Below are positions 1 to 64,000 of a stretch of 64,000 nt of DNA, in pieces. Positions within the stretch are counted from its first letter, which is position 1; every line of letters begins with the position of its first letter. Source of the DNA: Eledone cirrhosa (taxonomy: Eukaryota); assembly GCA_964016885.1 (NCBI GenBank), contig OZ024745.1, positions 121,706,001 to 121,770,000 on the forward strand. The letters run 5' to 3'. The translations under genes were made by a program, and so were the position numbers. The notes beneath the pieces are model-generated. The model was given only the letters and a program-made list of their open reading frames with translations. It was not told the origin of the DNA and did not search any database.

Positions 1-365
1 AACAGGCGAATCTCGCGAGGGCGCTTGGTTGTTCCAGCGCATTAGCTTCGCCATCACCCGAGGCAACGCTGCGAGTGTGCTGGTTTGCTTAAAAAATCAT
101 TTGAGGGGTTGTCCAGTACCCATCGCCGCTGTCTTTTGCTCTGGTCTTGACTCGGTTGTTCACCCCTTCCTTTATATTTTCTTTAATATTGTAACATGAA
201 AAGAATATATCTTTCTGAAAGAATCACGAGCAATTTATAATGTTATCTAAGCATTTGTAATGTTATTTATGAATATATTTAAAACATATTTGTTCTGTTA
301 TTCTACTGTAAATTTATTTATATGCTCTGTATAATAAAAAGTACCCTTTTTTTAATAGAAAAAAA
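1..365 (+). mobile_element. 3' end of a CRE-clade-like non-LTR retrotransposon (ORF C-terminus plus 3' UTR)
   Basis: Frame from base 2 reads TGESREGAWLFQRISFAITRGNAASVL, matching the FQRxSxxxxRGNA C-terminal motif of CRE elements; AATAAA and an A-rich tract follow. Confidence 0.7.
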
Positions 366-799
366 ACAACAAAAAACTATATGCATTATATAACCACTAA
401 TACTAGTAGTTATATATTGCTATATGTGGTACATACAGTCAACAATAATAGCCTACAGTTTACAAATATGTCTATATATAACGCAGGTACAACACCGATT
501 TTCCGGCAACTGATGGTACAGTACGTCTTTCAAATCGGACATAATTATGAGTAGATACATGAATTTCATGCGACCAACCAGAGTGTTTTACTGGGTGAAC
601 GCGGGTGTGCCATTTGCAACCAACTAAATGCCTAGACACCAACGGCTGAAATTCCGGTAAATTAAGGAAATTTATAGTCTATTTGTTTACATATGTACAG
701 TCACCGGAAATAACATCTGTGAACTATACAGCTCCATCTATCTGGTAGCTAGCTACCTCACCGTGAAACAAACAACCCTTAAAATCCAGAAGAATAAAA

Positions 800-1175
800 C
801 GCCTATGCAGCGGCTAAACATCAAACGATTATTTCTGTATAAATAGAGTGGTTCCAAACACTTTCACCAGTCGACTTTGGCAGAGTCAACCCGCGTATCG
901 TTGTTCCTCTCTTCTGCCACACTTGTCACTCACACACGCCTTGTACCTTGTATCGTCGCTTCATGTGAAAATAAATAGCTGATCGAAACTACATCTCTCG
1001 CCTTGCTCGTCCTTTCAACCTGTGCTTTTGTCTGTTCATCCGTACCGTATGTGACAACAGTTCTTTTAAGGGCTATCTTCAGATACGATCAGACCGTATG
1101 CGATAACAGCCCTTTTAAGGGCTATTCTCGGATCTGATCAGAAGTAGTGACCAGACTGACTAACCACGTCACTAC
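800..1175 (+). mobile_element. Possible LTR-like remnant
   Basis: TATAAATA near 838, AATAAA near 970, short internal direct repeat, ends CACTACA; no PBS or TSD seen. Confidence 0.3.
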
Positions 1176-1860
1176 ACATATATCTCTAGTTATGACATCC
1201 AAACACAATACAAGTATCAATGCGCTTGTACTATTACAATAGTGTAGCTAGGATGTAAGGAGAGTGTTTCCTCTCTCATAATGTGTTTTTTTTATTTTTA
1301 AAGCATGTATTTTTGTATATAAATAAGATTACAAATAATTAAAAAAGACAAAGAGAAGGGAAAGGAAAAGAAAAATCACCCATACAACAAAAGGCAGGCG
1401 AAAGGGGTGGATAAACGAACCGCTACCAGAGTAAAAGATAACAATATCGCGAGGAATGAATATACAAAGGTGTGTTGTAAAGGTTTCGTAGCGAAAAAAG
1501 TTAATTGTTTCTACTTTTGGCACAAGGCCAGCAATTACTTCAGCGCATTACAGGTGCTCTATTTTATCAACCCCGTAAGGATGAAAGGCAAAGTTAACCT
1601 CGGCGGGATCTCCTAGGAACTTATCCTGAATTATTGTTGCGTGGCATGTTAGTCCAACAAAAAGGATAACCAAAGGTGTCAAAAACCTGGTGGTGTACCT
1701 CTACATACAAATATCAGTAAGTAATAACAGTGTACGATTTGCAACATTGTACGATGAACAACCACATTTCTGAAGTTTCTGCTCATTTATTAATGAACAA
1801 ACGTAACAACTGAGTGAATTACACTTCAGTTTACGTTACAAAATGTTCCTTTATCTAATA

Positions 1861-2885
1861 CTAGCATTAAAGCCCGGCGTTGCTCGGGGTCAGTAAGTTA
1901 CCAAAGTTAGGTTACACCACCCATTTTATGGCAGCACTTTTTTGTCTGCCAGGCACTGGGTGAATGAATTGCAGACCTGGACTGCCGAAGCAGGAGCTGC
2001 GCCAGCAGTGACAATTGTAGTTTCGCCTATGGATATTATCTCTGTGCAAAGAAGTGTTGAAATTTATTGTTTCACAGTACTTGCGCAACACGCGCGTAGA
2101 CGATGCCAGCCGAACAACAGAGCTGCGATGGAGTTGTTCTGCATGGTTGTCTAATGTGTATTTTCTAAATTTAAGACAGTAGGGAGGGGTGTGATATGAG
2201 GGAGAGTTAGCTGCTGTTTCTAGCAGGTTTAGTGACCACATAGAGGATATTATTGTGTATAGTAAATGAACTGATACTTCTTTCTTCCATGTTCGTTGAT
2301 AGATGTTTTAAAAAAGATTTATCGCTATTTTTGTTGTTGTTGAATAAATTTATCTGTTGCTTTTGAATATGGGGGAGAGTTAGCTGCTGTTTCTAGCAGG
2401 TTTAGTGACCTCATAGAGTATATTATTGTGTATAGTAAATGAACTGATACTTCTTCCACGTTCGTTGATAGATGTTTTAAAAAAGATTTATCGCTATTTT
2501 TTTTGTTGTTGAATAAATTTATCTGTTGCTTTTGAATAATTGTTGTTTCGTATGAAATGTAATAAGTTCTCTTTGTCATTGAAGTAAATAAATGTTTGAC
2601 CGTTCCACACTCAAAAACAAACATTCTCTCTCTCTCTTAAAGTTTAAGTGGAGTAGAGACAGGATATCTGATTGTATTAGAGGGGTAAAGCGTCATGTAT
2701 TTAGTTTTATCGATTATTTCCGTATTTGTGGGTGAGTGTGAATGAAATAAATAGTCGTTGACCTAAGTTAGACCATTTACAACATTCTTACAGACTTTGA
2801 GTCGAATCGGTTTGAAATTGTGCAACTGTATAAACATGGAACATGCACACACACACAACAACATCAACAATTTGCCTTTTATAGA
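1861..2885 (-). mobile_element. Non-autonomous Helitron, copy 1
   Basis: Minus strand starts A|TC(TATAAAAGG) and ends CCCCGAGCAACGCCGGGctttaatgCTAG|T; near-identical to 2889-3901. Confidence 0.8.
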
Positions 2886-2888
2886 TAA

Positions 2889-3855
2889 CTAGCATTAAAG
2901 CCCGGCGTTGCTCGGGGTCAGTAAGTTACCAAAGTTAGGTTGCACCACCCATTTTTATGGCAGCACTTTTTTGTCTGCCAGGCACTGGGTGAATGAATTG
3001 CAGACCTGGACTGCCGAAGCAGGAGATGCGCCAGCAGTGACAATTGTAGTTTCGCCTATGGCTATTATCTCTGTGCAAAGAAGTGTTGAAATTTATTGTT
3101 TCACAGTACTTGCGCAACACGCGCGTAGACGATGCCAGCCGAACAACAGAGCTGCGATGGAATTGTTCTGCATGGTTGTCTGTGTGTTTTCTAAATTTAA
3201 GACAGTAGGGAGGGGTGTGATGTGGGGGAGAGTTAGCTGCTGTTTCTAGCAGGTTTAGTAACCTCATAGAGGATATGTGTTTTCTAAATTTAAGACAGTA
3301 GGGAGTGGTGTGATATGGGGGAGAGTTAGCTGCTGTTTCTAGCAGGTTTAGTGACCTCATAGAGTATATTATTGTGTATAGTAAATAAACTGATACTTCT
3401 TTCTTCCACGTTCGTTGAGAGATTTTAAAAAAGATTTATCGCTATTTTTTTTTGTTGTTGAATAAATTTATCTGTTGCTTTTGAATAATTGTTGTTTCGT
3501 ATGAAATGTAATAAGTTCTCTTTGTCATTGAAGTAAATAAATGTTTGACCGTTCCACACTCAAAAACAAACGTTCTCTCTCTCTCTTCGGCGTTCCTAAA
3601 GGAAGTTTGTAACCATGTATGTAGTTTTATTGAATTTTAAGGGGAGTAGATAGAGGTGATCAGATTCTATTAGAGGGGTAAAGCGTCATGTATTTAGTTT
3701 TATCGATTATTTCCGTATTTGTGGGTGAGTGTGAATGAAATAAATAGTCGTTAACCTAAGTTAGACCATTTACAACATTCTTACAGACTTTGAGTCGAAT
3801 CGGTTTGAAATTGTGCAAATGTATAAACATGGAACATGCACACACACACACACAC

Positions 3856-3887
<32 letters not shown>

Positions 3888-3901
3888 CTGCCTTTTATAG
3901 A
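2889..3901 (-). mobile_element. Non-autonomous Helitron, copy 2 (tandem with copy 1)
   Basis: Same TC and CTAG termini and subterminal GC-rich hairpin; internal subrepeats; (CA)n(CAA)n near the 5' end. Confidence 0.8.
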
Positions 3902-3909
3902 TAATCTAA

Positions 3910-4974
3910 TCTAATATATATTTGTGAAATGGGTGGTGGTTGAAATTCAGATGTGCACGGTTAAATGGTAGCAGACGTGGTCGGACTAACATGAAAATTT
4001 ACACACCTATGTAAAAAGTGCCAAGGAAGCAAATAGACGAGGTTTCAAATCTCTAACTTGAAAAATGTGGTCCCTGGGGCCCCAAAACTATCGCGTTCGG
4101 TGAGTTATTTCCTCCTGTTCTAATACTTTTGTCTTATTTACAATTTCATACACATTTTTAAACTCATCAACGTTCTTTCGCTGTTCACATACAGTACCAA
4201 TAATTTGAAAAATATTATTGAAAGTTTATTATAAAGAAGCAGTTTCAGGGAAAAAAATAGAAATATGCACTTGGGGGTGGACGGCGTACAATGAAAAGTG
4301 GATTACAATGTCAAAATAACAGAATGATTTTCCAACCCCGGAGTTTAAGAATGATGTAAATAAAATTGAAAACGAAAATGACAGAGTTTATTAAAATAGT
4401 AAAAGTAAATAGTGAAGATTTAGGCCAGTACATACGTATGCCCCGACGGACATACACATATATACGCACACACAAATACATACCCCCCACAATCACACAC
4501 GAACGTACACGCGTATGTATAAACCTTATGCAGTATTTTCACGCGTATGTATAAACCTTCTACAGTATTTTCACCAAACTTAAGACATAGGTTACTTATG
4601 TACTCCGGATGGTCATGGGCACTGTCATTTTTCGAGATATTGATTATAGGGCCCCCCGGCAGATAACCCCTTTAACCACTTCCTTGGAGTCGACTGAAGC
4701 ACTGCAGTGCAATGCAACAAAACGTCATAACTTCTGGAGTTCGCAACCGATTTTCACAAAACTTGACACATGGACTACGTTTCTCCTACAGATGAATGTG
4801 AACTCTCAGAATTGGCACATATTGGGTAGGGGACCCCTGGGGGCAGGAACCCCCTTTTGGAAAAAGCCGATGATTTTGTAAAAGTATAGTTTTCGAAGCA
4901 GCACTGAAGTATTGACATAAATGGTATACACAACTGCTATTTAATATCCGAGCAACGCCGGGTACCTCTGCTAG
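3910..4974 (+). mobile_element. Non-autonomous Helitron sharing its 5' end with the helicase-bearing copy
   Basis: TC start, 3' end CCGAGCAACGCCGGGtacctctgCTAG|T; about the first 200 bp recur at 4980-5160. Confidence 0.75.
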
Positions 4975-6064
4975 TGATGATATATTTGTGAAATGGGTGG
5001 TGGTTGAAATTCAGTTGTGCACAGTTAAATGGTAATAGACGTGGTCGGACGGACATGAAAATTTACACACCTATGTAAAAAGTGCCAAGGAAGCAAAAGT
5101 CTCTAACTTGAAAAATGTGGTCTCTAGGGCCCCAAAACGGTGAGTTATTTCCCCCTGTTTTCATTACAACGCCAATGTATACAATGAGGCCCTCATTGAT
5201 ATGGATAAACGTCTAAGATCTGTTGGAGTTGGCGGTGTATTAGAATTCGGTTTGCCACAACTTGTACATAAAGACGGTGCTTTAGATGTGGAATTCATGC
5301 TTGAGTTGAATTGCAACATCGAGGAATTGACAGATAAGGTTGCTCAAGATAAACCCAGACTTTTGCCTGAGCAGAGACGGGCGTATGACAGAATTCTTGC
5401 CAGTGTCATTTCAAATGAGGGACGGCTATTCTTCTTGGATGCTCCAAAACTTACTGCTTGCGAAGCTGCGGAAAGACAGGCAGATTGCTTCAGCGGTCGC
5501 CTCAAGTGGTATTGCGGCGACACTGTTACATGGCGGTCGTACGGCACACTCCGCATTCCAATTGCCTATGGACCTTGCAAAGAAGGAGAATCCTACCTGC
5601 AGAATAAATCGTGGAGACTCTAAAGGATACCTTCTTTCTGAATGCTGTTTAATCTTTTGGGACGAGGCTACAATGCGTCACAATGCAGCGTTTGAGGCTC
5701 TAGACCGAACTCTCAAGGACTTGCGTCGAAATTCACACGTAATGGGTGGAGCGACAGTACTGATGGTTGGCGATTTTCGGCAGACTCTTCCTGTAATCAC
5801 TAGAGGCAAGAGAACTGACGAAGTTAACGCATGCATCAAGTCTTCCTACCTATGGCAGTATGTCCAGAAACTAAACCTGACTACTAACATGAGAATGCAT
5901 GTGCATGGCGACGCAGAATCTGAGGATTTATCAAAACAGCTACTGGAAGTTGGTAATGGGACTACACCTGGAATCGATGAACAGCACATCCATCTGCCGT
6001 TTGGAAACTTTGTATCAAGCATAGATGAATTAATGTCATCTGTTTTCCCAGACCTAGAAGCACA

Positions 6065-9000
6065 AGGTCCCACGATGTCCACATGAATGTGCCGGAAACG
6101 GGCGTCCGGTGTACTGAACGTACCGAGCGGAGCCTTAACGTGCATCAAGTGATGCAGGAACGGTACCAAGCAGTAATATCGCGCCTCATATTTGGCCAGA
6201 AGAATCTGGCTGTTATGAGCTTTACTGTGGCAGAAAATCCTGGATGGGAAATGCTGTGTAAAGCAAGAAACACAGTACGACGATGGTTTAGCGGGACGAA
6301 TGGTCTCGTTGAATCCACGGAAACGTCGCAGAGAATCTGTCCGTCTGCGGTGGGCAATAGCAAGTATTTCAAATTACTCGTCGCAAATTCGGCTGCTGTA
6401 ATATCCAACGATTCTAGTGCAGGTTGGTCTGCTGCCAAGTGATTTAAATCGATGTCGTGGGATGACGCAATTGAACTGATCGGCAATCGAGACAGGGCGT
6501 CAGCCGCTGTGTTTAATGAACCTGGAATGTGTTGGATGTCGTTTGTGAATTGCGAGATAAAGTCGAGATGCCTTGTTTCTCGGGGCGAGTACTTGTCGGA
6601 CTTTGCTCTTAAAGCGAAGGTCAAAGGTTTATGGTCAATATAGATTGTAAAACACCTTCCTTCGAGCATATGTGAAAAATGTTTCACGGAAAGGTGGATG
6701 GCTAACAGCTCCCGGCCAAAGGTGCTGTAGCGAGTTTCTGCAGGCTTCAACTTCCTGGAGAAAAATTCCAATGGTTGTTGGTGATCGCCACTACTCTGTT
6801 GTAAGACTGCACCCACTGCAGTATCCGACGCATCAACACAAAACGAAAGCTTGGCATTGGACACTGGGTGGATCAGCAAAGATGCACTAGCCAATGCTGA
6901 TTTGGCTTTTTGAAAATCCTCGAGCTGAATCTGAGTCAAAGAGATGTCCTTATTTTTCTTGCGGCAATTTTTCAGAATCTCAGTAAGAGATAAGAGTAGA
7001 TTAGCACAATGCGGAACAAAACGTCTATAGAAATTTATCAGTCCTAGGAATTGTCGCAACTGACGAAGTGAGATCGGCGGAGGCAAATCCTCTATAGCCT
7101 GAACTCGTTGAGCGAGGGGTCGAATACCCTCGGAGTCAATGACATGACCTAAAAAATTCAGCGATTCCGCACCGAAAACACATTTTGTGGTATTTATTTG
7201 AACACTGTAATCCTTGAGTCGACAAAACAAAAGATTCAAATGACGTATGTGTTCTTCTCTGGAGGAACTAGCAATAAGCAGATCATCAATATAAGTGTAG
7301 ACGAAGTCTAAACCACGAGTGACCTCATCCATGAACCGTTGAAAGGTGCTAGCAGCATTCCTAAGTCCGAAAGGCATGGTAAAAAATTTGAATGATCCAA
7401 ATGGAGTCGTAATGGCCGTTTTCGGAATATCCTCTTTCTTGACAGGAATCTGATGATAGGCTCGCACCAAATCGAGCTTCGAGAATATTTTACATCCCTG
7501 CAATGACGATGCAAAATCTTGCAGGTGTGGAATAGGATATCTATCCGGGACAGTTATAGCATTTAACTTCCTATAATCCCCAGTGGGTCTCCAGTCGCCA
7601 GAAGTCTTGGGTACCATGTGCAACGGAGAAGCCCAAGGACTCGTAGAAGGGCAAATTATGCCTAGATGCAGCATGTGGTCGAACTCGGACCGTGCTGCCT
7701 TCAATTTGTCCGCAGGCAAGCGACGAGGACGTGAGAACACTGGGGCGCCAGTTGTAGAGATAAAATGCTCCGTTGTGTGAGTCGGTTCGACAACTCGAAA
7801 ATTTCCCTGAGTAAGCTGTGGGAAAGAATTCAACAATGCATGATAGGGATTCCCAGCATTAGCGATGAAAAAGGTCGGGCTAACTGTTGGAAAATTAGCT
7901 TTCTGGCCACGAAGAGAAAAACCAGTAATGTCATCTACTAGGCGTCGGCCATGGTCAATGCAAAATGGTCTAGAAAATACGCTCCCAAGATCAGATATGG
8001 TAGGTCAGCAACCGTAAAAATCCATTTGAATTCTCGTCGAAGATTTCTGAATTGCAAAGGAAGCGAGATTTGTCCAAAAGTCCGTATCGGCGAATGATTG
8101 ACAGCTTGTAGATTCATTGATGACTCAGGAGGAGTTACTGTCATACAATTGACAGGCCAAATACTGCACGAAGCTCCTGTGTCTACGAGGAAGGCTGTTC
8201 CAGACAGGAGGTCCTCTATGAAGAAATGGCAGTTCTGTTGTGTCTCGCAGAGTTCACTTGCCGCTTTTAGTGACTCTGGTCTACATTCACCGAAGCTGAA
8301 TATTTACATGGAGGCCGGCAATGTTTTGCCTTATCCGCGAAGGTGGTATGATACCAGAAAAATAATGGATTGCTGGCGGGCGAAGTAGTATGCTGACGTG
8401 GAGTCGCGAAAGAACGCGAACGACTCCTAGGCCGCCGGGAATACGGCCTATTCTCCCTGCATAATCGAGCGACTTTCTGCGTCAAAGCGTCAATAGCCTT
8501 CACCGACCATCGTCCGCCTAAAGTAATTCAACAATGCATGATAGGGATTCCCAACATTAGCGATGAAAAAGGTCGGGCTAACTGTTGGAAAATTAGCTTT
8601 CTGGCCACGAAAAGAAAAACCAGTAATGTCGTCTACTAGGCGTCCCCCGTCAATGCAAAATGGTGTAGAAAATCCGCTCCCAAGATCGGATATGGTAGGG
8701 CAGAAACCGTAAAAATCCATTTGAATTCTCGTCGAAGATTTCTGAATTGCAGAGGAAGCGAGATTTGTCCAAAAGTCTGTATCGGCGAATGATTGACAGC
8801 TTGTAGATTCATTGATGGAGGCCGGCAATGTTTTGTCTTATATTACTTTAGGCGGACGATGGTCGTCAGTCATCCCGTCTAATTGGATATTGTTTACTGG
8901 CACATAATCAAAGAAGGAATAAGGAACATACCTCAATTTTATGTTATAAAAACATTTTTTATATAGGAGCAATTACAGAATATATTCAAATACTTTAGTG

Positions 9001-9202
9001 CTCCTAGGTTGGGATATATTTAAGTCGTCGTATACTGCCGCATGGTGTGATGTCATCCTTTGGATCACTGCATAGAGATAGCACGTCTCTTTTCTCCGAG
9101 CTCTCATGGTCCAAGTGTTATTGTCTCAGCTACTGACGTCAGAACTAAGGGCAGTTAATCGACTGCATTGACAGTCGACGCTAGATGGCGTGATCTTCTA
9201 CA
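6065..9202 (-). mobile_element. Truncated Gypsy LTR retrotransposon (CsRn1-like): putative 5' LTR, gag end, protease, RT-RNaseH, start of integrase
   Basis: TGT start at 9202; gag WYHxxFxxKAxxCxxPC; protease FLVDTGAS; RT YIDD; RNaseH DAS...RELLAI...DHKPL; integrase cut at HIHVDIVGP. Confidence 0.88.
6145..7836 (-). pseudogene. pol: Gypsy pol fragment (reverse transcriptase, RNase H, integrase Zn-binding start), 563 uninterrupted codons
   Basis: [46 protein letters not shown] motifs. Confidence 0.92.
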
Positions 9203-11199
9203 CTTTGATCACAACTGGCTGCAAGAGAGAGCTATTTTAGCACCACATAATGCCACCGTTGACGCAATGAATCAACACCTGCTTGATCAGATTCCAGGAG
9301 GTGAAGTCTCCTTCAAGTCAATTGACACCAACAAAAACGCGGACGACGCCGTCAACTATCCGATTGAATTCCTCAACAGTCAACAACCTCCCGGACTTCC
9401 ACCCCATGACCTTAGACTGAATGTTGGTGTTCCAGTTATGCTGCTAAGAAACGTGGAACCACCAGAACTATGCAGCGGTACGCGTCTGATCATAAAAAAA
9501 ATTGGGACACGAATTCTGAGCGGACAAAGTTATTATCCCCCATAAGCCTTAGTCCCTCTGGCGTCAGTTTCCCGTAAAACTCTGCTTTGCAATGAGTATC
9601 AACAAGGCACAGGGACAGTCGCTGCAAGTAGTTGGCCTAAATCGGACACAGCAGGTATTTACCCACGGTCAACTATACGTCGGGTGCTCACGAGTCAACA
9701 GTCCACACAATCTCTACATCCGGGTAATACCATTTTTTTTCCCCTGATACTGCTTCTTTATAATAAACTTTCAATAATATTTTTCAAATTATTAACTTAG
9801 TAAAAAGTGGCCCCCGGTGCAACCGGGCTCAGCTGCTAGTGTTATATAATCTCTATTTCTTTCTTTTGCCGTTTCTTCAGCACTCCTGCCACTCAGAAGA
9901 CATGTCCTAACATATTCTTCGGGGCTGAATATGATAAAGGGGTCCCATCAAGTTACGCATTTGTAATGTTATTTATGTATATATTTGTAATGTTATTCAA
10001 CTGTAAATTTAAACGCTTAATAAGGTAAATAACCAGAATTATTGATGTGTTGAAAATGATCAATTTGAAATCGTACACGTTGTGGGTAACATGCAGGATT
10101 TCATGCCAGTGAAGTTTCTTTCACATTTGCTGTCAACACCGGAATTACGTTCAGCGCCCATCTCTTTAGACTTTTTGAAATTTTTGATACAGAATCAACC
10201 AGTTAAGCCAAATGTTCGTTGCTTCGTGAAAGCATTATTGTTATATAATGGATTGGCAGTATCGGTAGTTACGTCCCTTTACGATCTGAGTTCAAACCCC
10301 GCCGAGGTTGACTTTGCCTTTCATCCTTACGGGGTCGATAAAATAAAGTACCAGTAATGCACTGGGTAATTGCTGGCCTTGTGCCTAAAGTAGAAACAAT
10401 TATTGTTATATATATTTTCCCCCTCCACTGGATTTGATGCACCTCGAATTCTTTCTTCAATTCCAGCTTCCTCTCTTCAATACTTTCACATCTCACGATT
10501 TTTATTTTGTACTTTTATCGAATTTACTGTTTCTAATGTTTATACACATACAACACCCATCTTTTACACACAATTTCCCCGCTTTGGTACATCTCAAAAT
10601 TCCTTTTTCACTTTTAATTTCCTCTCTTCAATGTTTTAATGTTTCACTGCTCTATTTTTGCACTGTTTTTACAGTTATTGAATTTAATGTTTTAAATGTT
10701 TACACACACATTTCCCCACAAACACAGATTTCATTTTTTTGTTTTAGCTCGCCCCCAAATCTGCATGCGGTCCATGTACTCCTTTTAAATGCCCATCCGA
10801 GAGTCGGTTTTAAAAAATGCCACTATTTAGATTTAAATCGAAATTATTTTAAGGTCATGCGTTTAGTGACAAGGAGAGCCGCGTTGTTCAAGGATTTCGT
10901 TACATCCTATCAGATTTCGCCCCCCCCCCCTCCTTCATTCCAAGGGAGCTAACTTGCTTCCCCCTATCATTCCCATCATCGGATTCAGTCGAAATTAGCT
11001 CTATTCATCCACCCCACAACGGCTAGCTTGCCTCCAACGTCACCTTCCTCCCTTCCAAGTCGGAGTTAATGTTCACCCGGTTCCTCTCTCTATATCGTTA
11101 ACCTACGCCCATCTGAATCCTAATTCTAAGGTCTGCCAATTCACCACCAAACTGCGCTCTCTGCTCTCGACCAGTCAATACCTGCACCCTAAGCTACCT

Positions 11200-12035
11200 C
11201 AGGAGCTGCATTGGCATTACTAAGGTTCAAGCTGAAAGTTTCTCAAACTGGACATGAAACCAATGCCACTTCAGTTCCGATTCACTTTGCAGGTCAGAAC
11301 CTAACTCTGACGTTCAGATCTGTCGAGGATTTTGTCACTGCCCTCACGGACTTGTCTCTTTTGAAACCCATCAGGATCCCAAAGGGAGCTTGGTCCAGTT
11401 TCACCCGTGCTCTCTCCAAGCTGTTCTGTTCCCCTTAGTCCCTCTCCATGTGTCCAACACGAAATCTGTTTCTATCACATCTTTGCTAAAACAGCAGTTC
11501 GAATTGTTTGATTCAACCCCAAATACTGTTCATCTCAGTTCCAATCAATGAACGATTACTGAATTTAAAGGAAGCTGTCAATGCCAAATTCAATGAATTT
11601 GACATTAAAGGGGCTGTTTTCCTCCCTTTGATCCCTCACCCAGTCCACTACAGATTCACTAAACCGAGAGTGAAACATCCTCTGGATGACAGCTTACACT
11701 GGCCCAATCCACCAGGTTATTTGCAGCTGGTCTTCACCCCAGCTATCGTCAGGAAGGCGATATTTATTCCTGTGTGTTCTGGTGCAGGGATTGATGGTCT
11801 TTGACCTCAGCACTTCAAGAATGGTGTCTCCTTGTTGACTGGAGACGCTGGTCTAGAGCTCTTGGAGAATCTCACCCATTCCGTCAACCTGTTCTTGTCC
11901 GAGAATGTCCTCTCTTATATCCGCTCCCTGTTCTTTGGGGCTAAACTGTTTGGCCTCACAAAGCCCAATGGTGACCTCTGCCCCATAGCAGTTGGAAGCA
12001 CACTGTGATGGCTCACTGCAAAAGTATGTCAGTCC
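11200..12035 (+). mobile_element. Degenerate CRE-like non-LTR RT N-terminal fragment
   Basis: Frameshifted SGAGIDGL*PQH...FFGAKLFGLTKPNGDLCPIAVGSTL*WLTAK, matching RT domains 0-2 of the RPIAVG type. Confidence 0.7.
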
Positions 12036-12523
12036 TTGAGTTCAACATCTCCATTAAATTCATAATAACTAAGTCATTGTTATTTGTTGTCAAGGCAGTC
12101 TGCAAGAGAGCCCACACAGCACAGTGAAGGTGATCCCTTTAGGAGAGCAGTAAAGTTGAGTAAAAACAAATGCAGGACAGGGGGACACTTTAGTCTTGAT
12201 AAACAGCATTTCTAGTGCTGGTGGCAATATAAAATGTGCTCAGTATACATCAGTGGTGAAGGGTGACTTGAAAAGCAAGGCATGCAGGCCAATGGCCATG
12301 CAGACTTACTTCCTACCCTCTTCGGAAAATGATTTGCCCCTCTCATCTGTGAATGTGATAAAATGCACTTTTACAAACAGGCCATCCTTTGGGCTTGATA
12401 CCCCTTTCCACTGGACTTGATGCTCCCCACCCCCAATCAGTAATACCCTGGTTACGGGCCTGCCATAATGGCTGTTATTGGTTATGAGAAAATAAAACCT
12501 ACAAATAATGAGATATTTAAAAC

Positions 12524-12660
12524 TTATTTGTAAATCAATTCAATTCTTTGTTTCTTTTTGGCAAATTCATCAATCACTTTACTATAAAATGTATCAGCAC
12601 CATGCTCTACCTTCAACTTCTTCATGGAAATGAAGACCAAATTACTCAATTTCCCTTCAC
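12524..12660 (-). mobile_element. hAT transposase C-terminal remnant
   Basis: KLSNLVFISM...VIDEFAKKKQRIELIYK* resembles the end of the hAT dimerisation region. Confidence 0.5.
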
Positions 12661-12984
12661 TTCAAGAACACCTCATATAATTATTTACTCTCTTTAATGA
12701 ACAATGAATAAAACAATCTCTCATAGGAAGATGATGTGGCAGAACTGACGGTAGTAGTAGCAGTAGTGCTTATATTGATTTTTTTTTTTAAAGAGACACT
12801 TAAACCTCCTAACAAAGTCACAGCAGCAGTAGCAGTATTAACATATGTTCTTAGTATAGAATTACTTCTAAACACAACCACAAAGATATGGTCCGAACGT
12901 GGAAGAGCCAAACTCCCACTGTCATAGCCTCCATCTCTCTCACTCTCCCCATCTCTCTGTATGGTGAGCAAATGGGGCCCCACG

Positions 12985-13167
12985 TGCTAGCCTCCCCCAC
13001 AGCCCCAGTGGACAGAATGGAGAAGGCGTTTCCCCGGAGGATGGTAAGGGAGATGCGCTGGAAGAATCATTGCATCTCGCGAGGCTTACACCTGCGGCTG
13101 GCCAACTCAGCGCCTATGGTGGTGAGTAGGGAGGTAGCCCTAGGGCCAAGGACACCAGAAGTCTCCA
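12985..13167 (-). mobile_element. CRE-like non-LTR 3' ORF fragment
   Basis: ETSGVLGP...*FFQRISLTILRGNAFSIL. Confidence 0.7.
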
Positions 13168-13359
13168 ATGGTCAGAATCATTGTCAACCAAATGTTTTCA
13201 GAGCAATTACGGAACTCAGATAGTTCTGAGATTATTTTGTGTGTTTTGTCAAAGCTGTAATGAAATTGTTCCAATTGCAGCAGCTGGTGGTTGTTCATGA
13301 GTTCTTTTTATTTTTTTTTCAGTGAAAAAGGAACATTTTTATTAACAAATAAGTGTAAA

Positions 13360-13890
13360 CCTGGGACGATCTGATAAATTCCGACCTTACACACTTGCAC
13401 CTCTCTAAGACAATGTCACTGGACCGAGATCTTTGGCGCTACGCAGTAATACAAAAGACCCGCCTTGTCTATGTACAAAGCGAAACCTACAGTCAGTAGG
13501 CACCTCTTAACCAAATATACACCCCAATCCACTACCCCTACCCTATCCTCCCACCAACACCACCCTCTCTCTGTAAAGTTGGTACCACAACATCCAGTCC
13601 AAATAAATGATATAATGAGATTGAGATCGTGTAGGTGTAAAAAAAAAAAAAAAAAAAAACTACTCACAGTCCACGCTGTAATGTGGCCGTGTAGATAACA
13701 CGGTAAAAAGTTCCCACTCCACACTGTAAATGTGGTTGGTGTTAGGAAGGGCATCCAGCCGTAGAAAGCCTGCCAGACAGTCCTATACAAGCGAGACACG
13801 GTCACCCGACCAACCTTGCCTCAAGTGGCACAACTCCCGTCTAACCCATGCTAGCGTGGAAGATGGACGTTAAACAATGATGATGATGAC
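13360..13890 (+). mobile_element. RTE-clade LINE 3' end with (GAT)n tail
   Basis: TWDDLINSDL...DRDLWRY followed by the 3' UTR shared with copies at 35670 and 43940. Confidence 0.8.
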
Positions 13891-16800
13891 TGCATATGGC
13901 TCTTGGTTGACATGTACTCCACCTCTATCATATCCATCTCTTACATGTCCCTCTTTACACTTCTATTGCTGTTGCCAACTTTCAAACAGCAACCAACCAT
14001 GTAACTTCCTCTCACTCTCTCCCCCCCTCCTTCCATACCATCCCATCTCTGTCTCACCCACCACACTAATCATACATCACTTCTTAACCACAACTCTCTT
14101 ATTTTCACAAGGCAACCTCTCTGTTGGTGTCACTATAAAATATACTCAGTACACTCTGTAAAGTGGTTGGTATTTAGAAAGTAAGAGCATGGCATCCAGC
14201 TATAGACCCCCCCCCCCCCAAAAAAAAGGGTAGAGAGGACTTTTCAGTCAGGTCCAAAACACAACCTCTCTAATGCAGTGTCATAAAATAAAATGCACCC
14301 AGTACACTCTGTAAAGTGGTTTCCATAGAAACAATTTCAAAAAGGAGCATAAGACCTTCCCTTGACTCATCTAGAAGGACAATAGCTTTGATTGTATTGT
14401 AATAAAAACATTTGGTTTGAGTTGGGAAGGGAATCTGACTATAGAAGCCATGCTAAAACAGAATGTATGAGTTAGATGTGGTCACTTGTCTGGTCTAACA
14501 TGTGGGCATGCAAAAATAGACATTTAATCCTTTAGCATTTAAACTGGCCATATCCGGCCAGAATTCTCTCCCCTCTTTCTGTTCAAACCAGCTGTAACTG
14601 GCCACTCATACTGATGTTAAGGTCTTGTTTTCAAAGTAAATAATATCGTCAAAATCTCAGATTCGATGTGAATAATTATGTGAGATAAAGCCTTTACTGC
14701 GAAAATACAATAGTAGATATAGACTAATGTGAATTCTAAAGGGTTAACCCTTTAGAATTCAAATCAGCCATATCCAGCCAAAATATTCTCACCTCTTTCT
14801 TTTCAAACCTGCCACTCATACTTATGCTATGGTATTGTTCTCAAAATAAATAATATCAAAATCTCGTAGATTCAATATTATGTGAGATAATTATGAGATA
14901 AAGTGTTTACCATGAAAATATAGAGTAATGTAAATGCAGGTTGTTGTTGTTGATGACAACGATGATGATGATGATGATTGTGTGTGTGTCAGTCCCACCA
15001 CATCCCTGATTCTCCTTTCCTGATCAACCCATGCATACATGGAAAGCCAAACACATTCCACAATATACTTCCAAGTGCAACTCATTCTTTTCATGTGAGA
15101 TGACCCTCCCTCTCTTAACAAGCAACATGTAGCCAGGCGCTTGCTCTCTCATCTTACTCTTGCCAATGCCACCCCAGCTGGCCTAAGGACACAAGTACCC
15201 AAACGTCATAATGAGGTAACACTGGTGACATCATAAAACATACCCATTCTACCCGGTAAGGTGGTTGTGCTTGTACTACAACAAAAATCATCCACTCCAC
15301 CCTACAAGGTGATTGTACTGGTGTCACAAAAAAGTGCTCCCAGTACTCACTGTAATGTGATTGGCATTAGGAAGGGCATCCAACTGGAAAAAAACCAAAG
15401 CAAAACATGGACACCCGATCTATTTAGCCTCAGAATGTGACAACCTGTCTGATCCAAGCAAGGAAAATAAATGTTAAACAATGATGATTGGTCTGTAACA
15501 TCCTGTTAAATTTAACCCTTTAGTATTTAAACCAGCCATATCTGGCCAGGATTCTCTCAACTCTTTCTGTTCAAACCGGCTGTAAGCAGCCACTCATATT
15601 GATGTTAAGGTATTGTTCTCAAAATTGATAATATCAACATCTCATAAATATAGAATAATGTAAATGTTAAAGGGTTAAACCAGACAATGATGAGATGGAG
15701 AGATCCAAATAATGATTTTTAATTTAGGCACAAGACCAGCAATTTGTGGCAATTGGGGAAAGTTTATTATAGTGTACTTAATTGGTACTTTATTTTATAG
15801 TGTACTTAATTGGTACTTTATTTTATTGACCCTGAAAAGATTGAAAGGTAAAGCTGACTTCAGCAGGAATTGAACCCAGAACAAATACCACAAAGGAATT
15901 GTATTGAATGCTTTATCAATTCAGTCAATCCACCATCCAAATAATGATTTCTACTATAGGTATAAGGTCAGCAATTTTGTGGGAGGGGAAAGTCGATTAA
16001 ATCGATACCGCCAATCCACCCAAATAGTGAATGCTTGTTAATGATTCTATGATTATCTTCACTAAAAGCTGTGTGAAGTGGCTGGATGGTACATAGGAAT
16101 AAAATAGAAGAAACACTAACAAAGACAGTAGCTAATAATCTTGTCTGTTAGGGGCATTTACAGGTTGTATCTATGTATGTATGGCCCTGTAACTCCTGAT
16201 AGTCGTAGGGGCGCTGTATTGACACGTTTCTTGGGAATTTTAAGCTTGGCGGAGCCCATCTCTCTTCAAGTCTGTGTACAGCAGATTTCTTCCAGAGAAA
16301 GATAGAAAGTGAGAGAGAGGAAATGAGAAAGAGATATAGAGGAAGAATCAACTCCAGTGCTAAACTGATACTTTTTTTTTATCAACCTCGAAAGGATGAA
16401 AAGCAAAGTTGATCTCAGCGGGATTTGAACTCGGAGAGCAGAGAGCTGGAACGATAACTTAAAGCATTCTATCCGACGTTCTAACGACTCTGCTAATTCA
16501 CTGCCTATGTTTAAGGGTTAGTTTGAGTTAATATGTAGTATTTATGTATGTATACTTTATTAATTTAAATGAATGATTTACCATCACAATTTTATTTCAG
16601 AAATAATCCATAAGAAAATAGATTTATTTATGCAATTATTCTATGTATATTTAATAAATGTTGAGTCAAAGAAAAAAAGAAAAAAGTGTCATACCATCTT
16701 CTAATTAAATTAATTAAATCAGTTGATTAAAATAATGCCATAAGTAAAAACTCCATTTTTGTCAACACTAATTAGATCAGACAGAATTCAAATATCTTTC

Positions 16801-17029
16801 TGCCATTCTTGACAATAGTAATTAGTAATCAGATGAAATTTGTTCTTGTTCTCAAAAATAAGTTGAAAGTAAATTTAAGTTATTGCAGGAATCCTTTAAA
16901 TCCCTTTTTCTGGAAGAAAAAAAAATCAATTCATTATGGAAATCATATTCATGCATTGAATTTCAGTAAGAAACAACAGCTGCAAAAACTAATGAGCCTT
17001 GGAGCTGGTTGAAAAAGAGACAGAGAGCC

Positions 17030-18147
17030 AAATTGTGGCTGCTTAACAACAGAGATTTTTATAGAATTGAAGTCTCTAACAGGTGTAGATTGTGTGGAGA
17101 GCATATTGAGAATGTCTTGTATATAGTTGGAAGATGTAGTATGTTGGTCCAGAAAGAATATAAAAGAAGGCATGACAAATTCTATCTTAACTTCCATTGG
17201 TTACAATGTAGGATATATAGTATAGAAAATATAGAAAATACTGACAAATGGTATCAACAAAGCCCACACTGTAAAGTGGTCATGTAGGTGTCACAACAAA
17301 AAGCACCCAGTACTCACTGTAAATGAGGTTGGTGTTAGAAAGGCCATCCAGCTGTAGAAACCAAGCCAAAATCAGTTCTGTATCAGCAAGACATGGTTAC
17401 CGCCTGATCTAACATTGCCTACCACAGGACAACTCATTTAATCCATGCCAGCGTGAAAAATGGACGTAAAACGATGATGATGATGATGATGGTGATGATA
17501 AACCATTAGCAGTTATTGAAAACCCAAATTCTAAAATATTGCAAGATATGTGCAAATATGTGGACAGAGATATCGCACATCAAAGGCTTGGCAGTTGTTG
17601 CTGAACAAATAAATAAGTGCTTTGTTATTGATGTGGCATGTCGAGTTGATAATTTGAAGCTAAAATAAGTTGAAATTGCTGAATTGCAAAGGGAATTGGG
17701 TAGAATGCTGAGAAAGAGTGCATACAGTACACCCATAACTACATACAGTACACCCATAACTACATACAGTACACCCATAACAATAGGAGCCTTTGGTTCA
17801 ATACCAAAAGAAATTCACAGCTATTTGTGAAAATGCTTGGTATTGTGTATAAAATAAATACACTCCATTATTTAGTGCTTCAAGGGCGGTGGATTGGCAG
17901 TATCAGACACCATGCTTTGCAGCATAGAGTTTCGCCCCTTTATGATCTGAGTTCAAATCCCGCTGAGTTAGCTTTGCCTTTCATCCTTACGGGTTCGATA
18001 GAATAAAGCACCAGTAATGCACTGGGATCGATTTAATCGACTTTCCCCTCCCGCCAAATTACTGGTCTTGTGCCTATATTAGAAATCATTATTTAGTGCT
18101 TCAAGATACAGCTGATATCCTCCACAAAGTATTGTCAACTAACTGAT
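17030..18147 (+). mobile_element. Degenerate R4/Dong-like (RLE-type) non-LTR 3' region, interrupted by two SINE insertions
   Basis: CRLCGEHIENVxxIVGRCxxLxQKEYKRRHD zinc knuckle; IDVAC; PITIGAFGSIPK; ADILHKVL. Confidence 0.7.
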
Positions 18148-18579
18148 GAAACACAGGCTAGTCTTAAGCTGTTAATAGCCTGACGAGGAGTCATATTGAC
18201 TTGTTTAGTAAAATCTTAATTCCATGAAATTAAATATAATTTAGGGGAGGGAAAGTCAATTAAATCAACCCAGTGCATTACTGGTACTTTATTTCATCGA
18301 TCCCATAAGGATGAAAGTTAACCATAGCAGGATTTGAACTCAGAACGTAAAGGGCCATAACCCTACATTGCAAAGCATATTGTCTGACGCTCTACCAATA
18401 CTGCCAATCAACTGTGAAATTAAAAATATGATTTTGCCTTTCAGTCATAAAAATATGATTTTGCCTTTCAGTTGCTGTAGCAATTTATTTATTTATTTCC
18501 TTTATTATTATATTTATTTATTTTTCATTCTTTGTATCTGCTCCCCTTTTTCATTCAGAATTTTAGTTAGCAAATAATA

Positions 18580-18733
18580 CCGTATTTCCCGGTGCCGAAG
18601 AGGCTTCGTCCTCGAGGATGCACCCTAATTTTGAAAACCAAAAATTTGAAAAAAAATAACAAGCAGCCTTTGGCCTCCAGGACGCATTGGTAGATTTTTG
18701 AGACTTATAGGAAAAAAGTAGCGTCTTGGACGG
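18580..18733. mobile_element. pogo/Tc2-type MITE
   Basis: TA|CCGT...ACGG|TA termini. Confidence 0.5.
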
Positions 18734-19535
18734 TACTTCTTTTTCTATATAAACTGACATGATCTGCCACTGTAATTGAAAGGATATTAACTCTTTCCTT
18801 TAACACCTTCAGATGATTTAACAGAAAATAGAAGAAAGAAAAATGGAGGATGGGGAAGACCCCAAAACTCCCACATCATAATCATAACTTGCCACAGTTA
18901 AATTTATTTATCAACCAGTGGAAAATGTGAATAAAATTATTTTAACACTTAACGCTCTGTAATGGTTTAGCAGAAAATATCTAAAGATGGGTTTGTTAAT
19001 CCAAATATTTATAGTATCTTTACTAGTAGATAGATTGTTTTGAAAATTTGCAGTATTAAAGACTTTTTTAAATACTGTTTTTTAATACTATTTAAAGGTT
19101 TTAATTTGATGAAGTTATAGTGCAGTCTTGTACTTTCTAAGAATGTCTTGCTAATGCAAGAAATATTTTTCCAGGATTTCATTGCTCATAATTAAGGGTG
19201 AACATTATTGACAAGTGTATATTATACTTCAATAAAGAAGGTACTTGAAAGGACCCTGTGCTATCTATATATAAATTTCTGCAATTCTGTCACAATACTT
19301 AAAGAGAAAGTAGTAGTTTGACTACCTCGTACTCCTCCTCTCTCTTTATGTCTGCTGCCGGCGTGAATGTATGTGTGTGTAAAAGGGAGGAAGGGGATGG
19401 TGAAAAAACTACGTTGTGTGTGAGTGTATGTGTGTGTTTGTGTAATTGTATGTATGTGTGTTTGTGTGAATGTATGTGTGTCTGTGTTTGCGCATTTATA
19501 TTTATATACTCATACATATAAATGGGATTCATATG

Positions 19536-19970
19536 TGTAGCGAAATCTTTCCACGCCTTGAACCCTGGATAATAACTAAAAGTCAAATTCTAGGTCACCA
19601 TCCTTTTCGGCATGGACAGGTTCATGCGTGGGCGATCCCTCGAGGTGGGAGACAGAAAGCGACAAGTATAAAAAGCCTGTATCATCCCACGTCTGACACA
19701 CAGAGAGATCGGAGCAGTACGCTATAGTATAGCTATGTAAAGATTCACCTCTACCTACAGGCTGCGGAGGTCTACAGACAACCACAGACTCTCTCTGTCT
19801 CTCTCCTGGTCTCAGACTACACCAGCCTCATGAACCAACAACAAAATAACATTGTCAACCTTTGCGACTCGTGGTAAATTATTTGTTGTTCTGTTTGACT
19901 GAAGTGAAGTAAACCTTTTCATATATAAAGTAAATCAGCTACTCTTGTTATTTCATCTAACAACCACTAC
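19536..19970 (+). mobile_element. Possible solo LTR
   Basis: TGTAG start, CTAC end, internal TATAAAA; no clear TSD. Confidence 0.35.
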
Positions 19971-20122
19971 TAATATCCTTCTTTACATATGCACATACAC
20001 ACACACATATACACGCACACACACATGCACACATATACACATATCCATCAGCATATGGAAAAAAATTCTAGTTAGTAAAAAATACTAAGTTTCAATGGAG
20101 AATACTGTTAAACATTACTCAC

Positions 20123-20185
20123 CAGTTTTACTAGTTTTGATGTTTGCTGTGGACTTTGATGTTTGCTAGTATTCTCTTTTTCTTT
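20123..20185 (-). CDS. Probable tail exon: KEKENTSKHQSPQQTSKLVKL
   Basis: ctttctag acceptor, gtgagt donor, 63 nt, phase 0/0; no homology support. Confidence 0.55.
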
Positions 20186-21030
20186 CTAGAAAGATACAGA
20201 TAATCTCAGCCATTGACACAATGTCAAAAATTATATAAATCAATTTAAAACTTAACCTAAACAATTATAAGTGCCTCGGTGTTGCTAATTAGTAGCATTA
20301 GTACCACAATAAAAAACACCCAGCTCACCCTGTTTGGTACTAGTTGCAGTACCATAATAAAAAACACTCGGTACATGCAGTAAAGTGGTTGGTGGCATCC
20401 AGCTGTAAAAATCATGCCAGAATGGAATATATGAGTTAGTCAGAGGTTTTATCTTTTTTTCTCTCATTTCTTTCTTCTTGTTGATATTGTGTCTTTCTTC
20501 CTTGTTGTTGGATCTGCGATTGGTTGTGATTGCTATTAGGACTAAGTGTGATGGTTGGTGTTGTGTCGTGGCTGTGACTGTGTCAATATTTGTGTTCTCC
20601 TTTTATACTTTCCACAATATTTTGTTAAAAAGCGTTGTTCATAGCTACCACAACCAACCACAGACCAACAACAACAAAGAAAGACACAACACTAGCCAGC
20701 GCATGGCCCCACATTTGCTTATAATAGTAAGAGATAGGGAGAGTGGGAGAGATGAAGGCAGTAAGAGTTTGATTCCATTATGTTCAGACCTAATATATGT
20801 GAACTGAATAAGGAGATTTACAAAAACAATGGCTAGTTATTTAATGATAAAATAATTACATTGGTAATATGTATGGTGTTAATAATTGATGATTAATTAT
20901 TTCTAGTTATTTATATATGCATGTACCATTGTAACCTTATTGAAACAGACGTAGAAATTAAAGAATGAATATAAGTTGTTAAGCTTGGTTGTTTGTCCTA
21001 TTGAATATATGAATATAGTGTGTGTGTATA

Positions 21031-21066
<36 letters not shown>

Positions 21067-24000
21067 TAGAACTAGAGAAAAAATTCCAAACTTGGAAGCA
21101 GGACTAGAAAGAAAGGGTCTCAAAGTCAACCTGACAAAGACTAAGGTCCTTGTAAGTAGATGAGAAAACAGAACCCAGATCCCCTCAGGGAAATGGCCTT
21201 GTTCAGTATGTAGGAAAGGTGTAGGTAGGAACTCCATTCTCTGCTCCAAATGCAAACAATGGGTACACAAGACTGGGCTCTCAGGAAGCTTAACTAAGAA
21301 TGTAGGCTTCACATGCAGCAGCTGTGCTGGGACAGCAAGCAGCAAACAGCCACAGGAAACAAGTACTACCAATCTCTGGGAGGGCTCTGTAGAAACAGTA
21401 GACAGCTTCTGCTACCTAGGTGACCGAATTAGCAGCGGAGGTGGGTGTTCGGAAAGTACAATAACAAGAGTAAGAACGTGGTGGAAGAAGTTCAGGGAAC
21501 TACTGCCACTGCTAGCTGCAAAAGGCTTTTTCTTCAAAATGAAAGGCAGACTGTATGATGCGTGTATACGAACAGCAATGTTACATGGTAGTGAGACCTG
21601 GGCGCTGTCTGTAGAAGACTTGCATAGATTAGAAAGAAACGAAGCCTGCATGCTCCGATGGATGTGTAATAGTAATATACGCGAACGGCAAAGCATAAAC
21701 GAATTGAGAGAGAGACTGAGCATAAGAGGAATCAAATGCTGTGTGCAGGAGAGGCGGTTGTGTTGGTATGGACATGTAATGCGTATGAAGGATGACAGCT
21801 GCATAAAAAGGTGCAGAGCACTAGAAGTCGATGGAAACCGCGGAGTGGGGAGACCCAAGAAGACCTGGGATGAGGTTATAAAAGCCGACCTTACCCAATT
21901 ACACCTCTCAAAGGCGATGACACACAACTGTGACCTCTGGCGTCACACAGTAGTACAGAAGAAACAAGCCCCCACGGGTACAAGCCGAAGCTGAAGCATA
22001 TAGACAATATTCCCCCACACCCTCCCACTGCAAAATGGTCGTGGAGGTGCCACGGCAAAAAAGCACCCAGCCCACACTGTAAAGTGGACGTGTAGGCGCC
22101 ATGGAAAAAAGGCACTCAGCATTCACTGTAAATGAGGTTGGTGTTAGGAAAGGCATCCAGCTGTAGAAATCAAGCCAGAATCAGTTCCCGTATGAGCAAG
22201 GCATGGTCAGCCGACCGGCTACTGCCCACAACAGGACAACCCGTCTAACCCATGCTAGCGTGGAAGAACGGACGTAAAACGGTGATGGTGATATATATAC
22301 GAACACACACACGCGCGCATGTATACACACACATCCAATGGGAAGAAAATGAAAAAATATTTGTACTTACTCCAGATTCAACAAATTTTGACTTAGGTCT
22401 TCGTTCTGGAAGCTTTGGAGGATTGTTTTTTTGCTAAAAATACAAAATAAATATTTCTGAAAAGAGTCGAAAATGTTAACTGATCAATAAGATATGGTGG
22501 AAAATTCCTTTTGATCCACAACTATGACATCAATGTAGCATCTTCTGAGTTTATATAGTTGTATGCTAGCAGTATACAGTATACCCCTGGCATTTGCGGT
22601 CCTGACATTCGTGGAATTTTCCTTAGAACCTAAGTAATAATTGTTTATGGAAACCACCACATACTCGCAGAATGGTAAATATCTTCCGCAATTTATTTTA
22701 TGGCTTTTTTTGTGGCCATATATATATATTTTTAATGCTAAATTATTAATAACAATATACCATATTTGTTTCCCTATTAGATACCCCCTTTGCATATGAC
22801 ACACCTTTTTTTTTCATTATATTTTGATGTTTATAGGCATTTTTATGGACCATGCCCATTATTCACGGTTTTTCATTCTTCGCGGGTGCTCTAGGAATGT
22901 AATCCCTGTGAATACCGGTAGACAACTGTACATTGATTTATACACACAGTCTTGATATATACAAGACTGTGTATGTGGGGTGGAGGTATGTAAACATGTA
23001 AATATACCCTACAAAAAGAATCATAAAATGACTGAGAAAGTATGGAAAGGGGAAAGAGTCATCTTTCCACTAATCATATCAATATCTTTCAAATAAACTT
23101 GTGAGTATGGCATGGCTGAATGGTTAAGAAGTTCATTTCAGGGGTTTAATTGACAGTCGATTGACAAGATCCCAGATCTCATTTGCTTAACAAATGGGCT
23201 GGAGCTTGTCAAATCGGACCAAGGAAATGTTTCCATTGGTCTTTCCTATTGCTAATACTATCTGTTGGTCACAAATCCAGGCAGAAGGAGCAACGTGAAA
23301 TAAAGTGTCTTGCCTAAGGACATAATGCATTGCCCAGTCCAGGAATCAAAATCACAACCTCACAGTTGTGAATCCAATTCTCTAACCACTGAGTCACGTG
23401 CCTTCATGGGTTTAATCCCACTGCTTAATGTCTTGCATAAGTGTTATTTACCATAGCTTCGGGTGGATCTAAGCCCTGGGAGTGAATTTGAGTAAAGAGA
23501 AACTGTTTAGAAGCTCATCGGATGGACTCTGCTTATAATTGAAAGGGCCACCGTTGTCGCACTGAATCTCCCTGAGAATTACTTTATGGATACACGTGTC
23601 TGTGGAATGCTCAGCCTTTTGTATGTTAATGCCATGAGTAAGTTCTGTTGATCACATGACTGAAACACTCTTCAAAACTAATAGAGGTCCTTTCCATTTC
23701 AAATAAACTGAAGTCCAGCATTCAATTTCAATTCTAATTTCAAACCATCCTTCCGTTATGTCCGTTTTTTCATGTTTGCATGGGTTAGACAAATCTTTTC
23801 CAACACAACCTCCCTCCATTTACTGCATTCCTTAGTCATCTCCTTGGTCAGGTTCAGTGTTTTGAGACCCGTTCTTACCACCTCTTCCAAGATTTTCCTT
23901 AGTCCTCTACTGCAACTTCCTTCCTCTGGGAACGCTTGACACTTCTTCATCCAACAATCATCATTTATATGCCTCACGTTCTCCATACCAGCACAATCTT

Positions 24001-24962
24001 CTCTCTTGCACACTACATTTCTAACCCATGCTAGTGTGGAAAATGGATGTTAAACGAAGATGATGGTGATGATTTCATTCCTCTTATATGCAGTTTTTCT
24101 CCCAGCCCATTCATATTTTGCTGTTCATGCTTGCTTCATTACTCTCCAGCCTCCATATATCCTCTGCGTTGACTGCCCATTGTTTCACTTCCATGTAAAA
24201 TTGCACTTTGTAGAGAAGAACTTTTTGTAATCAACAATATTAGTAGTTCTCTGAACTTTTTCCAGCCTTTTCTTATTCTAGCTACTACAGGTAAAGTTCT
24301 GAATATTTCAGTATAACAACATTTTTTTCAATCCTAGAAGTAATAACAAACAAATGCTCAATTTGTTTCGGTCCCAGATTTGTTTAATCCCTTAACATTT
24401 ACATTATTGTATATTTATTAATGTATTTTTGTGGTAAAGGCTGTATCTCACATAATATCGAATCTATGAGATTTTGATATTATTTATTTTGAGAATACCA
24501 TAACATAAGTTTGAGTGACTGGTTATAACCAGTTTGAACAGAAAGAGGTGAGAGAATTCACTATTATACAAGATACAACCACCCAAACAGAGAGCTGCAA
24601 ATAATATTTAGGTATGGCACAAGACCATTTTAAACAATGGTACTGACTTATCGTGTTCTTTAGAGACCCGCAAAAGAAGACAGCCACATCACCGGCAAAG
24701 CAAATCTGGGATCTAAGAAAATGAAGGGATACACTACACAATTAAATGGAGTATCCTAGATGGATCCAGACGATACATCAAAGGAACTAAGAGGTGTTCA
24801 CTTTGCCTAAATGAGAACTTCTGAATAATAGAAAGATTTATAACTCCTAATACACTAAGAATGAAATATATAGAGGTTTCCCACACCTAAAATCCCATCT
24901 ACTATAAAGATGGAAAAAAATACAGGTCCTAACAGTCAACATAAACACTCAGCCAATATGTA

Positions 24963-24997
<35 letters not shown>

Positions 24998-27900
24998 CGT
25001 GGAGGCGCCACGGAAAAAAAGCACCCAGCCCTCACTGTAAGTGAGGTTGGTGTTAGGAAGAGCATCCAGCTGTAGAAATCAAGCCAGAATCAGTTCCTGT
25101 ATGAGCAAGGCATGGTCAGCCGACCAGACACTGCCCACAACAGGACAACCCGTCTAACCCATGGTAGCGTGGAAGAATGGACGTAAAACGGTGATGATGA
25201 TCATGATGATATATATATATAATGTATTGTTATACTTTGGGGGGGGGGGGATCATGCTGCCAATAAAAACACATGCACATGTTGGTTTTCACTTCAATTT
25301 ATTATAAATTTATGGTTGGTTGGTTCAATAACCGGATTGTTGTTTATATATTGTCAAAGCTCTTTCTGGAAATTTATAATAAAGTGAAAACCAACAGGTG
25401 CGTGTGTTTTTATTGGCAGCATGACCCTCCCAAAGTATAACAATATTTGTTTCAACACACCTTTTCAGATAAGAAATCTTGCAAAACAAATTAAAAAAAT
25501 GAAGTGTGTGTGTGTGTGTATATGTATATATACATATATAATGGAAAAATTTGAACAGGGACAAAACGGAGAGGCAGTACAATAAATGTTTATTAATTTC
25601 ACGCTCAGGAGAGTGGGGGGTAGGTGGGGGACGACGTTTCGGGCATAAGCCCTTCTTCTGGTGAGAAGTGTGTGGGAACAGAGTTCAAAAGGTGTGTAGG
25701 GGAGTGGTGGAGAGACATATAGTGAAAGGAAACGGTGCGAATGAAAAATATATATACATATACATATATACAAGGTGGGTCAGAAAAGTTCCAGGACTGA
25801 TGTCACAAAAGATTTATTTCAAACCCAAACTTCACACTAAGAGTTTTCTCCTTCAAAGTAATCCCCCTTGTGAAGGTGTGTGGCTGAGTCGTGAAGGCGT
25901 GTGGCTGAGTCGTGAAGGCGTGTGGCTGAGTCATGAAGGTGTGTGGCTGAGTGGTTAGAGAATTGATCTCTCAATCGTGAGGTTGTGAGTTTGATACCCC
26001 GACCGGGCAATGCGTTGTGTCCTTGAGCAAAACACTTTATTTCACGTTGCTCGTTCTACCTGGAGTTGCGACCGATAGAAAGTATTAGCAATTGGAAAGA
26101 CTAATGGAAACATTGTTTCCTCGGTTCGATTTGACAAAAGTCGATCGACTGTCGATATATATGTGCGTATGTATGTATTTGTATGTATTTGTGAGTTAGT
26201 ATGTGAGAGCATAAGTGTACTTACTTTTATCAATTCCAAATAACCAACATAGTCATAAAGAATGTCATCACAGGTTGAACATTCAAAATCCTGCAATAAG
26301 AATTTTGTCTTTTATTAGTATTATATATATAGATATATAGCGTCCAAAATGTTAGGACCCTCTTCCTGCTATTTCAAGCGTTAAACTAATATATTACTTA
26401 CATATACTGTATCGATTGTGTTGTTATTTCTTTTTATCTTTTACACACACACACTCATATATATATATATATATATATATATGAGGGTGCTTCAAAAAGT
26501 TTGTGGAAAAAGGTCAGCTGGCAAAAATGGTTTAAGTTATGATGCTTATTTTTCAACGTATGCTCCATCTAGGGCAATGCATTTCTCTGCAAGCGTTGAT
26601 ACCAGCCTTTAAGTCCATCTCTGTAAAACTGAGGGCCATCTGATTTTAACCATGTCAAAGCAGCTTTTTTTACATCTTCAACTGATGGAAAATGGGTACC
26701 TTTCATTTATTTTGTTTCAGGTTTGGAAACAAAAAGAAGGCTAAATCAGGACTGTAAGGTGGATATCAGATGATTTCCCATTGAAATTTGTGTAACACAG
26801 TTCGTGCCTGCCGAGTGCCGTGAGTGGGCACATTGTTGTGGTGGAAGAGAATACACCAATGCAGCTTCCTCAGGCGTTTCCCCACAATTTTCAGGGCCAG
26901 TTTTCTCAAAACACCTTCATAATATGCAGCTGTAATTGTTCTCTTGCTCTCAAGGAAGTCGACCAGCAAAATCCCCTCTACATCCTAGAAGACAGTCGCC
27001 ATGACCTCTCTTGAACACTCTGATTTTGCCTTGTCTGGCCCACTTCCACCTTTGGGCAGCCACTGCTTCAATTGAGTTTCTACTGGCAGAGCCACGTTTC
27101 ATCCCCTGTAACAATTCTCTGCAGAAAAGCTTCAGTCTTCATCCCACTTGTTCAAAGTTTCCATCGAAAGATGTGCCTTTGTTTGCTGCTGATCTGGGTG
27201 CAACAGCTTTGGGACCCATCAAGCGGAAAGCTTGCTCAGCCCCAAACTCTCCATCAGAATTGTGTGTGCAGAACCCACAGAGATGTTGAGTTTGTCGACT
27301 ACTGATTCAGTGGTTATTCGCCTATTGTTTTCAATTAGGTTGTGAACAGCATCAATGTTTTCCACACAGACTGACGTGGATGACCTGCCACTGTGGGGAT
27401 AATCTTCAACCTCATCTCTTCCACTTCTAAAACGACATCCATTTGCAGGTTGTTGATTTTTTTGGGGGCATTGTCCCTATAAACTTGCTTCAGAGTGTCA
27501 ATTATTTGGCTGCTCTTCCACCCTAGTTGCACCATGAATTTGATGTTTGTCCTGGCTTCAATTTCGATGGAGGACATGTTGCTTGAGTGGGTGCTGACTT
27601 CCAACTGGCACCGCCGCATTGCAACATGCATTTAAGGGTTCATGTTAGAACATGTTATGACAGTTGGTACAAGAACGTACAGCTGCATTGAGTTCAAAAT
27701 ACCTGCATATGATTTTTAGCTATGTACTTTTTCCACAAACTTTTTGAAACCCACTTGATATATATATATATATTATATATATATATATATATCATCATTA
27801 TCACCATTGTTTAATGTATAGGTTAGACAGGTTTCTCTCATTTACAGGCAAGTTGGGTCGGGTGACCGTGTCTAGCACAGTGAGTCTTGTTACTCTGGAG

Positions 27901-30900
27901 TTTCACCTATTTATCACGGGTCATCAGACAATAACTATTCTTGTTTGATGATCCTGTAATAAACAGGCGAAACTCCAGAGTAACAAGACTCACTTTTTAG
28001 CCTTAATAAAAATTAATATTAAAACTCTACTTTGGTATTGAGTACTCCTTTCTCTCAGCTGTCAACCATATATGGGTATATATATGTGTATATACTGGTC
28101 AGGTCACCAGTTGGTGCTACTGGTAACATGTATCCCAGTACAACCTGTCTCATGGTCGGGTCGTTGGCGACTAAACTGACAAGGCCACCAAGGTTTCTTG
28201 GTGAGGAGGGTGACTTTGGACATCCTGCAGGACTAAAAAAAAACCCGTCAAAGGGTAAAGGAGCTCTTAAGAGTCAATGGCCATCCAAAATCACCGGGAG
28301 AGATGACCCCTTAGCCTTTGTCAAGGCAGAATTTTAGGAGAAGGAAAACTCTGATATAACACCTGCAACCCTGATGGTATCCAATGATGTTGACTTGTGC
28401 TTCTTTTTGGTAAATATCATCTTGGTTAAGAGAGTGGGACTGGCTTTGTGCAGTGCCTTTGCTCACTATAAAAGCTTCACGGCACAGGCATTGCTTTATA
28501 TCTGGAGATCTCTCTGCACTTGTCGTCACATGGTACCATGGGCCCAGCACTATGTGTCAATAATTGTCACAAGTGTAGTGTTTGTACCAGAGTTTTCAAG
28601 TCGCTGGCTGGACTAAGGTCACACTCGTTCAGCGCATCGGTAGGGGTTCTCCTACATGGATATAAAGTAGTGGCCGTACTCGAAAACGAGTTGGCAGCCA
28701 CCATATATATATATATATATATATATATATCAATATAATAAAGGGAGGAGTGCAGGACTGTCCTGAATATATTTTTTTATCTAGTAAGGATGTGTGTACA
28801 CACACACACACACACACATACACATCTGATGGCTGCATCTCGATTTTCAACAATTGTCATCTCTTGATCCCCTTCTCACATATGTGTGGCTCAAAAAAAG
28901 AGACTTTTTTGGCTATAGCCAGCCATGGTCATGCAACACCCGTGAAAGATGTTTAGATCAAGTGATTTCTGTGTTTGAAGCTTTTGTAGGTAAAGAAAGG
29001 CCTTGCACTCTCTGAACAACGATGACATGTATCCAATAAGAACAGGTCAACATCATAGGCTGCCATCGAGTCAGGTTTTACATCTGAGTTTTCCTTCTTT
29101 GAGAATGATGCCCTAATTAGAGCTAAGGGTCTCTCAATCCCGGGGTGCTAGCTGTACGTTCAGGCACCAAACTGAGTATTTTTATGTCCCCACACAATAT
29201 ATATATATATATATCAAGTAAGAATATTTTCGAAACAGCGAGTGGGTTTGAAATTATTAGAAATGTAAGCTATCGCCGTATTTTGACTAAAGAAATTAAA
29301 GAAATTATTTAGCCTGATAGTGGGGTTAACCCCACTATCTAATATATATATATATATATATGTAAATTTTGAGTATATGTTGGTTATTAGCGACACTTCA
29401 GTATGCAGATTGGAGCACTCGACGAAGTACGCAGGTTGGTTTGATTACTCCGGAGTAATATCTTATTCTATTATCTGTTTGGCACCCCCCACCACGTGAA
29501 AAGGTGGTAGGATTGATGCCAACCCACACACACTCATTCTTCTAAAGACAGCAGCAGTAGAACTAAGGCTGACCTGCCAGCTAACCCCCTAACACCAATA
29601 AACACAAGGTCAGCTGTACTTAACAAAAACAACCACAACAGATTGTCTTGCCTCAGAAAAAATGTCTATAGACTTTTGACTGAGGAATGTTCTCACAACT
29701 GACCAATGGGAGGAGAGAGTGTCCTATGATGCCGAAATTCGTTTGTTCGAATTCATATGATTCCAGTTCCTCAGAGAAATAACAACACAACCAGGAGCTG
29801 GACATATCGGAGTATTGACGGAGTAAAACACTTTAACAACATGTGTACCTGTCTCTACCACACCAATTTGGACTGCCTGAAGAGGTCACAGCCAATGATG
29901 GCTGTCACCGAAATATATATAGCAGTACATCTTTAATAAACGAAGCCAAATCTTAAATATTTGACTTAATTACTTTATTATATATATATATATATATACA
30001 TTTGAGCTCAGAAGAAAATTCTCTATTCTTCTTTGAGCTAATACTATTATTATTATTACAGTGAACTGCGGAATACTCTTAATTCTGATCTTTGTATATA
30101 TATACATATATATACACGTCTAACCTATGCTAGCATGGAAGAACGGACATAAAACGGTGATGATGATGACACATATATATATGAAGGCGCATGGCTTAGT
30201 GGTTAGAGCATTGGGCTTGCAATCGAAAGGTTGTGAGTTCAATTCTCGGACCAGGTGATGTGTTGTTTCACTTTATTTCACATTGCTCCATTTTACTCAG
30301 CTGTAGAAATGAGATGATAGGGACTGGGGTCCCTATCATTCCACTGCAAAGTGGTCGTCGAGGTGCCACGGCAAAAAAAAAAAAACACCCAGCCAACACT
30401 GTAAAGTGGATGTGTAGGCGCCACGGAAAAAAAAGCACCCAGCACTCACTGTAAATGAGGTTGGTGTTAGGAAGGGCATCCAGCTGTAGAAATCAAGCCA
30501 GAATCAGTTCCCGTATGATCAAGACAAGGTCAGCCGACCGGACACTGCCTACAACAGGACAACCCGTTTAACCCATGCTAGCGTGGAAGAACGGATGTAA
30601 AACGGTGATGATGATATACGCACACATATTTATATACTCACCCGATCACACGGTTTAGCTAGCAAATAATTCCAGTTGGAGATTTTATTCTTATGGTTTG
30701 GTTTATATAAGATGAAATGAAATAAAAAAAACAAAAAACAGAGTTAAGTTTGATTTGAAGTCATAGCAGTGCTAAAGATGATAGAGAAGGCTGGCATGAT
30801 GGATGAATGTAGAGGTATTTTTGAACAGAGCAGATTCACAGTGGTCTGAAGTGTGTGACACTTGTTAGAAATCAGGGATTCCCAAACTTATTTTGTCACA

Positions 30901-33075
30901 AAACCCTATACCTATAATTTATGAACAGTCTCCACCAACATAATTTTAATAAGACATTACATGAAACAAAAATTATTTAAGTGACAGATTTGTAATGCAT
31001 CCATAACTCCTGATGGAGTCACAAGGACACTATTATGACACATGGGGTGTCTTCAGCAACTTAAATTTGGTGGAGCCCACAATCATCATAATCATATCTT
31101 CTTATTGTGTCCACCGGAGTGTCAGTTACAGAACCTGGCTAGATGTAGTTCCACCACAGCTGAACACATTGCTGTCCTTTCTCATTAAACTCTGCCAAGT
31201 CCAATGCTGTGCAGGGGTGTTTCAGCAGGGGACATATCAGGAGGTGCTGCATAGTCCGTGGTTCAATGCCAAAGATTGACTTTTGCACGTCCAACACCAG
31301 ATCTTAGTCAGTTTAGGCATTTCCACACTGCATAGTTTGTGTCTGCTCTTAGGAGCAGTGCCTCGCTCGCTTTTAGTTCCATTGTTGTTAAAGATAGGAG
31401 GTTATTAAGTTTTTCTTCCCAGCGAGTGACTTTTTCACTACTTATGCTTGATGTTCCAAGGGGCACAGTGTTCTTTAGGAAACTTTTCCTGAATTTAAGG
31501 TGGCTTTTGGTTGGCACATGGCCGAAGAGAGGATGTTTTTGATCTGTAGTCTGCTGTTGATGCTCTTTCTTGCTTGCTGCACTTTGTCATATCTCTGGTG
31601 GGGCTATGCCTGCCAGGATATGCAGATGGTCCATAGGTGTAGATTTCAGGAAGCCTGTGATGAGGTGGGAGCTAGCATTGAGGGTGGGATCTAGCTTCTG
31701 GACATGGACAGCTTGCTCTCATACTAGGCATGCATACTCGGCAGCTGAATAGCAGAGTGATAGTGTATAATCACATATTATCAGTCAAGCTCTTCAATGC
31801 CTTTATCAGTGTCCACTCTATTGCAAGCAGTTGGACCAAAATCCTTCAATTTGAGGATACCACCCTGACACTAATCTGATGGGGCCTGAAATGCACAATG
31901 AACGATGTCGTCCCCCACTCCACCCTGTCCTGTCCTTCTTCCCCTAATTAAACATAAAAATATAAAAACATCACATGAGTGTGAATATGAGTGAGACTAA
32001 TTGAGAATGAAACAAGTTTTGAGAGTCCTAATCGTACCTTTTGGTGGTACTTGATTAGGTCACATAATGTTTGGTGAGGTTTTGGTTCTCCTAAAATCAC
32101 ATATTTTCCATTGGGCAGGTAATCTATCATATAATGTCGAAAATCAGTTTTATCTCTGTGAAATATATAAAGGTTGTCCTTAAATTTCAGTTATGAAACT
32201 CCAAACACTACAATGACACTTTTTATGTGTCTAAATAAATTTTAAACTTTTGATGTTATTTTTTTACAACTAAATTAACAATTGTAAAGTTATCTTTAAA
32301 TTAGGCTTAACCATTTAGCATTTAAACTGGCCATATCTGACCAGAATTCTCTTACATCTTTCTGTTCTATACAGCTGTCACTCATACTGATGTTAAGGTA
32401 TTGTTCTCAAAATGAATAATATCAAAATCTCACAGATTTGATATTATGTGAGGTAATTATACGAGGTAAAACCTTTACTGTAAAAATATAGTAAATATAG
32501 AGTAATGTAAATCCTAAAGGGTTAAAAGCCTAAACAAACAAAAAAAAAGCTTATAACATTCACAGTGAGACTCTTATATTTTACATAAACATATACCCTC
32601 CATCAGGCATCTACCATACTCTGAACGCCTTGCTTCCCTGGGCATGGATACATTGAAGCTCAGACGTCTGGCAACTGACTTTGTAAACACCCACAAAATT
32701 ATTAACCATCTTGCCAATAACAACCCTGAGTACCTTTTTGATTTCCATGTGTCTAACACATGTGGGCATGCCTCCAAAATCAGAAAACTGCACAACTCCC
32801 ATGACTTTCGGAAACATTTTTTCACGCTCAGAGTTGCTGAAGCATGGAACAAACTACCTACATCAGTTGTTAGCTGTCAAGACACTGCATCCTTTAAAAC
32901 CTCCATGCTTCCTGAGATTCGCCAACACTACACCTAATATTCCCTCTCCATACACACGCACACATGTATATCATGACTCACACTATTCTCTTCTCTGACA
33001 TTTGAGTATTATTCTATGTACTGTACATGCACCTTTGATGAGTTGTAGTGCACCTGAGCACTGTACACAATGATT

Positions 33076-33111
<36 letters not shown>

Positions 33112-36100
33112 GCCTTCATAAATACCCTTATAAAAACTAATTAAAATGTATGCATTGGTACTAACATAATGTAGTCATTATATGGGTATAGAAGAGATAC
33201 TACACTTTGATCTTAGCCAAAAAGTAGTATCTGTTCCCTACCCCTAGAATGACCACATTATGTTAGTACCACTGTTAATTACAAACTGTTCATTCATTTT
33301 AAGCAGTTTTGTATGGGTATTTATGAAGGCATATATATGTTTATGTACAATAAACATATAAGAGTCTCACTATGAATGTTATAAGCTGTGATCATGTCAC
33401 AGCTATCTTAGTAGTTGGTGAGAATGTCAGACACATGTTTCTGGACTGGAGCAACATGAAATAAAGTATCTTGCTCAAGGACACATCTTGCAGCCATTAA
33501 TCGAACTTATGACCTTATGATTGTGAACCAGACACTCAAACTGTGAAGCTATGCACCTTCAGACATACTTAAGAGTTAGTTGGTATTGAATCTCAGATTT
33601 TCTGCATTTCTCACTAGCCTCGGACCAATCTCTACACTACATTACTTCATCTTGAGGCTATTGTCCAAATTGGTGTAGTGCAGGTTTAGCTATTTTTTAA
33701 GCAGAAGAACAATAATCGTTTCTACATTTGGCACAAGGCCAGCAATTACCCAGTGTATTACTGGTACTTTATTTTATTGACCCCGTAAGGATGAAAGGTA
33801 AAGTTAACCTTGGCGGGATTTGAGCTCAGAATGCAAAGGGCCATAACTCTATGCTGCAAAGGATGGTGTCTGATGCTCTACTTATTCTGCCAATCCACTA
33901 TCTGAAGCAGAACTATAATACAACATTTTCTAATACTAATAAGAAAAACTAAGACATTAGTGAATACAAACAAATTAATTAACACACACACATACACTTT
34001 CTCTCTCTCACACACACAGACATACACTTTCTCTCTCTCACACACACAGACACACACTTTCTCTCTCTCACACACACAGACATACACTTTCTCTCTCTCA
34101 CACACACAGACATACACTTTCTCTCTCTCACACACACACAGACATACACTTTCTCTCTCTCACACACACAGACATACACTTTCTCTCTCTCACACACACA
34201 GACACACACTTTCTCTCTCTCACACACACAGACATACACTTTCTCTCTCTCACACACACAGACACACACTTTCTCTCTCTCACACACACAGACATACACT
34301 TTCTCTCTCTCACACACACAGACATACACTTTCTCTCTCACACACATACAGACATACACTTTCTCTCTCTCTCTCTCTCTCACACAGACATACACTTTCT
34401 CTCTAACTCTCTCTCTCTCCCTCTCTCTCACACACAGACAAGCACTTTCTCTCTAACTCTAATTAAAAATCATTATTAAATCTATCGGTGAGGGCGGTGG
34501 ATTGGCAGTATTGGTAGAGGGTTGGTTGTCATGCTTTGACACATAGAGTTACAGCCCTTGCCATTCTGAGTTCAAATCCCGCCGAGGTTAACTTTGCCTT
34601 TCATCCTTACGGGGTCGATAAAATAAAGTACCAGTAATACATTGGGTAATTGCTGGCCTTGTGCCGAAAGTAGAAACAATTATTAAGTCTATCCATGTGC
34701 GGTGGTTTGGCAGTATTGGTTGGGGATTGGATGCCATGCTTTGCAGCATAGAATTACTGCCCTTTACGGTCTGAGTTCAAATCCCGTCGAGGTTAATTTT
34801 GCCTTTCAATCCTTACGGGGTTTATAAAATAAAGTACCAGTAATGCACTGGGATAATTGCTGGCCTTGTGCCAAAAGTAGAAACGATTATTAAATCTCCA
34901 AATTTTTGATTATTTTAAAAATTAACTGAAAACAGCAGTGTCTTTCTTTTGAAATAATGATTAATGATTTAATAAAATATATTGAGAGATATCCAGAACC
35001 ATCCTTGCCTGATTGATAGGGAGTAACCAAAACGACTTTCACTGACTCTGATAAGGAAAGCCCCAAGACAGCAGTTCTGTAGTAGTTCTTCTGATTTTCT
35101 GAAAAATAATTAAAAGAAGAGAAATAGAGATTTTTTTATTTCTTTGTCGAACTGCTTCGATGAAATAAGATGAAACTTGTGATTGTAATGATAAATATGA
35201 TAATGAAATTATTGTGTACAGTGCTTAAGTGCACTACAACTCATCAAAGGTGCATGTATAGTACATAGAATAATGTACAAATGTCAGGAAAATGAACAGT
35301 GTATGAGTCATGATATACATGTGTGCATGTGTATGGAGGGGGGATATCAGGTGTAGTGTTGGCGAATCTCAGGAAGCATGGAGGCTTTAAAGGATGCAGT
35401 GTCTCGGCAGCTAACAACTGATGTAGGTAGTTTGTTCCATGCTTCAGCAACTCTGAGCATGAAAAAATGTTTTCGAAAGTCATGGGAGCTGTGCTGTTTT
35501 CTGACTCTGTTGGCGTGCCCACGTGTGTTAGACACATGGAGATCAAAAAAGTGTTCAGGGTTGTTGTTGGCAAGATGGTTAATAGATCAGAAGTTCTCAA
35601 AGTGGGAGTTACTCCTACCCCCCAGAGGGGACGTTGAGTAAGTCCAGGGGACGCTGGAGTGGCAGTAGAGATGATGATGATGATCATCATCATCATCATT
35701 TAATATCTATCGTCCACACTAGCATTGGTTTAGACGGGAATTGTCCCACTTGAGGTAAGATTGGTCATCTCGCTCGTGTGAGACTGTCTGGCAGGTTTTC
35801 TACGACTGGATGCCCTTCCTAACACTTACCACGTTTACAGTGTGGCCTGGGAGTTTTTTACCGTGTTACCTACATAGCCACACTACAGCGTGGACTGTGT
35901 GTTTTTTTTGTCGTGACACCTACACGACCTCATTTATTTAGGACTGGATGTTGTGGTACCAACATAACTTTACAGAGAAAGGGGTGGGGTAGTGGAAGGA
36001 GGGGGGTATATTTGATTAAGGGGTACCTACTGACTGTAGATTTCGCTTTGTACTTAGGCAAGGCGGGTCTTCTGTATTAATGTGTAGCGCCAAAGATCTC

Positions 36101-39100
36101 GGTCCAGTGACATTGTCTTAGAAAGGTGTAAGTGTGTAAGGTCGGAATTTATCAAATCGTCCCAGGTTTTTCTGGGTCTACCTACTCCGTAACTTCCATC
36201 AATTTTGATCGCCCTGCACTTTTTTATACAGCTGTCGTCTTTCATGCACATCACGTGACCGTACCAATGTAGTCTTCTCTCGAGTAAACAACATCTGATC
36301 CCTCTTATTCCTAATTTCTACCTTAGTTAATTTATGCTTTGCTGTTCACATATATTACTATTACACACCCAGCGCAGCATGCATGCTTCATTCCTCTCCA
36401 GTCTGCACAGATCCTCTGCACACAAGGCCCATGTCTCACTGCCATGTAACATAGCTGTTCGTATGCAGGCATCATACAGTCTGCCTTTCATTTTTAGGGA
36501 GAAATCTTTAGTGGCCAATAGTGGTATAAGCTCTCTGAATTTTTTCCACCCCGTTCTGACTCTGGCTACTGTACTTTCAGAGCACCCTCCATCACTGCTG
36601 ATTTTGTCACCCAGGTAACGGAAGGTGTCAACTATTTCTATAGAGCCATCTGGGCAATAGAAGGAGCTAGTTTCCTGTGGGCACTTGCTACTTATTGCAC
36701 CTGAGCCCCGGCCACATATAACATCTACGTTCTTAGATAGCTTACCTGTGATCCCACTACATCTTTTATGCACCCATACTTTGCATTTGGGACATAAAAT
36801 GGAATTTGTGCCTCCTCCTTTCCTACACATTGAGCATGGCCATTTCGCTGAGGGCTCCTGTGACCTATTTTCCTTCCTACATACTAGAACTTTAGTCTTA
36901 GACAAGTTAACTTTAAGGCCTTTTGATTCTAGGCCATGCTTCCATGTTTGGAATTTCTTCTTTAGTTCTGCCATCGATTCAGCTATGAGTGTTAGATCAT
37001 CTGCATAGAGAAGTTCCCATGGGCAGCCGGTTTTGAACTCCTCTGTTATAGCCTGAAGGGCAATAATAAATAGGAGGGGGCTAAGGAAAGAGTCCTGATG
37101 AACACCAACTTTTACGCTAAATTCTTCACTATATTAGTTGTTAATTCTAACCTTGCTGACTGTTTCTTTATACATGGCTTGTATAGCTCTCACAAACCAT
37201 TCATCAACCCCTAGTTTTCTAAGGGCCCACCAGATAATGGCACGGGGAACTCTGTCAAATGCTTTCTCCAAGTCAACAAAAGCTAAGTATAGGGGTTTAC
37301 TTTTAGCTAGGTACTTCTCCTGTAGTTGTCGTACAAGGAAAAGGGCGTCTGTGGTACTTTTACCTGACACAAACCCAAACTGCATTTCGTCTAGATCAAT
37401 TTGTTCTCTGATTAGTTGCTGACAGGTATAGTTGTATGGTTAAGAAATTTGCTGTACAACCACGTGGTTCAGATTTGATCCCTCCAAGTAGTACCTTGGG
37501 CAAATGTCTTGCTACTCTAGATTCAGCCTGACCAATGCTTCGTGGGTGAAGTTAGTAGACAGAAGTTGTATAAAAGTTCATTGTATGTATGTGTGTGTGT
37601 TTTTTTTTTGTTTAGTTTTGGTTTCAAATCATAATGATTTCAACATTTTAATCTTTTAAGCAGACAGTGGTTAATAAGGTTTATGAATAAACAATGAAAA
37701 AAACACTGTCCTACAGTCGTAGTAATTCATCAAATTGTTAGGTTTATTGATTGTATTTTTATTTCCAGGATAGCTTCTTCTGATTATGTTGTGAACACTT
37801 TTTTAAAAACGACAGCCACAAAACATTTTAAAGCTTCATTTCTCATTCTAAGTTTATATTTAAAAGGGATATTTTATCCCATTGTAATATGTAAACCAAA
37901 ACTAATAGAATAGATTAGTGTTTTGTTGAAAGTTACCACAATGTGAATTGGATGGTAAATGTTACAGGCCCTTATATTTCAGGATAAAATCCCTTTGGCA
38001 AAAGATTGATAGAAGAAATTAGTTCAAAGCTGTATATTTCTTATCACTCTTAAGCTGCCATTTTCTGAAATTTATTGATAATTTTATCCTGAAATATAAG
38101 GACCTATAAAGAACTGTAAGGTAACATCCCAACATTATTGTTATCATATTTTTAACATTTACTGTCCATTTCACATTGTGGTAACCTTCAAACAAAACAT
38201 TATTCTATACACTTTACAAGGCTCTCTTAATAGAATAAAATAAACTCCAAACATATTTTAAAATGTAACATTTTTCAAGAAGAAATTTCATGATAAAATT
38301 ACAGATTTACCTGCGACTTATAATGCCATGAAACCAGAGTGCAAAATCTCCTGTATTACTTTTCACTTCATCCACCTGAGTTTTGACAAACCAATCAACT
38401 GATTGCAAAGTGCGGTTTTTATGTTCACTTGATTCAAGCTCAGCTATTTCTTTAGCCTCATTTTCTGGCTGAAGATAAATAATTTAACTCTAAACATCCT
38501 GTAATAATTTTGCAGAAAATATCTAAAAACAGGTTTGTTAATTCAGATAGTTATAGTATCTTTGTTAGTGATCACACAGATTATTGGGAAAATTGCAGGA
38601 AAGACTAAGTTGAATTTTCCATATTTTGAAATTTCATAGAAGTAAGAAAGTTTAACCCTTTAGCATTTAAACCAGCCGCATTCGGCCAAAATTCTCTCAA
38701 CTATTTCCCTTCAAACTGACTGTAATTGGCCACTCATACTGATGTTAAGGTATTGTTCTTAAAATAAATATCAAAATCTCATAGAATCGATATTATGTAA
38801 GATAATTATGTGAGATAAAGCCTTTACTTTGAAAATAAGAGTAATGTAAATGTTATGTGTGATATTATGTGAGGTAAGCCTTTACCATGAAAATATAATA
38901 GTAAATATAGAGTAATGTAAATGGTAAAGGGTTAAAAACTAAAAGTATAAGAGAAGTCGAAAGTTAGGCATAATTCAATGTATTTAAATGGTATCTCTCT
39001 CTCTCTCGTGGAAGAAATTGGCTGTGTTCAGCCAATTAAAATGCCCAAGAAATGTTTTATGTCACTATAGCACCCATATGGCTCCTATGAGTTATTGGTC

Positions 39101-40819
39101 CATACAATTTACAAATTTACGTGAACCATTTTTTGACTGCATGTCACAAAATGGTTCACGTAAATTTGTAAATTTGGAAGTAATGGAGAAAATAGACAAA
39201 ATCTTCAGTTAGTATAGTTAGTGTTAACATAGTTCATAATGTAATAAAAAGTGAACTAGAAGTAACTATGAAATGAAAAAAGACCCCCGCCCCGAAAAAG
39301 AAAAAAATCAAGAAAGCTATTTTGTCAAAGACTGAGTTCATTAACCCTATAGCATTTACATTATTCTGTATATACTATTGTATATATAATATCAGTAATA
39401 TCAGTATGTGTGGCCAGTTACAGTCGGTTTGAACAGAAAGAGGTGAGAGAATTCTGGCCGGATACAGCTGGTTTAAATGCTAAAGGGTTAAATGTATGAA
39501 TGTGCAAGAATGTGTGTAATAAGGAGAGGCTTTATGAAAAAAAAAAGTTAAAGTCTGTCCCAAGCCCTGGGGCTCACCAGGTTGGTGCTTATCTCAGTTT
39601 TCATTGGTGTTAAGTGACTGAGAGTACAAGACTTCCCACTGGACAGGATGCCAGTCCATCACAGGGTTAACTACCAGTAACTGCTGGTGCTCATTTTTAG
39701 TTAAGTGTACTGAAACAACATGAAATGAAGTGTTTTGCTGAAGAGCACAATGTGCAACCTGGTCAAGGAATGAAACCCAGGACATTATGTTTCTAAGTCA
39801 AGCACCCTAACCACTAGGCCATGTACCCCTCTCAGAGACTTTATAAAGGGTAAAGACCCCCTTCTGACCATGGGATTTGCACCTAGAAAGTTCCCCTCCA
39901 ATGCACTAGTCTGAGCAAGGTTGTTTGTGAAAGACCAGCAGTCTCCCATGCATACCAGCCTCCCCTCTCCATGCCACTGATGATGTCCAAGGGAAAGACT
40001 AAGGCCAATACAGCTTGGCACCAGTGACGTCACACCTCATTTCTACAGCTGAGTAAACTGGAGCAACGTGAAATAAAGTGTCTTGCTCAAGGATACAACG
40101 CATCATCCATTCCAAGAATCGAACTGACAACCTTCTGATTGCAAGCCCAATGCTCTAACCACTAAGCCATACACCTTCACAAAGGCTTTATAACCCATAT
40201 AAAAATCCACTCAGAAAAGTTTAAACCTAACGTTCAGCACACTGAATTTTTTTATGAATTGCTTCTCTTAATACAGCATTATGTATTAAGTGGTTGGCAG
40301 TATCGGTAGAGGGTCGGACGCCATGCTTTCCAGCATAGTTAAGTCTCTTTACGATCTGAGTTCAAATCCCGCCGAGGTTGACTTTGCCTTTCATCCTTAC
40401 GGGGTCGATAAAATAAAGTACCAGTAATGCACTGGGTAATTGCTGGCCTTGTTTCCTAAAGTAGAAACAATTATGTATTAAACAGAGATTACTCTCGTGT
40501 TGCAATTAGTTAAAGGTTAAAAAAGAAGGCAAGCTGGTTACAGCTTGAATAGATCTGAGATCTCTTTGATCAGAGCTGAGGGGTAAACAACATTGACAAC
40601 AAAATTAACTTTATAAAGGCAGATTAGATGCTTATGGATAGCATGTGTGTGTGTGGGGGGGGGGGGGGAGAGAATAAATGTATATTTGTTTGAAAGAGAG
40701 ATTAAGATATAAAGATAGAGAGGAGAGGAAATAAAATAGGATTACCTTTACTAATTTCAGGTCTTCAAGTGTGTATTTGTCTGGATTGCTTTCTAAATAT
40801 ATAGAAATAGAAGAAATAT

Positions 40820-40851
<32 letters not shown>

Positions 40852-41544
40852 GAATTTAAGAAAAATAACAAAAAAGGACAAAGCAACAAATGAAAAACAA
40901 TTTTTTAAGGGGAACCTTAAAAAAATGTTTTAAAAATATAAAAATACAAACAAAGGACACAGAACTCGAAGGTCATCGGCCATTGAGGTGGACTTTGACA
41001 GTTTTGACCCCTACCAATGGTACAGCTAGCCCACCTGGGGTCACAACATCTGACACAAGCCAAACACTGTCCAGTGGAGTAAGAGATGAGAGACAAAACA
41101 TAAATTCATAGTAATTAAACTACAGGTACACATAGATTTTTATGTGACATTAGGGGAAAAGTGTGGTGCCTCTTATTGCACAAGAGTCATGAATGAAACA
41201 AAGAAAAAGAAAGGAGGAAAAAAAGCAAGACGAAGAAAGTAAGATATTGTGTGAAAGAATGTGTAAGCCATTGCAATAAATGAGGGAGAAGGGATAACAA
41301 ATTTGTCACATTAGTATTGATAAACTTAAGAAAAATTAGGAAGAGAGGACAAGACAGCGAACAAATAACAATTTTTTAAGGGGAAACCTTTAAAAATTAT
41401 TTTTAAAAATACAAACGAAGGACACAGAACTCCAGAGTCATGAGCTGTTGGACTTGGCAGTTTCGACCCTTACCAATGGTACTCTGGCCCATCCATGGTC
41501 ACAGCGTCTAACACAGGCCAAACGGTGTCCAGTGGAGTAAGCGA

Positions 41545-41588
<44 letters not shown>

Positions 41589-44500
41589 TTTAAATACCAC
41601 AGTATTTAAAACTTTCTCTAACTACCTCTATCACCGTATCTATCCATTTCTCAGCTAGTAAGATGCCTACACCTCCTACCCCAGTGTCATTTCCTATCCA
41701 GTAGAGTTTATATCTAAGTTGCTTGTCTGTAATTAGTCTCAGTGAGGCACCCCTCCATCTCACTTCTTGTACACAGCATACATCTACTCCTTTTCTCTCT
41801 AACAGTTCCACAATTTCACCTGATTTACTTTTCAGGGTATCAACATTGAGGGTGGCAGTCCTATTATCATTGTTTTACGTCCATTTTTCCACACTAGCAT
41901 GGGTTAGATGAGTTGTCCTGTTGTGGGCAATGCTAGGTCAGGTGATCATGTCTTGCTCATCCATATGTGGTTGACAGTTGAGAGAAAGGAGTACTCAATA
42001 CCGAAGTAGAGTTTTAATATGCACGATGCTGCATGGTAGTGAGACATGGGCAGCAACTGCAGAGGATATGCGAAGGCTAGAGAGAAATGCACCTTTTTAT
42101 ACAGCTTTTATCCTTCATACGCATCACATGTCCATACCAGCACAATCTCCTCTCCTGCACACTGCTTCTGATTCCTCTTATACTTAGTTTCTCTCTTAGT
42201 ACGTTTATGCTTTGCTGTTCACGTATATTACTATTACACATCCTTCGGAGCATGCACGCTTCATTCCTTTCCAATCTACGCAAGTCTTCTGTACACAGCA
42301 CCCAGGACTCGCTACCATGCAACATTGCTGTTCATATGACAGTCTGCCTGTCATTTTGAGGGACAAGCCTTTTGTAGCTAGCAGTGGCAGTAACTCCCTG
42401 AACTTCTTCTATCCCGTTCTTACAAAAATACACATGCACAGACATACATTCCTACTAACACACCCACACAGACATACATTCATACTAACACACACACACA
42501 CAGACACACATAACATTCACACAATTATTACATACACAGCGTTCTATGTATGAGTATATAAATATAAATGTGCAAACACACATACTCACACCCACACATA
42601 CACTCACACACACATATATACTAATAAACACACACAGACATCATTTACACAAACACACACACAGCGTCCCCCCTCCCCTTCCTTCCTTTTTACACACACA
42701 TACATTCACACAGGCAGCAGACGTAAAAAGACAGGAGTAGTATGAGGTAGTCAAACTACTCCTCTCTCTTTATGTGTTGTGACAGAATCGTAGAAATTTA
42801 TATATAGATTTTCTTTTTATAAAATGTTGATTAAAAAGATACATCATTACACTATTATATGAAATTTGTAGTGAGACATTAACAAACTTTGTTTTTTCTA
42901 CAAATTTCATACTTGACCTAATATATTGCTTCTTTATATAAAAATTGTCAAGAAATAATCTTACTTTTATCATATTTATTATACTTGTTGGTTGCTAATA
43001 TTTCCTCGTATACTCTATCACCTTCTGATTTAACTGATTCAGAAAATTTGTCCAGTTCCATTTGGTAACATCTCTTCTGTTCTTTGAGATTCATGTATTT
43101 CTTCCATGCCAGAAAGCCACGGACCACTATTCAAAAGATAATTGTTAAAATATAAACAGTAAATGAAAGTAAGAAAGAAAGAGCAGTTAGACTGAATAAA
43201 ATAAGACTGCACAGGGCAGACATGGCCTCCATAAGTCATAGTAAAGGCAATCTAGGAGAGCAGTCACTGTGAATAAAATCTGATATAGATCAGTGAGGAC
43301 CCTTAAGTCTGGTCAAACAATCTCTCCGGTATTTGTGGCATGAAGAATGCACCAATTCCACACTGTCAAATGCTTGGGGATAGGAAAGGTATCCAGCCAG
43401 AAAATTCTTGCTCCAAACTATGGCAAAAGCAACATATAAGTTTCACACTAGGACTAACACTTATTATGTTAGACAGATGGTTATGAATGTTAAACAAGAT
43501 AGACAGGTGGTTATGAATGTTAAACAAGATAGACAGGTGGTTATGAATGTTAAACAAGATAGACAGGTGGTTATGAATGTTAAACAAGATAGACAGGTGG
43601 TTATGAATGTTAAACAAGATAGACAGATGGTTATGAATGTTAAACAAGATAGACAGATGGTTATGAATGTTAAACAAGATAGACAGGTGGTTATGAATGT
43701 TAAACAAGATAGACAGGTGGTTATGAATGTTAAACAAGATAGACAGATGGTTATGAATGTTAAACAAGATAGACAGATGGTTATGAATGTTAAACAAGAT
43801 AGACAGATGGTTATGAATGTTAAATCCTTCTCTGGATAAGAATACACTACTCAACATGAGTTAGATATGAGTGACATCAGAATAAGCACAAAGCAAAACA
43901 AGAAAGACAGGAAAATCTGAAGGACCTCTCTGTTAAATATCATCATCATCATCATCATCGTTTAACGTCCATCTTCCACGCTTGCATGGGTTTGGACGGG
44001 AGTTTTCCCACTTGAGGCAAGATTGGTTGTCCTGCTCGTATAGGACTGTCTGGCGGGTTTTCTACAGCTGGATGCTCTTCCTAACACCAACCACGTTTAC
44101 AGTGTGGACTGGGAGGTTTGTACCATGTTACCTACACGGCCACATTACAGCGTGGACTGTGTGTTTTTTTGTTGTGACACCTACACGACCTCATTTGTTT
44201 CGGACTGGATGTTGTGGTACCAACATAACTTCACATTGAAGGGGGTGGTGTGGATGGGGTGGGGGTAGTGGGACAGGGGTGTATTTTTGTTAGAGGTGCC
44301 TACTGACTGTAGGTTTCGCTTTGTACTTAGGCAAGGCGGGTCTTCTGTATTACTGTATAGCGCCAAAGATCTCGGTCCAGTGACATTGTCTTGGAGAGGT
44401 GTAAGTGTGCGAGGTCGGAATTTATCAAGTCGTCCCAGGTTTTTCTGGGTCTGCCTATTTTTTATACAGCTGTCGTCTTTCATGCGCATCACGTGACCGT

Positions 44501-47500
44501 ACCAACGTAGTCTTCTCTCGAGTAAACAACATCTGATCCCTCTTATTCCTAATTTCTCCCTTAGTTCGTTTATGCTTTGCCGTTCACGTATATTACTATT
44601 ACACATCCAGCGGAGCATGCAAGCTTCGTTCCTCTCCAGTCTGTGTATATCCTCTGCACACAATGCCCAGGTCTCACGGCCATGTAACATTGCTGTTCGT
44701 ATGCAGGCATCATACAGCCTGCCTTTCATTTTTAGAGAGAACCCTTTAGCGGTCAATAGTGGTATAAGCTCTCTGAACTTTTTCCATTCCATTCTGACTC
44801 TAGCTACTGTACTTTCAGAACACCCTCCCCCACTGCTGATTTTGTCACCCAGGTAACGGAAGGTGTCCACTATTTCTATAGAACCATCTGTGCAATGGAA
44901 TGAGCTAGTATTCTGTGGGCACTTGCTGCTACTTATTGCACCAGAGCCACATATAAAATCTATATTCTTAGTTAGCTTACCTGTGATCCCGCTACATCTT
45001 TTATGCACCCATACTTTGCATTTGGGACATAAAATGGAGTTTCTGCCTACTCCTTTCCTACACACTGAGCATGGCCATTTTCCAGATGGGACCGGTGCCC
45101 TATTTTCCTTCCTACAAACTAGAACTTTAGTCTTAGACAAGTTAACTTTAAGGCCTTTTGATTCTAGGCCATGCTTCCATGTTTGGAATTTCTTCTCTAG
45201 TTCAGCCATTGATTCAGCTATGAGCGTTAGATCATCTGCATATAGGAGTTCCCATGGGCAGCCGGTCTTGAACTCATCTGTTATAGCCAGAAGGGCAATA
45301 ATAAATAGTAAGGGGCTAAGAACGGAGCCCTGATGAACACCAACTTTTACACTAAACTCTTCACTATATTCGTTGTTAATTCTAACCTTGCTGACTGTTT
45401 CTTTATACATGGCTTGTATAGCTCTCACAAGCTATTCATCAACCCCTAGTTTTCTAAGAGCCCACCAGATAATGGAGCGGGGGACTCTGTCAAAGGCTTT
45501 CTCCAAGTCAACAAAAGCTACAAACTAGAAACTAGAACTTTAGTCTTCCAAACATGGAAGCATGGCCTAGAATCAAAAGGCCTTAAAGTTAACTTGTCTA
45601 AATATATGTTCCAAAAAGCCTTACGTGATGTATATGATGAAAGGATAGATGAACGAGATACATATGACACAGAGGGCAATTGGAAGTTCCTATGTGACAA
45701 CCTTTTATAGGCTATTGACAAAACTTGCAGCTGGAGTAAAGTATTGTTCAAATGGAGGGTCACTTGCTGGTGAAACAGCACAGTGGATAGAGCCATTAAG
45801 TCCAAGAGATGTGTGGAAACTTTGGTAAAATGGGGGTAGCTAAAAGAGAAACTAGATGACAGGTATATATAGCATACAAAGACACTAAAAGCAGGAGGTC
45901 TGCCAATGGCCTGTGATATGAGGGTCATAAACATGAGGTGTCTCACATAGCAAAGCAGTATGCCATTGTGAATCAGGATGCTGGGGAAAAAATATGTTCG
46001 AAATGACACTCATGCATTTGACATCACTAATGCTCATAAGAAAGAGGCCTGGAAATGTTAGTATGAGAAGTTGATAAATGTGGAGAATAAGTGGGAGGGA
46101 GGCCAGCAATTGAAACTGAGTCTTATAGGGTCAAGGAAACAATGAAGGAGCTGAAAAGTGGTAAAGCTGCTGGACTATCAGAGATAGTTGCTAAGATGCT
46201 GAAGTAGGAGTTGAACTAGTAAGCTGGAAAGTGAATCAGGTAATACAGGATGGACTCATATCTAATGATTGGTATAGCAGTATACTCATCAATTGTTAAA
46301 AAGAAAAAGGTAAGACTTTAGAAAGAAGCAACTGCAAATGAATAAAATGAATGGACCAAGTTATGGAAGTGACAGAGAGTTCTAGCACAACTAATCACGG
46401 AAGGAGTCATACTAGATGAAATGCAGTTTGGTTTTTTGACAAGGAGTAGTACTAAAGATGCCTTCTTAGACAACTACAAGAGAAGTTACTAGCTAAATAA
46501 TTTAAGCCTCCATATCTAGCATTTGTTGATCTAGAGAAGTCCTTTGACAGAGTACGACAATATGCCATCTGGTGGTCTTTAAAAATCTAGATGTAAAAGA
46601 ATGGCTTGTGAGAGTAGTGCAAGTCATATTTGGATGAGTTGTAAGTAAAGTGAGAATAAGAAATAAGTTTAGTGAGGAAGTACAGATAGCATCAATGATG
46701 GAAAGAGCAATGAGAACATAGTTTCCTTGGTTCAATCTCACAAGTGGTTCCTTTTTGTTATGTAATGTTTTTGTATTAGAATTCTGAAACTGTTGGACAT
46801 TAATCCATTGATAAGTTACCTCGTTGCATGTGGATTGCAGCTGCAATTACAATACTCATTTTATCATCTAGCTGTTTAATATGTGAATATTTGAGAAACA
46901 CTCGAGTTTTCCTGCAAATATAATATAGAACAATTGAGATGTTAAGATTCTGCTTATATATTCAATATTTTACATTCATTTCAAAGAATTTAATCTCAGA
47001 ATTCTTACCATTGATATTAACAAGTTTCCTTATCATTGTTGCTATTTTCATCATCATCATTGTATATATTGTATTAACAACCCTGTTGGTGTACATGATG
47101 ATCAAACACCTTCTCAATATGATCATAAATAAATAATATAATATATATCATCATCATCATCGTTCAGTGTCTATTTTCTATGCTAGCATGGATTAGACAG
47201 GTTGTCCCATTTGAAGCAAGTCAGGTTTGGTGACCGTGCCTTACTCATACAGAACTGTTTCTAGCTTGGTTGCTATGGCTGGATAGCCTTCCTAACGCCA
47301 ACCACTTTAACAGTGTAGACTGGGCACTTTTTGTCATGACACCTACATGACCACTTTACAGTGTGGACTGGAGATTGGGGTGAGGTGGGGGTAAGGAGGT
47401 GTATGAAAATGGGGGGAGTAGGGGTTAAGGGGTACATACTAGATGTATGCTTCAATCTGTGTGTATTGGAAGGAGAGTCTTCTGTATTACTGCATAATGC

Positions 47501-50500
47501 CAAAGATCTAAATCCTGTGTCATCGTGTTTGAAAGGTGCAATTGCGCAAGGTCAGCTTTTATCACCTCACCTCAGGTGTTCCTACTCCATAGCTTCCATC
47601 AATTTTGATTGCCCTGGACCTTTTTATACAGCTGTCATCCTTCATATGCATCACATGACCATACCAATACAATCTCCTCTCTTCATTCTTTGCTATCCTG
47701 CCTGTGATCCCAATACATCTCTTGTATATCCATAGCTTGCATTTGGAGCATAGGATGGAATTTCCACCTACTCCTTTCCAGTACACTGAGCAAGGCCATT
47801 TCCCTGAGGGAATCTGGGCCCTGTTTTCCTTTCTACGTACTAGGACTTTAGTCTTTGACAAATTAACTTTAAGAACGTTTGATTCTAGGCCATGCTTCCA
47901 GATTTTGAATTTCTTCTCTAATATAGTTTCAGCTATAAGATTAGATCATCTGCATACAGAAGTTCCCATGGGCAGCCTGTCTTAAACTCTTCTGTTAGAG
48001 CCTGCAGAACGATAATAAACAGGAGAGGGCTAAGGATGGAGTCCTGCTGGGCACCTACCTGCATGATAAATTCTTCACTATAGCCATTGTTAATTATAAC
48101 CTTGCTGACTGTTCTTCTGTACATGGCTTGTCTTCACAAGCCACTCATCTACTCCTACTCATCTTTAGCTAGGTACTTCTGCAGTTGCCTGATAAGGAAG
48201 AGAGCATCCATGGTACTTTTATCTAGTACAAATCCGAACTGCATTTCATCTAGGTTAACCTGGTCTCTAATCACCTGTGTGATAACTCTTTCTGGGACCT
48301 TCATGACATGGTCAACCAACTTGATGACTCTATAGTTTTCCATCTAGAGCATCTCCTTTGCCCTTGTAGCAGTTGACGATGATGGTACTGTTTTGTATTA
48401 CTGGTTTACAATGTGGATGAATATGGTGTGACCCATCATTCCTGATGCTTTCAGCATCTCAGCAACTATCTCTGAGGGTCCAGCAGCCCTGCCTGTCTTC
48501 ATATTCTTGATTGCCTTACTTACTATACCTCTAACTTGCACAGCCAGTCCCACTATAAGATCAACTTCAGGTGAGCTATCTTCTTCCCGTACATTCTCCT
48601 CATTTAGTAGTCTTTCATAGTGACACTTCCATGCTACCTTCTTTTCAGCATCAGTGAGGGTGAGTGCCCCATTATCATCATAGACACACCTCTCCCCAAT
48701 GACATCACAATTTTCCCTGACACAATGCTTCACGATCCTGAACACCTCGTGGTTAACCTTTCGGTTATATTGGAAGGTGCATTCTTCACCAGGGAGGGAC
48801 TTTCTATTTACAACTGTCACTGTCTCGTCTTCTGGTAAGGATAAAATCTATGTCTGTTATGCTCCCCTGATCTATAGGTGATCAAATGATTGTCTTGGTT
48901 TTTAAAAAATTCTTTTAGCAAAGATCAAAGTGTAGTATATATACTTTATAACTCTTTTAGCTCTTCCAGCCCATATGATGTGGTCATACATAGGACCACC
49001 ATATATATGTATATATAATTAAAATCTCAGCACATGCGACAAGGATGGACAACAGAATATACATGGATATATCCCTTATTTGTCAGCTAACTACTAAGGA
49101 GCACTATGATTTCTGTCTTTATATAAAATTAACAAATAAAATTACACAAACAAATAAATATGTTCAAAGCTAATATTTACCCTATCTGGACACCCTCTAC
49201 TTTACATTCTTTCAATATTTTAAAGCAGCCTTCTTTAGTGCTTTCTGTAGACAAATCAGAAACCAATATACTGTATCTGGCAAAAAGAAAACAAATATTC
49301 AACAGTTAGATAAATGAATAGTACAACAAATTACAATAAAAATCATTTTCACCCTTTAGCATTTAAACCAGTTTTATCTGAACAGAATTCTCTCACCTCT
49401 TTCTGTTTAAACTAGCTGTAATTGGCCACTCATAATTATATTAAGGTATTGTTCTCAAAATAAATAATATCAAAATTTTATGTGAGACCATCATTCCTTT
49501 ACCACAAAAATACAATAGTATATATGGAGTAATATGAATTCTAAAGGGTTAAGGTCATCTTACCTACATATCCTATGACAAGCTTTTCTATTTTCCCCAT
49601 CATTTGCATCTTTTCTCATCAACCTTCTCATTTCTTCTTTTTAACCACACCTTTCTTTGTATTCCTCTTCCTCTATTTTCTTCCATACTCACCCAGTCAC
49701 TGTCATCCTTCCTCAACACATGACCCAACCATCTCATTCCATTTCTCTTCACAACATTCACTCTTGGTTCTATTGTCATCATCTTCTGCAATTCATTATT
49801 TGTCTTCCTCTCTCTCTCAGCAATACTCCACTTATCCACTGGACCATTCTCATTTCCATCCTTCTCTGCTGTTCTATGTTCATCTCCTATGTCTCACTCC
49901 CATAAATTGTGTCCCTTTTCTCACATGCAGCATATACCTTTTCCCTTCTATTTTAACAACGTTCTCCCTTATTTTGCATGACATTTAGTTCCTGGATTAA
50001 ACAAAAATTACTTGATGCAATAAACTGAATGGAAATCAATATACAGTTGTCCCCCGGTACTCGCGAGGGATTACGTTCCTAGAGCACCAGCGAAGAGTGA
50101 AAAACTGCGAATATTGTACGTGGTCCATAAATAGGCCTAGAAACGTCGAAACGTAACGTAAAATATAGGCCGGCAAATACAGTATATTGTTATTAATAAT
50201 TTAGCATTAAAATATATATATTGCCACGAAAAATCCCATTAAAAAAATCACGGAAGATATTTACAATTCCAAGAATATGCGGTGGTTTCCACAAACAATT
50301 ATTACTTAGGTTCTAAGGAAATTTCCGTGAATGCCGGAGGTACCCTGTATTAGCTTGACTAAAACTGGTGGTAAAAGGTTAAATCTAATTAAAGTGTTAA
50401 TTAATACTACTTGGCCCCCTACATTAAATATGTTTATATTGACTTTACAATATTTTTATGCAGAGGGCATCCTTGTTTATTTCTTTATATTAGTTACAGT

Positions 50501-53500
50501 CTTAATTGTTAATAGAAAGAACTTGGTTATGATGCAGGTATGGCCTTATGGTTTAGAAATTACCTGCACATGGGCCCCCATTTGCTCATAATAGTGAGAA
50601 ATGGGGAGGAGTTGGAGTTCGGTTCCTAGCACTGGTTGTACAAATATATTCTAATTGACTACTTATCACACTAAAGTAAGGTAGTCAAAACACTCGCTGG
50701 CAAAGAGTGGAACAACCACAGTATAAATAATAATTTCTACTTTAGATACAAGGCCAGTAATTTGGGTAAAGAGGAAAGTCAATTGAATCAACTCCAGTAC
50801 TTGACTGGTACTTTATTTTATCTATTCCAAAAGGCAAAATTGACCGTGGCAGGATTTGAACTTGGAATGTAAAGAGCTGGAACTAACTACAGTATAAATA
50901 ATACAATTCTATTACAATTTAATAAAAGTATAACAATGAACAATTTCCTTACCTGCCGACAAACTCCGCAAAACTTGGTCGCACAGCAAAACCCTCCCGA
51001 CGGATTTTAGTAGTTTCCAAAACTCCTGTGTATTGAAGCTAAGGTGCAAGAAATAGATATATATAAAAGATATTGTTAGGACATGTATTTAAATTGAATT
51101 CTTTTTAATGTTTTACACATACTTGAGGTAAATGTGGTTAGCACCTTTCAAACAAGACTAATAATACTCTCATTGCTATACAAATCACCATGTCAACAAC
51201 AACAACACAACACATCATCATCATCACTGTTTTATGTCCACACTAGCATGGGTTAGACGAGTTGTACTGTTGTGGGCAAAGCCAGGTCAGGTGACCATGT
51301 CTTGCTCATACAGAACTGATTTTGGCTTGGTTTTTACAGCTGGATGTCCTTCCTAACGCCAACCCCATTTACAGTGCGGACTAGGTGCTTTTTGTCATGA
51401 CACCTACATGACCTCTTTACAGTGGGAGTGGGTGGGGGCATAATGTATATATGCTTCAGCTTTGGCCTGTCGGGTCTTCAGTATTACTGTACAATTGGGC
51501 AGGTCAGCTTTTATCACCTCATCCCAGGTTTTCTTGGGTTTCCCTAGAACTTAAAATTTTTTACTTCAAATGACTTCAAATTTACTTCAATTACTTCAAA
51601 TTTTTACTCTCATTATCATCACTTTCTCTGCTAACAAGGGTTGGACAGGTCACCATGGACTAAGTCAGTACTTAATCGGAGGTCTTGACCTCTGAAAAAG
51701 GCCAAGGGATGCACACTTGCTTATATACATTCCTTCACTTTATAGAGTGCACCAGGTGCATTTTATCATGACACTAGCACTAAGGAGGTTGTTATGTCTT
51801 TGACATAAGCAAAAATACTTCATTTGTTTTGCAGGTTTTCTGTGGCTAATGCCTTTCTATCACCAACCATTTTACAGACTGGTGTGTTTTATTATGTCAC
51901 ACAACTGAACAGTCCTCACAACCCTTTTTGGCCGGAAGAATAATTTGTCAACTCCTCTCTCAGTACTCTTTAAATAGCAAATGTTTTTATTTTGTGAGTT
52001 TAACCTGTTGACTGTCACATATATTTTATGCAGACAGGTTTTTTCCAGTAAAATGGCTATTTTTTTAAACAAACATTTATTAACAACACATATCTGAATG
52101 ATTGACGAATGTCACATCAATAAACTAGTAATCCCAACTAGCTTTGAAGTTATGAACTGTTGGAAAAGAGTTCAAAGATTAGGACCAGTTATCTCGTCCA
52201 TGACAAGAGGTTAACATTTTTTAAATCAGTGAAGTAACACAAGTCAATAAAACCTTATTAAATGTTAAAGTTTACTTTACCTGTGATCGAATGTATTTCT
52301 CATCAAAGATATTTGGTTTTTTCTCATGATTTGGCTTGAGGCAACGAATGAAAATTGGAACAGAAACACTCATCTTTTCCATCAAAACAATCAAAGAATT
52401 CTGAAAAATATAAAACAAGATTATATAGCAATAGATTAAGAACTCTCATTAACAGCAGATGTCAGTTGAATGAAGCCAATTGGCTATTGTTATTATAACA
52501 GTCTGCAGTGGATTGGCAGTATCGGTAGAGAGTCGGACACCATGCTTTGCAGCAGAGTTACAGTCCTTTACGATCTGAGTTCAAATCCTGCAGAGGTCAA
52601 CTTTGCCTTTCATCCTTACGGGGTCGATAAAATAAAGCTCCAATAACGTACTGGGGTCAATTTAATCGACTTTCCCCTCCTGCAAAATTGCTGGCCTTGT
52701 GCCTATACCAGAAATCGTTATTATAACAGTCTGCACACATTACCATCCCTCCGATCCAATAACTGTACAGAATTCTGCTTGTCCTCCCAATCACATTCCA
52801 TATCTTTTCTTTTGAAAAATGGGTGATAACCTCGAAATATCATGAAACATAAGTTAAATGTAAATTGTTGGTTTGTTTTGTTTATCTTACTTTAATCTAG
52901 TTTTCACTCATTTCACTCACATTTGCAGTGTGTTGGCTTTCCCCAAACAACCCTAACCAAAAATATTTAAATTTATGACAACAGTATAAAAGTCATGTGA
53001 AATAAGTGAAGCCTAACTTTTGGTTTAGTCATCATCCTGGCAGGTGAATTCAATGGACATGTGGGACAGTACCAAGATGGATTCAGTGGAGTTCATGGCA
53101 GCTATGGTTATAGCTCAAGAAATGAAAAGGGATTAAGGGTCCTGGAATTCTGTGCTGCAAATGAACTAACTATTTGCAACAGAAATTTCAGGAAACCAGC
53201 TAGCCATCTGATCGTATATCAATCAGGTGAACACACAAGCCAAATTGATTACTTACTTGTAAGACAACAAGATAAACAGACTAATAAATACTAATGCACC
53301 ACCCAACACAAGTTAGTTATTAGTGAGATCAAAATAAACACAAGACAGTTACGCAGGAAAATATGGAGACAGGGGGTTTGGAAGCTAAAGAACCTACAGA
53401 ATGCATTTGATGAAAGGGGTGATGAGCTAGATACATATAATGTAGAAGACAACTGGAAATTCCTTTGTGACAACTTTTTGTGAACTATTGATGAGACTTG

Positions 53501-56500
53501 TGGCTGTAGTAAAGCCCTAGCCAGACAGAGAGTAACCTGGTGGAGAAACATCACAGTAGATAGAACCATTAAAGTTAAGAGACAGGCATGGAAAGACTGG
53601 AAAAATGGGGGTAGCAGAAACCGGTACCAGGTGGCTAAGAGAGAAGCTAGTTGACAGATATACACAGCTTGGAGAAAGGAAGAAAAAGAAAGTTTGCCAA
53701 TGTCCTGAGACATGAGGATCAGAGATGTGAAGTGTTTCACATTGCAAGGTAGTGTGTTAGAAATGACACTGGTGTATTTAACACCACTGATGCTCAAAAG
53801 AAAGAGGCCTGGAAATGTTACTATGAGAGATTGATGAATGCAGAGAATGAATGGGAGGAAGAGAAACTACCCTCAACTTACCCAACAGAAGGACCAACTA
53901 TTGAAGTTGGCAGTTATAGGGTCAAAGAAGTAATTAAAGAGATGAAGAATGGTAAAGCCATAGGACCATCAGAGATAGTTGCTGAGATGCTAAAAACATC
54001 ATAAGTAGGAGTTGAACTAGTAACCTGCATAGTCAATCAGGTAATACAGGACAGAGTGAAACTCAATGACTGGCACAGCAGTACAATCATAAATTGCTAC
54101 AAGGTTAAAGATGATATGACAGAAAGAATTATAGCACAACTAATTAGGGAAATCAATTCAAGAGGAGTATCCCATATTATGTAAAAGAGTTTTAGCAATT
54201 TTATTACAATGTTCAACTTCTTATATATGTGAACTAGGCTTCTCAACATTAAACATCAAAAACAAGAAGCATGAGAGATTACGTACAACGGAAGAAGAAA
54301 TGAGGGTGTGTCTGTCTCATATTCGACCAAACATTGAGGAAATTATGAATAAAAGCCAGGCACAAATTTCTCACTAAAGAAGCCAGCTATTTGACTGATG
54401 AAATTCGAAACACTGCAATAAAGTAAGTTCATAGCTGTGTTTTTCTTTATTTAGTTTAAGTCATTCTATGTCTATGACTTGTCTGTGTCTACAGTTGTAT
54501 GCTGTCTATGACTAGTCTGTGTCTACAGCTGTATGCTGTCTATGACTAGTCTGTGTCTACAGTTGTATGCCGTCTATGACTAGTCTGTGTCTACAGCTGT
54601 ATGCCGTCTATGACTAGCCTGTGTCTACAGTTGTATGCCGTCTATGACTAGTCTGTGTCTACAGTTGTATACCGTCTATGACTAGTCTGTGTCTACAGTT
54701 GTATGCCATCTATGACTAGCCTGTGTCTACAGTTGTATGCCATCTATGACTAGTCAATGTCTACAGCTGTATGCCATCTATGACTAGTCTGTGTCTACAG
54801 TTGTATGCCGTCTATGACTAGTCTGTGTCTACAGTTGTATACCATCTATGACTAGTCTGTGTCTACAGTTGTATGCCGTCTATGACTAGTCTGTGTCTAC
54901 AGTTGTATGCCGTCTATGACTAGTCTGTGTCTACAGTTGTATGCCATCTATGACTAGCCTGTGTCTACAGTTGTATGCCGTCTATGACTAGTCTGTGTCT
55001 CCAGCTGTATGCTGTCTATGGCTAGTCTGTGTCTACAGTTGTATGCTGTCTATGACTAGTCTGTGTCTACAGTTGTATGCCATCTATGACTAGTCTGTGT
55101 CTACAGCTGTATGCTGTCTATGACTAGTCTGTGTCTACAGTTGTATGCCATCTATGACTAGTCTGTGTCTCCAGCTGTATGCCATCTATGACTAGTCTGT
55201 GTCTACAGTTGTATGCCGTCTATGACTAGCCTGTGTCTACAGTTGTATACCGTATATGACTAGTCTGTGTCTACAGTTGTATGCTGTCTATGACTAGTCT
55301 GTGTCTCCAGCTGTATGCCATCTATGACTAGTCTGTGTCTACAGTTGTATGCCGTCTATGACTAGTCTGTGTCTCCAGCTGTATGCCATCTATGACTAGT
55401 CTGTGTCTACAGTTGTATGCCGTCTATGACTAGTCTGTGTCTCCAGCTGTATGCCATCTATGACTAGTCTGTGTCTACAGTTGTATGCCATCTATGACTA
55501 GTCTGTGTCTACAGTTGTATGCCGTCTATGACTAGTCTGTGTCTACAGTTGTATGCCGTCTATGACTAGTCTGTGTCTACAGTTGTATACCGTCTATGAC
55601 TAGTCTGTGTCTACAGTTGTATGCCGTCTATGACTAGTCTGTGTCTATGGTTGTATGCCATCTATGACTAGTCTGTGTCTACAGTTGTATGCCGTCTATG
55701 ACTAGTCTGTGTCTCCAGTTGTATGCCATCTATGACTAGCCTGTGTCTACAGTTGTATGCCGTCTATGACTAGTCTGTGTCTCCAGCTGTATGCCATCTA
55801 TGACTAGTCTGTGTCTACAGTTGTATGCCATCTATGACTAGTCTGTGTCTCCAGCTGTATGCCATCTATGACTAGTCTGTGTCTCCAGCTGTATGCCATC
55901 TATGACTAGTCTGTGTCTCCAGCTGTATGCCATCTATGACTAGTCTGTGTCTCCAGCTGTATGCCATCTATGACTAGTCTGTGTCTACAGTTGTATGCCA
56001 TCTATGACTAGTCTGTGTCTCCAGCTGTATGCCATCTATGACTAGTCTGTGTCTACAGTTGTATGCTGTCTATGACTAGTCTGTGTCTCCAGCTGTATGC
56101 CATCTATGACTAGTCTGTGTCTACAGTTGTATGCTGTCTATGACTAGTCTGTGTCTACAGTTGTATGCCATCTATGACTAGTCTGTGTCTCCAGCTGTAT
56201 GCTGTCTATGACTAGTCTGTGTCTACAGTTGTATGCCATCTATGACTAGTCTGTGTCTACAGTTGTATGCCATCTATGACTAGTCTGTGTCTACAGTTGT
56301 ATGCCATCTATGACTAGTCTGTGTCTACAGTTGTATGCCGTCTATGACTAGCCTGTGTCTACAGTTGTATGCTGTCTATGACTAGTCTGTGTCTATAGTT
56401 GTATGCCATCTATGACTAGTCTGTGTCTCCAGCTGTATGCCATCTATGACTAGTCTGTGTCTACAGTTGTATGCCATCTATGACTAGTCTGTGTCTACAG

Positions 56501-59500
56501 TTGTATGCCATCTATGACTAGTCTGTGTCTACAGTTGTATGCCGTCTATGACTAGCCTGTGTCTACAGTTGTATGCTGTCTATGACTAGTCTGTGTCTAT
56601 AGTTGTATGCCATCTATGACTAGTCTGTGTCTCCAGCTGTATGCCATCTATGACTAGTCTGTGTCTACAGTTGTATGCCATCTATGACTAGTCTGTGTCT
56701 CCAGCTGTATGCCATCTATGACTAGTCTGTGTCTACAGTTGTATGCCATCTATGACTAGTCTGTGTCTCCAGCTGTATGCCATCTATGACTAGTCTCTGT
56801 CTCCAGCTGTATGCCATCTATGACTAGTCTGTGTCTCCAGCTGTATGCCATCTATGACTAGTCTGTGTCTCCAGCTGTATGCCATCTATGACTAGTCTGT
56901 GTCTCCAGCTGTATGCCATCTATGACTAGTCTGTGTCTCCAGCTTTATGCTGTCTATGATTTGCCATGTTTTTATTTTGTAAAATTCAAATATTTTTCAT
57001 ATATATTTAGCCAGGTGTGCTGCTATTTTTCATGTGTTCCAAGGTGTGCCGTTGGTCAAAAAAGGACGAGAACCACTGAGCTAGACTAAGGATAGGATGC
57101 AAGACATTTAGAGAGCTACTCCCACTGTTGACTACAAAAGATTTCTCCCTACATACAAAAGGAAGGCTGTATGACACCTGTATGGAAAATGTGATGCTGC
57201 ATGGTAGTGAAACATGGGTAGTGACTATTTTAAACTGGATAGAAACAGTTATCATTAGCGTCAGACGCCATGCTTTGAAGCATAGAGTTATAGCCCTTTG
57301 CGTTATGAGTTCAAATCCGCTGAGGTTAACTTTGCCTTTCATCTTTACGGGGTCAATAAAATAAAGTACCAGTAATGCACTGGGGTAATTGATGGCCTTG
57401 TGCCAAAAGTAGAAACAATTATTATCATCATCCTTTTATCCTCACTTTTTCCATGCTTGCATGGTTGGAAGGGTCTTTTCCAGCATAGCTTCTCTCTACT
57501 CATTGTGTTCCTTTGTCATCTCCTCTGTGAGCTTCAATGATTTGAGATCAGCTCTCATCACCTCTGCCCGAGTCTTCCTTGGTTTTTGTTGTAGAGGAAA
57601 AAACCCTGAACACCCCTGTGTAACTAAAAGTGGACTAGGCAAAAAGTCTATAAATAAGAACTGAAGTGAACTGTGTGTACGGAGTCTCATTGTAATCTCT
57701 CGGTAGTTCAGAATTACGCCTGGTGAATACCTTGAGTTTTTTTACTGATATACAAAACAGGGGTTTCACACCATTATAATAGTCTTCCTCAACTGCAGCC
57801 TCCTTCCACCAGCATCATATTCATCACATGTCTATACCAGTGCAGTCTTCATTCTTACACACTATATCTGATTCCTTTTGTACTCACTTTATCAGGTTGT
57901 CGACATCTCTTCTTCTCCTTTTCATCCTCCTCCTCATCATCATCATTGTCATTGCTGCACTGCCACAGCCTTACATAAACAGGGACAAGATAAGAACTGT
58001 TGATCTTCCAGCTGATAGACCAATACCCTATCAGCTCAGTCAGTTGTGACTCACCATAACCCTTTAGCATTTAAACTGGCCGTATCTGGCCATAATTCTC
58101 TCACGTCTTTCTGTTCAAACCGGCCGTAACTTGCTACTCATACTGACATTAAGATATTGTTCTCAAAACAAATAACATCAAAATCTCATAGATTTGATAT
58201 TATATGAGATAAAGCCTTTACCTCAAAAATACAATAATATATATAGAGTAATGTAAATGCTAAAGGGTTAAACAATATGCAAGATAAAAAAAAAGTAGTC
58301 TTACCTTAAATTGGGCACCAACGGTTAGTTTCCGCACTTTATCCATATAGTGAGTCTCCTAGAAATGTTAGAAGTATTACATAAATATCACACAATTTAT
58401 GATTATATCAGAATTAAATTTAAAGTAATTTCTAAATATGACTCAGGATTTAAACTTTATATAAATATATTGGCGTAGCTTGGGGATCAGAGAGTCACTC
58501 CAGGTAGAACTGCTACTTCTCTGACTTGAGAGATCTCAGCACCGATACTATGGGCATATGGTTAGAATGTCTCAGGAAAGAATCACTGGACAGATTTTAC
58601 GGGCAAAACCAACTGGTAGGAGACCTAAGGGTAGACCCCGAGCAAGATGGTTGGATAACATCCATGAGCTTGGCTGGTCTGGAGCAAAAACCACAGTTTA
58701 TCAGCTAGCTTGGACTCAACAATCTCCTTGTATTTCTTTGCCAGACATTTAGCATTGACTTTACTGGGGAGGCTTAACAAGGCGATTTCTCTGGAATTGG
58801 AACAATCTCTCTTGTCTCACTTTTTGAAAATTGGGATTATCACTCCTGATAGCCATTGCTTAGGTGCCTTTCCAGAGAATACCTTCTCTATTTAAGGATT
58901 TTAACATCTTGGGCTGGATTTCATCTTACCCAGTGACCTTGCCACATTTGAGCTTTTTAATTGCTCTTGTGACCCCAGCCTCTGAGAGATTAGTCACCAC
59001 TTCCAGATGCACCTTGTGTATATCAGAAGATGCTGTTGTGACCTTGTTTAGGAGATCAGCAAAGTATTCTCTTCACCTTGTGAGGATGCACCTCTGTGAA
59101 GAGAGGAGAACCCCAGACATGTTCTTGATAGGTGTGGAGAAGGGCTTCTTATCACAAAGTTGGCGGATGGTCTGCCAGAACACTTTACTTGCTGATCTGA
59201 AGTCAGCTTAACCACAAATTCCTCCCGTGTCTTAACTTTGGACACCTCTACTGTCTCTGCTGCAATTCTTTGTGCCTGCTTGTAGCACAAGTGCAAGGGG
59301 GGGGGGGGGGGACGACACTTATTTCCAAGCCAAGCTTTGTAAGCCTTTTTCTTTGCTTGGATGGCAACAAAGCCTCTTTCACCCACAGCATTTATTAGCT
59401 GAAGCAGAAACTGCTGAGCTAAACAATCTCCACACTGTCACAACATCCTCAGTTTGCTCAGGGAGTTCTCTGAATTTAGATGCAATAGTATCTGCATACA

Positions 59501-59972
59501 TTATCCTGACTTCCTTCTCCACTAAAGCTTCCCACTTTATCCTGTAGGTCGCCCTGGACCTGCCAGTTTTGCGAGCTTCATTGCTAGAACAGAAGTCTAA
59601 TAAAGCCTCTCCAATTGTATTTAGATCGGAGTTACCATTCCTTCCTATCACTCCGGTGGCCAGTGCCAACATGTGATTTGAAGTCTTCTATCAAGATATA
59701 TGACTTAAGTCTTAACTACATCTAATGCTGAAGTGACTTCATCAAGGAAGGATCTGCATTTGGATTCCTTGTTTGGTGCATAAACTTGCATCACTCGCAG
59801 AGACCTACCTTTCAGCCTAAGCTTCTAGAGGCAAATCCTCCCTCCTAATGGGATCCAGACCACAACACATTCTGAAAATTCTCTATATAAAAATAATTTC
59901 TTACCTTGAAATTTAAGTCTTTCAGTCTGGCAGCTGATCGAGGGTCAAAAGTTCCCGTTCGCTTTATGTGAC
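20123..59972 (-). CDS. myo28: Partial multi-exon gene: unconventional myosin with motor C-terminus, one IQ motif, SH2 domain and Pro-rich tail (class XXVIII-like). 5' exons not found in window; terminal exon not located.
   Basis: 14 exons with AG acceptors and GT donors (one GC) join in frame: ...TVGAQFK/NSLIVLMEKM...FIRCLKPN.../LQYTGVLETTKIRREGF.../...QIG/KTRVFLK...MQR/VVRGFLAWKKY...WFHGIISR/RKSEELL...GAFLIRVSESRFGYSLSI/RDKTDFRHYMI...LCDLIKYH. The class call rests on the domain architecture. Confidence 0.8.
21063..22290 (+). mobile_element. 5'-truncated RTE-clade LINE with (GAT)n tail
   Basis: GLKVNLTKTK, Cys/His insert, FCYLGD, AMLHGSETW, WYGHVMR, GRPKKTW. Confidence 0.9.
22371..22433 (-). 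CDS. Tail exon with PxxPxR motif: QKNNPPKLPERRPKSKFVESG
   Basis: tttttag acceptor, gtaagt donor, 63 nt, phase 0/0. Confidence 0.7.
22577..22928. mobile_element. Tigger/pogo-type MITE (second copy at 50044-50347)
   Basis: TA|CAG...CTG|TA termini; similar to the reverse complement of 50044-50347. Confidence 0.7.
23755..24290 (-). mobile_element. Degenerate RTE LINE 3' fragment
   Basis: DDCWMKKC...EEVVRTGLKTLNLTKEMT; similar to the other RTE copies. Confidence 0.65.
25770..25872 (-). mobile_element. Mariner terminal fragment
   Basis: TIR-like TA|CAAGGTGGGTCAGAAAAGTTCC; minus strand encodes GDYFEG, a mariner transposase C-terminus. Confidence 0.6.
26225..26290 (-). CDS. Exon after SH2 alphaB: DFECSTCDDILYDYVGYLELIK
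   Basis: attgcag acceptor, gtaagt donor, 66 nt, phase 0/0, no stop. Confidence 0.72.
26482..27757 (-). mobile_element. Full-length degenerate mariner transposon (about 1.28 kb)
   Basis: TIRs (TCAAAAAGTTTGTGGAAAAA and complement) in TA context; fragments EARTNIKFMVQLGW, ITAAYY, LFHHNNVPTH, HPPYSPDLA-like. Confidence 0.88.
27879..27994. ncRNA. Divergent pair of minimal type I hammerhead motifs in a fold-back (Penelope pLTR-like)
   Basis: Minus: UUGU CUGAUGA...GAAA CUC ca GAG UA ACAA. Plus: UCUUGU UUGAUGA uCCUGU aauaa ACAGGc GAAA CUC ca GAG UA ACAAGA. Confidence 0.7.
28097..28702 (+). mobile_element. Internally deleted RTE (BovB-type) derivative with a structured 5' end
   Basis: C-terminal zinc finger CSVCTRVFKSLAGLRSH near the 3' end; flanked by TA-rich repeats. 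Confidence 0.6.
29872..29926 (+). ncRNA. Minimal type I hammerhead ribozyme
   Basis: ACUGC-CUGAAGA-GGUcACAGCCA auga UGGCUGUcACC-GAAA-UAUAUA-UA^GCAGU. Intact core, 5-bp stem I, long stem II, palindromic stem III. Confidence 0.85.
30183..30615 (+). mobile_element. tRNA-headed SINE family B (CORE-like centre; RTE-type tail in some copies). Related copies near 23285, 25932, 33445, 39780, 62095, 62445, 63200.
   Basis: A box TGGCTTAGTGG, B box GTTCAATTC; CCTTGAGCAAGACACTT core in sibling copies; 3' tail shared with RTE LINEs ending in (GAT)n. Confidence 0.75.
31095..31765 (-). mobile_element. Vingi/Ingi-like LINE 3' fragment
   Basis: LCYSAAEYAC...LAGIAPP...LKFRKSF...WKCLN*LRSGVGR. Confidence 0.65.
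32038..32155 (-). CDS. SH2 C-terminal exon: DKTDFRHYMIDYLPNGKYVILGEPKPHQTLCDLIKYHQK
   Basis: ttcacag acceptor, gtacg donor, 118 nt; SH2 betaD HYxI and alphaB LxDLIxYH. Confidence 0.92.
32548..33387. repeat. Fold-back (palindromic) element centred on U2 snRNA fragments, interrupted by CR1
   Basis: The arm AGCTTATAACATTCAC... is mirrored at 33350-33387; the centre holds U2-like TTTTGGCTAAGATCAAAGTGTAGTATCTCTTC on the minus strand. Confidence 0.75.
32594..33108 (+). mobile_element. CR1-type LINE 3' end with (ATT)n tail (second copy about 35190-35583, minus)
   Basis: YSERLASLGMDTLKLRR...RKHFFTLRVAEAWNKLP. Confidence 0.8.
33982..34460. repeat. Compound (CA)n/(CT)n minisatellite, about 30-32 bp period
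   Basis: Repeated CACACACAGACATACACTTTCTCTCTCT. Confidence 0.95.
35009..35098 (-). CDS. SH2 core exon: KSEELLQNCCLGAFLIRVSESRFGYSLSI(R)
   Basis: tttttcag acceptor, 90 nt; FLIRVSES matches the SH2 FLVRES signature; donor is AG|GCAAGG. Confidence 0.92.
35670..37420 (-). mobile_element. 5'-truncated RTE LINE
   Basis: QFGFVSGKSTTDA, DLEKAFD, LYADDL, FRYLGD, GRPRKTW, (GAT)n tail. Confidence 0.92.
37918..38200. repeat. Imperfect fold-back/MITE
   Basis: Arms GTTACCACAATGTGAA...CTTATATTTCAGGATAAAAT are mirrored at 38080-38200. Confidence 0.65.
38311..38468 (-). CDS. Exon with SH2 N-terminus: PENEAKE...DWFVKTQ...GDFALWFHGIISR
   Basis: cttcag acceptor, gtaaat donor, 158 nt; WFHGxIxR SH2 start motif. 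Confidence 0.92.
38656..38931. mobile_element. piggyBac-type MITE. Other copies near 14528, 14748, 15516, 24395, 32310, 39345, 49352, 58060.
   Basis: TTAA|CCCTTTAGCATTTA...TAAATGCTAAAGGG|TTAA consensus termini. Confidence 0.8.
40746..40792 (-). CDS. Tail linker exon: xSNPDKYTLEDLKLVK
   Basis: atttag acceptor, gtaat donor, 47 nt; provides the needed phase 1 to phase 0 bridge. Confidence 0.7.
42965..43126 (-). CDS. IQ motif and neck exon: VRGFLAWKKYMNLKEQKRCYQMELDKFSESVKSEGDRVYEEILATNKYNKYDK
   Basis: gaatag acceptor, gtaag donor, 162 nt, phase 1/1; completes the IQ motif MQRVVRGFLAWK. Confidence 0.88.
43471..43824. repeat. 30-bp minisatellite, about 12 copies
   Basis: AGACAGRTGGTTATGAATGTTAAACAAGAT with a single variable position. 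Confidence 0.97.
43940..45519 (-). mobile_element. 5'-truncated RTE LINE (contains the 415-codon ORF)
   Basis: GVHQGSVLSP, YADD, FRYLGD, WYGHVMR, 3' UTR and (GAT)n tail. Confidence 0.93.
45600..46685 (+). mobile_element. Older degenerate RTE fragment (linker and RT N-terminus)
   Basis: GKAAGLSEIVAKML, DEMQFGF, DLEKSFD with many stops. Confidence 0.75.
46820..46911 (-). CDS. Myosin converter end and IQ start: KTRVFLKYSHIKQLDDKMSIVIAAAIHMQR
   Basis: tttgcag acceptor, gtaact donor, 92 nt; GKTxVFLK motif. Confidence 0.92.
47150..48830 (-). mobile_element. Degenerate RTE LINE
   Basis: GRAAGPSEIVAEML, NYRVIKL, QFGF, LYADDL. Confidence 0.85.
48912..48938 (+). pseudogene. U2 snRNA 5' fragment
   Basis: CTTTTAGCAAAGATCAAAGTGTAGTAT matches 25/27 to the invertebrate-type U2 5' region as recalled, including the branch-site recognition GTAGTA. 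Confidence 0.6.
49181..49276 (-). CDS. Myosin converter exon: YSILVSDLSTESTKEGCFKILKECKVEGVQI(G)
   Basis: ttgccag acceptor, gtaaat donor, 96 nt, phase 2/2. Confidence 0.9.
50044..50347. mobile_element. Tigger/pogo-type MITE
   Basis: TA|CAG...CTG|TA; same family as 22577-22928. Confidence 0.7.
50953..51038 (-). CDS. Myosin exon (SH1/SH2 helix region): LQYTGVLETTKIRREGFAVRPSFAEFVG(R)
   Basis: ccttag acceptor, gtaagg donor, 86 nt; GVLETxxIRRxGF motif. Confidence 0.95.
52281..52400 (-). CDS. Myosin exon: NSLIVLMEKMSVSVPIFIRCLKPNHEKKPNIFDEKYIRSQ
   Basis: ttttcag acceptor, gtaaag donor, 120 nt; conserved PxFIRCLKPN motif. Confidence 0.95.
53030..54150 (+). mobile_element. Degenerate RTE LINE (AP endonuclease end to RT start)
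   Basis: AGEFNGHVG...SQIDYLLV endonuclease motifs. Confidence 0.8.
54159..57079 (+). mobile_element. hAT-Charlie/Buster 3' remnant enclosing the 34-bp satellite
   Basis: 54159-54377 encodes EYPILCKR...TSYICELGFSTL...IRPNI...QAQISH*; a TIR-like GAGAACCACTG ends near 57079. Confidence 0.75.
54468..56960. repeat. 34-bp tandem satellite, about 73 copies
   Basis: Unit TATGACTAGTCTGTGTCT(A/C)CAG(T/C)TGTATGC(C/T)(G/A)TC; phase recurs every 1020 bp (30 units). Confidence 0.98.
57590..57770 (+). mobile_element. Possible short solo LTR inside an RTE remnant
   Basis: TGT...ACA ends and TATAAATA; TSD not evident. Confidence 0.35.
58305..58358 (-). CDS. Myosin exon: ETHYMDKVRKLTVGAQFK
   Basis: ttctag acceptor, gtaag donor, 54 nt; TVxxQFK myosin motif. 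Confidence 0.9.
58460..59880. mobile_element. Rearranged RTE remnant: plus-strand C-terminus joined to minus-strand endonuclease/RT
   Basis: Plus: GHMVRM...GRPRARWLD. Minus: QVYAPN, GEALLDFC, VIIPIFK. Confidence 0.7.
59905..59972 (-). CDS. Myosin exon (loop 2 region): xHIKRTGTFDPRSAARLKDLNFK
   Basis: ctttcaag acceptor, gtaag donor, 68 nt; phase-0 end matches next exon. Confidence 0.75.
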
Positions 59973-60206
59973 CTTGAAAGGATATAACAATAAAAAGTTA
60001 TGTGGAAATATTCAACAATTATCTCTGCTTTACTTGGCTCAATTTAGTTAACTGTGTAATTCTCAAATGAATTTGTCTTCGTGCTAACATAAAAAATAAT
60101 TATTATTATAGCTAGTAATATATGCTTACGCTGTATTTGACTAAATAAATTAGTCTATTAGTTGGGATTTGAAAAAACCCTCTGAATGGAAAAAAGGATG
60201 AGTATT

Positions 60207-60275
60207 GATGTACAAGGGACACAACCCCCATCTTTGGTTTGCCGGACCAATGTGTTACCATTACACCAATACACC
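60207..60275 (-). pseudogene. tRNA-like sequence (SINE head or tRNA pseudogene)
   Basis: GGTGTATTGGTGTAATGGTAACACATTGGTCCGGCAAACCAAAG folds into D and anticodon arms; T loop is degenerate. Confidence 0.4.
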
Positions 60276-60308
60276 CCCAACCATTCAATTAGAAGCTATA
60301 ATCATAGC

Positions 60309-60368
<60 letters not shown>

Positions 60369-61235
60369 AAGATACAAAGCAGGCTTTGTTTTCATTTGTA
60401 GAAGCTGTTCCCAAGTGTCAACTAGAAACTCAAGAGACAGCAAGATAATGTGTTAAGATAATACACAAGTTCCATTTGTATGAGTGTGTGTATATATTTG
60501 AGTGCATGAAGATCTGTATGAATAATTTTTATTTGGGTATTTTTAAAATTCAAAATTCCATATGTATGTACATAAACATATTAATATTATAGATAATACA
60601 GGTACCTAAAAACAGTTTTTTTATTAATGCATTTTTGCTTTTTTTCAAGATGTCTAAGATTTCAGCTGGTTGTGTGTCTCTGTTCTTTTCTAGCCAGTTA
60701 TTAGTATTGTAAGTGACCTGTAATAAAATGAAATAATGAAATATGGTGAATTATATAAAAGTTTATGAAATAATTTTACAATTATTTTGTTGTTTAGAGA
60801 TAAAATTATTTCTTTCCTTGAAGATAAAATTATTTTATACTTAAAATATTATAATTCTATTTTCCTATGGTAATAAATTTAGATTCTTTTGAGTTGTTCA
60901 TCACGACTGTAGTATGGAGAAGACTATTCTTTTGTGAGAAAAAGGAAAAAATATTATAAGCCATTGGCTAATATGTTTTGTTTTTTTTCTTACCACTTAT
61001 TTCATTTTTCAATGCTTTAAAAGTCTATATTTTGATTGCTCCATTAGAATCCTCTTCATAAAGTGGGGAAAAAGTAATAAATTGCTGAACATGAATAGTC
61101 ATTTGAAAATCATAGATAGTCATATTTATTTTATTTCATATTAGTATTAGTGCTCCAACATAGTGTTTTATATATATATATATCTGATACCATCAACACC
61201 ATAAACACAGAGCTGGAATATATAACAACTGACTA

Positions 61236-61291
61236 ACTGCCTGATGAGGTCATAGCCATTCAATGGCTATCATCGAAATATATATAGCAGT
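61236..61291 (+). ncRNA. Minimal type I hammerhead ribozyme, same family as 29872
   Basis: ACUGC-CUGAUGA-GGUcAUAGCCAU uca AUGGCUAUcAUC-GAAA-UAUAUA-UA^GCAGU. Confidence 0.85.
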
Positions 61292-61391
61292 AAATAAAGG
61301 ATTATGAGACCATGCAATTGACTTATGTTTCGTCACTATATATATATATATAAATTACACAATTATCAAAGTTATGTTCAAATCATTTTAT

Positions 61392-61438
61392 TGCTGACAA
61401 TCGTTTCTTCCAAACTTTCGTTTGGAGTCATCGGAGCA
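61392..61438 (-). ncRNA. Hammerhead motif with U4C core variant, in the loop of a roughly 47-bp inverted repeat
   Basis: UGCU-CCGAUGA-cUCCAAAC gaaa GUUUGGAa-GAAA-C gauu G UC^AGCA. Confidence 0.65.
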
Positions 61439-61633
61439 TTAGCAATAAAATGATTTGAACATAACTTTGATAATTGTGTAATTTATATTCCTGCTCCGTA
61501 AAACACCTGATGTTCTTACATTGAGCTATTTTTCTTACTGGTAATAAGGTAGTAATAAATTACTGACCTTTCCTGTTTATAGTTGTTTATACTATATACA
61601 TAACTATAAATAGTATCATTATTATATATATAA

Positions 61634-61828
61634 AGGGCGGTGGATTGGCAGTATCGGTAGAGGGTCGGACAGCATGCTTTGAAGCATAGAGTTACGTCCC
61701 TTTATGATCTGAGTTCAAATCCCGCCGAGGTTAACTTTGCCTTTCATCCTTACGGGGTCGATAAAATAAAGTACCAGTAATGCACTGGGTAATTGCTGGC
61801 CTTGTGCCAAAAAGTAGAAACAATTATT
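61634..61828 (+). mobile_element. tRNA-headed SINE family A (Deu/Nin-like centre). At least 14 other copies, e.g. near 1500, 10249, 17883, 33715, 34491, 34698, 40290, 52505, 57250, 63728.
   Basis: A box TGGCAGTATCGG, B box GTTCAAATCCC, centre GCCTTTCATCCTTACGGGGTCGATAAAATAAAGTACC. Confidence 0.85.
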
Positions 61829-61830
61829 AT

Positions 61831-61866
<36 letters not shown>

Positions 61867-62925
61867 TACGTGTTGTAAATCGAATAATATTACAAGATGT
61901 TTATGAAAAACATTTGACGGCCTTTTGCTATGAACTTTTAAGGTTGTAATCACCATCAAACATCCTTAGTCTCAATAAAAACAAGGGGGAAGTAACCAAT
62001 AACATTGTTTCTCTCTTGTTGGTGGTTGTCAAGGCTACATACCCACCTAGTTACCAGAAGCTAGAATATTATAGATTTCTCACTTATATATATAAAGGCG
62101 TGTGGCTGAGGGGTTAGAGAATTGGATTCACAATCTTGAGGTTGTGAGTTCGATTTCCGGACCAGGCGATCCTTGAGCAAGAGACTTAATTTCATATTCC
62201 TCCTTCTACCTGGATTTGCAACTGATAGATAGTATTAGCAATTGGAAAGACCAATGAAAACATTGTTTTCTGAGTTTGATTTGATGAGCTTCACCCTATT
62301 CGTTAAGCGAATGAGGTCTGGGATCATGTCAATCGACTGTCGAATGTTGGTATATGAGCTGACGAAGCTCATTTGCATACAGAGTGGCAGCCAGCCCAGC
62401 TTTAATTAACAATTAGTATTGACGCTCCAACAAAACATTATGTATCATCATCATTCATCATTTCATTTTACGTCCGCTTTTTCCCTGCTTGCAAGGGTGG
62501 GACGGGAACTGATTCTGGCTTGATTTCTACAGCTGGATGCCCTTCCTAACACCAACCTCATTTACAGTGAGTGCTGGGTGCTTTTTTGCCGTGGCACCTC
62601 CACGACCACTTTGCAGTGGAATGATAGGGACCCCAGTCCCTATCATCTCATTTCTACAGCTGAGTAAACTGGAGCAATGTGAAATAAAGTCTCTTGCTCA
62701 AGGAAACAACACATTACCCGGTCTGAGAATTGAACTCACAACCTTTCGATTGCAAGGCCAATGCTCTAACCACTAAGCCATGTGCCTCCATTGTATATAT
62801 ATATGTATAGTATATTTGGTAATATACTGTATGTTTAATTAAAAACATTTTGAAGACCTTCCGCTATTATTTTAAAGTAGTGACTATGTCACTTACTTCT
62901 TTTTTCAGCAAAGGAAGGGAGAGAA

Positions 62926-62965
62926 GCTGACAGATCTGTTTCACACTGTTGGTGTTCCTCAGAGC
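62926..62965 (-). ncRNA. Minimal type I hammerhead motif
   Basis: GCU-CUGAGGA-ACAC caaca GUGU-GAAA-CAGAUCUG-UC^AGC; stem III ACAGAUCUGU is a perfect palindrome. Confidence 0.7.
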
Positions 62966-63097
62966 AACGTACTCGCTGACCTCTGCCGAAAATTATAGAG
63001 GCTGGATTCTTATAGAATTCCAGTAATAATCAGGAACTGATTATACAGAGCGATTGCCAGTCCAGCAAAAATTAAAAATGACAGAGCACCAATCCTA

Positions 63098-63134
<37 letters not shown>

Positions 63135-64000
63135 ATGTCTATTTCATATTACTTTTTAGTAAATGCTGTTGTTGGATCTTCATAATTTCTCATGAGGAGT
63201 ACTGGTTCAATCAACAAAACTGCCTGCTTGTGAAATCAACGTGCAAGTGACTGAGCATCCCACAAACACATGCACCCTTAATGTAGTTCTTAGGGATATT
63301 CAACATAACACAGTGTGTGACAAGGCTGGCCCCTTCAATTACAGGTACAAACTCATTTTTGCCAGTTGAGTGAACTGGAGCAACAGAAAATAAAGTGTCT
63401 TGCCCAAGGAAACAACATGTCACTTGGAATGGTAATCAAACTCACGACCTTATGATCATAAGTCAAACACCTTACCCATTTAACCATGCATAATAAAGTA
63501 ACAATAAACAATAATAAAGTCGAAAAAATCACAAGATTTTAACCATAAATGCATTTCTGTTTCACTGGAGATTTTCACTGTGAAAATCTTAGATTCCTAT
63601 TTGAAAGTAAAATAATTGTTTCTACTTTTGGCACAAGGCCAGCAATTATCCCAGTGTATTACTGGTACTTTATTTTATCGACCCCGTAAGGATGAAAGGC
63701 AAAGTTAACCTCGGCGGGATAAATAATTGTTTCTACTTTAGGCACAAGGCCAGCAAATTACCCAGTGCATTACTGGTACTTTATTTTATCGACCCCGTAA
63801 GGATGAAAGGCAAAGTCAACCTCGGCGGGATTTGAACTCAGATCGTAAAGGGACGTAACTATGCTGGAAAGCATGGCGTCCGACCCTCTACCGATACTGC
63901 CAATCCACCACCACCCACTCGGCGGGATAAATAATGCCAACCAGTATTAAGTATGTTAATACAACTTAACTATTTATTGCATGAATGGTATCTCTGAATT

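Follow-up and report, generated by a model that had tools for sequence, protein, structure and literature searches.

A probable gene-less, head-to-head insertion of a Hydra-clade Penelope-like element carrying a dimer-type hammerhead motif in a (TA)n run of Eledone cirrhosa

Anatomy of the 617-bp insertion

The window considered in the current analysis is a stretch of 64,000 nucleotides of Eledone cirrhosa DNA, in which a 617-bp insert (29362-29978) is situated between two (TA)n runs. No ORF has been found in this copy, the longest open stretch being 68 aa. The following features have been identified at the site.

29341..29361, no strand: left (TA)n target run
29362..29459, minus strand: inverted arm, the "tail" of about 100 nt, which elsewhere follows the end of the pLTR and leads to the start codon
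29414..29456, minus strand: bulged hairpin A (RCUC, 7-bp inner stem, 2-nt 3' bulge, GAGUGCU)
29459..29978, plus strand: forward arm, the 5'-truncated 3' end (pLTR part) of an element assigned below to the Hydra clade of Penelope-like elements (PLEs)
29754..29759, plus strand: CATATG, about -165 from the hammerhead cut site, a hot spot of 5' ends in other copies
29979..29998, no strand: right (TA)n target run

The tail-less site, where the forward arm ends, lies about +57 from the cut site; read in the sense of the element, hairpin A stands a few bases to the 3' side of this end site. A search of the genome (3.0 Gb) with 29362-29978 has yielded 4,027 candidates. The 39 other scored copies match the query from positions 97-109 to 617 at 93-97% and none of the 39 is collinear with it over 1-617; in many copies the counterpart of query 1-98 is found on the opposite strand, immediately after that of query 617. 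The window copy is therefore composed of an inverted 98-bp tail and a 520-bp forward arm. Contigs have confirmed the joint 29459/29977 on opposite strands (tail/pLTR) and show further joints at 29755-29758. The first-pass annotation had described a single 620-bp element at this site; it is not a unit, since the insert is a composite whose first 98 bp lie on the minus strand. That annotation had missed the identity of the insert as a PLE fragment and the inverted-tail nature of these 98 bp.

Partial tandems have been identified in four loci (L060, L063, L065 and L070), in which a pLTR with hammerhead is followed by the tail, the start codon, the ORF and a second pLTR. In tandem copies the tail reads on into an ATG, the start codon lies about 215 nt behind the cut site and the unit measures about 4.0 kb (4,003 bp in L065 and 4,023 bp in L070). 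The family thus has the partial tandems forming pLTRs, the inverted 5' arms and the optional tail of PLEs. Of the 30 copies sampled, 28 have a TA run no more than 300 nt from the cut site. The 617 bp very probably represent a gene-less, two-arm, head-to-head insertion of a Hydra-clade PLE in (TA)n with the usual pLTR hammerhead. The clade and the ribozyme type of this copy are known ones, and its family is new.

The hammerhead motif at 29872-29926

A descriptor search of the 64,000-nt window has identified a type I hammerhead motif with an intact core on the plus strand, which is organised as follows.

29872-76 and 29922-26, plus strand: stem I, ACUGC / GCAGU
29877-83, plus strand: CUGAAGA core
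29884-29909, plus strand: stem II
29910-12, plus strand: GAA core
A29913-U29920, plus strand: stem III, AUAUAUAU, palindromic
29921, plus strand: A17, with the predicted cut at 29921/29922
29935..29940, plus strand: AATAAA, a putative signal; the copies have no poly(A) end

The intact core nucleotides, the cut after 29921 and the AATAAA behind it had all been noted at first pass, and they agree with this layout. The CUGANGA, GAAA and UH elements of the class are present together with helices I and II. A helix III stable in the monomer is lacking; it forms between two copies. The predicted monomer fold leaves stem III open, closing it costs 2.7 kcal/mol, and the predicted cofold of two copies is a strand-swapped dimer hammerhead at -42.4 versus 2 x -17.6 kcal/mol, in line with the earlier suggestion that the self-complementary stem III suits a dimer. 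The motif is, on these predictions, of the known dimer type and is predicted to fold only as a dimer. Dimer cleavage of hammerheads is reportedly the subject of work by Lunse et al. in 2017.

The strict descriptor gives two matches in the window and a looser one adds a third plausible match, at 27927. Over 977 kb of fetched loci the descriptor finds 235 distinct matches versus 0, 0 and 0 in three shuffles, and the genome contains 3,445 exact matches to a 24-mer spanning the cut site and 0 to its control; the motif is therefore not a product of chance. A scan of the window against Rfam reported neither this hammerhead nor the one at 61236, nor any other relevant family at the 29872 site.

Assignment of the family to the Hydra clade

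RT and GIY-YIG domains occur in one ORF in the longer family copies and are absent from the window copy. The ORF motifs of the long copies (RWK/RWR, DKT, FDITMGSSDSAQV, YRDD, WYNPPYS, CxCX5C, YIG, CxxC and CxH) match the definition and the alignments of the Hydra clade as given in the available portion of PMC8557442 (Craig et al. 2021). RWK, and DKT in place of DKG, are represented by RMRWK/RMRWR and HADKTNN, whereas the CxCX5C linker, CxxC and CxH, read by eye as CNCRNPALC, CKLC and CRH, accompany a C-terminal endonuclease. By eye a single Cys lies between the GIY and YIG parts, as in an endonuclease without CCHH. The assignment rests on these motifs. Hydra elements are generally under 3 kb and the present unit is about 4.0 kb, length being described in PMC8557442 as a tendency and not as a defining motif. 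Nematis/Neptune had first been considered from the Cys linker and was dropped after comparison with the Hydra definition and alignments.

A total of 24 protein homologues share 33-54% with the family; they include full-length ORFs of 635-806 aa and their names include Argonauta and Octopus. No intact ORF has been found among the 20 long copies examined, all of which are broken, with a longest open stretch of 547 aa. In Pfam the endonuclease scores below the cut-off (E 0.002) and the RT has no match. A related PLE ORF fragment, P0018, bears the NCBI name "GATA zinc finger domain-containing protein 14-like" (Octopus sinensis), which is likely to be a misannotation.

Hydra elements are known from PMC8557442 to target (TA)n and to carry canonical hammerheads, and one octopus family, Hydra-1_Obim, is listed there. 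The present family shares with the clade the order RT then GIY-YIG with RWK, DKT, CxCX5C, CxxC and CxH, the (TA)n target, a canonical hammerhead of type I close to the 3' end, copies both tandem and inverted, and a tail at one end. It differs from the published description in its unit length, in a low-complexity insert of ~120 aa following the RT thumb, in its long 3' UTR, in a tail of about 100 nt against 30-40 published for PLEs, in a stem III that starts with AU and not AC and is not the one of Hydra-1_Obim, and in its thousands of copies.

PLE hammerheads have been described as having a palindromic helix III, dimer dependence, solo copies and opposite-strand pairs (PMC4209133, Cervera and De la Pena 2014; PMC6765202). 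The type I layout with long helix II, short helix I and palindromic helix III described in PMC4209133 recurs here, as do the dimer-type fold (predicted in this case), the many solo copies and the opposite-strand pairs 100-700 bp apart. The differences are that the 8-nt palindrome here happens to be (UA)4 and that helix II has a C-C mismatch and not a single bulge. The ribozyme flagged at first pass is thus ordinary for its element class; it is the anatomy around it that could matter.

One tail in nearly every head-to-head insertion

The first 100 exact matches on contig C1 supplied 87 loci, in which 3' ends lie either at about +56 (no tail) or at about +155 (tail) behind the cut site. These loci contain 37 head-to-head pairs. 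Two canonical ends are present in 33, and all 33 have one tailed and one tail-less end; the other four, which have an internal end, received no score. Single arms comprise 30 with a tail, 28 without and 7 of other form. The probability of such a result is about 2e-10 for 32 independent pairs, with L110 and L111, which are probably one event, counted once.

Of 20 pairs picked by hand in a second superfamily, 19 could be scored (L245, which reads on into an ORF, was unscored), and each of the 19 has one tail. A third family has one tail in 8 of 9 pairs, the exception being L263 with both arms tailed. In the sister family of the 61236 motif this holds for one of two pairs, the other (L127) having a 9-nt second arm that lacks a tail. 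Exactly one tail is therefore present in 61 of 63 head-to-head insertions from four families. Every locus in these samples had to match the motif exactly, pairing in the first family was restricted to arms no more than 250 bp apart, and the end calls for L240 and L247 were set by eye.

In 16 of 34 pairs (the rearranged L119 included) the tail-less arm extends upstream by more than 20 nt beyond the other, and in 6 of the 34 the tail arm has no overlap with it; the arms are thus templated separately. Of 12 pairs compared for arm likeness, 11 have partners closer to each other than the median of the remaining arms, and in only one is the partner the nearest. It is unlikely that the inverted arm of the same element arose by fold-back (self-priming) or from two RNAs joined via the palindromic stem III, even though rotifer PLEs have been suggested to self-prime (PMC3846280), the near-palindromic -165 site is where many arm pairs join, and stem III is predicted to be able to pair two RNAs. 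Fold-back cannot give the non-overlapping arms of those six pairs and of the window copy, and two free RNAs should yield pairs with two tails or with none in about half of cases, against the two such exceptions among 63.

The 5' ends of 50 of 128 arms fall at -180..-150. In two families they cluster at CATATG, about -165 and -105 from the cut site (29754-29759 in the window; L124-L147). The cluster may reflect an RNA start, an RT stop or palindrome-aided joining.

A bulged hairpin behind each end site

A hairpin of the form RCUC-[stem-loop]-UH-GAGYRCU stands 3-6 nt behind each 3'-end site. Copy A at the start of the tail and copy B behind the tail have been identified in the window family (L063, L065, L070 and others) and in the second superfamily (L245). 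Among 70 distinct instances behind hammerhead cores, which are not independent (18 clusters, many from one family), 49 have an inner stem of 3 or more bp in the register with the 2-nt 3' bulge. Other registers account for 0-5 of the 70, and shuffles gave a mean of 2.9 and a maximum of 9; the background of the motif is 37 of 7,740 windows. The third family, examined afterwards, has hairpin copy A in the same place. The motif is absent from several other hammerhead families among the fetched loci, and Rfam has no family for the hairpin in three loci.

In published consensus sequences inspected by eye, and so far as these are available, two hairpin copies precede the start codon of Hydra-1_Ajap, one is present in the tails of Hydra-2_Ajap and Hydra-2_Amil, and a variant occurs in Hydra-1_Crog; none was seen in those of Hydra-1_Amil or Hydra-1_Obim. 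No description of the one-tail rule or of the doubled hairpin was found in the literature covered, which did not extend to Arkhipova 2006/2017, Lunse 2017, the Repbase reports or bioRxiv supplements. The near-strict one-tail rule, together with a doubled hairpin that is shared between this genome and published Hydra elements of coral, sea cucumber and copepod, provides a defined RNA element to mutate.

A possible mechanism of insertion

A precedent is available in the Poseidon PLE of Anolis (PAc), which cuts and extends both target strands in vitro; its RT starts at two internal RNA sites bounding the tail, and hammerhead mutants insert normally (PMC11167929, Frangieh et al. 2024). Two apparent internal start sites bound the tail here likewise, and the hammerhead that is dispensable there is read through here, an observation that agrees with that work. 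The Anolis system also has a binding element 3' of the start sites and a predicted protein dimer. The portion of the report available describes no strand difference in start sites and no duplicated hairpin, whereas the genomic insertions considered here use one site per arm, each with its own hairpin, and the start sites lie in the 5' UTR and not in the ORF.

By analogy with the anole PLE, the endonuclease would cut both strands of the (TA)n run, each free 3' end would prime reverse transcription inside an uncleaved (or circular) RNA, one per site, and both cDNAs would stop early and be joined head to head. In the window copy the cDNA primed at the tail would have ended at 98 nt, with four bases left before the second start site, and its partner would have extended for 520 nt. 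The two hairpins would be putative binding sites by which two RT-endonuclease subunits are positioned on the same RNA. We tentatively propose, with slightly less than even confidence, that two hairpins on one Hydra-clade PLE RNA load an RT-endonuclease dimer, one subunit each, and so prime both (TA)n strands at two fixed sites. Since the arms overlap in most pairs, a model with one RNA needs strand displacement. The hammerhead is likely to have had no part in making the window copy. If the proposal is true, dimer-loading hairpins would explain the long-unexplained PLE tail and the head-to-head structure, and the hairpin would be a portable RNA signal for the choice of RT start site in a telomerase-related enzyme.

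Stem III, the (TA)n target and the retrozyme reading

The first-pass annotation had suggested that stem III mirrors the microsatellite target. Cleavage would then expose a 3' (UA)n end that pairs with nicked (TA)n and primes reverse transcription, as telomeric repeats do beside Terminon hammerheads. The 5' cleavage product would indeed end in AUAUAUAUA, telomeric PLEs provide a precedent (PMC6431247), and 13 loci begin at the cut site behind a long TA run, by a pattern that misses the window's own subfamily. However, 3,445 exact matches read through the site versus 28 candidates with a longer TA run; of 20 of these viewed, 16 represent slippage and three or four (L074, L079, L088 and perhaps L089) end at the cut site within a TA run. 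Only 2 of 128 sampled arms start within -10..+5 of it, well under 1% of copies end there, and the few ends that do so fit simple microhomology.

None of 25 published Hydra families (26 rows) in the available part of PMC8557442 has a (UA)n stem III, although 24 are listed as (TA)n-targeting. Sister families of the AUGCGCAU and ACUCCAGAGU types end in TA runs likewise, and in this genome other palindromes, such as AUGCGCAU, ACUAGU and AGUACU, are found in families that also do so. The mirroring of the target by stem III is thus largely refuted as a main route and is left with a very slight probability. Several palindromes keep the ribozyme dependent on a dimer, the (UA)n stem III among them, and the likeness of this stem to the target is most likely a coincidence in an AT-rich genome.

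It is equally improbable that the 620 bp constitute a non-autonomous retrozyme or SINE-like unit replicating via hammerhead-made circles. The flanking (TA)n, the lack of an ORF and the start of 50 of 128 arms near -165, which could mark a short transcript, would fit such a unit, and 312-bp tandem hammerhead repeats exist elsewhere in the genome; the non-LTR retrozymes (PMC7229834; bioRxiv 10.64898/2026.07.22.740005) are likewise non-coding, PLE-related and of type I. Retrozymes are recognised by tandem unit-length repeats, each with a hammerhead, in a family without an ORF. The present copies have no fixed 620-bp unit (0 of 39 collinear, as above), a result that refutes this reading for the window copy; other copies extend to full ORF-bearing units, and there is a single hammerhead and no tandem array at this site. 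In contrast to the retrozymes of PMC7229834, the insert has no tandem repeat unit and is a truncation product of an ORF-bearing element.

Comparison with the 61236 motif and selection on RNA pairing

The window contains a second hammerhead of the same type.

61183..61341, plus strand: 160-bp 3'-end fragment of a sister family, in (TA)n, with the hammerhead at 61236-61291

No ORF of this sister family was found in six 10-kb stretches. Between the stem II of the 29872 motif and that of 61236-61291 there is one two-sided change (C-G to U-A), as noted at first pass, and also one one-sided change (G-C to G-U); the C-C mismatch is common to both and the loop of the 29872 motif is one base longer. 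As regards the divergence of the flanks claimed earlier, blastn aligned only 60 nt of the element with the 61236 fragment (52 identical), whereas MAFFT finds the flanks faintly alike.

Across families stem III takes the forms AUAUAUAU, AUACGUAU, AUGCGCAU and AUAUGUAU and is self-pairing in each. By hand count, the first 100 stem IIIs listed for the related superfamily comprise 30 of AUAUAUAU, 35 of AUGCGCAU, 28 of AUAUGUAU and 7 others. The AUAUGUAU type amounts to G-U pairs tolerated in stem III. Its origin by CpG decay has been considered and rejected, as the mirror form AUACAUAU is represented by 0 of these 100 against 28. The retention of self-complementarity in stem III is good evidence, from sequence comparison, for selection on RNA pairing in active lineages. 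The earlier claim of selection on the RNA structure is thus upheld between families and is not supported for the window copy: among 29 copies the hammerhead varies at 1.5% (24/1,595 cells) versus 1.2-4.4% in flanking 55-nt blocks, and core changes occur in 6 of 377 cells of the family hammerheads. Copies within the window family decay about evenly. That the host has co-opted the window copy as a functional ribozyme is barely credible, for its core is intact but most copies of this family, only about 5% diverged, are equally so, its variation and core changes are those just given, and it is a lone copy with no partner in cis.

Genome-wide abundance and neighbouring repeats

The related superfamily (L227-L258) has 58,977 full-motif hammerhead matches, with 0 in the control, and its locus L245 leads into a Hydra-like ORF start. 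With the 3,445 of the window family added, the hammerhead motifs of this genome number at least 62,000 and provide a large natural collection of dimer-type variants. The axolotl, with 126,000 reported hammerhead motifs, stands above this number.

A third PLE-type family is represented in the window at 27870-28090 by a head-to-head insertion with a minus-strand hammerhead at 27927 and a partial plus-strand one. The stem III of the former (ACUC-CA-GAGU) is like that of published Hydra ribozymes, and 670 exact 25-mer matches are found in the genome. The insertion has one tail with a bulged hairpin at 28024-28046, and a tail-only piece lies at 42012-41990 on the minus strand. Retrozyme-like tandem repeats, in which every unit of ~311 bp has a type I hammerhead with ACGCGU as stem III, have been identified at L009:2300-3250, L035 and L132:181-803, and a tandem of ~470 bp with ACUAGU at L066.

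A short repeat is situated between TA runs to the left of the element (29209-29340) and is also found upstream of L004; it ends in a perfect 24-bp palindrome (29316-29339). Heads of tRNA-like SINEs occur at 30183-30300, 61645-61800, 60206-60275 and 62723-62780, several of them in TA runs. The window also contains minisatellite arrays at 54471-56959 (34 bp), 33982-34371 (30 bp) and 43470-43824 (30 bp).

Follow-up and report, generated by a model that had tools for sequence, protein, structure and literature searches.

The window analysed here is a 64,000-nucleotide stretch of the Eledone cirrhosa genome (assembly GCA_964016885.1, contig OZ024745.1, positions 121,706,001 to 121,770,000 of the forward strand), in which a 157-nt element lies on the plus strand at 61183..61339 between a 15-nt (TA)n run (61169..61183), representing the target microsatellite, and a second run, (TA)8 (61337..61352). 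The limits of the element are 61183-61336, plus a TAT (61337-39) that it shares with the right run. T61183 is common to the left run and the element, constituting a 1-nt microhomology, while the TAT on the right is common to that run and the element's internal continuation TATTATAAC, constituting a 3-nt microhomology at the inferred priming site. The 3' end of the copy is GTCAC/TAT (the slash marking the junction), the main 3' end of its family, hereinafter family A. Upstream of this end, the plus strand carries a box of the GAGCTGG-CATATC type (61210..61221) that is common to family A and its relative, family B (see below), is mutated in the window copy and might be a candidate downstream promoter element; an AATAAA (61293..61298) 38 nt before the 3' end, with family B having one at a similar distance; and TTGACTTA (61318..61325), common to both families just before the main 3' end. 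At six positions the copy departs from the base that most sampled copies have; one of these is a C/T polymorphic site and none is inside the hammerhead. An earlier note on this DNA had described an element of about 155 bp bounded by (TA)n, with AATAAA just downstream of a hammerhead and a shared sequence near its 3' end, all of which agree with the above positions; it left the parent clade unnamed. We conclude that the element is almost certainly a short 3'/pLTR piece of a Penelope-like element (PLE) of the Hydra clade inserted in a (TA)n repeat, in a window without any ORF of family A or B. Right after its TA run there is a perfect 48-bp inverted repeat (61348-61395 / 61441-61488), part of another high-copy repeat, which may be MITE-like or a fold-back.

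Read directly from the letters, the hammerhead occupies 61236..61291 on the plus strand, with a 5-bp stem I (ACTGC at 61236-40 pairing with GCAGT at 61287-91), the core CTGATGA (CUGAUGA in RNA) at 61241-47, a long 27-nt stem II with a C.C mismatch (61248-74), GAAA at 61275-78 and a palindromic stem III, ATATATAT at 61278-85, in which (AU)4 gives 2 bp and a 4-nt loop. A61286 is unpaired and the predicted cut would fall directly 3' of it. The element thus displays the core CUGANGA/GAAA/UH with three helices that characterizes type I hammerheads. The earlier note had called this hammerhead intact, with a CUGAUGA core, a predicted cut after 61286 and the same stems I and III as at 29872; the reading bears this out, "intact" being understood of the sequence, and both stems match those at 29872-29926 exactly. 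Scanned on both strands with a descriptor of the motif, the window gives exactly two hits, at 29877 and 61241, while 100 shuffles of it gave 0.02 hits on average and never more than 1. Folding 65 nt reproduces stems I and II in this arrangement (z -2.4), but over the full 150 nt the predicted fold is not more stable than that of shuffled sequence (z -0.29), and an Rfam scan with E up to 1 reported neither hammerhead of the window. Closing stem III in the monomer costs 2.7 kcal/mol, and the instability of this palindromic stem leads us to predict that just the dimer, in tandem RNA, would be active. Family B preserves each of the 17 base pairs of family A, one of them by a compensatory change and another despite a one-sided one, a conservation that is descriptive and carries no statistical weight because just two sequences are compared. 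The core is present in 60 of the 78 sampled copies spanning it, and mismatch rates of 2.9% versus 3.7% give no clear signal of selection on it among copies.

Metazoan type I hammerheads (Cervera and de la Pena 2014, PMC4209133; bioRxiv 10.64898/2026.07.22.740005) resemble that of family A, in the portions of these sources available to us, in having a short palindromic helix III implying activity as dimers, a long helix II and a 5-bp helix I, and in being mostly single dispersed motifs from truncated PLEs. In contrast to the metazoan PLE and retrozyme hammerheads in the accessible text of these sources, the helix III palindrome of family A, (AU)4, is the target repeat. This palindrome (61278-85) has the sequence of the target microsatellite and is unchanged between families A and B; one might speculate that read-through RNA with (UA)n could pair with it and block folding. 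A non-LTR retrozyme, with two or more tandem units each bearing a hammerhead, was rejected: the element is a single copy between TA runs, and not being a tandem array it is no retrozyme by the definition in the consulted part of bioRxiv 10.64898/2026.07.22.740005.

A search of the 3.0 Gb genome with a 159-bp query returned 527 candidates, and the 39 non-self ones among the 40 scored are 96-97% identical to it. The 26-nt pattern of the 3' end has 2,964 exact matches genome-wide and the 3' half of the hammerhead, counted over families A and B, has 7,469; the additional genomic copies on which the earlier note had made its reading depend therefore run into the thousands. Most of 19 long loci (L058-L076) join an ORF to the family A 3' end, and in five of them (L064, L067, L070, L072, L074) an upstream pLTR, the tail (see below) and the start of the ORF are present. 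The upstream pLTR runs through TATTATAAC into the body, with the ATG about 145 nt further on in the four measurable loci, and four full-length loci measure about 3.95-3.99 kb from this junction to the 3' end, of which the ORF takes up about 880 codons and the 3' UTR about 1.2 kb. The ORF is single, with an RT followed by a C-terminal GIY-YIG, both of which are held in natural open stretches of 704 and 730 aa. The latter (L070) is the longest natural frame listed, and none of the matches listed for the 19 long loci has a fully intact ORF.

The motifs of this ORF, namely RMRWR, ADKTN, YRDD, CNCRDPSLC, VVYRC..YIGST and CNLC..E..N..CRH, place family A in the Hydra clade. The DKG to DKT change is seen as LVHADKTNN in L069 and L070, the CxCX5C linker as CNCRDPSLC, and the CxxC and CxH around the conserved E and N as CNLC-LSE...LLN...CRH. 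RMRWR, aligned by eye to the RWK of homologues, is a conservative variant, and no GxKF was seen. Between VVY and YIG, where canonical PLEs have the CCHH, there is no CxxC, and we take the CCHH to be absent. The canonical hammerhead in the pLTR is a further feature of the Hydra clade, and the pLTR formed by a partial tandem, the inverted ends and the optional tail are features of PLEs in general. As defined in the consulted sections of Craig et al. 2021 (PMC8557442), the Hydra clade of C-terminal EN+ PLEs, which includes Hydra-1_Obim of Octopus bimaculoides, agrees with family A in the order RT then GIY-YIG, in DKT, the CxCX5C linker and the CxxC and CxH around E and N, in (TA)n insertion and in a canonical type I hammerhead near the 3' end. 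The same sections differ from family A in listing families of less than about 3 kb ("generally shorter than 3 kb" being a tendency and no strict criterion) as against about 4.0 kb, RWK as against RWR and a PLE tail of 30-40 nt as against 90 nt; the ORF length with two low-complexity insertions and the long 3' UTR further set family A apart from the clade as described there. Since the hammerhead sequence that PMC8557442 lists for Hydra-1_Obim differs, family A is distinct from it as a family. Family A is a new family of a clade already known, and there is nothing unusual in the stub as such. A Naiad PLE, with an N-terminal endonuclease and no canonical hammerhead, was rejected, as the endonuclease here is C-terminal and the hammerhead canonical.

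This clade assignment is one by motifs and domain matches. The ORF has 82 homologues, the best named one being from Argonauta hians (46%); among 50 aligned members, Pfam finds RVT_1 in 1/50 and GIY-YIG in 2/50, and GIY-YIG clusters of the Atlas score 0.94-0.96. The ORF pieces of family A itself have Pfam matches at chance level only (Adeno_E3 with E 0.21, Clenterotox with E 0.034) and none in a further Pfam search, and comparison of the ORF to the PDB by sequence and by profile yielded nothing meaningful. The ORF of L070 has two Pro/Thr/Arg/His-rich, low-complexity insertions (alignment columns ~500-630 and ~700-765), which are in frame in many copies and are absent or much shorter in homologues.

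The second hammerhead of the window (29872-29926, core CUGAAGA, predicted cut after 29921) belongs to a family B stub on the plus strand at 29459..29979, adjoined on the minus strand by an inverted 90-nt "tail" (29370..29459), which is the usual inverted-end arrangement of PLEs. Natural ORF pieces of families A and B are about 63-75% identical for most pieces, with the DNA about 71-74% identical over the ORF. Hence, judging by these sequences, we regard the 29872 element as a sister family of family A; the relationship proposed in the earlier note stands, while the rank of subfamily given to it there does not. At one further locus (L109/L173, 49.76 Mb on contig C1 of genome G000), copies of family A and family B lie tail to tail about 15 bp apart in one (TA)n run.

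Ends were tabulated in a sample of 92 copies, being those that come first among the 2,964 places; they lie on one contig (C1), and each was selected by an exact 26-mer. The 3' end continues into TATATA in 80 of the 92, in line with the (TA)n insertion of the Hydra clade, into degenerate TA/CA repeats in six and into the tail in six. A poly(A) tail was seen at 0/92 of these 3' ends despite the AATAAA; hence, the element is not a LINE-type poly(A) retrocopy. The tail leads to a second 3' end 90 nt beyond GTCAC/TA: across all loci collected, 12 copies end in the tail, and in nine of them the end is at +90/91, where there is once more a TA. The motif GT(T/C)GA(G/C)(T/C)GCT occurs twice in both families, once after each 3' end (in the body after the pLTR junction; L072, L192); the hairpins predicted at it are modest and vary with the folded window. 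The two 3' ends have a counterpart in PAc, the Poseidon element of Anolis carolinensis (Frangieh et al. 2024, PMC11167929), for which the part of that study available to us describes two internal RT starts that define a tail. PAc is further alike in its AT-rich targets and in having uncut RNA as its main template, but it is of a different clade and its hammerhead overlaps the start of the ORF, while in family A some 200 nt separate the hammerhead from the ATG downstream of it.

The 5' ends of the same 92 copies are far from evenly spread. By distance from the 3' end, six fall at 0-52 nt, four at 53-62, four at 63-100, none at 101-152, 10 at 153-169, 25 at 170-172, six at 173-300, 17 at 301-600, 11 at 601-1000 and nine beyond 1000 nt, most of the last extending past the fetched DNA. 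The peak is centered on the A of TC/ATATG, 171 nt from the 3' end, hereinafter the hotspot. An accumulation of ends where the hammerhead would cut (at 53 nt) was considered and rejected, with 4/92 ends at 53-62. The window copy begins at +15 of the inferred transcript, which puts its end 14 nt within the hotspot boundary, and belongs to the 153-169 class, whose end density is about 10 times that of 173-300; its membership is a statistical assignment. The earlier note's 5'-truncated retrocopy thus survives in that the copy was retrotransposed, lacks its 5' part and has the common 3' end, while its truncation proves far from random, 35/92 copies ending 153-172 nt from the 3' end.

The simplest account of such ends, and that of the earlier note, is ordinary 5' truncation: the RT would fall off a full-length RNA early, and the cluster would arise through annealing of the ATAT of CATATG to (TA)n. 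Consistent with it, 43/92 copies end scattered beyond 172 nt, long internal TA runs further upstream also draw ends (6/17 at 725-772), and 18 of the 20 ends at exactly 171 have T at the junction and are joined in phase to TA, where the ATAT microhomology hides the exact end. However, TA microhomologies that are as long or longer and are passed by more copies take far fewer ends per copy at risk: the hotspot takes 25/68, as against 4/86 at the 8-nt TA palindrome (Fisher p 5e-7), 0/78 at the ATAT at 122 (p 3e-10) and 1/32 at 355-366. In another sample, one of 18 family A loci (L281) is truncated at the control ATAT 122. Microhomology with (TA)n helps the hotspot and does not account for it. Family B, moreover, uses the same site at a different distance: its stub in the window has the hotspot homologue TC/ATATG at 29755, and 10/30 of its copies end at 220-227 nt, at the homologous TC/ATATG. 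From CATATG to the CATATC of the common box is 49 nt in both families. These points, together with the junction base discussed next, make ordinary truncation an unlikely explanation of the cluster.

The template base before the hotspot A is C. Genome-wide, 1,920 matches have a pyrimidine at this place (counted by eye in the first 100, 67 C and 33 T) and 158 a purine (in the first 100, likewise by eye, 79 G and 21 A). All 30 of 30 inspected purine loci are junctions. Ordinary truncation would have to accommodate about 158 junctions at the hotspot base that lack TA microhomology and mostly show G. When the 25 G cases among the inspected loci were sorted by eye, four proved to be templated by the inverted arm, one to lie in a GA repeat and eight to be equally readable as an ATATG duplication or degenerate repeat, which leaves 12 that none of these readings explains. 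At a control site, by comparison, the 88 non-C matches comprise 58 T, 16 A and 14 G, and 12/12 inspected are point changes inside continuing copies; the ratio of G to A differs between hotspot and control (79:21 versus 14:16; Fisher p 0.001). The window copy carries no such G because it starts 14 nt inside the hotspot. In family B, the first 100 junction bases are 38 G, 13 A and 49 T, with 5/10 inspected G junctions templated by the inverted arm, on account of which this replicate backs the precise end more than a cap. Untemplated 5' G in L1 and SVA has been read as copying of the m7G cap in the portion of PMC4859970 at hand, and these elements resemble family A in having an extra G at a fixed 5' end. 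In L1 the G marks full-length copies, as opposed to the 171-nt stubs of family A, where it suggests that the RNA was primed close to its 5' end.

The fixed site and its G might also reflect pausing of the RT at the CATATG palindrome, or nicking there by the endonuclease that the element encodes, the G then being added by terminal-transferase activity. CATATG is indeed palindromic and conserved, many inverted junctions lie at it, and PAc nicks its own pLTR in vitro (in the available part of PMC11167929). Yet G is not enriched before other junctions (6/60), few ends fall at the (TA)4 palindrome, which mimics the target more closely, and the minimum-energy fold of the last 330 nt has no obvious barrier at the hotspot base, though this is one fold and a weak test. 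We accordingly consider a pause or nick very unlikely.

The 5' ends are thus non-random, which seems new, and to judge from the sequences the shared end looks like a capped transcription start. In the literature searched, which took in few subscription papers, we found no report of a cap-type G or a hotspot at PLE 5' ends, and the part of PMC11167929 available to us reports neither a 5'-end hotspot nor a cap-derived G for PAc. We consider it likely that the stub arose when the RT copied the 5' leader of an element RNA, capped and uncut, almost to its first base. Under this reading, Pol II would transcribe a tandem element from the hotspot A (+1), a base of the upstream pLTR that is followed by the pLTR/body junction after 171 nt and by the ATG of the ORF after about 312 nt. 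The GIY-YIG domain would nick (TA)n, and the RT would begin internally on the RNA, either at the TA of the junction or at +90, and run off at the cap, because only 171 nt lie upstream on such an RNA, sometimes copying the cap as an extra G. The cDNA end would then be joined to the TA run, often via the ATAT microhomology and sometimes after trimming, as in the window copy with its presumed loss of 14 nt. The hammerhead would be a passenger of the pLTR and the stubs would have come from uncut RNA; the G-bearing stubs span the hammerhead cut site, implying that their template was uncut, in agreement with what the accessible text reports for PAc. Long copies would need tandem read-through or a circular template. 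The start resembles that of Penelope of Drosophila virilis (Schostak et al. 2008, PMC2377424), where, in the consulted part, a TATA-less internal promoter starts the transcript within the upstream pLTR, an arrangement we posit for family A; the DPE and 5' UTR intron of Penelope were not found in family A, which has one GT donor-like site only. The hotspot region itself lacks both a TATA box at -30 and a DPE consensus at +28 to +32. The match to an Inr at the hotspot is weak, taking the consensus to be BBCABW.

The same start site could serve a different source RNA, if the stubs are self-propagating, non-autonomous elements comparable to SINEs or retrozymes: RNA from an internal promoter would run from +1 into the flanking (TA)n and be primed through its (UA)n tail by the parent's protein. 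Such stubs would have the same 5' end and extra G, most stubs do end in (TA)n without the tail, and the common box lies downstream of +1 within the stub. This alternative shares its reading of the start site with copying of the capped leader, and the source RNA alone differs. Against it, no allele over about 140 nt separates the 35 short from the 43 long copies (lowest p 0.08) and divergence is alike in the two (3.3% versus 2.9%); no stub tandem arrays are present in the loci inspected; and some hotspot-ended copies (L123, L146, L225) carry the tail, which requires an RNA running into the element body. Hence, we hold self-propagation to be improbable. A separate short subfamily was likewise rejected, there being no diagnostic alleles.

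Extending the capped-leader reading beyond the window copy, we lean towards the view that about one third of these Hydra-clade insertions are run-off copies of a capped, uncut 5' leader, as the pattern of ends suggests. If true, the genome would hold a base-exact in vivo record of PLE transcription start and internal priming, and the abundance of solo pLTR stubs would be explained along with a route for rebuilding the upstream pLTR. For Penelope, the consulted part of PMC2377424 sees no obvious mechanism of pLTR regeneration other than tandem formation. The matter bears on how PLEs prime, on why they leave many solo pLTR pieces and on the role of their hammerhead, with internal priming resting on one in vitro study; were the shared 5' end the cap site, it would lend genomic support to internal priming on uncut RNA, and PLE promoters could be mapped simply, with nothing but assemblies.

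Beyond these elements, the window has tRNA-like matches at 60206-60275 (-), 30192-30249 (+) and 62723-62780 (-), which are probably the heads of tRNA-derived SINEs. Open frames at 6145-8004 (-), 5144-6086 (+), 21164-21994 (+), 36327-37133 (-) and 44181-45431 (-) look to us, by eye, like LTR-retrotransposon pol, a Pif1-type helicase (Helitron-like) and non-LTR RT fragments. A long hairpin with arms of about 60 bp at 25253-25424, with sub-threshold hits to microRNA families, is probably a fold-back element, and 54471-56959 is a tandem array of 73 copies of a 34-bp unit with 93% matches.
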